Source: Eledone cirrhosa (lineage: Eukaryota). Taken from it: 64,000 nucleotides of DNA. Below, one piece after another: positions 1-64,000 of this stretch. The notes beneath the pieces are model-generated. The model was not told where the DNA came from. It saw only the letters and a list, made by a program, of their open reading frames with translations, and did not search any database. The stretch spans positions 37,262,001 through 37,326,000 of the forward strand of contig OZ024743.1 of the NCBI GenBank assembly GCA_964016885.1, read 5' to 3'. The translations under genes were made by a program, and so were the position numbers. Within the stretch, counting starts at the first letter, position 1. Every line of letters starts with the position of its first letter.

Positions 1-358
1 TCACCACCGCTATACTACCCTACCACTCACTGGTATCACCACACCGCCTACTACTAACGATCTACCTTCGTTCTCCCGCTATTCCACCACCAATACACCC
101 CCCACCAAAAATTAACTAACAACAACCTAATTTACTACTATATTAAACCCTGTACTACCAATATATATACTCACACACACGGTGCTACAACAGCTCACTC
201 CAAAACCACTTCCAATGTGCATGCACCACCACCACCTCTCTCTTCACCTACCTCCTTCTACATGACCATTTCCTCACTGACTACTTCCACTCTGATCACA
301 TTACTAACGCCAACTCGCTCTACACATTTCTCTTGGACACTGGATTACACGTGGATAT

Positions 359-563
<205 letters not shown>

Positions 564-687
564 AGCAAAGGGATATTTAATTTGTTGGTAAATATATTTA
601 TAACAGATTCGAAGCACTCGACAGTTTTCTGGAGTATAATATCAATAATATTAGTAAATGGAAACTATATTTATATAACCATAATTC

Positions 688-746
688 TTTTATTATATAT
701 ATTTCAAGGGTACCAACCTTTGGTACGCTCTCATCAGATAAAATAC
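688..746 (-). ncRNA. Type I minimal hammerhead ribozyme
   Basis: Minus strand reads ttttat-CTGATGA-gagcGTACCAA agg TTGGTACcctt-GAAA-TATATA-TA^-ataaaa, giving stems I and II and a palindromic stem III. Confidence 0.8.
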
Positions 747-871
747 AAAGTTTGTTTTATAAATATTGACATACCCAGGAATGATATCTTAACGGTTCAA
801 GTTTCTCCTGGATAAACTTGAACCCTTAAGATATCATTCCTGGGCATGTCAATATTTATAAAACAAACTTT

Positions 872-930
872 GTATTTTATCTGATGAGAGCGTACCAAAG
901 GTTGGTACCCTTGAAATATATATAATATAT
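872..930 (+). ncRNA. Hammerhead ribozyme motif (inverted copy, stem I weakened)
   Basis: CTGATGA at 881-887, GTACCAA/TTGGTAC stem II, then GAAA TATATA TA. Confidence 0.65.
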
Positions 931-973
931 TAAACATGGTTTTATTAATATAGTTTACATTTATTAATATCAT

Positions 974-1134
<161 letters not shown>

Positions 1135-1254
1135 TATATATATCACCTTGATCACCTTGACCGACCAGTCACAGCACGTCGTGCTGTTTTAGCCATAAGA
1201 TAACGCCATCCCACTGGCTGGGCGGGCAGGCCGATATATATATATATATATATA

Positions 1255-1895
1255 GTTTTGCGAGGTTTTTTATATGAAATCGTGTGTCGAAACAAATATT
1301 GTTATATTTGGGGAGGGTCATATTTGTGTAATAATATTGCCAGAATTAATAACAGAACACACTCTCTGTTTGGTTGGTTTTCGCTTCTGTGTCCTTTATA
1401 TCAGTTAATTTAATATATTCGGTCCTCAATGTTACCATTGACTGACCAACGGTCAAAAATACAGATACAATATAGACACAAACAGATATATATAGTCTAA
1501 CAAAGTTATTTCGTTGCACATCTGCAACATCGTCAGTGGTGCTATTATGTTTCCTCCCGTTGCATTGTATGCCTACATCATCTTTATTTAGTCTGTTTAT
1601 TTATACAGACTAAATAAAGATGGCGTAGGCATACAATGCAACGGGAGGAAACAATAGCACCACTGACGATGTTGCAGATGTGCAACGAAAGAACTTTGTT
1701 AGACTATATATATGTGTTTGTGTCTATATTGTATCTGTATTTTTGACCGTTGGCCAGTCAATGGTAACATTGAGGACCGAATAAATTAAATTAACCAATA
1801 TAAAGGACACAGAAGCGAAAACCAACCAAACAGAGAGTGTGTTCTGTTATTAATTCTGGCAATATTATTACACAAATATGACCCTCCCCAAATAT

Positions 1896-1903
<8 letters not shown>
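1255..1903. mobile_element. Fold-back mini-element (~300-bp arms) in (TA)n with a degenerate HHR core in each arm
   Basis: 1296-1595 and 1606-1903 are near-perfect inverted arms. CTGACGA-tGTTGCA gatg TGCAAC-GAAA at 1663-1690. Cleavage triplet and stem I are imperfect. Confidence 0.7.
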
Positions 1904-1961
<58 letters not shown>

Positions 1962-2291
1962 GGTCTGTTATTATTTGATTATCTTCACTAGTAAAAAATC
2001 GAGTGACAGTTACTAATTCAATTTTGAAATTCTATTACCATCTTCTAAATACGTGATGTTCCTATTTGAATATATATATATATATATATACATATTTCTT
2101 TAGGTTTGTTGGTTCACCACTGGATAGAATTGGTCATTCCGTATGGTCTATCTTGGTGTAATATTGTGGAGAGTACTCAACGTAGTGCAGTTCACTCGTC
2201 TTCGTTTGTGTAGTTGGTGGTGCGAATACGGAGTTAATTATAAATAAAATAACAGGAGGCTGGACTGGTGTAAATCCTTGAAAGGTTTATT

Positions 2292-2350
2292 ATACTATGA
2301 TCATTTCAATGACCGGGTTCCATATGAATCCGGTGATATCATCAGGTATT
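2292..2350 (-). ncRNA. Type I hammerhead ribozyme in a minus-strand pLTR-like segment (~2095-2600)
   Basis: Minus strand reads atac-CTGATGA-tatcACCGG..CCGGTcatt-GAAA-TGATCA-TA^-gtat. Confidence 0.7.
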
Positions 2351-3441
2351 CGAAATATAACAATGGAATATGTAAAAGACCATGGGTCCGAAAAATCAGA
2401 GACAGAGAGGACGACTAACCAACTAGCTGCTTTCACCCCGGCCAGTCGCCCTCAAAGTGATGGCAACTCAGTCTACTAATGACCATCTGGTGAGGGGGCG
2501 AAGGCTTATAATGCACTACCAGCTCTCCGTCAAAGAATAAAAAAAGGAGAGGAAAGAAAGAAAGGAAGAAAGAAGAAAAAAGAAAGAAGTCAGCGTAAGG
2601 GTCACACTACAGTCATGCTACAAAACGCCGCGAAAAATGTTATTCCAAAGAATCTATATTTTAACAAAGGCATATATAATGGGTGTCTGTATGGTCTTAT
2701 GTGTGAACATAAAATTGGAACGTTAAACTTATGTTACGAGTTATAGGATGAAATTAAATAAAAAAATAATAAATTGAAAAATAATAAATTGAAAAATAAA
2801 TTAAAAAAATTAAAAAATTATTAGAAAATTAAAGGTTAAGGTAACGAGATTTATTTAATAAACTTACCGAGAGAGTCTTATATGAAAAAAGTTAATCTCG
2901 ATAAGATATCAGGGTGGGATATAGAGTAAAGATTAAAACCTTCCATTGTGAATGCCAGCCAGCACCTCCTAACCACGTGTCAGCCAGTTTCGAGTGATAT
3001 TGTCCATCGAAAGAAATGGAAATTAATTTTTCCGAGTACTCTAGGAACGTAGCTACCTTAGGCCCCGGGTGTGCTATTTCGACAGGCCATCGTCTATACC
3101 AAACAAATACTATTAATTCAACGCATGAGGGGTTTATTTACGTGCCAGTAGAGGCATGATACAGCTAACAGTTATGCCTACGCCTGGAGTTTATAGGTAT
3201 AAGTATAATATGGCGATCAAAACAGGCGGCGCGGCGGGCCCGGGGCAAAGCATACCGCTCCGAGTAATTTCGTTTACCGAAAGAAGGGAAATTTATTTTT
3301 CCAAGCACTCAAGGAAGGCTGAACTTTCCGAACGCCCGGCGCGCAGCCCGGAAAAGCCATCACGTAAGTCGAAGGTAGCATACCCAGTGAAAAGTGCAAA
3401 TAGACTATAATTATTTTATTTTATTTTATTTATATATATAC

Positions 3442-4791
<1,350 letters not shown>

Positions 4792-5067
4792 TATATATAT
4801 ATATACACACACACATATATATATATATATTAATAATAATAAATTTGAAGACTAAAATCTAAAGAGGGCTCGATATGGATAAATATATATCAGATATATA
4901 GGAACCGTAGAGCAAATATTTATTAAAATAACAGATTAAAGTTTAAGCAAAGAATCGCTGCTTTCACTCTTAACGGGATCTTCTGAAACTAATAAAGTCA
5001 ATCTGTAAACGCAGAAGTAAATATTTCAAAAAACGTTGCAACCGAAGGGAGACAGGAAGACGATACT

Positions 5068-5343
5068 TTGGTTCGTGGAAACGTTCCCTGGCAAAGAACG
5101 AAAAAAAAAACGAAGATAATACGTCATTATTTGGTGCAGTGAAAACAATTACACGCGAAGACAAAACCACGTTTATGGTAAAAATGAAGTCGTAGACTAA
5201 TATTCTATTAGGTGGTTCATGGAGACGTTCTCTGGCAATGAACGGAAAAAACGAAGATATGTGGAGCAATGAGAACAATTACACGCAAAGACAAAACCAC
5301 GTAAATGCTATAACTGAAGTCGTAGACTAAAATTCTATTTAGG
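5068..5343. repeat. Diverged ~140-bp tandem duplication
   Basis: ggttc.tgga.acgttc.ctggcaa...acaattacacgc.aagacaaaaccacgt...gaagtcgtagactaa occurs twice. Confidence 0.8.
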
Positions 5344-5431
5344 AAACCGAATGATTCTCGGCTTCAGAGTTAATAATAAAGTAAATAAAATATAGAGGTA
5401 ATTGAAATTAAATATATACATACACACATCC

Positions 5432-5495
5432 ATATACGTACATACACAAGCATACGCGAAAACGTTTTCGCGTATGCTTGTGTATGTACGTATAT
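5432..5495. repeat. Perfect 64-bp palindrome with no spacer
   Basis: atatacgtacatacacaagcatacgcgaaaac|gttttcgcgtatgcttgtgtatgtacgtatat. Confidence 0.95.
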
Positions 5496-6639
5496 CTTAC
5501 TCCAAATGCCACGTAGAGAGATTCAGCCTGGAACAGACTTTCTAACCATGTAGATATATAGCAAAAGGGGTATAATGGTTTGTATTTACTCCAAAACATG
5601 CCAGGTATTTACTTCATTGACCGCAGAGGATGAAGGGACAATTCGACTCGAGCGCGATTATATATAACGGAATGTAAATCCAATACAACAATGTGGATTT
5701 CCTGTTCACATCGTTACCAGTTTCCATAGTATTTACTTCTATTTTGTAATATTTAATTGGTGATCTGTACTGAGGAATATATATATATGTTAGTGGAGCT
5801 TGCAACATGAATTCGATAATTGATTATGCATTAACGATAAGAATACCATAACATATTTACAATAATTTCTGAAAGAGTTCATAACCACAAACAATATTGA
5901 TTTCTTATGAACTAATTTAAATGCTATCGATAACTTTCAAACGTTTACGAAAAGACCACTGCTGTCTCTTTAATCCACGTTATGACACCCAGAAGCGGTG
6001 ATGATAAAATGCCTGAACACTATTAATCGATTATACTAATATACATATAGTGGCACCTTTTAGTCGTGGTATATCTCATATAACTAATAAATGCTTTAAT
6101 AACGTAAACTTTTACAACCATATTTCTAGTATCAATAATGTGAAAGTTGAGCCACATTTCAGTGGTTATGAAATGAAAAGAAAAGAGGGTCTTCATCGAT
6201 TTCAACGATGAGTGCTTTAGTTGTTTGATTAACAAAACAGCCAGCCCGTGAAATAGACGCGTAGGTGGCTGTGCTTCCGCTGCAGATACATTCCGCTGCA
6301 ATATAATTCTCAAGAGGATTCATCGTTACAAGGTTGGCTCAAATATCTTGCATGTCAGGCACTACTGACTTTAAGACGTAATGACACATTGGTGTGCTCT
6401 ACGGTATTTCAAAGAAAGATGGGATTTTCATGGTTGGTGGAGGCGTTGGTCATAGTCCAAACAACAATAAAAACAACTGCACGCAACTTATCGCACTTAG
6501 AAAGTAAAAAAGAGCACACGATAGTAGTCTTAGGATCAAAGTGAAGAGTACTTGATAAGTCTAAAAGTGTTTTCATTGCTCTCTCCATCTCTCACAATCT
6601 TTTTGATCTCGTTGAGAGCAGTAGGGTATGGAAGGCGGC

Positions 6640-7225
6640 CGGCTCTGTAGCGACAAGACAGGCACCGCTGCAGGATTGCGAGGCCGAGTGAAAACATGCT
6701 AGCGGTGTTGGTCGCGCTGGTCGGACAGGCTGGTCCAGCTGGCACGCCAGCCTGTCCAAGGCCATGTCGCACTGGATGGCATCCCATATGGCATCCCATA
6801 TGCTCTGGGATGTCTACAGGGAGAGGAGAAGAAGGGACGTTTATTCGGCAGAATCCGAGCTGGTTCCAAATCTCGCAGATGGCCTCGCGTTCCTCGACCA
6901 CAGTGGGTTCCGTTGTGTTGAGGAGAACCCTGTTAATCAGTTGACGGCAAGAGATTACCGACGAGAGAAACGCCGGCAAAGCCAGCGTGACTAAAGAGCA
7001 GATACCAAGGCCACCGTTTCTAACGGGTAAGGTGGCCTGTTGCCATCCAAAGTTGTCAAAACTGACGTTGCATATCTCCCCAGCTACCACTCGGATACAA
7101 GTATCGAGGTCAGTGAGGAGAGATGCGTGGCTGTAGCAAGGAACACTACGAAATGTGTAGAGAAGCTTCGGCATGACGAAGAAGTTCCTCAACAGGAAGA
7201 GAGCTTCATGTACATGACATACTTG
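6640..7225 (-). mobile_element. CRE-clade non-LTR retrotransposon fragment (RT thumb region)
   Basis: LLRNFFVMPKLLYTFRSVP...WQQATLPVRNGGLGI...LALPAFLSSV is typical of the CRE post-RT region. Confidence 0.75.
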
Positions 7226-7399
7226 GTATTGTGTAAAAAAATTTGCTAACAACCAAACAAATAATTCTTACGAACTTATTTAGGTTAAGCAAGTATAACC
7301 ACACGAAGAGGTATATTTAATTGGAATCAATGTTCGAATACAGTTTTCTGAAATCAACTTTCACACCAACGGAACTTATTATAGCCTAGGTGACTTTTA

Positions 7400-10300
7400 A
7401 CAATAATGAGAAAATAAGAGCTTTATAAGCAACAACAGCAATAGCAGCACCAGTAGCAATAGCAGCATAACAACATCACTACCAACAGCAACACCACCAG
7501 CAACAACACCACCAACAACAACACCCCCAACAACACCACCAACACAATCAACACCACCAACAACAACAGCACCATCAACAACAGAACCAACAACAACACC
7601 ACCCACAACAGCACCACCAATAACGACACCACCAACAACACCAACTACACCACCACCAACAACACCACCAACAACAACACCACCAATAACAACATCACCA
7701 AAACCACCACCACCAACAACACCACCAACAACAACACCACCGACAACAACACCACCGACAACAACACCACCAATAACATCACTACCAACAACAACACCAC
7801 CGACAACAACATCACGAATAACAACATCACCAACAATACCACCACCAACAACATCACCAACAACACCACCACCAACAACAGCATCACCAACAACACCACC
7901 AACAACAACACCACCAGTAACAACACCACCAACAACAACACCACCAATAACAACATCACCAACAACACCACCACCAACACCACCACCAACAACACCACCA
8001 CCGACAACAACACCACCAACAACAACACCACCAATAACAACATCACCAACAACACCACCAACAACAACACCACCACCAACAACACCACCGACAACAACAC
8101 CACCAACAACAGCACCACCAACAACACCACCAACAACACCATCACCAACAACACCACCAATAACAACACCACCAACAACACCACCACCACCACCAACACC
8201 ACCAACAACAACACCACCAATAACAACATCACCAACAACACCACCACCAACAACACCACCACCAACAACACCACCACCAACAACACCACCGACAACAACA
8301 CCACCAACAACAACACCACCAATAACAACACCACCACCAACACCACCACCAACAACACCACCAACAACACCATCACCAACAACACCACCAATAACAACAC
8401 CACCAATAACAACACCACCAACAACAACACCACCAACAACAACAACACCACCAACAACAACACCACCAACAACAACACCACCAACACCAACACCACCAAC
8501 AACACCACCACCAACAACACCACCACCAACAACACCACCACCAACAACACCACCAATAACAACACCACCAACAACAACACCACCAACACCAACACCACCA
8601 ACAACACCACCAACAACAACACCACCAACAACAACACCACCAATAACAACACCACCAACAACAACACCACCAACAACAACATTACCAACAACACCACCAC
8701 CACCAACAACACCACCAACAATAACACCACCAATAACAACACCACCACCAACAACACCACCAACAACACTACCACCAACAACACCACCAACAACACCACC
8801 AACAACACCACCAACAACAACACCACCACCAACAACACCACCAATAACAACACCACCAATAACAACACCACCAACAACATCACCACCACCAACACCACCG
8901 ACAACAACACCACCAACAACAACACCAACAACAACAACACCACCAACAACAACACCACCAACACCACCGACAACACCACCGACAACAACACCACCAACAA
9001 CAACACCACCAACAACAACACCACCACCAACAACAACACCACCAACAACACCGACAACAACACCACCGACAACAACACCACCAGCAACAACACCACCAAC
9101 AACAATACCAACAACAACAACAAAACCAATAACAATACCACCAACAACAATACCACCAACAACAACACCACCACCAACAACACCACCAATAACAACACCA
9201 CCAATAAAAACACCACCAACAACATCACCACCAACAACACCACCACCAACAACACCACCAACAACACCACCAACAACAACACCACCAATAACACCACCAC
9301 CAACAGCAACAACAACACCACCACCACCAACACCACCAACAACAACACCACCAACAACACCTACAACAACACCGCCAACAACACCAACACGACCAACAAC
9401 CTCCAACACCACCACCAACAGCAACAACAACACCACCACCACCAACACCACCACCACCAACACCACCAACAGCATCACCAACAACAACAACACCAACAAC
9501 AACAACAACAACAACACCAACAACACCACCAACAACACCACCAACAACAACACAACCAATAACAACACCACCGACAACAAAAACACCACCAACACCACCG
9601 ACAACAACACCACCAACAACAACACCAACAACAACAACACCACCAACAACAACACCACCAACACCACCGACAACACCACCGACAACAACACCACCAACAA
9701 CAACACCACCAACAACAACACCACCACCAACAACAACACCACCAACAACACCGACAACAACACAACCGACAACAACACCACCAGCAACAACACCACCAAC
9801 AACAATACCACCAACAACAAAACCACCAATAACAATACAACCAACAACAATACCACCGACAACAACACCACCAACAACAACACCAACAACAACAACACCA
9901 CCAACAACAACACCACCAACACCACCGACAACACCACCGACAACAACACCACCAACAACAACACCACCAACAACAACACCACCACCAACAACAACACCAC
10001 CAACAACAATACCACCAACAACAACACCACCAATAACAATACCACCAACAACAATACCACCAACAACAACACCACCAACACCACCACCAACAACACCACC
10101 AACAACACCACCAACAACACCACCAACACCACCACCACCAACAACAACAACACCAACAACACCACCACCAACAACAACACCGACACCACCACCACAACAA
10201 ACACCGCCACCTCCAACACCACCACCACCACCAACACCACCACCACCACCACCACCACCAACAACAACACCACCATCACTTCCAACAACAATAACAACCA

Positions 10301-10545
10301 CCAACCCCACCACCACCACCATCACCACCAACACCAACAACACCACCAGCACCACCAACAACAAAAAAAACCACCAAATACTTCCAACAACAATAACAGC
10401 CACCAACACCACCTAATACTTCCAACAACAATAACAGCCACCACCACCACCACCACCACCACCACCACCACCACCACCACCACTACCAACACCACCACCA
10501 ACAACAATACCACCATCACTTCCAACAACAATAACAACATGGTCA
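7400..10545. repeat. Degenerate (AAC/ACC)n trinucleotide tract, ~3.1 kb, with internal ~260-bp duplications
   Basis: Direct reading. A block marked by the same ccg variants recurs at about 8897, 9598 and 9856. Confidence 0.95.
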
Positions 10546-10654
10546 AACACGAAATAAAACTTGTTTCGCATTAAGTGTTAGTAATGACACTGTAAGGCTG
10601 AGTAAAGACAGAGACGAGAAGGTATTAAGGAAGGAAAGGGGAGATAATAAGACA

Positions 10655-13600
10655 CACCATCTACACCACACCATCTACACCACACCAATCTACACAACAC
10701 CATCTACACCACACCACTCTACACCACACCATCTACACCACATCATCTACACTGACTACACCACACCATCTACACCACTCTACACCATACTACACCACTC
10801 TACACCACACTACACCACTCTACACCACACTACACCACACTACACCACACTACACCACTCTACACCACACTACACCACTCTACACCACACTACACCACAC
10901 CACACTACACCACATTACACCACACTACACCACACTACACCACACTACACCACTCTACACCACACTACACCACACTACACCACACTACACCACTCTACAC
11001 CACACTACACCACTCTACACCACACTACACCACTCTACACCACACTACACCACTCTACACCACACTACACCACACCACACTACACCACACTACACCACTC
11101 TACACCATACTACACCACTCTACACCACATTACACCACACTACACCACACTACACCACACTACACCACTCTACACCATACTACACCATACTACACCACTC
11201 TACACCATACTACACCACACTACACCACTCTACACCACTCTACACCACACTACACCACTCTACACCATACTACACCACACTACACCAGACTACACCACAA
11301 TACACCACATTACACCACTCTACACCATACTACACCACTCTACACCACACTACACCACTCTACACCACACTACACCACTCTACACCACTCTACACCCCAC
11401 TACACCACTCTACACCACTCTACACCACTCTACACCATACTACACCACTCTACACCATACTACACCACTCTACACCACTCTACACCACTCTACACCATAC
11501 TACACCACTCTACACCATACTACACCCCACTACACCACTCTACACCACTCTACACCACTCTACACCATACTACACCACTCTACACCATACTACACCACTC
11601 TACACCACTCTACACCATACTACACCACTCTACACCATACTACACTACACTACACCACTCTACACCATACTACACCACTCTAAATCACACTACACCACTC
11701 TACACCACTCTAACCATACTACACCACACTACACCATACTACACCACACTACACCACACTACACCACACTACACCACTCTACACCATACTACACTACACT
11801 ACACCACACTACACCACACTACACCATACTACACTACACTACACCACACTACACCACTCTACACCATACTACACCACTCTACACAATACTACACCACACT
11901 ACACCACTCTACACCACTCTACACCACCACACTACACCACACAACACCACACTACACCACTCTACACCACACTACACCACACTACACCACACTACACCAC
12001 TCTACACCACTCTACACCACACTACACCACACTACACCACACTACACCACACTACACCACTCTACACCACACTACACCACTCTACACCAGACTACACCAT
12101 TCTACACCATACTACACCACTCTACACCACACTAAACCACTCTACACCACAATACACCACACTACACCACACTACACCACTCTAAACCACTCTACACCAC
12201 ACTAAACCACCCTACATCACACTACACCACACTGCACCACACTACACCAATTTACACCACTCTACACCACACTACACCACACTACACCACTCTACACCAT
12301 ACTACACCACTCTACACCACACTACACCACACTACACGACACTACACCACACTACACCACACTACACCACTCTACACCACACTGCACCACTTACACCATA
12401 CAACACCACACTACACCACACTACACCACACTACACCACTCTACACCACAATACACCACACTACAGCACTCTACACCATATTACACCACTCTACACTACA
12501 CTACACCACACTACACCATACTACACCACTCTACACCACTCTACACCACTCTACACCACACTACACCACTCTACACCACACTACACCACCTACACCACAC
12601 TACACCATACTACACCACTCTACACCATACTACACCACTCTACACCACACTACACCACTCTACACCACTCTACACCATACTACACCACTCTACACCACAC
12701 TACACCACTCTACACCACACTACACCACTCTACACCCCACTACACCACACTACACCACTCTACACCATACTACACCACTCTGCACCACACTACACAACAC
12801 TACACGACTCTACACCATACTACACCACTCTAGACCATACTACACCCCTCTACACGACACTACACCACTCTACACCACACTACACCACTCTACACCACAC
12901 TACACCACTCTACACCACACTACACCACTCTACACAACTCTACACCATACTACACCACTCTACACCACTCTACACCACGCTACACCTCACTACACCACTC
13001 TACACCACTCAACACCACACTACACCTCTCTACACCACTCTACACCATACTACACCACACTACACCACTCTACACCACACAACACCACTCTACACCACTC
13101 TACACCATACTACACCACTCTACACCACTCTACACCACACTACACGACACTACACCACACTACACCACACTACACCACTCTACACCACACTGCACCACTT
13201 ACACCATACTACACCACACTACACCACACCACACTACACCACACTACACCACTCTACACCACAATACACCACACTACAGCACTCTACACCATATTACACC
13301 ACTCTACACCACACTACACCACTCTACACCACACTACACCACCTACACCACACTACACCATACTACACCACTCTACACCATACTACACCACTCTACACCA
13401 CACTACACCACTCTACACCACTCAACACCACACTACACCTCTCTACACCACTCTACACCATACTACACCACTCTACACCACTCTACACCACACAACACCA
13501 CTCTACACCACTCTACACCATACTACACCACACTACACCATACTACACCACACTACACCACTTTACACCACACTACACCATACTACACCACACTACACCA

Positions 13601-16600
13601 CTCTACAACACTCTACACCATACTACACCACTCTACACCACACTACACCACTCTACACCACACTACACCACACTACACCACTTTACACCACACTACACCA
13701 CTCTATACCACACTACACCATACTATACCACACTACACCACACTACACCACTCTACACCACTCTAACCATACTACCCCATACTACACCATACAACACCAC
13801 TCTACACCACACTACAACACACTACACCACACTACACCACACTACACCATACTACACCACACTACACCACACTACACCACACTACACCACACTACACCAC
13901 ACTACACCACTCTAAGCCACACTACGCCACTCTACACCACACTACACCACTCTACACCACACTACACCACTCTACACCACTCTACCTCACACTACACCAC
14001 TCTACACCACTCTATACCAAACTATACCACTCTACACCACTCTACCCCATACTACACCACTCTACACCACTCTACACCACGCTACACCACACTACACCAC
14101 TCTACACCACTCTACCTCACACTACACCACTCTACACCACTCTACACCAAACTACACCATACTACACCACTCTACACCACTCTAAATAACTCTACACCAC
14201 TCTAAACCACTCTACACCACACTACACCATACTACTCCACACTACACCACTCTACACCATACTACACCACTCTACACCACACTACGACACTCTACACCAC
14301 TTTAACCATACTACACCACACTACACCATACTACACCACTCTACACAACACTACACCACACTACACCACACTACACCACTCTACACCACACTACACCACT
14401 CTACACCACACTACACCACACTACACCATACAACACCACACTACACCACACTACACCACACTACACCACTCTACACCACACTACACCATACTACACCAAT
14501 CTACACATACTACACCACTCTACACCACACTACACCACTCTACACCACACTACACCACTCTACACCACACTACACCATACTACACCACACTACACCACTC
14601 TACACCATACTACACCACTCTACACCACACTACACCACTCTACACCACTCTAACCATACTACACCACACTACACCATACTACACCACTCTACACCACACT
14701 ACACCACACTACACCACACTACACCATACTACACCACACTACACCACACTACACCACACAACACCACTCTACACCACACTACACCACTCTACACCACACT
14801 ACACCACTCTACACCACTCTACCTCACACTACGCCACTCTACACCACTCTATACCAAACTATACCACTCTACACCACTCTACACCACACTACACCACGCT
14901 ACACCACACTACACCACTCTACACCACTCTACCTCACACTACACCACTCTACACCACTCTACACCAAACTACACCATACTACACCACTCTACACCACTCT
15001 AAATAACTCTACACCACTCTACATCACTCTACACCACACTACACCATACTACTCCACACTACACCACTCTACACCATACTACACCACTCTACACCACACT
15101 ACACCACTCTGCACCACTCTAACCATACTACACCACATTACACCATACTACACCACTCTACACTACACTACACCACACTACACCACACTACACCACTCTA
15201 CACCACACTACACCACACTACACCACTCCTCACCACACTACACCATACTACACCAATTTACACCATACTACACCACTCTACACGACAATTACACCACTCT
15301 ACACCACACTACACCACTCTACACCACACTACACCACTCTACATCACACTACACCACTCTACACCAAACTATACCACTCTACACCACTCTACACCATACT
15401 ACACCCCTCTACACCACTCTACACCACGCTACACCACACTACACCACTCTACACCACTCTACATCACACTACACCACTCTACACCACACTACACCATACT
15501 ACACCACACTACACCACTCTACACCACTCTACACCATACTACACCACTCTACACCACACTACACCACTCTACACCACACTACACCGCTCTACACCACACT
15601 ACACCATACTACATCAATCTACACCACTCTACACGACACTACACCACTCTACACCACACTACACCACTCTACACCACACTACACCAATCTACACCACACT
15701 ACACCACTCTACACCACTCTATACCAAACTATACCACTCTACACCACTCTACACCACTCTACACCATACTACACCACACTACACAACTCTACACCATACT
15801 ACTCAACTCTACACCACACTACACCACTCTACACCACTCTAACCATACTACACCAGACTACACCATACTACACCACTCTACACCACACTACACCAGACTA
15901 CACCACACTACACCATACTACACCACACTACACCACACTACACCACACTACACCACTCTACACCACACTACACCACTCTACACCACACTACACCATACTA
16001 CACCAATCTACACCATACTACACCACTCTACACCACACTACACAACTCTACACCACACTACACCACTCTACACCACACTACACCACTCTACACCACACTA
16101 CACCACTCTACACACCTTTATACCAAACTATACCACTCTACACCACTCTACACCATACTACACCACTCTACACCACTCTACACCACGCTACACCACACTC
16201 CACCACTCTACACAACTCTACATCACACTACACCACTCTACACCACTCTACACCATACTACACCATACTACACCACTCTACACCACTCTAAATAACTCTA
16301 CACCACTCTACACCACTCTACACCACACTACACCATACTACACCACACTACACCACTCTACACCGTACTACACCATTCTACACCACACTACACCAATCTA
16401 CACCACTCTAACCATACTACACCACACTACACCACTCTACACCACACTAACCATACTACACCACACTACACCACTCTACACCACTCTACACCACACTACA
16501 CCACTCTACACCACACTACACCACATTACACCACTCTACACCATACTACACCACTCTACACCACTCTACACCACTCTACACCACTCTACTCCACACTACA

Positions 16601-19600
16601 CTACTCTACACCACTCTACACCATACTACACCACACTACACCACACTACACGACTCTACACCACACTACACCACTCTAAATAACTCTACACCACTCTACA
16701 CCACTCTACACCACACTACACCATACTACAACACACTACACCACTCTACACCATACTACACCACTCTACACCACACTACACCACTCTACACCACTCTAAC
16801 CATAATACACCACACTACAGCACTCTACACCATATTACACCACTCTACACCACACTACACCACTCTACACCACACTACACCACCTACACCACACTACACC
16901 ATACTACACCACTCTACACCATACTACACCACTCTACACCACACTACACCACTCTACACCACTCAACACCACACTACACCTCTCTACACCACTCTACACC
17001 ATACTACACCACTCTACACCACTCTACACCACACAACACCACTCTACACCACTCTACACCATACTACACCACACTACACCATACTACACCACACTACACC
17101 ACTTTACACCACACTACACCATACTACACCACACTACACCACTCTACAACACTCTACACCATACTACACCACTCTACACCACACTACACCACTCTACACC
17201 ACACTACACCACACTACACCACTTTACACCACACTACACCACTCTATACCACACTACACCATACTATACCACACTACACCACACTACACCACTCTACACC
17301 ACTCTAACCATACTACCCCATACTACACCATACAACACCACTCTACACCACACTACAACACACTACACCACACTACACCACACTACACCATACTACACCA
17401 CACTACACCACACTACACCACACTACACCACACTACACCACACTACACCACTCTAAGCCACACTACGCCACTCTACACCACACTACACCACTCTACACCA
17501 CACTACACCACTCTACACCACTCTACCTCACACTACACCACTCTACACCACTCTATACCAAACTATACCACTCTACACCACTCTACCCCATACTACACCA
17601 CTCTACACCACTCTACACCACGCTACACCACACTACACCACTCTACACCACTCTACCTCACACTACACCACTCTACACCACTCTACACCAAACTACACCA
17701 TACTACACCACTCTACACCACTCTAAATAACTCTACACCACTCTAAACCACTCTACACCACACTACACCATACTACTCCACACTACACCACTCTACACCA
17801 TACTACACCACTCTACACCACACTACGACACTCTACACCACTCTAACCATACTACACCACACTACACCATACTACACCACTCTACACTACACTACACCAC
17901 ACTACACCACACTACACCACTCTACACCACACTACACCACACTACACCACTCCTCACCACACTACACCATACTACACCAATTTACACCATACTACACCAC
18001 TCTACACGACAATTACACCACTCTACACCACACTACACCACTCTACACCACACTACACCACTCTACATCACACTACACCACTCTACACCAAACTATACCA
18101 CTCTACACCACTCTACACCATACTACACCCCTCTACACCACTCTACACCACGCTACACCACACTACACCACTCTACACCACTCTACATCACACTACACCA
18201 CTCTACACCACACTACACCATACTACACCACACTACACCACTCTACACCACTCTACACCATACTACACCACTCTACACCACACTACACCACTCTACACCA
18301 CACTACACCGCTCTACACCACACTACACCATACTAGATCAATCTACACCACTCTACACGACACTACACCACTCTACACCACACTACACCACTCTACACCA
18401 CACTACACCAATCTACACCACACTACACCACTCTACACCACTCTATACCAAACTATACCACTCTACACCACTCTACACCACTCTACACCATACTACACCA
18501 CACTACACAACTCTACACCATACTACTCAACTCTACACCACACTACACTACTCTACACCACTCTAACCATACTACACCAGACTACACCATACTACACCAC
18601 TCTACACCACACTACACCAGACTACACCACACTACACCATACTACACCACACTACACCACACTACACCACACTACACCACTCTACACCACACTACACCAC
18701 TCTACACCACACTACACCATACTACACCAATCTACACCATACTACACCACTCTACACGACACTACACCACTCTACACCACACTACACAACTCTACACCAC
18801 ACTACACCACTCTACACCACACTACACCACTCTACACCACACTACACCACTCTACACACCTTTATACCAAACTATACCACTCTACACCACTCTACACCAT
18901 ACTACACCACTCTACACCACTCTACACCACGCTACACCACACTCCACCACTCTACACAACTCTACATCACACTACACCACTCTACACCACTCTACACCAT
19001 ACTACACCATACTACACCACTCTACACCACTCTAAATAACTCTACACCACTCTACACCACTCTACACCACACTACACCATACTACACCACACTACACCAC
19101 TCTACACCGTACTACACCATTCTACACCACACTACACCAATCTACACCACTCTAACCATACTACACCACACTACACCACTCTACACCACACTAACCATAC
19201 TACACCACACTACACCACTCTACACCACTCTACACCACACTACACCACTCTACACCACACTACACCACATTACACCACTCTACACCATACTACACCACTC
19301 TACACCACTCTACACCACTCTACACCACTCTACTCCACACTACACTACTCTACACCACTCTACACCATACTACACCACACTACACCACACTACACGACTC
19401 TACACCACACTACACCACTCTAAATAACTCTACACCACTCTACACCACTCTACACCACACTACACCATACTACACCACACTACACCACTCTACACCATAC
19501 TACACCACTCTACACCACACTACACCACTCTACACCACTCTAACCATAATACACCACACTACAACACTCTACACCACACTAACCATACTACACCACACTA

Positions 19601-20567
19601 CACCATACTACACCACTCTACACTACACTAAACCACACTACACCACACTACACCATACTACACCACACTACACCACACTACACCACACTACACCACACTA
19701 CACCACACTACACCACAATACACCACTCTACACCATACTACACCACTCTACACTACTCTACACCACTCTACACCACACTACACCACTCTACACCACACTA
19801 CACCACTCTACACCACTCCACACCATACTACACCACACTACACAACACTACACCACTCTACACCACACTACACCACTCTACACCACACTACACCACTCTA
19901 CACCACACTACACCACTCTACAGCACGCTACACCACTCTACACCACTCTACACCACTCTACACCATACTACACCACACTACACCATACTACACCACACAA
20001 CACCACTCTATACCATACTACACCACTCTACACCACACTACACTACTCTACACCACTCTAACCATACTACACCACACTACACCATACTACACCACTCTAC
20101 ACCACACTACACCACACTACACCATACTACACCACACTACACCACTCTACACCACACTACACCACTCTACACCACACTACACCACTCTACACCACACTAC
20201 ACCACTCTACACCACACTACACCATACTACACCACACTACACCATACTACACCACTCTACACCGCACTACACCACTCTACACCACACTACACCACTCTAC
20301 ACCACACTACACCACACTACACCACACTACACCATACTACACCACACTACACCACACTACACCATACTACACCACACTATACCACACCACACCACTCTAC
20401 ACCACACTACACCACTCTACACTACACTACACCACTCTACACCACACTACACCACTCTACACCACTCTACACCACTCTACACCATACTACACCACACTAC
20501 ACCATACTACACCACTCTACACCACACTACACCACTCTACAACACACTACACCACTCTACACCACAT
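10655..20567. repeat. 10-bp satellite TACACCA(CAC/CTC/TAC), ~9.9 kb, with kb-scale higher-order duplications
   Basis: About 990 decamers. Rare variants recur in the same order, e.g. tctaagccac at ~13911 and ~17452, tcctcaccac at ~15227 and ~17951. Confidence 0.97.
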
Positions 20568-20708
20568 CATCTCCAAAGATGAAGAAGAAAGGTAAGGCCA
20601 ATAAGAAGAAAAGTATAAGAATAGTAAAAGAATTAGAACAAAGAAGATGAAAATAAAGCTCTTAAGTTAACTCATGCCCCCCCCCCTCTACACTCACCAA
20701 ATTAATAA

Positions 20709-21197
20709 TTGTTTCTTCTTTTGGCACAAGGCCAGCAAATACGCAGTACTTTACTGGTACTTTATTTTATCGACCCCATAAGTATGAAAGGCAAAGCTAA
20801 CCACGGTGGTATTTGAACTCTATGCTGCAAAGCATTGTGTCTGACGCTCTACCGATACTGCCAATCCACTGGCCTTAATAATTGTTTCTACTTTTGGCAC
20901 AAGGGCAGCAATTACGTAGTACATTACTGGTACTTTATTTTATCGACCTCGTAAAGATGAAAGGCAAAGTTATCCTCGACGGGATTTGAACTCAGATCAT
21001 AAAGGGCAATAACTCTATGCTGAAAAGCATGGTGTTTGATCCTCAACTGATACTGCCAACCCATTGCCCAATGGTTTCTGATTTAGGCACAAGGCCAACA
21101 ATTTTGGGGCGGGGAAAGTCGATTAAGTCAAAACCAGTGTGTGACTGGTACATTATTTTATTGACCGTGTAAGGATGAAAGGCAACCTCAGGCGGAG
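20709..21197 (-). mobile_element. Three tandem tRNA-derived Nin-domain SINE copies
   Basis: Reverse complement of TGGCAGTATCGGTAGAGCG (A box), GAGTTCAAATCC (B box), GCCTTTCATCC..GGGGTCGATAAAATAAAGTACCAG (Nin core) and the GGCCTTGTGCC tail. Confidence 0.85.
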
Positions 21198-21960
21198 GAA
21201 GAAGAAGAAGAAGAAGAAGAAGAAGAAGAAGAAGAAGAAGAAGAAGAAGAAGAAGAAGAAGAAGAAGAAGAAAGTAGATAAATGGCAAAATAGAGCAGAG
21301 AAAAACAAAATATACAAAATATATCATATCAACTGAAAAATAAGGATAAAACACAAAATAAGAAAGAGACAGGGAATGAAAAAGAGAGGGGAGGGGGAGA
21401 GACAGGAAGAGAGTGGAGTGTTATAGAGAAAGAGGTAAAAGAAAGAGAGAGAGAGAGAGAGATAGTAGTAGTAGAAAGTAAGAAGTGATATGTTGGCCTA
21501 TTTGGTGGTTTTAATATCATTAGAGCAATGACTAATGAGAATAGACGGGTGGTCGTAAACACCGCACATACACACACAAATATATATAATCTCACTCTCC
21601 CTCTCTATTTCCCCCTCTCCCTCTCTCTCTCACTATATATGTGTATATATGTATATGTGTGTGTATACGTGTATATATATATATATATATATATAAGTAT
21701 GTATACGTATATATATATATTTGAGTTAATAAAGAAGTATATCTTAAGTCTTCTACCATTGACCTCTGTTGATCTTCACATATCGATCAACACGCACACA
21801 CACACACACACATGCGCGCGCGCGCGCACACACACACACACACACACATTCTCACGGTCGTTTTCTCTGTTTCAAAAACTGAATTATTGAATCAATATGT
21901 TTATCCTCATAAGAAACTCTGTATTTGTGTATGTTTATGTAAACACATACACGCGAATTC

Positions 21961-22021
<61 letters not shown>

Positions 22022-22103
22022 TACATACATACACACACACACACACATGTATATATATATATGCATATATATATATATGCATATGTATATGTGTATATTT
22101 ATA

Positions 22104-22192
<89 letters not shown>

Positions 22193-22339
22193 GAAGCTTT
22201 GAGTTGAATAACAAAGGCAAATTCTTAAGTGGTACTAGATATATATATTTATTACAATTAATCTGTTTGGTTTTTTTAAGATAACTGTCTTCCGAAGAAT
22301 TCGTAGAATAATAAGATGCTTGAACACACACACACACAG

Positions 22340-22503
<164 letters not shown>

Positions 22504-22515
22504 ATTATGTAACAA

Positions 22516-22605
22516 GCTGTCTGATGATGACACGACACTCGCACACAGAACAGTGTAGCCAGTACCGTCATTGGCCAGTATCGTCATTGAAATATATATC
22601 ACAGC
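22516..22605 (+). ncRNA. Type I hammerhead ribozyme with elongated stem II
   Basis: gctgt-CTGATGA-tgac...gtcatt-GAAA-TATATA-TC^-acagc. Stem I is perfect. Lies in a 150-bp insert between (CA)n and (TA)n. Confidence 0.8.
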
Positions 22606-22648
22606 ATTATTATTAAAGGACTTGAACATCTGAAACTACTTCGCTTTT

Positions 22649-22697
<49 letters not shown>

Positions 22698-22702
<5 letters not shown>

Positions 22703-23030
22703 TATAAATATGGTACCAGGGAAAACAGGAAAAAATAGGCTGGAAGAATTGATCAGTAGGAGAAATTTATTAAACACTCAATAAGTTTCTGCTTCTGACT
22801 ACTTCTTCCTGTTTTTCCTGATACCATATTTGTACTTATAAGTACTCCGAGATATTCTCCTTAGAAATTCTACCACAACCTTATTAACTGGATATCTATG
22901 ATACGCACTACAAGGAACAAGCGGGGAAAATAATATTTCGTTCTCAGTCCTTCAGATCTCTTTTGTATGCGAACTCACCTCAAACATAGTTGATTTGATC
23001 TACACAAACGACAATTAATTTATCTTCTCG
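22698..23030. mobile_element. pLTR-like mini-insertion with short inverted 5' arm in (TA)n
   Basis: tataagtataaatatggtaccagggaaaacaggaa versus ttcctgtttttcctgataccatatttgtacttata; (TA)n flanks. Confidence 0.5.
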
Positions 23031-23039
23031 TATATATAT

Positions 23040-23365
23040 ATAAGTTTATCCCGGGTTCAATCGGGGTTAACCATGGTAAGTAAAGTATTCAATACAAAGC
23101 AGAGTATAAATATTTAATGTAGAAAGGCTTCTACAGGACTAGAGCTTCTTGATGATTTCTACGGAATGAAACAGCTCTAGTCCTGTAGAAGCCTTTCTAC
23201 ATTCAATATATATATATATATGGGCTTCCTGATGATTTTTCTCCCAAATAAAATAGTTCTAGTCTAGTAGAAGCTATTTCTATATTAAATATTTATACTC
23301 TGCTATGCATTGAGTACCTTACTTACTGTGGTTACCCCGATTGAACCCGGGATAAACTTATATAT
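23040..23365. mobile_element. Nested fold-back pLTR mini-elements with two HHR motifs (23144-23192 and 23224-23274, plus strand)
   Basis: Outer inverted ends aagtttatcccgggttcaatcgggg / ccccgattgaacccgggataaactt. First motif gcttc-TTGATGA-tttc tacg gaat-GAAA-CAG..CTG-TA^-gaagc. The second has CTGATGA but a mutated GAAA. Confidence 0.75.
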
Positions 23366-23489
23366 ATAAATGACAATAAGAATTGCAGCTTTTTGTAAAC
23401 TTTATTACGTATTACAATTTGTTTCCATATCGACCAACTCGGGTTTAATCATGTGATTGGATCCCGGCTATTAATCGACAATTCTTCAG

Positions 23490-23872
23490 ATATGAGAGTT
23501 TACAAGCGACCGAAATGCAGTTCTGCTGATGGGTCTTTGGAGTAACGTTACTTGATAGAGTGAATAACTCAGAGATAAGAGAGTCACTCCGCGTAGAGCC
23601 GCTACTTCTTCGAATTAAAAGATCACATTTCCGATACTATGGAGGTGTGATTAGAATGTCTCAGGAAAGAATAGCTGGAAATGTTTTACTGTCAAAACCA
23701 ACTGGCAGGAGACCCAGGGGTAGACCAAGAGCAAGTTATTTGGATAACATCCATGAACTTTTGTTGGTCTCGCTTGGGGATCCAGCCGGATCAGTTGGAA
23801 AGGGTTGCTTCTGACAGGGGCCGCTGGAAGGAGTGTTTGAGGATGCTGCTCCCACGACCCTCTCAAGTATAA
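23490..23872 (+). mobile_element. RTE-clade LINE 3' fragment
   Basis: VEPLLLRIKRSHFRYYGGVIRM...GRRPRGRPR...ASDRGRW. Confidence 0.85.
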
Positions 23873-23895
23873 GTGAGTGAAGACGAAGAAGAAGA

Positions 23896-24100
23896 AGATG
23901 GACGAGTTCTCTCCAGCGGTCTCTGTCCCTCATCATCGCCGCCATGTCTTGCGTCTCCAAGAGACCAGTGTCTGTCCTTAGGGCATCAACATATGTCAAC
24001 CTCGGTCTCCCTCTTTCAGTGTGTCCGTACAGGGGCTCCCACAGGAGCACTGAGTGCAGTGTCAATTCTTGGATGTCGGTGAGCATGTCCAGCTAACCTC
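23896..24100 (-). mobile_element. RTE/RTEX-like LINE 3' fragment, tail-to-tail with the previous one
   Basis: LLWEPLYGHTERGRPRLTYVDAL...MMRDRDRWR. Confidence 0.8.
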
Positions 24101-24213
24101 AGTCCCCTCGAGCTGTATACTGATTAATGTTCAGAGCCATCCTCAGCATTATAAATATATATATATATGTGACTGTGTGTGCGCGCGCGCGTGTCTGTGT
24201 GTCTGTATGTCTG

Positions 24214-24246
<33 letters not shown>

Positions 24247-24309
24247 GCATACAAATATATATACTGGTTATCTGCTCAATACAAAACTTGACCACCCCAG
24301 TGTACATGA

Positions 24310-24472
24310 TGCTCAGTTCTGGCTTTATGTGGCTTTTTAGACCAGCCATACATTTAAAAATCTGTCCACATAAATTGCATATTAGTTTCGGTGCAGCTTG
24401 GACAGCTTGTGTACCTTGATGAATTTTGAAGTGTCTCTTTAGACCTCCTTGATGTTTGCAGATCTTGTATCG
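24310..24472 (-). mobile_element. C2H2-like zinc-finger fragment, probably an RTE ORF C-terminus
   Basis: Manual translation: YKICKHQGGLKRHFKIH...LICNLCGQIFKCMAGLKSHIK. Confidence 0.5.
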
Positions 24473-25989
24473 AACCTGAAATTCGATTCTGTTATTCGAT
24501 TAATTGAAGGTACAGTTCGTGAATCGGCGTTTACTCTGTTCTGTATAGCATAAACGGATGTGCGTTTAATGAAATTTGCAAACCAAATCACCCAAATTAC
24601 CATGACTCAATATATTTTTGTTTATTCAATTTAACCCACAAGTTTTTGGTTAATAAAAGTCTATAAATAAAGACATGTGCCCAATATACTACGCAGTGCG
24701 ATCTAACCTGGGTCCTCATGATTAAACCTCTTTACCATTCAGGCATAGTTGTATTCTACGCAGATTTTGACAATTGGTGTACCTCGTTAGGACCAACCTG
24801 TTACTTAACAGCAACAACTTTACTCAAAAATAATCTACTATTAGAAAATTGGATTGGCAGAATGGCTCTGGGCGTTCTCAATTCAGATTGCACTCCCTTA
24901 TTTTTTCTGGAATTGCGACCAGCAGATATTATCATCAGCGGTGGAGGGACCAATGGAAACAATTTTCTTTGGTCCGATCTGACTATCAGCTTATTTCCTT
25001 TCTGTTCTGTTTTTAGAAAATTTTAACATGAGAAAATGTTTCATATACATGACATTTAGTTGTGAGAAGAAAATCTTTAGAAGACGCCAATAACATTTTA
25101 GTGGACGCCATGTCCAAACCTCTGTCATTTCTTCCTATAATTTCTCCCACCCAGTTTCTAATAAAAGAACCAATCGAAACTTAATTCTATAGTTATCGAT
25201 TTTTCGACATGGGAATTATTATCTGTCTTCCGGTATAATGACTAAGTGTAATTACTAGAAAAACTACTGCGAGTTAACTCATTAAAGCCTATATTACATT
25301 TCATCGAACGGCTGCCTTCTTCTAGTAGTTGAATAATTTAATAAAGACACCATACAAAAAGGAATACTGCCGCCATTTTTACCTTTTGTTTATTTATTTA
25401 TCTATTTATTCAGAAATTATTATTATTATTATTATCATCATCATTATTATTGTTGTTGTTGCTACTGCTACTGCTGTTGTTGTTGTTTTAATTTTGGTTT
25501 TTCAACGTTCTGCATATAATGTATATTCGATTAGGAAGCAAATTGGGTTATAGATTTACGATCAAGTTGTTAACAATGAACAGATGAAATTAATAACAAT
25601 ATTTGATTTTATATTATTACACATCGCTCATAAAGATCAGAATCATGGAACGAGTATTACATGTGGAAACGTTGGGTGAATTTAATGATATTTGCAATAG
25701 ATTTTGTTGTTGTTAGTGTTGCTGTTGTTTAACCCTAGGTTATATCTAGTCCTCCACCCAGTGGATCTTGACAGCAAATGATCACCTGAGCAAAAAAGCG
25801 AAATAGCAGGCGTTCAAGTCCGGTTAGACGTAAATTGGGGCAAAGTATGATGGGTAGGCGATAATAAATGATGGAGGAAATCTAGACATTCACCGCCCCT
25901 GCCTCATCTTTCAGGGATAGCATTCTCTAGGCATATATCGGCATGAAACTGGCCACTCTGCTCGTCACCTCATCCCAACCCCCAATTGT

Positions 25990-27075
25990 GTCCCATCAGG
26001 TAACTCAATACCACCATATGTACATGCCTACGTATCTTCATAGTCAGGGTGGCACACTTTCTAATACAAAACTCAATCTAAATATCCATGCAACATCAGT
26101 GGACAGTTCTGAGCAGTGAGTCAACCTGAGAGTCATTCCTGCCAAAGAACTTCAGATTATTTATGAAAATTAGATGACAAATCTTATGGCCTCTCTTTTC
26201 TATCTGATAGCCAATATCTGTATCCCATAATAACATTGATAATGGAATCATGGTTATCACAAAGAGCAAGGGTGAGAAGGAATATCATTGAAATATTACT
26301 CTTCTTATTTTGAACACACCAAGGTGTATATTTGCTGCATACAGGTGTGTCTTCTACAAAGGCATACTAGAATCAATTAGATTAATAACACAGTCTCAAA
26401 AATTTCTGTACCTATGTATGTGGAACCATTGTCAAAAGGTTTCTTAAAGTCTACCCAAACCATGCATAATTTCTTTAGCCGTCCTATTCAGGAACGCCTT
26501 GTCAACGAGATAGTTTTAGTTGTCTGAATTTTTATGACATCCTTTCCTTTCGACAAGTAGCATTTCATTTGGAAGCAAAGGATCATACACTTTTGCAGCA
26601 AAGATGCCACTTAACAGCTTCCAAAACAAATTCAAGGAGGCAATTGGCCAGTAATATCTAACTAACGGACCTTTCCTTTTATCCTTCATTATCAAAGTTG
26701 TCTTTCCTTCAACCATCCAGCTTGGAACTTCTTGTACTACACAATCATTTAGGCGTTTCCCTAGCCTTGAATGAATACTTTTAAATCTTTTCAATCAGAA
26801 TTCTTGGATACTATCCGTTCCAGGATATTTCCTGTTTGGCATTTTCCTGACTTGCTCTTGAATGTCTTCCTTTGAAATTCTTTCTCATTTCTATTTTGGT
26901 TCATTAGATATCCTATGATCAACTCCATTTATCAACTCCATCACGCATGTTATACTCTTTTGCAATTCCCCATAAATTTAACGAAAATTGCGTGGATTCT
27001 TCAGCATTAGGTACAACTTCTACACCACATCCCACTAACAATGTTCTAAAGAACAGTTTCTGAATTGCAGAGAAC
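25990..27075 (-). mobile_element. Old, degraded R4/Dong-type retrotransposon RT fragment
   Basis: VPSWMVEGKTTLIMKDK..YWPIASLNLFWKLLSGI..ERKGC, plus decayed downstream RT motifs. Confidence 0.8.
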
Positions 27076-27092
27076 AATTATTATTATTATTA

Positions 27093-27590
27093 GTGGTGGC
27101 TTGGTAGTATCGGTAGAGCGTCGGACACTTTGCTTCACGGCATAGAGTTACGGCCCTTTATGTTTTGATTTGAAATCCCGCCGAGGTTAGCTTTGCCTTT
27201 TTTCCACACGGGGTCGATAAAATAAAATACCAGTAATGCACTGGGTTGATTTAATCGACTTTCCCCTTCCCCAAAATCGTTGGCCTTGTGCTTAAATCAG
27301 AAAAAAATGCGGTGGATTCAAAAAATCGTAATCGTTAGAGCGTCGGCTTAGTATTATTTGTTCCAGCTCAGGGCGGTGGATTGACAGTATCGGTAGAGCG
27401 TCGAACTCCATGCTTTGCTGCATAGAGTTCCGCCACTTTATTATCTGAGTTCAAATCCCGCCGAGGTTAGCTCTACCTTTCATCCTTATGGGGTCGATAA
27501 AATAAAGAACCATTAATGCACTGAGGTCAATTTAATCGACTTTCTTCCTCGGCCTTTCTACTATAGATCTTGTGCCTATAGTAGAAATCA
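27093..27590 (+). mobile_element. Two Nin-domain tRNA-SINE copies plus a head fragment
   Basis: A/B boxes, ggggtcgataaaataaa core and ggccttgtg tail at 27093-27303 and 27371-27590. Confidence 0.85.
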
Positions 27591-27867
27591 TTATTTGTTC
27601 CAGCTCTATATTTTCTGTTTAATTCAAGTACAGGGATCAGTAATAGACTTTCATTTTCCTTCCAAATTTCCGGCGTTGTGAATAAACTAGAAGCCAGATA
27701 TTATTTCTTTTAGGTTGGTGTTGTGACATTACCGTAGCTAAAGACGTAAGTCGTCGATGGAAATATATTATGCACCGGATGAAAGAATCCATTTCATAAG
27801 AAACATTTTGTTTTACCAACTGTCATGTTTTGTGTGAACATTTCCGTCCAGACAGGTGGTATGCCGG

Positions 27868-28432
<565 letters not shown>

Positions 28433-28434
28433 CA

Positions 28435-28636
28435 ATGATATTAAATAAATGGAAACTATATTTATAAAACCATATTTATTCTATTATATATATTTCAAGT
28501 GTACCAAAAATCTTTGATACGCTATCATCAGATGAAATACGAAGTGTGTTTTATAAATTTTGACATAACCAAGGATAATATACCTTAACGGTTCAAGTTA
28601 TCCCTGGAATTACCAACAAATTGAATACCCCTTCTG

Positions 28637-28640
<4 letters not shown>
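28435..28640 (-). mobile_element. Family A pLTR copy with diverged HHR (28477-28540)
   Basis: Homologous to 645-812. Ends with the element's own 3' terminus in inverted orientation (reverse complement of 560-590). Confidence 0.75.
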
Positions 28641-28677
<37 letters not shown>

Positions 28678-28894
28678 TTTAAAAAAAATAAATAGAGGGG
28701 TGACACACGAATAGTGATATAATAGTTAAGAGAAAAAGAAAATGCTGACAAATTTTTCCCAGTGAAAAATAGTTTAATTAGGAATAAGTATAAATTAGTA
28801 ATAAGTATTAGTTGGTATTCAGTTTTAGTTTTAAGTTTATACTGGTTCTATATATATATCAACATATAAATCGATTTCGTTGTTCTGTAAAAGC

Positions 28895-28934
<40 letters not shown>

Positions 28935-28941
<7 letters not shown>

Positions 28942-29766
28942 TTAGTATATCTACCAACATATGTATACAGATGTATACCCATGCTAGCAAATATATATGC
29001 TATGTCTTAATACCTTTGTGGTTCTATGCAGTGGGATACAGAACAATTATATGAAAGACGTAAAATAAGAAAATTTTAAAAATTAACTTACTTACTAAAA
29101 TTTTCACTCCAACTAATTAGTTTCTGTAAGGGAATAAATATAGTTACACAACGCAACTATAGAGAAGTCCTTACGTCATCAGGGAGTCTATTCTCAGCTA
29201 GGTTCCCAGGCAATGCGCGGACACTAGGAACCCATATAAAAATAATAATTCAGTGGATGGAATAAAGCTAGCGGGGACTAAATTCCAGGGCACTGAAAAA
29301 ATTCACTGGCTGCTTGGTCAGTGGCAAATTCTAAATAATCAATCACGTGACACTGAAGTTAATCAGTGAGGAGTGGGGTGGTATTATGAAAAGAGCCTAA
29401 CTACTACCATGAACCATAGCAGTAAATTTCAGCAAGTTTTGCTCAACAAATAATTTGGAGATAAATATAGAGAATTAGTATATCTACCAAAATATGTATA
29501 CAGATGTATACCCATGCTAGCAAATATATATGTTATGTCTTAATAGCTTTGTAGGTCTATGCAGGGGAATGCAGAACAATTATATGAAAGAGTAAAATAA
29601 GAAAATTTTAAAAATTAACTCACTTACTAAAATTTTCACTCCAAATAATTAGTTTCTGTTAGGGAATAAATATAGTTACGCAACGCAACTATAGAGAAGT
29701 CCTTACGTCATCAGGGAGTCTATTTTAGTAAGTAAGTTAATTTTTAAAATTTTCTTATTTTACGTC

Positions 29767-29775
<9 letters not shown>
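28935..29775 (-). mobile_element. Partial tandem (532-bp period) HHR-bearing element with short inverted tail; HHRs at 29106-29187 and 29638-29719
   Basis: Minus strand reads actcc-CTGATGA-cgtaagg..ccttaca-GAAA-CTAATTAG-TT^-ggagt. 28935-29192 is repeated at 29468-29724. 29722-29775 is an inverted piece. Confidence 0.8.
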
Positions 29776-29841
<66 letters not shown>

Positions 29842-29860
29842 TACATACATATATTTATAT

Positions 29861-29912
<52 letters not shown>

Positions 29913-29924
29913 TATATATATATA

Positions 29925-30050
29925 TAAGTAATCGTAATCCTTAAAGAGACAGATCAGTTGTATTTTATAAGTATGAGTATTTGTTTGATTGTTTGCTCTA
30001 ATGTACGTGTGTCGTAGCACAAATATAAGCAGCAGTAGACGTGTGAAAGT
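29925..30050. repeat. Short dispersed repeat, inverted copy at 38868-38998
   Basis: ataagtaatcgtaatc.ttaaagagac...gtcgtagcac.a.tataagcagcagtag. Confidence 0.75.
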
Positions 30051-30078
30051 ATATATAAATATATATATATATATATAT

Positions 30079-30281
30079 GTGAGAAAAACCACAGACCCTC
30101 CATCTCAACTCACCTTTTGAAAAGCAGAAGAACTGCGAAACCGGTAAAGGAACCAAATAAATATATATATTTAAAAAAAAAATAAGACTCCAGTTGCATT
30201 TTAGATTTCATCTCTTTTTCTTTATACTTTCACTCGTGTAGGACACCTCAGTTATTTTTAATTTTGTAAAAAAAACCTCAC

Positions 30282-30287
<6 letters not shown>
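30079..30287 (+). mobile_element. pLTR-like element with minimal U3-A8 HHR (30113-30150); inverted copy at 32095-32277
   Basis: cctt-TTGAAAA-gcag aagaa ctgc-GAAA-CCGG-TA^-aagg. Confidence 0.7.
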
Positions 30288-30380
<93 letters not shown>

Positions 30381-30668
30381 CAAATAACGAAACGAAATTA
30401 AATTTCGTTTCGTTTGTAACTCACTTTTGTATGACTGACGCTTAAACAATTAAGTTAAAAATGTACATCTACATATGCATACTGAAATACTAGTATGCAT
30501 ATGAATACACACACGTATACATATGTAGATGTACCAAGTCTTTCACTGGTTACTTTACTGTGAGTATCCAGCTATTCTGTATGTAAACACACAGACAAAC
30601 CGGTTTTTAGAGTCATACTGGTTTTTGAGGAAACACCTTTCCTCTATTCTCCAGAAAGCCAGACAAGG

Positions 30669-30713
30669 AATATTGAACTAGTTTCGTTGTTATTACAACT
30701 CATCAGCAATATT
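30669..30713 (-). ncRNA. Canonical minimal type I hammerhead ribozyme
   Basis: aatattg-CTGATGA-gttg taataa caac-GAAA-CTAG-TT^-caatatt. Confidence 0.88.
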
Positions 30714-31232
30714 TACCTATCTACCGGCCTTTCTGGAGAATCGTAAAAGCACATATCGTTATATGCTTTTTCTATGAAAATTAGTAGTGGGCAGACTAAT
30801 TTGCATAGAGTGTGAGTACGTACCGGTTCAACGGAGACGATAAAAACAAATAACGAAACGAAATTAAATTTCGTTTCGTTTGTAACTCACTTTTGTATGA
30901 CTGACGCTTAAACAATTAAGTTAAAAATGTACATCTACATATGCATACTGAAATACTAGTATGCATATGAATACACACACGTATACATATGTAGATGTAC
31001 CAAGTCTTTCACTGGTTACTTTACTGTGAGTATCCAGCTATTCTGTCATACAAAAGTGAGTTACAAACGAAACGAAATTTAATTTCGTTTCGTTATTTGT
31101 TTTTATCGTCTCCGTTGAACCGGTACGTACTCACTCTCTATGCAAATTAGTCTGCCCACTACTAATTTTCATAGAAAAAGCATATAACGATATGTGCTTT
31201 TACGATTCTCCAGAAAGGCCGGTAGATAGGTA

Positions 31233-31277
31233 AATATTGCTGATGAGTTGTAATAACAACGAAACTAGTTCAATATT
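31233..31277 (+). ncRNA. Canonical minimal type I hammerhead ribozyme (inverted copy)
   Basis: Identical to 30669-30713. Stem I is extended by ttctccagaaag / ctttctggagaa. Confidence 0.88.
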
Positions 31278-31495
31278 CCTTGTCTGGCTTTCTGGAGAAT
31301 AGAGGAAAGGTGTTTCCTCAAAAACCAGTATGACTCTAAAAACCGGTTTGTCTGTGTGTTTACATACAGAATAGCTGGATACTCACAGTAAAGTAACCAG
31401 TGAAAGACTTGGTACATCTACATATGTATACGTGTGTGTATTCATATGCATACTAGTATTTCAGTATGCATATGTAGATGTACATTTTTAACTTA

Positions 31496-31542
<47 letters not shown>

Positions 31543-31769
31543 ATATATACATATATACATATATATATGTATATATACATATATACATATATACATATAC
31601 ATATATACATATATACATATATACACACACATATAAGTACATATATAAGCACACGCACACTCACATATACAGGTACACACACATGAACACAAAATCAGTT
31701 ACATCTAACGAATGATGTCTTTTTCTGTGCTATTTGTCTTTCATGAAACTAAACAAGTATTATAATGAA

Positions 31770-31945
31770 TTGGCAGTATCGGTAGAGGGTCGGAAGCCAT
31801 GCTTTGCAGCACAGTTACGTCCCTTACAGACTGAGTTCAAATCCCGCCGAGGTTAACTTTGCCTTTCATCCTTACGGGGTCGATAAAATAAAGTACCAGT
31901 AATGCACTGGGTTATTGCTGGCCTTGTGCCATAAGTAGAAACAAT
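31770..31945 (+). mobile_element. Nin-domain tRNA-SINE
   Basis: tggcagtatcggtagag..gagttcaaatcccgccgagg..gcctttcatccttacggggtcgataaaataaagtaccag..ggccttgtgcc. Confidence 0.88.
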
Positions 31946-32094
31946 TATAATGCCTTTCAAACAAATTGTTTAGTGTTTCGTTTTTTTGTAGAATTAAATA
32001 GCAAATTATTTCAACTTTAAGATTCTTTTCATAATATATCAAGAATTAAACTAGTTTCTTCATTGTACTGTATCATTCTGGTGTGTTGTTTTCA

Positions 32095-32277
32095 GAGAAA
32101 GTGAGGTTTTTTTTTACAGAATGAAAAATAAAGAAAATAAGAGGAAATCGAAAATGCAACTGGAGTATCATTTAAAAAAAAAATATATATATATTTATTT
32201 GGTTCCTTTACCGGTTTCGCAGTTCTTCTGCCTTTCAAAAGTAGAGTTGAGATGGAGGATCTGTGGTTTTTCTCACA
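32095..32277 (-). mobile_element. Inverted copy of the 30079-30287 element (HHR 32205-32242, core TTGAAAG)
   Basis: Reverse-complement match, with an internal deletion. Confidence 0.75.
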
Positions 32278-32344
32278 TCTGGTTGGTCTTTGAATGCTAC
32301 TTGTTTTATATGGAAAAAAGTGGCTCGAAAAGCCAGGTTTTTAG

Positions 32345-32590
32345 AGAAGTAATTTGATTGGCTGGTCAATAATTATAATAAATTTCGCGCCAGTTCGCGT
32401 TACAAAGTTCTTCAAACAAGGGGGGGGGGGTGCTCAGGTTGTTTTTTTTCATATATGAGTGTTTGAATTTCTTTTTTTTTAAAACAAAGGGGCTCACGAA
32501 GGCTTTTTTTAATAAACGTAATTTGATTGGTTATAAATGAAATTAGTGCTGTCACGTGAACAAGTTTTCATTAAATTTCGCGCCCGTATG
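32345..32590. promoter_or_regulatory. Candidate cell-cycle-type promoter (2x CCAAT, 2x E2F, E-box, CHR-like)
   Basis: GTAATTTGATTGG at 32349 and 32518; TTTCGCGCC at 32383 and 32576; CACGTG at 32553; TTTGAA at 32462. Confidence 0.45.
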
Positions 32591-33141
32591 TGGAAATTTA
32601 TTCTGTAGCCTTTTTAGAGAATTTTATGACAAGCGAAAGATAATGGTCAAGAGAAATGGCATAGGAGAATTGTTCTGGTTCAGTGAATATGGTTAGTTCG
32701 CTGGGGTGTCAGAATTCAGATTTTCTATTGAAATAAAGAAAGTAAAGATATGTATGTTTATTTGTGTGCTTGTGTGTGTGTGTGTGTGTGTGTGTATTGG
32801 AAGATGATTCTATTAGTAGAAATGGGGGAGGGAGTTGTGCGTGTGTATATGGGTGTTATGTGTGTGTGTGGGAGTATGTTAAGATGGAGAGAATATATAT
32901 ATTTTGTGTGTGTGTATATATGTGTGTAGGAAAGTGATTCTATTAGTAGAAATGGGGGAAGAGTTGTGTGTGTGTATGGGCGGGGGGGGGGTTGTTATGT
33001 GTGTGTATGGGTGTTATGTGTGTGTGGGAGTATGGTTAGCATGTTAAGATGAAGAGAATATATATATATATTGTGTGTGTGTGTCTGTGTAGGAATTCCT
33101 TACTTATTCGTATTTGTTCAGTTGTATTGTCAGCGCAAACG

Positions 33142-35385
33142 TATTCACCTAGCTTATGCTAAACGAATAAATTTTGAAGCTTGTTTCTCCCCTAAGGTTT
33201 GCTATATTTTCTGTTGTTCTCCTGTCACACTCGCTTTACGCGTTTTAATTGTCCTAATAACTTATTTTGGTTATTATTGCACCGAAGTGAGATATATGAT
33301 TTTTAATGCAATGAAATATCTATGATCTTCGGCAAATCACTGATGAGGGACTTATTTTATTTCATGTTACCATGTGCGACCTGCAGTATTTTTCTCTATA
33401 TTTTAATACATATATTTACCACTGCGATTCTGTGTTTTTTTCTCTCTCTCTTACTGTTCCCCCATTCTCTCTGTTTCTCCCCCTCTGTCTTGTCCGTTAA
33501 CTCTTCCTCACACTTTCACTCACTCACTGTTTTTCTCCCTCTTCTCTTCATTTCATCCTGCACTCACGAACGCTAATTTTTCTCTCTCTGCTCAATAGCT
33601 TTCGTTTGTGTTGGTACTATTCTCTCAGCTCTCATATATTCACCTAGCTTATGCTAAACGAATAATTTTTGAAGCTTGTTTCTCCCCTAAGGTTTGCTAT
33701 ATTTTCTGTTGTTCTCCTGTCACACTCGCTTTACGCGTTTTAATTGTCCTAATAACTTATTTTGGTTATTATTGCACCGAAGTGAGATATATGATTTTTA
33801 ATGCAATGAAATATCTATGATCTTCGGCAAATCACTGATGAGGGACTTATTTTATTTCATGTTACCATGTGCGACCTGCAGTATTTTTCTCTATATTTTA
33901 ATACATATATTTACCACTGCGATTCTGTGTTTTTTTTCTCTCTCTCTTACTGTTCCCCCATTCTCTCTGTTTCTCCCCCTCTGTCTTGTCCGTTAACTAT
34001 TCCTCACACTTTCACTCACTCACTGTTTTTCTCCCTCTTCTCTTCATTTCATCCTGCACTCACGAACGCTAATTTTTTTCTCTCTCTGCTCAATAGCTTT
34101 CGTTTGTGTTGGTACTATTCTCTCAGCTCTCATATATTCACCTAGCTTATGCTAAACGAATAATTTTTGAAGCTTGTTTCTCCCCTAAGGTTTGCTATAT
34201 TTTCTGTTGTTCTCCTGTCACACTCGCTTTACGCGTTTTAATTGTCCTAATAACTTATTTTGGTTATTATTGCACCGAAGTGAGATATATGATTTTTAAT
34301 GCAATGAAATATCTATGATCTTCGGCAAATCACTGATGAGAGACCTATTTTATTTCATGTTACCATGTGCGACCTGCAGTATTTTTCTCTATATTTTAAT
34401 ACATATATTTACCACTGCGATTCTGTGTTTTTTTTCTCTCTCTCTTACTGTTCCCCCATTCTCTCTGTTTCTCCCCTTCTGTCTTGTCCGTTAACTCTTC
34501 CTCACACTTTCACTCACTCACTGTTTTTCTCCCTCTTCTCTTCATTTCATCCTGCACTCACGAACGCTAATTTTTCTCTCTCTGCTCAATAGCTTTCGTT
34601 TGTGTTGGTACTATTCTCTCAGCTCTCATATATTCACCTAGCTTATGCTAAACGAATAATTTTTGAAGCTTGTTTCTCCACTAAGGTTTGCTATATTTTC
34701 TGTTGTTCTCCTGTCACACTCGCTTTACGCGTTTTAATTGTCCTAATAACTTATTTTGGTTATTATTGCACCGAAGTGAGATATATGATTTTTAATGCAA
34801 TGAAATATCTATGATCTTCGGCAAATCACTGATGAGGGACTTATTTTATTTCATGTTACCATGTGCGACCTGCAGTATTTTTCTCTATATTTTAATACAT
34901 ATATTTACCACTGCGATTCTGTGTTTTTTTTCTCTCTCTCTTACTGTTCCCCCATTCTCTCTGTTTCTCCCCCTCTGTCTTGTCCGTTAACTCTTCCTCA
35001 CACTTTCACTCACTCACTGTTTTTCTCCCTCTTCTCTTCATTTCATCCTGCACTCACGAACGCTAATTTTTCTCTCTCTGCTCAATAGCTTTCGTTTGTG
35101 TTGGTACTATTCTCTCAGCTCTCATATATTCACCTAGCTTATGCTAAACGAATACTTTTTGAAGCTTGTTTCTCCCCTAAGGTTTGCTATATTTTCTGTT
35201 GTTCTCCTGTCACACTCGCTTTACGCGTTTTAATTGTCCTAATAACTTATTTTGGTTATTATTGCACCGAAGTGAGATATATGATTTTTAATGCAATGAA
35301 ATATCTATGATCTTCGGCAAATCACTGATGAGGGACTTATTTTATTTCATGTTACCATGTGCGACCTGCAGTATTTTTCTCTATA
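33142..35385. repeat. Tandem array, ~496-bp unit x ~4.5, near-identical copies
   Basis: Equivalent positions at 33325, 33820, 34318, 34814 and 35310. Pyrimidine-rich. Each unit contains caCTGATGAg. Confidence 0.97.
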
Positions 35386-35442
35386 TATATATACATATAT
35401 ATATATGCATACGTACACACACACACACACATATATATATAT

Positions 35443-35503
<61 letters not shown>

Positions 35504-35539
35504 TATATATATATTTATATATATATGTATATATATATA

Positions 35540-36172
<633 letters not shown>

Positions 36173-36251
36173 CGTGCACAAAAATATATATCAATAATAG
36201 TAAAAGAAAAGGATAAATTGTAACGCACTCATTACGTTTATATGTGTGTGC

Positions 36252-36309
<58 letters not shown>

Positions 36310-36312
<3 letters not shown>

Positions 36313-38860
36313 GGAGGTGAGTTTTATTGTAGTACAATAAAGCAATGCAGATATCGGATAAGAAGCACTCTACAGTTTGTGGGACTGGAGTATACATAAT
36401 ATATAAGAACAAAAGATGATTAAAGGAGTTCCATGTATTTTATTATGCGCATTTCAAATTACTATCTTAAATTGCAATATAGTTAACCTTAATATTATTA
36501 AGAACAATATACGTAATCTCTTTAACCAACATAACCTAAAAATTGAATTTGATAACAGTATCAAACTAGCTACTTTATTGGATGTATCTCTTAATCTTGA
36601 CACTGGCCTATAATACCCTTACCATAAAAACAATGAGAACCTAAATTATGTTAACTTTAAATCTAACCATCCTACTAATATCAAGAATGCTATAGTTAGT
36701 AATATTGGAAAAAGAATATCTAACCTATCTTCTAATAAAAATATCTTTGATGCTAACGCCAATTACTATAATAACGCGCTTTCTAAAGCCGGCTATCCTG
36801 ATAAAATCAAATATAGTAAAGAAACAAATTCTAGAAGAACTTACAGTAGAATAATTAATCATGATCATTCCAATAACTTTAACAAAAGACCTAGATACAA
36901 AAACATAATCTGGTATAATGCTCCTTTCTCCATCTCTATTAATAACAATATTCCTAAATTATTCTTTAGTGCCTTAAATAAATGCTTCCCTCCCTCACAT
37001 ATCTATAGTAAAATATTTAACAAACACACCATAAAATGTTCTTATTCTACATCCTCCAACATTTCCAACATTATCTCTAAACACAACAATAAAATACTAA
37101 ATACTAAATCTCTTCCTTCCAACACTGAATTTCATAATAATAGTACTCCCGACGTCATTGTAAACCCTAGGCTAATTTCTACAAACCCAAATACAACGTC
37201 AAACACAACTTCGCTAAATGTTCATAATCCCACTCTAAATCAAGAAACTATTATTCCTATCGCAAACAACTTCTCCAATCCAATTCCTTCTATAGATAAC
37301 ACTAGGTCACTCATTAATAATCTCTCTAATTGCAATTGCAATTGCCCTATTAAAAATAAATGTACTCTCAACAACCATTGTCTTGATAAAAACTTAATTT
37401 ACGAATGTAAAGTTATAACTGACACCAATTCCTTCACCTATTTTGGCTCCACTTCCACCTCTTTTAAAGCTCGTCTTTATAACCATCATACGTCTTTTAA
37501 ATACAAACTTAAAAGAACCAACACGACTCTCTCAGAACTCATATGGTCCTTGAAAGACAAAAACATTAAATATAGCATCTTTTGGAAGAAGGTTTCTTCT
37601 GCGTCTTAATACTTGAACAGTTCTCTATCTAAAATCTGCAATCTCTGTCTAAATGAAAAAATTACCATTATCTCTAATCTAGATTCTATAATAAATAGAC
37701 GCACTGACTTGTTTTCTATCTGCTTGCATAAATTCCATAAAACATTTCACAAAGTATACAGCTAATATTTAATTCTTTATCAATTTAGAATCTTTTTCTC
37801 AAAGGCACATATATATACACTTCTTTTAAAAATATACCCATCTTTCTACCTTACTTCAAAGGTTATTATACATTCTATAATACTTGTTTACTCATTACTC
37901 TTACTCTATATCACCTTGTAAAATCCTTCGTAAACATATACATTTTTTTTGATGCTAGATTATTCATCCTCAATTCATTATTCTTTTCTCCCTATCATCT
38001 AACTCATTATTCTCAATACATATTAACATTTTCTTTTTCTTCGCACATATTATCAAATCCTTCAATATACAAACCTTAACTTTACATTATTTTTCTCTTC
38101 GTTAATTTTCAAATTTCCATATTACTTGTTGACTCTTTCTACATCACCCATATTTATCACTTCCTTTTCTTCTCTTCTAATATCTAACCCCCTAATCTGT
38201 ACCTTTTCTCACTCTTGCCTAACATAGAATCAATTATTACATAATACAACACATTCTTACTCTATATCACCTTATAAAAATCCTTCGTAAACATATACAT
38301 GTTTTTTAACGTTAGAATATTCATCCTCAATTCATTATTCTTTTCTCCCTATCATCTAACTCATTATTCTCAATACATATTAACTCCTTCTCTTTCTTCG
38401 CACATATTTTTCTCTTTTTCTCTTCGTTAATTTTCAAATTCTTTTAATTTATACATTATCTTCCAACGGTTTTCAACCTCTCTATGTAAAACAATATATC
38501 TTTCTCAGTTATAAAAACTATCTCTCTCTCTCTATCACCCATCTCTCCTCCTATCTCATCCTTCCTCACTATACTCCTCCTTCTCCACCTTCAGTCTCAT
38601 CTCCTCCTCTTTTTTTCATCCTTTCCACCCCCCTCTAAATAAAATATTTTTCCCAATATCACACATCAATCTAAAACTATTTCTCATATGTTGATTTAAA
38701 ACTGAACTATCCACAAGTGTTTTTTAGCCTTCATATCATGTCCTCCTGTTTTATCTGATGAAAACACAAATATTATTGCATGATGATATTTGTTTTTGAA
38801 ATGCGCATAATAAAATACATGGAAGTCCTTTAACCATCTTTTGTTCTTATATATTATATA
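36310..38860 (+). mobile_element. 5'-truncated Penelope-like retroelement (Nematis-like) with inverted 5' pLTR, RT C-terminus plus GIY-YIG, long 3' UTR and HHR
   Basis: Manual translation 36458-37764 (two internal stops): LLDVSLNL..SNHP..IIWYNAPFS..KIFNKHTIKCSYS..CNCPIKNKCTLNNHCLDKNLIYECKV..YFGSTSTSFKARLYNH..CNLCLNEK..INRRTDL. 36393-36457 is the reverse complement of 38795-38860. Confidence 0.9.
38749..38815 (+). ncRNA. Hammerhead ribozyme in the PLE 3' pLTR
   Basis: ttttat-CTGATGA-aaacacaaatatt..gatatttgttttt-GAAA-TGCGCA-TA^-ataaaa. Confidence 0.85.
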
Positions 38861-39220
38861 TTTATATATATACTTTCACACGACTACTGCTGCTTATACT
38901 CGTGCTACGACACACGCACATTAGAGCAAAAATCAAACAAATACTCATACTTATAAAATACAACTCATCCGTCTCTTTAAAGATTACGATTACTTATGCC
39001 GACCACGTCCTTAATAGTATATAAATATGTTATTATATGAGACTAGAATGATGATATGTCAGATATTACTTTTTACTTCCTCCCTCCATTGCTAGAGAGT
39101 GATACAGGAAGACAACACATTACTTTGTTGAGAGGATTTTACACATGGAAGCAATGTATACACACATACACACATACGTACATATAGATATGTATATATG
39201 CACACACACACTCCTCACAC

Positions 39221-39280
<60 letters not shown>

Positions 39281-39343
39281 GTATATATGTATTTACATAT
39301 ATGGCTGTGTGTGTGTATGATTGAAATTAAATAATATATATAT

Positions 39344-39458
<115 letters not shown>

Positions 39459-39509
39459 TATATACACACACATAGATACACATAAAAATCAAGGAAAAAC
39501 AATATGGGA

Positions 39510-39734
<225 letters not shown>

Positions 39735-39735
<1 letters not shown>

Positions 39736-40162
39736 AATAGACCTGACCTGGTGGTTTTGAACAAAGAAAAAAGATCGTGTCTGATTGTGGATGTGGCCTG
39801 CCCATTCGACACGAGAGTGCAAGAGAAGGAGAGGGAGAAAATTAACCGATATCAGGACTTAAAGTGGGAGGTAAAAAGGATTTGGAACTGCCATGAAGTC
39901 AAAGTGATCCCGATTGTCATAGGCGCACTAGGGACTATCTCAAAAAGTTTCCAGGGATGGTTAAAGAAAATTGGCCCCTTCACGCTTTTTGGAACGCTTC
40001 AAAAGGCATGCTTGCTGGGAACAGCAAGAACCCCCCGATACGTCCTGAATATGTGAGGCTGCAGGTAGTGGCTTGATATTCATTTCAACAAACTTTCCAG
40101 TTAACTAACATCAATGACTGAGACTCAAAGAGTAATAACAATAATAATAATAATAATAATAA
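39735..40162 (+). mobile_element. R4/Dong 3' fragment (REL endonuclease) with (TAA)n tail
   Basis: [48 protein letters not shown]; (TAA)n on both sides. Confidence 0.9.
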
Positions 40163-40164
40163 TC

Positions 40165-41240
40165 AGCTGGAGAATCCTTGGGAGGCGTGAAGATGAAGAG
40201 AGGTATCTTCCAGGGAGATAGTCTGTCCTCTGTTGTTCGTCCTTGCCCTGATGCCCCTGACCATTATACTGCGAAAAGTGAGAGCAGGATACAAGTTGGG
40301 AAAGGGAGAGCTTACCATCAATCACCTCCTCTTCATGGACGATCTTAAGCTCTTCGGGAAGAGTGAGAAGGAGTTGGATGTGCTTGTTGACACTGTCCGT
40401 ATTTTCAGCAATGATATATGTATGCAATTTGGTATTAGTAAGTGTGGAGTCCTTGTGATGAAGAGGGGTGAATTGAGCAGAAGCAACGGAATCCAGGTAC
40501 CAACAGGTGAGATGATAAAGGAAATTGCCACTGAAGAAGGATGCAAGTATTTGGGTGTTCTGGAGGCTGATGACATGAAGATAAAAAAATGAAGGAATTG
40601 ATAAGATCTGAGTACATTCGGAGAGTAAGGAGCGTATTAAAGTCACATCTGAGCAGTCGGAATGCCATAAGTGCAGTAAATTCCCGAGCTGTGTCTATTA
40701 TTAGGTACAGTGCGGGAATTCTGAGATGGAATGTTGCTGAACAAAAAGAAATAGATAGGAAGACTAGGAAGCTATTGACTATCTACAACATGTTCCACAA
40801 GAGGAGTGATGTCGATAGACTCTACTTAAGGAGATCTGAAGGAGAAAGAGATCTTATCAGCATAGAGGACTGTGTTCAGATGGAGAAAAACAAGCTACAC
40901 AAATACGTGACTGATAGTAAGGAGCCAATGCTCAGAATTGTATGGAAGGAGAGGACAATAGACCAGGGGATGTCAAGGAGGAAATAACAGCAAGGAGAAA
41001 GAGCAGCCTTCATGAAAAATCCCTTCATAGTACCTTCTTTGAGAAAACTGAATTCAGAGATCCACAGACATGGAAATGGTTGAAAAGAGGAGACCTTAAA
41101 AAGGCTACAGAAGGAATGCTAATGGCTGCGCAAGAGCAGGCCCTCAAAACGAAGTGGCTGAAACACCATATTTACAAGGAGGATGCTAGCCCACTGTGCA
41201 GGATCTATGGAGAGAGAGAGGAGACTGTGGCTCAGTGCTG
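40165..41240 (+). mobile_element. R4/Dong internal fragment (RT motifs to zinc knuckle)
   Basis: GIFQGDSL, HLLFMDDLKL, DVDRLYL, LMAAQEQAL, CRI..ETV. Confidence 0.9.
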
Positions 41241-41411
41241 GCTCCCCCCTTCCCCACCAACAATAGAAAAAGCCCCGGCACCACCACCGACATAGCCAAT
41301 AACAATAACAGGCAACTTCAGCAAAAAGTATATTATATTATTAATAATAATTTCATTCTTAAGCCACGCAATGCTCACATTAAGGAACCACTCATGATAA
41401 TAACAATTTAA

Positions 41412-44400
41412 AAAACAACAAAAAAGAAAACCCCGTGACCAAGAAATAACGGGATGTCGGCCGGCGGGGAATAGCCGTGTCTCTAGGGGAGGACGACCCC
41501 TCTAGTCTTGGTTGACACTCGTCCTAGAAGTGGTAACACGAAGTGATTACCCTTGGCGGTTAAGGCTAAAACGCGACAAAATAAAGTAAATGTCTAATGA
41601 TAAAATCTCATACTGGATCGGCCGTCACCCGGGCCAAAAAGAGCCGCGTCCCTCAGAGAGGAACCAGACTGGGGTCGAAAAATCAGCTAATGGTTCAAAC
41701 CTTCCCATCACTTCGGAGCTAGAGACCTCCCATAACCGGAATACTCCTCCTGTTGGCCCTCCATGCTCACCACCAAGAAATCCAAAGAAAAAGAGAGAAA
41801 AATGGTCAAGGGAAGACAATAAAAAGTCCTTGAGTCTTTCTACACTGCCATGTACTACCCATCAAATAGATCTAATACAAAACAGACATATATCAACTGG
41901 AAAAAGAAACATCCCGAAAACAGAAGCTATATTGACAGTAACAAAATAGCTAATATACGAAGAAATATTGTAAAAAAAAAAGTTACTAACTGATATAGAA
42001 ATTGATCAGATCAAGCTATTAGCACAAAGTCAGCGAAGGGAAAATGAAACATGTGTCAGTGAAAACGAGGTTAATTGTAACACTTTGAATCCCAGTGTTG
42101 GGACGGAATCACTGACAACAGAACAAATTAAAGAAAGGCTCGAAAAAGTGGAGGGAGTGCATGCTCAAGATGAAACTCAAAATGAAAACAATGAAATCGT
42201 AAATGATAAGGAAATGAATGAGAATGAACTTGCCAGCTTGAAGGATAAAATTCTGACCGGATGGATGAAAATGAAAGAATCTGACATGGGGGAACGAGAC
42301 ACTCTCCCTAAGATCCAGAACTCCAAACAGAACCAAAAGATAATACACAAGACTAACATAATTCTCAAAAACATTATTATCACAAACAAACTAAACATTA
42401 CTGACTTAAATCATCTCTATTATGCATCGGCTAAAGTCACCACTCACTTATGTGGAGTGAAAATGAAAAAAACAAAGGAATTCCCACAAGAAATCTACTT
42501 GGCAAGAGAACATCAATCGCCAAATAAACCTTCTCCGATCTGACATAGAAATGTTAACAAACTACAAAGTAGGTGAAAATGTTAAACAAACTAAACTTAG
42601 AAAATTGAAAAGAAAATACAGTATAAAATCAACAAGTGACATAGACATGCTGATAGAAATAATCAAGCAAAAAGTGTCGGCCAATGCTGCTCGTATAAGG
42701 CGCTTTGAAAAACGATCTAGATTCTATAAGGACAATAATATGTTAAAAAACAACCAAAGAAACTTCAACAGAAAAATTGGCAAGTCAACAATAACTGCTA
42801 AATCAATACCACCCAAGGAGGAAGTGCAAGAATTCTGGCAAAAGATCTGGGCCGAAGAAAAAGTTCATAATATACATGCCGCATGGATAGACAGACAAAT
42901 GAAAGATACAGCTCACCTTGAAGAACAAACATGGGAAAATATAACAGTTTTGCTCTTAGAAAAACCAGCAAATGGAAATCCCCAGGAAAAGACAAAATAC
43001 CAAATGTTTGGATAAATGCCTTCAGAGTCTCATGAGCTGTTAGCCCAACTTTACAATGAAATAGTTAAGGAGCCAGAAAAGATACCATCATGGCTAGTTA
43101 ACGGCATTACATTCCTGCTTCCGAAGAATGATGAGACAAACAATCCCAAAAATTACAGACCGATAACTTGCTTGACCACAATGTATAAAATTTTAACATC
43201 AGTCCTAACTGAATATACATATGACCACCTGATAACAAATGACTTATTTCCCAATGAGCAGAAAGGGTGTAAACGAGGCTCATATGGCTGTAAGGATCAG
43301 CTTCTGGTTAACAAAATGATACTGGAAGATTGTCATAATAGACACAAAAATCTATCCATTGCTTGAATAGATTATAAAAAAGCATTCGATAGTTTGCCAC
43401 ACAGTTGGATTGAAAAATGTTTAGAGATTGTCAAAATATCTCCCGTTGTCAGGAGGTTCCTGTCATTCAGTATGAAGACATGGATACTCCTTTTGAATAG
43501 TGAAAAAAAATCACTGGAAGCTGGAGAAGTTAATATTAATTGTGGAATTTTTCAGGGTGACTCTTTATCACCGCTTTTATTCTGCATCGCACTTATACAA
43601 TTAAGTAAAATGCTCAATGAAACAAAACAGGGATATAAAGTCTATGACAAAACCATTAATCACTTGTTCTACATGGATGACCTGAAACTATTTGCAAAAA
43701 ATGATGAACAATTGCAAGGGCTATTATCCACTGTGGAGCAGTTCAGTGATGACATTAAAATGGCGTTTGGACTAGATAAATGCGCCAAAGCAACGTTCAC
43801 CAGAGGAAAGCTGCTAAAAAGTTCAGACATTAATCTTGATCGGAGGAATGTGATGAGAGAACTTGATCAAGAGCAAACTTACAAATATCTAGGTGTTTGT
43901 GAAGGAGACGGAATCAAGCACTCGACAATGAGGGAAAGGATAAGGAAGGAGTGTTACCGCAGAGTAAGAGCAATCTTAAGAACATAATTGAATGCAAGGA
44001 ATAGGATCCATGCCATAAACACGCTTGCCATACCAGTAGTAACCTACAGTTACAATGTCATCAACTGGTCAAGCACAGAGATCCGTAGGCTCGATACAAA
44101 AATTAGAAAATTCTTAACCATGCACAGAATGCATCACCCTAAGGCAGATACAGATAGAATATATCTCCCTAGGAAAGAAGGAGGACGTCGGTTAATCCAG
44201 TTAGATATTGCGTTGAAAACTGCAACAATTGGATTATCTACATATCTAAGGGAATCACATGATTGGATGATCAAACTCGTTTTGAAACACGAAAGCATCA
44301 AAAGATCATACTCCATTACAAAAGATGCACAAAGATACAGTAATGGACTACACATTTCAGAAGTCCCATTTACTGCTGAAATGGAAAACAAGAACAGCAA

Positions 44401-45361
44401 AGCAGGTAAAAGTAACTGCAAAGAAAGAACTGCTACAGAAACTGGCTAAGAAATGGCAAGAAAAGCCTCTGTATGGAAAATACCCAGAAAGAGCTAACAA
44501 TCCTGATGTTGACAAAACTTTAACCCATCAGTGGTTGGCATCCTCTGGACTGAAATCGGAGACTGAAGGACTGATTATATCAGCACAAGATCAGTGTCTG
44601 CCAACAAAAAATTACCAAGCCAACATAATAAAAAATAGATGCAGCCCATTATGCCGTGTATGCAAAAAACAACCAGAGACCATTGACCATATAATTTCAA
44701 TGTGCAGTCCTATAGCTCCAACCAAATACCTAAACAGGCATGACAGAGCTGCACAATACATACATTGGATAATGTGTAAGCATTTTGACCTGCTCCATCA
44801 AAAGAATTGGTGGGAGCATCAACCACCTCCCATACTTGAAAAAGATCACATCTCAATCTTGTGGAAATTTACCATCCAAACAGACCGAAAAATAGATGCA
44901 AATAGACCTGATATAATATTGAAGGACTTTAAAAAGAGGGTATGCCTGCTAATTGATATGTCGGTTCCGATAGACAAGAATGTATCTATAAAAACATTTG
45001 AAAAATTGAGCAAGTATAAGGACCTGGAGATAGAAATTGGAAAAATGTGGAAATTGAGAACTAAAACAATACCAGTGGTTGTAGGCGCTCTGGGAATGAT
45101 ACCTAAGGGGTCTAATGATTACTTATCGCAAATCCCAGGAAACCCGCGTATAGGAGAAATACAAAAGATAGTACTAATGGGAACTGCCCATATACTAAGG
45201 AAGATTCTGTCAATATAAGTACATCACAAGTCTAAACACTAAAGATGCATGTGTGAGTATGTATGTTCTTTCTTGAACATGGCGGACCTTGTTGTCTCTT
45301 GAGGTCACTGGTTGTGACTTGGTGATAACTCGTATGAACATAAAGCAAGATAAATGCAACT

Positions 45362-45448
<87 letters not shown>
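41412..45448 (+). mobile_element. Near full-length R4/Dong retrotransposon (frameshifted), (TAA)n tail
   Basis: ORF remnants 41590-45218: KNYRPITCL, EQKGC, DYKKAFDS, GIFQGDSLSP, FYMDDLKL, CRVCKKQPETIDH, NRPDII, IPVVVGALG. (TAA)n at 45363-45448. Confidence 0.95.
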
Positions 45449-45449
<1 letters not shown>

Positions 45450-45789
45450 GAAAGAATGCTAAATAATCCTTGAAATAAAAGAAAACTAGTTCGATTCATT
45501 TCTTTGTAATGTTTATCTTACTGGGAGTGTTTACCACAATAGCAACTAGAATGGTGATATATATATTAGAGAATAACAAGCTAGTATAAAGAAACTCTAT
45601 GTTGCTTGTATGCATAAACTCAGAGTATACAGGAACAAGACCGGAGGCGTCGTTAGCACAGTAAATGATGGCATGAAGAAAATACATATGTATGCTTAGT
45701 ATTAATATGCATATGTGTATTTGTATGTATATATATATATATGTGTGTATTTATATGTATATATATATAATACATTATAAAGAAAGAAG

Positions 45790-46411
45790 AAACATTAGAC
45801 ATAATATAAAAAAAATATAATATACCTAAATTCCTTCATTATCCACGACTACGTAGTTTCGTGGCTACTTTGCAAAAACATTACATCATAGAGATGCAGT
45901 ATTTTGTGAAGTTTGCCAACTTGTCAAGAGAATACCTCAAAACACGTCCGTGGATTTATATTTGAGATAGAATCCCGAAAGGCGGTGGGGGAACTTATCA
46001 CGTGATACAGCGGTCAAGAAACAGAGTTAAGCCTCTTACAACCAAGAGAAAAATACCACAAAAGGCAGAGGAGGTATTTATATCAAGGCCATAGACGAGC
46101 TGGGTAGGAAGTGTAGTGACTGCTATAAAGCTTACACTACCCACACTTCTCACCCTCCTAGCCAACTCGTCTATGGCCTTGACATAAATACCTCCTCCAC
46201 CTTTTGTGGTATTTTTCTCTTGGTTGTAAGAGGCTTAACTCTGTTTCTTGACCGCTGTATCACGTGATAAGTTCCCCCTCCGCCTTTCGGGATTCTATCT
46301 CGCGTCTTACGGACGTGTTTTGAGGTATTCTCTTGATAAGTCGGCAAACCTCATAAAAATACAGCGTCTCTATGGTGTAATGTTTTTGCAAAGTAGCCAC
46401 GAAACTACGTA
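45790..46411. mobile_element. Fold-back mini-element with U3-A8 HHR (45841-45933 minus; truncated copy 46327-46411 plus)
   Basis: Arms ~45851-46108 and ~46156-46410. Motif attctc-TTGA(C/T)AA-gt.ggc..gccac-GAAA-CTACGTAG-TC^-gtggat. Confidence 0.75.
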
Positions 46412-46578
46412 TATATTATATAGCTCTAATATTGAATCAATCTAATCCATTCAGATTATTTTGTCTCTATTATTCATAGAGCAACAACGGTTAAGGTTGG
46501 CACCACACAAATTCAAGGATATATGTGGGTATATGCATGTATATGTTTGTATTCGCATGTGTCTGTGTATTTCTTTGT

Positions 46579-46667
<89 letters not shown>

Positions 46668-46796
46668 ATGTGTGTGTGTATCTATATGTATATATATGGA
46701 TGTATTAATATTCACGATCATGGATTTATATTTTATTAATTTTACTGGATTCAGTCATTAGAATGCATGAATCTAGACACGCACACACATACACAC

Positions 46797-46872
<76 letters not shown>

Positions 46873-47311
46873 GCGATATTAACACATTTTGAACTACTTA
46901 ACCTCAATGACAGTGCTTGTAAATAACATTATTTTTTTTCCACATTGACTTTTTACGTTCCACATTATGCACGTTTTTTTTTCTTTTTCTTTTTTCTTTT
47001 CACTTCTTAAACCTTGTTTGTATATAACATTATTCTTTTTGCACCTTCTGTTTAACATGTGCGACACCACACTAATACATTTCACTATCATTTGATAATG
47101 CATATAAATGCTGAAACCGGTAATAGACAATAATTAAATATATAAATAGATAAATAAATGCCATTGTTAAATAATAAATAAATCAACTCACTTCACACAA
47201 AGTAAAACATTTCGTTTTAATCATTTTCTAACCCAGAAAAAAGAGAGAGAGAAACAAAAAGGAAAAATAAATATTTTTCTTCCTCATAATCGTCTCTTTC
47301 TCCCTGTTTTC

Positions 47312-47343
<32 letters not shown>

Positions 47344-47519
47344 ATGTGTGTGTAATATATATGTATGTATCTATGTGTATGCGTGCGTGTATATATACAT
47401 ATACATATTCAATATAGTTGTGCGTTAGGTGTGTTTTTCACAAGACGTTTACTTCAACATGTCAATCTTTTATTCGTTTATCTTTTAACTTTCTTATTTC
47501 TTCTAACATGAAACAATAA

Positions 47520-47795
47520 TATTTTTTGGCCCTCCCCATCTCTCCGTATGGCGAGCAAATGGGGTCCCACGTGATGGCCTCCCCACAGTCCCGGCGGACA
47601 GAATGGAGAAGGCGTTTCCCCGGAGGATAGTAAGGGAGATGCGCTGGAAGAGCCATTCCAACTCGCGAGGCTCACACCTGCGGCTGGCGAGCTTAGCGCC
47701 TATGGTGGTGAGTAGGGAGGTAGCCCTAGGGCAAAGGACACCAGAAGTCTCCACTGCCAATCGTACGACCGCAAACCTGTCGGAGAGCGACCGGT
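47520..47795 (-). mobile_element. CRE-clade 3' fragment (REL endonuclease end)
   Basis: AVETSGVL..REL EWLFQRISLTILRGNAFSIL. Confidence 0.8.
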
Positions 47796-48171
47796 ATATT
47801 TTTAAAAGGCACGATATATGTCAGGAAAAACAAAAACTATCAAGAAGTGACTTCGGGAATTGAAACTTGCTTGTGCGGTATAACGGACAACTGCATAGAT
47901 CACTGGAATAATTGCTGGCCTTGTGCCAAAAGTAGAAACAATTATCATATATATACTAATACGGAGCACACCTATAGATTTTTAACCAGCATTGTATGCA
48001 ATAGCCACAAGCCAGACTATGTGCCGCAGGATTTAGCTTTGTAAGCAGTTACCTCTGGATTCAGCCCTGGTGCGTAGCACCTAGGGCAAGTCACTTCTAT
48101 CAGCCTTGAAAATATAAATACTGCCGGTCCCTCACTATGGCCTTAGTCTAATGACTAACATAAGTAAAATA

Positions 48172-48241
48172 ATCGTTTCTGATTTTGGCACAAGGCCAGC
48201 AATTTTGGGGCAGGGGAAAGTTGATTAAATCAACCCCAGTG
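48172..48241 (-). mobile_element. SINE 3' fragment
   Basis: gtttctgattttggcacaaggccagcaattttgggg..ccccagtg. Confidence 0.7.
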
Positions 48242-48269
48242 TATGTATGTATGTATGTATGTATGTATG

Positions 48270-49300
48270 TTTTCTCTTTCTCTTAATTTCGAGTATATTT
48301 TTTTGACCGGCCACCTTCCTGGTGGCAAGGTTGTAAAAGAAAAGAAATTGTCATCCCTTGAATCGCAAGAATGTTTTGCATATTTTGAAGGTGCCAGCTA
48401 TCGCAGCCATTTGTAGACTATGAATTAGGGAGCTGCGCTTTTTGTCCGCAAATCCAAGTTCGGTCATACTTTGGTCCAAGCGGGTTGGTATATAACCCGT
48501 AGCACCAATAATGATGGGTATGAAGCTAAAGGTGTATCTTGGATACTGGATTTGTAAGCTCCTCATCAATGGTCCGTAGATGTCCTCCTTCTCCTGTATT
48601 TTTCTGACAACGTTTACATCAAGTGGGCAGCTGATCTCCACAACAGAACACGTTTTCAATGTGTGGTCCCAAACTACAATATCAGGCCGGTTGTGCTTTA
48701 ATTTGGTGGCAGTTTTTATTTTCAGGTTCCACCAGTATTCCTTAGTGCCATCTGTCTCAATATATTCTTCCTCGTTTGTTGTTAATTTTGTTTTCCGAAG
48801 TGCGTTCCAGATAGTTCTAGCTATCCCATCGTGTCTCATGGGGAGGTAGTAGCGAGATGACATTCTTTCGCAGCTGGCAACAATGTGGCTTACATCCTCG
48901 ATCTTTGTTTTACATAGCCTACATTTATTGTCAGCTGCTGGCCCTCCTCTTTTGTGCAGCAGATATTTGGTAGGGAGTTCTTGTTCCTGTATTGCATAGA
49001 GATATCCCTCAAGGTGTGATGTCATAAACTTGTCGGAACTCCATGCCAGGCTTTTTGAGTGGTTTATCCCCTCTATGGTCTGTGTTTTACGCCTCAAGTA
49101 TCCATGCACAACTTTCTCTGTAAATTGGTCAATTTTTTTTTCTTGTTTGAACATTGAATAGGATCTTCCGATTTCTCTGGGTGAGAGATTTATATCAGGC
49201 TTTATTCCATATCTCTCCTCCAGATCAGTCGCTATTCTAATGATATTTCTTTTTTCATGCTCATAAACCTGAGCAAGATGGTCGCCAACCTTTTTCCTCT
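48270..49300 (-). mobile_element. 5'-truncated R4-clade retrotransposon inside (TATG)n
   Basis: AIQEQELPT, CRLCKTKIEDVSHIVASC, HNRPDIVVWD, VEISCPLD, IPIIIGATG. (TATG)n on both flanks. Confidence 0.92.
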
Positions 49301-49313
49301 GTATGTATGTATG

Positions 49314-49344
<31 letters not shown>

Positions 49345-49350
49345 GTACGT

Positions 49351-49560
49351 ATGTTCTTCTGGTTTTATAATTTCACAAATATTTAGCAATAGAGAGAGAA
49401 AGTCTCACATAAACACAAGACTCTGATTGGAATTTACACAACATCAACTAGGTAGATATGTATGAATGTCTGTATGCATGCATGTGTAGATATGGATATT
49501 ATTGTATGTGTGGATGTGTATGTTTTGAGTTGTATGTGTGCATGTGTATATGCTTAGTAT
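49351..49560 (-). mobile_element. 3' end of a second (CATA)n-tailed element; other copies at 55985-56112 (+) and 62148-62370 (-)
   Basis: Shared gttcttctggttttataatttc..caagactc..ggaattta..atcaactaggt next to (TATG)n. Confidence 0.6.
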
Positions 49561-49721
49561 CTGTACATATGTATATGCAGTTTTTGCATATTTTGCATAT
49601 TTGTATATGCAACATTTTTGGAATGTTTTACATACATTTACTGTTCATGGATTGTACATGTATGTATGTACGTATGTATATATGTATGTATATTATATGT
49701 ATTATATGTATGTATATCATG

Positions 49722-51250
49722 TTTCCCTTTCTCTTAATTTGAAATACATTTTTGACCGGCCACCTTCCTGGTGGCAAGGTTGTAAAAGAAAAGAAATAGT
49801 CATTCCTTGAATCGCAAGAATGTTTTGCAAATTTTGAAGGTGCCATCTATCGCGGCCCTTTGTAGTCTATGAATTAGGGAGCTGCGCTCTTTGTCCACAA
49901 ATCCAAGTTCACTTATACTTTGGTCCAAGCGGCTTGGTATATAACTTGTAGCTCCAATAATGGGTATGAAACTAACGGTGTCTGTTGGATACTGGATCTG
50001 CAAACTCTTCATCACTGGTCCGTAGATGTCCTCCTTCTCTTGTATTTTTCTTACAACGTTGACATCAAATGAACAGCTGATCTCTACAACAGAGCACGTT
50101 TTCAATGTGTGGTCCCAAACAACACTATTGTATTTGTTGGTGACAGTTTTTATTTTCAGGCTCCTCCAGTATTTTTTAGTGCCAACTATCTCAACATATT
50201 CCTCCGCATTTGTTTTTAATTGTTTTCCTAAGTGCGTTCCAGATGGTTCTAGCTATCACATCGTGTCTCATAGAGGGGGGTTATTAAGGAGACGACATTC
50301 TTTATCAGTTGGCAACAATGTGGCTAATAACTTCGATCCCTGTTTTACATAGCTTACATTTATTGTCAACTGAAGGCCCTCCTTTTTTGTGTAGCAGATA
50401 TTTGGTAGGGATTTCTTGTTCCTGTATTGCATAGAGATATCTTTCAAGGTTGGATGTTATAAACTTGTCGGAATTCCATACCAGGCTTTTTGAACGATTT
50501 ATCCCCTCTATGGTATGTGGTATGAGTTTGCACAACTTTCTCTGAAAAAGGCTCCATTTTTTTTATCTTGTTCGAACATTGAATAGGATCTTCCAATTTC
50601 CCTGGAAGAGAGATTTTTATCAGGCCTTATTCCATATCTCTCCTCCAGATCAGTGGCTATCCTAATGATGTTATTTCCTTCATGCTCATAAACCTGAGCA
50701 AGATGGTTGTTAAGCTTTTTCTTCTGTTGAAGATGTTGCTTCAGTGTTACTATTCGGGTTTCGTATGATGTTAATATGGATTTTAGACCTCGGCCACCTT
50801 CCTTGCGTGAGAAGTATAGCCTATCCATACCACATTTCATGTTAAAGTTTCCAGTAACACTGAAAAGCATGTGAGTTCATACATTCATCTCACTTAGTTC
50901 TTGCAATGACCAGTTCAGCAGACCAAATGTTGGCGTTAGTATTGGCACAGCATAAGTATTGTGCGTAATGTATTTTTTGTGGGGTGATAGTTCTAATGAC
51001 TATATTTTCTTTACTCTCCTGAGGCATTCAGTCTGGTTCTCTCCTTATTTAAACCGCATCATGTCTGACATTCTCATCCTGTCCAAGATACCTGTTGTCA
51101 CCTGACTGTAGAGTTGTATTGTAAAGCCGTTCATCTGTAGATTTCTATAGGAGGGCACATCCCTTCCACGTTTTACTGTCAAATATGCAAATTTTGACTC
51201 ACCAAATTTCATTCTGATGTCTGCAGAAAATTGTATAATGAGGTCCAATA
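49722..51250 (-). mobile_element. Older, diverged copy of the same R4-clade family
   Basis: Same 3' UTR; DRLYFSRKEGGRGL, AIQEQEIPT, MKFGESK. Confidence 0.9.
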
Positions 51251-51252
51251 TG

Positions 51253-51348
<96 letters not shown>

Positions 51349-51479
51349 AATCAAAATGTCGGAAGATTGAGGATTTCTATACAAATCTATGTAATAACAT
51401 AGCAACATAGAGTCACACACACACACACACACACCAATATATATATATATATATGTATATATACGTGTATATTTATATT

Positions 51480-51607
<128 letters not shown>

Positions 51608-51834
51608 TATATACAAATATTATGTTGTTTAATATGCATCTTTCCGCCGTGCATTGTAGTGTCACTATTATCCAATCCCAACCTTATGCATGATATTGGA
51701 TTACCCAGTGGCTGCCCAACGAGAAAGATAAAAGATCTTCTTTTATCCCACGTGTTTCGTTTTCTTCTAGCGCAAGTTTGCTACAGACACAGACACACAC
51801 GCACACACACACATACACACACATACACACACAT

Positions 51835-51907
<73 letters not shown>

Positions 51908-51996
51908 TAAGTATGTATGTATATATTTATATTTATATATATATATATATATTATACACACACATATATATATATATATTATATATATGTATATAT

Positions 51997-52042
<46 letters not shown>

Positions 52043-52043
52043 G

Positions 52044-52074
<31 letters not shown>

Positions 52075-52143
52075 ATATGCACACAAACACACACACACAT
52101 ACACACATATATATATATATGTATACATAAGTATGTATGTATA

Positions 52144-52179
<36 letters not shown>

Positions 52180-52534
52180 AACACACACACACACACACAT
52201 ATATATATTCATATATATTGTTGATATAGTTCTTGTTATTGTCACTGTATACAGAAATATTTATTGCAGCTGCACTTCCGAAAGAGATAGAGGAGAGCAA
52301 CAGTTGAATATATGCAGAAGTGACAAGTGAAATAGGAATAAGCACAGAAACATCCTTTGCTGCTTTAATGAAATCAGAATTCGTTATTACACCTGCACAA
52401 CCTATTATTCCTACCTCCTACTCCAACCAGTTCCTCCTCCATCTCCTCCTCTACCTTCCTCTTTCATCATTTTCCTCGTTCTCGTCTATCTCCTCCTTCT
52501 TTCCCCCATGTCCCCAATGCCATCGACGCCGCCG

Positions 52535-52572
52535 CCGCTGCTGCTACTGCTATTATGCTACTACTACTACTG

Positions 52573-52627
<55 letters not shown>

Positions 52628-52629
52628 CG

Positions 52630-52724
<95 letters not shown>

Positions 52725-52749
52725 GCTACTGCTGCTGCTGCTGCTGCTG

Positions 52750-52825
<76 letters not shown>

Positions 52826-52835
52826 CACCACCATA
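52535..52835. repeat. (CTA)n/(CTG)n/(CCA)n compound microsatellite
   Basis: Direct reading. Confidence 0.95.
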
Positions 52836-52923
52836 AACACCATCACCAGTTTGGTTTGGAAGTGTCTCAGTGCTCTTTAAAAGCGAGGCCGAAGCAAAGA
52901 AGTATTCATAACCTTCTCTTCTT

Positions 52924-52955
<32 letters not shown>

Positions 52956-52956
52956 G

Positions 52957-52991
<35 letters not shown>

Positions 52992-52992
<1 letters not shown>

Positions 52993-53256
52993 ACATAAGA
53001 AACGGAGAATCAGTGGTGCTACGAATAAGATTTATTAGACATTTTACAATCGTTTCTCTGTCGACCAGCTTGAGGCACGATCGATGCAATGATCAAATCT
53101 GACTTTGAAATCGCAAGATCCTCTGATATGTCTCGATTCTACGAAGCAGAGTTTCCACTGATTCTCCGTTTCTTATGTGATATTATACTCTGCTCTCTAA
53201 GAGCATCGAGTGCTCAAACGGCATACCGCTTATGGACGCTTTAAGCATCCCACACC

Positions 53257-53260
<4 letters not shown>
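52992..53260. mobile_element. pLTR-like mini-insertion with 24-bp inverted arm in (TA)n
   Basis: acataagaaacggagaatcagtgg / ccactgattctccgtttcttatgt. The minus strand has an HHR 3' half, GAAA-CGATTG-TA. Confidence 0.55.
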
Positions 53261-53312
<52 letters not shown>

Positions 53313-54059
53313 GGAAAAAATGAGACGAAATTTCATTTTTCACTCACACTTAGTACGGCTGTTACTTAAATATAAGTATGTATACGTACATACATATATG
53401 TATACAGACGTACAGTAGTATGTATATATATATACATACATGCACACATATATATATATATGTACGTATGGATTTACCGAACATTTATTATAATACTCGG
53501 TTTGTTTGTAAACAAACATCCCGAACGGAGGCTGCTAAACACTGTACGGTTTAATTCGGGATGTTTTAATAATATATAGATTTTAATAATATATAGATCT
53601 CAATTTTAATGTATAGATCTCAATAATTTAATTGATAATTTAATTGATAAACTAAATATTTAATCATATTTAAACACTGGTAAAATTCTCCAGTTATTAT
53701 TATTTATTTATTTTCTATTCACGCTTATTTACTCTTCCTAACTCATCCAATAAATACGTATTTTTTCACTTCATCTTAAAAGTTACGCTAATACAGCAAC
53801 CTATCATTTAGGGCTTTCTCTTTCTCTTTCTCTTTCTTTTTTCTTTTTTCTTCTCTTTCTCTTTCTCTTGTTTTCTTATTTTCCTCTTAGAGTTTGCTCT
53901 TTTTTCTCGTTTTTTCTTTTTTTCTCTTTCTTTTCTTTCCCTTTTTTCCATACCCCAACCGCTTATTTTAAATCTACTGTGATTTAAACATATCCGACAC
54001 TAATTTGCATAATAGACTAAATAAATTTAATAACCCCACTATCCGGGAGCTCAACAGAA

Positions 54060-54312
54060 ATGGTCGCATTCTTTAAGGGTATGTCAATATTTATTTATAA
54101 AACTGATCTATATTATATTTTATCTGATGAAAGCACACCATAATTTAACTTGGTGTCCTTGAAATATGTATAATGAAATAAATATGGTTTTATAAATATA
54201 GTTTCCATTTGTTAATATATCGTATTTTTACTCCAATAATTTGTTGAGTGCTTTATATCAGTTATAAAAATATTTGCTTGTTGTATCCCAACAATTTAAA
54301 TAGAACTTCTAC
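54060..54312 (+). mobile_element. Family A pLTR with HHR (54116-54180), preceded by a pyrimidine-rich UTR-like stretch
   Basis: tattttat-CTGATGA-aagcACACCA..TGGTGTcctt-GAAA-TATGTA-TA^-atgaaata. Confidence 0.75.
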
Positions 54313-54386
54313 ATATATATATATATATTCAGTCCAGAATTAGCTGTCGAAACGGCATGAGCTCAGCCGTCGGGGTCTTACTTGTT

Positions 54387-54440
<54 letters not shown>

Positions 54441-54961
54441 TTTCCTCTGTGGGGAAGAAACTCGATGTTTTTCTCCCGAGACTACAGGCGCTATAACATA
54501 GAGATGTACACATATAGAGGCGTATAGACATCACATCCAAACAGATATGTAATAATGCTCATTGGCATTATGATTTAAAAAAATATTGACATTCAGGCGT
54601 GTACACACACATACATACAGACATAGACATAAGCACATACATAGATATAAACAAATACACACATATACTTATACAGAGACCTAAATACACTCTTACGTAC
54701 ATACAACGTATATGACACTAAGTATACAACAAATATAGACAAAAATCACATATACGGGTACACAAATACATAGATGTATACAGACACATACGTAAACATA
54801 TATTTCTTCACGCACCTATACATGCATACAATAAAGCACATCCCTCCACAAATACAAATATACGCTTGCATAGCCACATACTCACATACAGTGACACGAA
54901 CACATAAACATACATACATCTATTGGGATAGAAAAAAAGAAATGCATACGCACTTACGTAA

Positions 54962-55090
54962 ATTGAAATATATACACATATATGCGTGCGTACATAAACA
55001 TATGCTCACATACACGGATACATACAGGTACACATACACACGTAAACAAATTCACGAATGCCTATACAGGCATACATGCAGAAACATCCA

Positions 55091-55148
<58 letters not shown>

Positions 55149-55273
55149 TGGATGTTTCTGCATGTATGCCTGTATAGGCATTCGTGAATTTGTTTACGTG
55201 TGTATGTGTACCTGTATGTATCCGTGTATGTGAGCATATGTTTATGTACGCATATATGTGTATATATTTCAAT
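54962..55273. repeat. Near-perfect palindrome (~130-bp arms) centred on (TA)n
   Basis: 54962-55093 is the reverse complement of 55145-55273, apart from a 4-nt indel. Confidence 0.92.
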
Positions 55274-55371
55274 ATATATATGTGTGTGTGTGTATATTTA
55301 TATATATATATATAAATATGTATAAAAGTGTATATATATATGTATATATATATATATATATACATATATAT

Positions 55372-55509
55372 TAGTCCAGAATTAGCCGTCGAAACGGCTT
55401 GAGCTCAGCTGTCGGGGTCTTACTGGTTCCTATTACACACTCTACTACCTCAAGTATTGAGTACTTTGGTGCGTTATGGTCCACCTGGTTCCTTACCACA
55501 TTTCCTTCG

Positions 55510-55512
<3 letters not shown>
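55372..55512 (+). repeat. Short (TA)n-inserted repeat, partial copy at 54330-54390
   Basis: agtccagaattagc.gtcgaaacggc.tgagctcagc.gtcggggtcttact.gttcctat. Confidence 0.7.
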
Positions 55513-55552
<40 letters not shown>

Positions 55553-55559
55553 CATGCAA

Positions 55560-55608
<49 letters not shown>

Positions 55609-56955
55609 CAAACATTCATATCCATCCATACATATGTACATACATGCATACAAACATATACACATGTCTGATAAATATAGAATCATATCTAAATCAAGTG
55701 AAATGAAATTCTTAGAAAATGTAGAAAATCTCAGAAGCATAAAATAACTGAACAGTTGATTGATATAAATAATAACCTGGAAAATCGGGTAAAATATCCC
55801 TATATGTAGAAAAAAGTGGCCCGCAGCCTTTCCAGAGGACCGAACTCTGTACCTCTCAAATTCCGACTGAAGAACATATATATGTGCACATATAAACACA
55901 AAAATACAGATTCTCAGATGTATTGACACCTATACATGCACCCTCACACTTACACATGCGCACACAGATACAGGGGCAAACACAGACAATCACCTAGTTG
56001 ATCTTATCTAAATTCCAACAAAAGAGTCTTGTTTCTGTGTTTGAAACCGGCACTGTCTCTCTCTATTGGCAAGAAATTAAAATGATATAACCAGAACATA
56101 CATACATACACATACAGAAAACTATGCACAAACATAGTCATATATTTACCTACACGCGGACATTTCACACACAAACATATTTACATAAACATTCATATAG
56201 CTGCCCTCTTATATACACATAAAAATAGACATGCACACACGCGTACGCAATCACGACAGGACGTATACAATATATATTCATATATCAGTGTTAAAAGTGA
56301 TATTATTTCCAACTAATCTTTTTGTTTACCAGTTTCAGACGCACCTTTTACTTTGTAAAACAGTCCAAAATCAATATGACCACATATCATTTAATGTCTT
56401 CAATCTTTGCCGCGTACGTCACTTTATGTATTATTTAGACTTCTGGCATGTCTGGTCCTTTCTAATACAGTAAATTCTAATACAATAAATTCTAATACAG
56501 TAACTTATTGAATAATGGTCTAATAGGTCTGGAGTATATGTCCGTTAATGTTGAAAGTCCATTAACACTTCTGATACCCAACTGCCTGAAAGAGGCCATA
56601 GTTCTATGATACAAAGCTGTTTATTCTAAATTGTTTACATTTATCTAAAAACCTTCTACCATGATTTTATGTTGGGAAGGACATTTGTTATGTTATGCTC
56701 CTAACACCAGCTTAATAATGAGAAAGTTAGTCATATTACTAAATACCCACAAATTCTTGATTATTTTCAGAATTATTTAAAAATTACACGTTATGTCTTT
56801 TATAAACCGAAAATAGCATAGGGACCATTTCCATTGATTTTAATGTAAAAAATACGTTTTAATACATCGTACGTCGGTGCACAAAATCCAAATTGTTTAA
56901 TCTTAAGTTCTTTTTTCTTGTTTTTAAATCAAACATTCCTATTTTCATCAGTAAT

Positions 56956-57095
56956 AATTGTTTCTACTTTTGGCACAAGGCCAGCAATTACCCAGTGCAT
57001 TACTGGTACTTTATTTTATCGACCCGGATAAAAGGCAAAGTTAACCTCAATGGCATTTGAATTCACTCCGTAAAGGGACGTAACTATGCTGGAAA
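56956..57095 (-). mobile_element. Nin-domain SINE, 5'-truncated
   Basis: Reverse complement of the 31770-31945 family. Confidence 0.85.
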
Positions 57096-57107
57096 GTAAT
57101 AATGTAT

Positions 57108-60100
57108 GTTATCTCTTTCTCTTAATTTCGAGTATATTTTTTTGACCGGCCACCTTCCTTGTGGCAAGGTTATAAAAGAAAAGAAATTGTCATCCCTTGA
57201 ATCGCAAGAATGTTTTGCAAATTTTGAAGGTGCCAGCTATCGCAGCCATTTGTAGACTATGAATTAGGAAGCTGCGCTCTTTGCCCGTAAATCCAAGTTC
57301 AGTCATACTTTGGTCCAAGCGGGTTGGTATATAACCCGTAGCTCCAATAATGATGGGTATGAAGCTAAAGGTGTATCTTGGATACTGGATTTGTAAACTC
57401 CTCATCAATGGTCCGTAGATATGCTGCTTCTCCTGTATTTTTCTTACAACGTTTACATCAAGTGGGCAGCTGATCTCCACAACAGAACACGTTTTCAATG
57501 TATGGTCCCAAACAACAATATCAGGCCGGTTGTGCTTTAATTTGGTGGCAGTTTTTATTTTCAGGTTCCACCAGTATTCCTTAGTGCCATCTGTCTCAAT
57601 ATATTCTTCCTCGTTTGTTGTTAATTTTGTTTTCTGAAGTGCGTTCCAGATGGTTCTAGCTATCCCATCGTGTCTCATAAGGAGGTAGTAGCGAGATGAC
57701 ATTCTTTCGCAGCTGGCAACAATGTGGCTTACATCCTCGATCTTTGTTTTACATAGCCTACATTTATTGTCAGCTGATGGCCCTCCCCTTTTGTGCAGCA
57801 GATATTTGGTAGGGAGTTCTTGTTCCTGTATTGCATAGATATATCCCTCAATGTGTGATGTCATAAACTTGTCGGAACTCCATGCCAGGCTTTTTGAGTG
57901 GTTTATCCTCTCTATGGTTTGTGTTTTACGTCTCAAGTATCCATGCACAACGTTTTCTGTAAATTGGTCAATTTTTTCATCTTGTTTGAACATTGAATAG
58001 GATCTTCCGATTTCTCTGGGTGAGAGATTTATATCAGACTTTATTCCATATCTCTCCTCCAGATCAGTGGCTATTCTAATGATATTCTTTTTCATGCTCA
58101 TAAACCTGGGCAAGATGGTTGCCAACCTTTTTCCTCTGTTGAAGGTGTTGCTTCAGTGTTACTATCCGGGTCTCATATTATGTTAATATGGATTTTAGAC
58201 CCCGGCCACCTTCCTTGCGTGATAAGTATAGTCTATGTTGGCGTAAGAATTGGCACAGCATAAGTATTGTGGGCAATGTATTTGTTGTACGCTGACAGTT
58301 CTGATGACCATATTTTCTTTACTCTCCTGAGGTATTCAGTTCTGGTTCTCTCCTTATTTATGGGTCCATCCATCATATCTGACATTCTCATCCTGTCCAA
58401 GATATCTGTAGTTGTCACCTGACTGTAGAGGTTGTATTGTCAGGCCGTTCATCTCTAGGTTTCTAGAGGAGAGCACAGCTCTACCACGTTTTACTGCCAA
58501 ATATGCACACTTGGACTCACCAAATTTCATTTTGATGTCTGTTGAAAATTGTGTAATGAGGTCCAATTGTTTCTTGATGTCATTGATATTTGGCCCATAC
58601 AACTTCAGCTCATCAACAAAGAAAAGATGGGAGATACTTCTGGACCCAATTCTTTGTCCACCTTGTTTCCTGAGTAGGTAAGATAGTGGATTTAGTGAGA
58701 GAACAAAGAGTAGCATTGGCAAGCTATCACCCTGAAAGGTGCCCTTCTGGTAATGTATCTTATCAGTCTTAACTTGCTCCTTCTCACCTCTAAGGATCAA
58801 ATTGGTGTACCAGTTCTTGGTCAGACATTCAAGAGCAGCTACCAGTGGTTGTGGGACTTTGGCTAACTGTAAAGCCTTAACAATCCACCCATGAGGTACA
58901 CTATCAAATGCTTTTTGATAGTCCAGCCACACCACAGTCATGTTTCTGCGATTCTTTGTTGTTTTTTCTTGAATCATTTTATTAGTTAGTAGGTGATCTA
59001 TGCAACCCCACACCTCCCTCTTTCCACCAGCTTGCTCAGGTGTTATAATGTTGTTGGTAACACAGTGATCCTGTAAGAACAGGTTAAGGCACCCATTATA
59101 TAATTTATACATGATGTTTTGGCAGGCTATTGGGCGGTAATTTTTAGCAAGGGTGGTTTGGCTATTTTTGGGAATGAGGAGAGTAGTGGCAGTTGATAAC
59201 CATCTGGGCAGTTCTTGTGTGCCTTTAATGGTTTCTGTAAACAGCCGTATGAGATATTGCCGATTGAAAGTGAAATTCTTCATCCAGTATCCTGTAATGA
59301 GGTCTGGGCCTGGTGATTTCCTATTCGAAATTTTCTGTAGAGCAGTTTCCAGTATTGACCCATCTATGTCATATTGTTTTGTCTGGACATGTTGGCAGTA
59401 GACCTGTTCCAGTTATTTTAGCCAATTAGTTTGTCTGTTGAATCCGTCACCCGTTTCCCCATACAGATCTCCAGTAGCTCTCAACCTGTTCTTTTGAAGG
59501 AGTGTCATTTACAGAGATTGAGCTTTTGCCACCGAAGCTGCGATAAACTGATTTAGGATCTCTGGCAAACAATCTATTTAGCACTTGTCGTTTATGTGCT
59601 GTTGACTTATATTTTAGTCTTTCTGTTGTAGCTGTGAGTTGTTTCAATTGGTGTAATTTGTAGTTCAAAGTTTTAAATTTTGTATCTCCAAATCGTCTCT
59701 CTAACTTTTTTTCTAGGTCTTCCTGGTGTCGTGTGAAGTTGCTCTCTATGTTGCATTTCATAAAGACTGGGATGTGTGAGATACTTCGTCTCAGGGACAA
59801 CATTTTGCTTTTTAAATTTCGCATCCACGCTGGTTCAGGCTTTTTGTTTGTATCTTGATTGCGTGGTTTTAGATGTTTGTTATATGATAGCAATGTGACA
59901 GCTGAAACATATAACAAAATATTAAGCGTTCCAAATGTCGTTCCTACACCTTTAGATCGTATAGCCTTCAGATAATTATCAGCTATTTCGTTCACCGCTT
60001 CCAATTCCAATTTAGTGGGTTCTTTACTGATTCTGGTGTTGTATGGTCTGTCACTCACATCTCTTGAAACATAACGTCCCATATCACTTGTAAGGTGTCC

Positions 60101-60600
60101 ATAAGTTTTTGGTGTTCTGTTTGTACAGTAGAGTCATGAATTTCGGCCTCGTTGTTGATGTGGTGACAATTACTACTAGAGTTAGCTGACAATTCTCGCT
60201 GTTCTTCAGTGGAAGTGGGATGGATTTCAGCGAAATTGTTGGTGAGCTGTTCACTGTTAGATTTAGCTGGCCATTCTCTTTGTCTGTCAGTGGAGGTGGG
60301 GTGGTTGTCTACAAGGGCTGTATTTGTAGTATCACTCAATTCCGTTAGATGTATCAATTTATATCTAATGATACGTTTTTGCCTGTTCATTTAAATGCTT
60401 TGGAGAAAAGTCTAATTGTGGGTGTTTGGAGTTCCATAAAGTTTTTAGCCTTTGCATAAAACCGAATTTTTGGGGTTCAGATTGTTTGTATGCTTCATAT
60501 AATTCTTTGTTAAGCTCGTAGCTCCACCGTATACAACGGTTGTAGTTGCGATTTGGTCGAAGGAGACTTGTACGTTTTGCCATGATGAGTTCGTCTATTC
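57108..60600 (-). mobile_element. Near full-length R4-clade retrotransposon (frameshifts, ~100-bp deletion near 58235)
   Basis: N-terminus RWSYELNKELYEAY..W..KHP; KNYRPIACQ, EQAGG, WLDYQKAFDSVPH, GTFQGDSL, FFVDELKL; CCHC knuckle; RPD REL domain. Confidence 0.95.
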
Positions 60601-60789
60601 ACTAATATTTTGTATTTATTTTTCAAAATAGTCGATGATCTTCTTTAAAAGTTTCGACAAAGTTCTGTCAGAATCAAATTTAAAGTTATTCACAGCTTGG
60701 GTAATATTTCCTTTCAGTTAGTTTTTAATTCTACAACTGTGTTTTAAACGTTTGAATCGTTTGAATCGTTTGAATCGAGAACAAAAAAA

Positions 60790-61112
60790 AACCGTTACTT
60801 AGTATATTTCTTTATGAATGTAATATAATATAACAACGCTGTATTTATATGTTAAAGTTTATGTATCATTCATATAAATAGGTGTTCTACAACTTATTCT
60901 CAACATATTCACAGTTCTAACACATGTTTTGTTTCTGAATCGAAGACGTTACTTGCATATTTCTTTATAAATGTAATATAACAACGTTGCATTTATATGT
61001 TAAAGTGTATGTATCGTTCATATATCATAAGTGTATGTATCGTTCATATATCATAAGTGTATGTATCGTTCATATAAATAGGTGTTTTACAACACACTTA
61101 CAGTTCAAACAC
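60790..61112. repeat. ~155-bp tandem duplication with an internal 26-bp triplication, upstream of the R4 ORF
   Basis: cgttactt..atatttcttta..aatgtaatata occurs twice; aagtgtatgtatcgttcatata occurs three times. Confidence 0.75.
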
Positions 61113-61239
61113 TTATGTTGAATTATTGTATGTAATCTTATTATTGTATATAATCTTAAGCTCAACTTTTTCCAATATATGGTATGTTGCCGTCATGTAA
61201 GCCGTAATTACACACGTCCGATTATGTATGTATGTATGT

Positions 61240-63240
61240 TTGTATGGTATCCAATGATGTTGACTTGCTCTTCTTTTTGGTAAATACATACAACGGTCGC
61301 CATTGTATGTATGTATGTATGTTTGTATGGTATCCAATGATGTTGACTTGTTCTTCTTTTTGGTAAATATCATCTTGGTTAAGAGAGTGGGACTGGCTTT
61401 GTGCAGTGCCTTTGCTCACTATAAAAGCTTCACAGCACAGGCATTGCTTTATATCTGGAGATCTCTCTGCACTTGTCATCACATGGTACCATGGACCCAG
61501 CACTATGTGTCAACAATTGTCACAAGTGTAGTGTTTGTACCAGAGTTTTCAAGTCACTGGCTGGACTAAAAAGTCACACTTGTTCAGCGCATCGGTAGGG
61601 GTTCTCCTACATGGATATAAAGTAGTGGCCGTACTCGAAAACGAGTTGGCAGCCACCATGTATGTATGTATGTATGTATGTATGTATGTATGTATGTATG
61701 TATGTATGTATGTATGTATGTATGTATGTTTGTATTATGTATGTATGTATGTATGCGTGCGGACGTAGTAATATTCTGTTTTGTGTCCGAGCGCAAGGTT
61801 AGCCCACCCTCGGTCTTATTATGACAGCCTTCTAGGAGAAGGAAAACTCCGAGGTAAAAACTGCAACTCGATGACAGCCAATGATGTTGACCTGGTCTTC
61901 TTTTGGGATACCTCTCAGTGTTGTTCAGAGAGTGGGATTGTTCCAGTGCACGGCCTTTCTTCACTTATAAAACGACTTTCACGAGTGTTGCGTGGGCATT
62001 TTCTTCTTCTTGTTTCTTTCGCTGCAGCATATGCAGAAAGGAATCTAAGTCATTGAACCCAAAAGTCATGTTCATGTCGCTCATATATGAGAAAAAGGTC
62101 GAGGGATGGCAGTTCCCGAAACTGAGATGTATGTATGTATCTATGTATGTTCTTCTGGTTTTATAATTTCATAAATCTTTTTACCAATATAGAGTCGGTT
62201 TCTAACATAGATACAAGACTCTCTCATTGGAATTTACACATCAACTAGGTAGATATGTATGTATGTCTGCATGCATGTATGTGTAGGTATGGATGTTACT
62301 GTATGTGTGGATGTGTATGTTTTGAGTTGTATGTGTGCATGTGCATATGCTTTGTACTGTACATGTGTATAATAAATTTTGTTTAGCTTTCTCGTTTTTT
62401 TCGGTACTTTCTTAATGTTGTTGATGTTGTGTTCAGCCATTGTAGCAAATCCTTGTAAAATGAATTGTGGATATCTCTACGAATTCGAATAAAGGTCTCT
62501 TCAGTGAATATAGTTAGAAGAATATCCAGTTATTCAACATGACTGGCAGTTGTGGCATTACTGTCGGAGATAGTATTCTTAAATTTAATGAATAGTCTTC
62601 CAGGCCAAAATGTGCCTCTGATCGCGTTGACTGACTATGTATGTATGTATGTTTATGTCGGGTTACTCTTGAGTGTTACTGGTAACACGTAACCCAGTAC
62701 AACATGTCGCATGGTCGGGTCGTCGGCGGCGACTAAACCGGCAACCCCACCAAGTTTACTTGGTGAGGAGGGTGATTTTGGACACCCTGCAGGACAAGAA
62801 ACAAAACCTGACATAAGAGTCAACGGTCATCCAAAATGTGTAAATATGTATATACACATGTACATATGTATATACATGGGTGCATGTGTATGTATATGCG
62901 CGGGGACATAGAAATAGTCGGGCTGTTAAACCACTGGGAGTGAAGGACCCCTAGTCTTAGTCAGGCATTCTTCTAGGAGAAGGCAACTCAGGAAACTGGG
63001 ATAACTCCGATATAAAACCTGCGGCTCAGTAGTTACCGATGATGTTGATCTTTTCTTCTTTTCGGGTTATAGATACTGTCGCTCAGAGAGTGGGATTGGC
63101 TCAGTGCACAGTCTTTAAAAAATATCTTCACGCACAGGCATTGCACGATAGAATTAATTAATAATTATTAATAATGGTATATCGTGCAATGGCCATACTC
63201 GATAACGAGGGGGCAGCCATCATGTATGTATGTGTGTATG
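61240..63240 (+). mobile_element. Cluster of short non-coding (ATGT)n-tailed elements with RTE-5'UTR-like motifs
   Basis: Homologous blocks atgatgttga...ttcttttt..gagagtggga.tg..c.gtgca at ~61337, ~61880 and ~63040. ctaggagaagg.aactc at ~61832 and ~62973. Ends tggcc.tactcga.aacgag..ggcagcca.c(atgt)n at ~61626 and ~63190. Confidence 0.6.
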
Positions 63241-64000
63241 CATGCCAGGATCCATTTAGCCGAGGGTTTAATGTATATGGAACAGCTGTATTAATTAATA
63301 TTATCAGCCTTTTTCGAAGACGTTTCTTTATGTATTATACAGATTTCATAAGATGGTGAGGGAGTGCCGAAGGTGATTTGGCTGCTATTTCTAACCGGTC
63401 TAGTAATCACATAGAACAACCGTTCCAAACATAGGTTCTGCGGACTCCTTAGAATCCGCAAAGGTAGTCCTGGGAATCTGTCGGCTAAGTTTAAAATTCA
63501 AGGTTTTATTGTTATAAATTAATATACACACACTATTGGGTATCAAGTCTTCTCTAAGCATAAGAAACATTTCTTTCTTTCGATTGTTATTCTCGTCATG
63601 TAACAATCTGGAAGGCGAGCAATTGTAGCGAAGGCCAATGGGAAAACCATACAAATGTAAGAGATCTTTGGTTTGGAAAATTTTGAAAACCACTGACATA
63701 GAGCCATCCTTCCTTCTCTATAGTCCGATGTATTTGTTAGCTAGGTGACTAGGCCAATTGACTAGTTTAATAGAGTGTTGACCAAGAGCATAATGAACAC
63801 TTTTATCATTTATTCGACAGTTTTACATATTCTCTGCCTCTCTTTCTATGATACACAAAATTCCCAGTATTGAGAAACAGCTACGTAAACAATACTTGAA
63901 GGTAAATATAAGAAATTTATTAAGCAACACTCGATAGGTAAACGTGTCTTTTATATCTTACAATCTATAAAACATGGACGAAACTAATTCAATAAACGGA

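Follow-up and report, generated by a model that had tools for sequence, protein, structure and literature searches.

How does a short non-coding unit come to lie in the genome as two arms that face each other head-to-head, and from which template and by which enzyme was it written there? The question is raised by a locus of Eledone cirrhosa (3.0-Gb assembly GCA_964016885.1, contig OZ024743.1) within the stretch of 64,000 nucleotides analyzed here, hereafter called the window. A 466-nt unit occurs at this locus as arms of 1.44 and 0.98 units, flanked on both sides by (TA)n, and an ORF scan of the locus found no reading frame of at least 150 aa. Metazoan non-LTR retrozymes, i.e. tandem hammerhead repeats of this general kind, have been proposed to be mobilized by Penelope-like elements (PLEs) through rolling-circle reverse transcription (Cervera and de la Pena 2020, PMC7229834), and the entry of retrozymes into new loci, by PLE enzymes acting on circles, is still a proposal in that work. 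We suggest herein that the element is a non-LTR retrozyme, probably copied as a circular ADAR-edited monomer from two fixed internal starts by a borrowed Penelope-like reverse transcriptase/endonuclease. The pairing of a retrozyme with a PLE enzyme is very likely; that a circular monomer was the main template is probable, to a lesser degree.

Coordinates below are those of the window, and positions in the unit are numbered from the first base 3' of the hammerhead cut. The parts of the insertion are as follows.

30288..30376: left-hand portion of the target, a (TA)44 microsatellite
30374..31046, minus strand: left arm, 1.44 units, ribozyme sense on minus; its 3' end is fixed site 302 (30374/5) and its inner 5' end is position 96
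30374..30445, minus strand: ~72-nt "tail" between both fixed 3' ends (positions 231-302), terminal only at the left end
30653..30724, minus strand: left-arm type I hammerhead, cut predicted 3' of 30676
31045..31046: inversion joint, with a 2-nt microhomology between the arms (4/5 nt allowing one mismatch)
31045..31500, plus strand: right arm of 456 nt, running from position 241 to 230; its 3' end is the second fixed site (228-233) and continues into TA
31066..31094, plus strand: perfect hairpin directly 5' of site 302 (31106 in the right arm)
31206..31299, plus strand: long stem around the hammerhead, predicted to keep both ends of the cleaved monomer together
31233..31277, plus strand: right-arm hammerhead core, GUU cut predicted after 31270
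31412..31483, plus strand: long hairpin directly 5' of the 228-233 end
31500..31647: right-hand portion of the target, consisting of (TA)n plus degenerate TA repeat

An earlier note on this DNA had described 1.4 tandem copies of a 466-bp unit, followed by an inverted copy, with about one base of difference between copies. This description holds: at a period of 466, nucleotides 30374-30580 are identical to 30840-31046 over 207 nt, the inverted copy can be aligned over 31042-31503 (its strict extent being 31045-31500, 456 nt or 0.98 unit), and the right arm differs from the left at a single internal position, 31135. The unit has a GC content of 0.35, and the tail at the left end contains a hairpin of 13-14 bp (30386-30414). 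Target-site duplications are unreadable within (TA)n. The length of the inverted arm, close to one unit, is a matter of chance, because arms in the sampled insertions of this family span from about 0.1 to 31 units. As each window arm contains one hammerhead only, the window copy is a product and not a source of circles, and cannot itself release a unit-length circle. The insertion is enclosed, together with a stretch near 31790-31940 which we take to be SINE-like, by an inverted pair of ~160 nt (30079-30240 and 32115-32276) that is 86% identical.

On the plus strand, the hammerhead of the right arm consists of stem I (31233-31239 paired with 31271-31277), CTGATGA (31240-31246), stem II (31247-31260), GAAA (31261-31264), CTAG (31265-31268), and GTT (31268-31270). 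The Rfam model HH9 matches 31222-31293 on the plus strand and 30653-30724 on the minus strand with 39.1 bits (E 2.4e-7), which is under its gathering score of 52; nothing in the window scored above a gathering score, and the Rfam microRNA matches in the window were discarded as TA-repeat noise. Helix III comprises only 1-2 bp with a palindromic loop, and helix I is extended and bulged. These features define the canonical metazoan type I ribozyme, for which a dimer is needed (PMC4209133). The earlier note had read the motif as a perfect minimal type I hammerhead; the assignment to type I stands, whereas "minimal", the PLE type, does not fit the definition given in PMC4209133. The core is intact across full units of the family, with GUU or GUC as the triplet, and on the opposite strand of the unit neither a motif search nor the Rfam scan found a hammerhead, so that the ribozyme belongs to the sense strand only; other classes of ribozyme were covered by the Rfam scan. 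Cleavage of the unit is predicted from the intact core, and helix III suggests that it would be dimeric.

The circularized unit is predicted to fold into a branched, not rod-like, structure that is far more stable than its shuffled versions (circular MFE -156.9 kcal/mol, z -11.1 relative to the -92.3 +/- 5.8 kcal/mol of 40 dinucleotide shuffles); for the antisense strand, z was -9.0. The tiling with hairpins described in the earlier note was likewise found, six of the named arm pairs being exact reverse complements and the seventh (ctatg/catag) being present in the predicted fold. Among 22 units picked for their diversity, 99.1% of the cells in the fold were paired, and seven of the 145 pairs were altered on both sides, including a change from U-A to A-U in hammerhead stem II; many G-U intermediates were seen as well. 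Cells with double changes numbered 29 versus 8.9 +/- 2.5 in shuffles (reached in 0 of 500), and pairs with double changes 7 versus 4.6 (reached in 33 of 500), although these shuffle counts are inflated by the relatedness of the sequences and are not probabilities.

The family is large. Allowing one mismatch at most, a 30-nt hammerhead pattern hit the genome 5,216 times (control, 0), and the same pattern without the first base of stem II gave 4,195 further hits, among which all 100 listed carry the compensated U-A to A-U pair; this amounts to ~9,400 family hammerheads. Arrays of the family have a period of 465-469 nt with a hammerhead in each unit. The view of a young, active retrozyme family is supported, and by the criteria that can be put to DNA the element is a non-LTR retrozyme. 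A related but more distant family with a period of ~420-540 nt has 30,750 hammerhead hits (control, 26), CTAG in helix III, a GUA or GUU triplet, and a conserved TTTATCGT at one end (seen at L065:7160-7960 and L041:3110-3620); by eye it has the same head-to-head anatomy, and some of its units contain internal (TA)n. For the surveys of sampled loci described below, overlapping or duplicate loci (L002, L006, L012, L016, L017, L020-L023, and L029) were dropped.

The ends of the insertions point to the enzyme. Outer 3' ends are fixed at two sites ~70 nt apart, i.e. position 302 and positions 228-233, each of which directly follows a long hairpin. Genome-wide, 2,277 exact TA junctions were found at 302 and 1,994 at 228-233 (controls, 0 and 2), which is near 1:1, and TA loose ends at the same two sites occur in the contigs of another sequencing run (X1). 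The same ends were found in a subfamily of only 88% identity. One end of each kind was present in 78 of the 89 two-armed insertions surveyed. In the first set (from which L055 and two edge-cut insertions were left out), 45 of 50 had one end at 302 and one at 226-235, and none had the same end twice; in the second, where 20 of the 60 loci had been picked by their ends, both kinds were present in 33 of 39, and one insertion was 233/233. All two-armed insertions were head-to-head, and in the first set TA flanked at least one side in 47 of 50 and both sides in 39 of 50, in agreement with the PLE-type inversion and (TA)n targeting proposed earlier. Inner joints, on the contrary, are scattered round the unit, with 1 of 100 lying within 5 nt of the cut site; the arms mostly overlap there by a few nucleotides, and the lengths of paired arms are uncorrelated (rho 0.10, n = 45). 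An apparent excess of inner joints at position 96 (9/100) was an artefact of the reference start point.

The earlier note had argued for a circular template from the permuted phase of the inverted copy, and had itself counted fixed ends against that view. The phase argument fails: random permutation of the ends is rejected, since the outer ends sit at two fixed sites, as the 2,277 and 1,994 junctions attest, and only the inner joint varies. Nonetheless, fixed ends are compatible with a circle, because a Penelope-type reverse transcriptase initiates internally (PMC11167929). PLE insertions are characterized by a partial tandem together with a 5'-truncated copy in inverted orientation, by a terminal tail on one side, and by a bias toward microsatellites (PMC8557442), and the PLE protein PAc in vitro nicks and extends both strands and starts reverse transcription at two internal sites whose spacing equals the tail (Frangieh et al. 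2024, PMC11167929). The anatomy seen here thus carries the Penelope "tail" or internal-initiation signature, with a tail of ~70 nt that is longer than the published 30-40 nt. The fixed ends identify the class of enzyme, and leave room for a circle as template.

A candidate source of such an enzyme is present. An abundant PLE-like family with intact 821-aa frames also inserts in TA; copies of it lie near retrozyme copies because both target TA. Its frame matched none of the Pfam families and had no significant PDB match, and the label rests on atlas neighbours, 13-100% of whose members bear HTH_animal, GIY-YIG, and RVT_1, along with motifs that we take to be those of PLEs. The terminal repeat and minimal hammerhead of this family are unrelated to the unit. 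No partner PLE homologous to the unit was found in 30 loci of this one PLE family or, by eye, in other PLE fragments; two strong hits of the unit profile on the 30 loci were a copy of the retrozyme family and a probable relative adjoining a PLE. A frame with reverse transcriptase and GIY-YIG between pseudo-LTRs (pLTRs) occurred neither at the locus nor in the family copies scanned for ORFs, and the element is therefore not an autonomous PLE.

The template was approached through the substitutions that insertions carry. Substitutions were called on the ribozyme strand after hits below 84% identity and the locus L090 had been dropped, and a rare variant fixed in all covering units was called insertion-wide. 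The discovery set held 16 insertion-wide A>G changes versus no T>C among 32 variants, and its single-unit variants were symmetric. As this bias had been noticed post hoc, 60 fresh loci were fetched as a check and gave 18 versus 7 (p 0.026); all 136 loci together gave 28 versus 7 (p 2.5e-4). Half of the A>G changes of the fresh set (9/18) come from a single locus, L162, and the fresh set without it stands at 9 versus 7. Counted as distinct sites with L162 left out, the numbers were 24 versus 8 (p 0.004), with 8 C>T and 5 G>A; counted per locus, they were 14 versus 7. The excess is not significant with commoner variants in and L162 out (p 0.07-0.11). Variants confined to single units, in contrast, showed no bias among the 136 loci (38 A>G versus 41 T>C), nor did mosaic variants (6 versus 7).

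A "G" was the 5' neighbour of 1 of the 28 edited A's versus 22 of all 148 A's in the unit, and 21 of the 28 were paired in the fold versus 91 of 148 overall. Depletion of an upstream G is a known preference of ADAR, and octopus is among the strongest RNA editors (PMC5625713). In the hyper-edited L162, nine rare A>G changes fall between positions 314 and 432. One of its 30-mers, which departs from the window unit by four A>G changes, is confined genome-wide to the three passes of L162 itself; a parent absent from the assembly could account for this haplotype. Errors of reverse transcription were rejected as the source of the A>G changes because passes would then differ from one another, and so was selection for G-U pairs alone, as there is no equal rise in C>T. 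Had a multimer been edited, single units would bear the marks; marks common to every unit point to a single monomer that was read many times. The pattern therefore looks like ADAR editing of one RNA that was read again and again.

We put at about even the chance that the insertions are a record of single ADAR-edited retrozyme circles having been reverse-transcribed in rolling-circle fashion, with a dimeric Penelope enzyme priming both strands of (TA)n at two internal sites of one circular RNA and copying the A-to-I edits of that molecule into each repeat of both arms. If this is true, RNA editing would be a main source of heritable change in the 466-nt family, driving pairs from A-U to G-U to G-C, and the insertions would document the movement of animal retrozymes directly in the genome. 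Insertion-wide edits would also exemplify RNA editing that has become fixed in the germ line, and they offer a general computational means, applicable to other animals, of telling circular from linear templates. A literature search outside most subscription journals, Repbase, and supplements returned nothing on editing marks in retrozyme copies or on a 466-nt family.

The structure of the arrays bears on the same point. Any arm longer than 302 nt must traverse the cut site, and thus its template was either a circle or an uncleaved multimer. No indel was found at the cut site in 204 full units. The youngest insertions comprise 20-33 near-identical units, and the youngest arrays are uniform over both arms (6.9+13, 17.6+8, and 18.7+14.8 units), none having more than a few differences. 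It is the longest insertions that have diverged least: the median single-unit divergence was 0.03% in 14 insertions with at least six passes versus 0.29% in 86 shorter ones (seven loci with several insertions dropped). In the window, both arms share a T in loop II, where 62 of 64 aligned units have C, and a rare base common to both arms argues for one template or one parent. Array homogeneity and the A>G bias thus uphold the proposal of a circular template that the phase of the copies could not.

A linear, uncleaved multimeric transcript, used by the same enzyme on the same element, is possible but rather doubtful as the template. Edits would then have become array-wide through later expansion of short insertions at the DNA level, followed by parenthood of the expanded array. 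Several observations suit this reading. Later expansion is evident: among 55 two-armed multi-pass insertions (six loci with several insertions dropped), 39 were uniform apart from single changes, while eight had variants that recur periodically in one arm, e.g. over the 31 units of L071+72, and such patterns show that long arrays need not be born long. Another eight were cross-arm mosaics, with variants present in both arms and absent from some units, and in part of them (L068, L143, L158, and L066) the mosaic is mirrored from the outer end, which a linear multimer would predict. Helix III is weak, and uncleaved RNA was the main substrate of a PLE in vitro (PMC11167929). Moreover, a haplotype that appeared private to one young insertion in our sample (L043+44) is not so genome-wide, having 69 hits at seven places, one with a 17-unit arm, which makes a linear parent possible for L043+44; privacy to one array in the sample is accordingly no proof of privacy in the genome.

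On the other side, the units of a multimer should be edited independently, yet neither single-unit nor mosaic variants have an A>G excess; the assembly contains no parent for the hyper-edited haplotype of L162; and the long young arrays show no fixed differences specific to one arm. Mosaics could also arise through gene conversion, recurrent mutation, or template switching, and at L206:3265-4121 an array changes its haplotype in mid-unit, by a template switch or recombination. Both kinds of template may be in use. In L075, which has a 15-unit arm, some units are altered beside the cut site or in helix III, partly in alternation. A 496-nt self-closing contig (466+30) of depth 4.5 was found in a further run, X4, one of four runs of unlabelled kind that were assembled into contigs. 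A circle would yield such a contig, but low-coverage tandem-repeat DNA would give the same, and it is not counted as evidence here.

With a circular monomer as the main template, the cycle would probably run as follows. Loci with at least two hammerheads would be transcribed and the RNA would be cleaved; a double hammerhead is the probable form, given a helix III of only 1-2 bp. The ends of the monomer would be kept together by the long stem and then joined by a host ligase, and ADAR would edit the stems of the RNA. The PLE protein would nick both strands of (TA)n, one 3' end priming at 302 and the other at 228-233, each directly 3' of a long hairpin. Each reverse transcriptase would circle the template for anything from a partial pass to many passes, and the two cDNAs would be joined via a microhomology of a few nucleotides. 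Arrays would later grow or shrink at the DNA level. Internal initiation would explain how an RNA without ends is reverse-transcribed, and since one genome provides precise start sites, the sequence of the target, insertions of very recent date, and PLE-like enzymes that are intact, the model is testable in vitro.

That the unit represents the pseudo-LTR of some ordinary, autonomous PLE, known here through truncated copies, is very improbable. The ends, the tail, and the inversion are indeed as in PLEs (PMC8557442), and ~140 of more than 2,000 insertions were inspected. However, no arm ran into an ORF in a scan of L031-L070, the arms looping back into the next unit instead, and the unit profile had no homology in the pLTRs of the 30 PLE loci with intact ORFs.

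Equally improbable is the footprint of an autonomously replicating, viroid-like RNA that copies itself from RNA to RNA and is occasionally reverse-transcribed. A strong circular fold, one haplotype shared by several very young loci, and a change at the RNA level recorded in the copies would all suit such an agent, but the motif search and the Rfam scan found no ribozyme on the opposite strand, the fold is branched, the low diversity is explained by A>G and ordinary mutation, and related genomic families are of long standing. The term "viroid-like" in the earlier note, taken as RNA-to-RNA replication, finds no support here. A DNA-level satellite or foldback repeat with an incidental hammerhead, or an assembly artefact, is scarcely credible and already largely refuted, for while some arrays do expand as DNA and palindromes are prone to misassembly, there are thousands of dispersed insertions with two exact ends, the same ends in contigs of another data set, compensatory pairs in the fold, and a strand-biased A>G change.

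The retrozyme, very likely moved by a PLE enzyme, can be set beside known systems. Like the retrozymes of PMC7229834, it has short, low-GC tandem units with one canonical type I hammerhead, no ORF, a strong fold, and thousands of copies ranging from dimers to multimers. Its unit of 466 nt differs from the RNAs of 170-400 nt reported there, where expression and circles were demonstrated, whereas the family described here is known from DNA. In the main text of that paper the word "inverted" is absent and "octopus" has no hits, and we encountered no mention there of arms set head-to-head, of a pair of fixed ends, of TA targeting, or of marks left by editing. Partial tandems, an inverted 5'-truncated copy, a one-ended tail, and microsatellite or AT-rich targets are shared with PLEs (Craig et al. 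2021, PMC8557442); unlike these, the element has no ORF, a tail of ~70 rather than 30-40 nt, a canonical instead of a minimal hammerhead, and arms of up to 31 units. Two internal starts downstream of the hammerhead are shared with PAc, as is the nicking and extension of both strands, which is proposed for the present element (PMC11167929).

A recent preprint treated retrozymes as non-autonomous PLE derivatives on the basis of co-occurrence and pLTR homology in 35 species, namely 31 vertebrates, three insects, and one coral (Li, Clavereau and Pollet 2026, 10.64898/2026.07.22.740005); it attributed tandems to local amplification and stated that the mechanism remains to be elucidated. The class and the proposed source of the enzyme are the same here, but no pLTR homology was found, while the ends bear the PLE signature; the window copy is not "active" in the sense of that preprint, which calls for two consecutive hammerhead units. 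MRC1 and other non-autonomous Chlamys PLEs offer a further parallel, being non-autonomous, multicopy head-to-tail, and made by a PLE (PMC8557442), although these share 3'-end similarity with their autonomous partners and come from a clade without canonical hammerheads. Judged by its anatomy, the element would work like a non-autonomous PLE. The class is thus already known; the novelty lies in having measured the paired two-site anatomy across a whole retrozyme family and in an editing record that bears on the template.

Other repeats of the window resemble the insertion to various degrees. A 5'-truncated copy of the abundant PLE-like family (36308-38860; 93% protein identity over 417 aa) carries a minimal hammerhead at 38755 on the plus strand, and its short inverted arm terminates in TA. 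Palindromic relics of PLE type lie at 635-984, 35636-36049, 54077-54275, and 28423-28608, and minimal hammerheads were found in such relics at 737(-)/881(+), 35741(-)/35944(+), and 54124(+). At 28925-29775, 1.5 units of a repeat with a 532-nt period and a short inverted arm ending in (TA)n are laid out like the retrozyme; no complete hammerhead was found in it, and each copy has CTGATGA on the minus strand. A 496-nt tandem repeat at 33142-35400 (4.6 copies, 98%, TA at the end) contains GAAA, a hairpin, and then CTGATGA, as in a permuted hammerhead, with stem II unpaired. Broken reverse transcriptase frames of non-LTR type (RVT_1, zf-RVT) occupy 43367-43987 (plus strand) and 57190-60133 (minus strand), and a 13-kb C/A-rich tandem array with periods of 9-15 and an extreme strand skew extends over 7469-20566.
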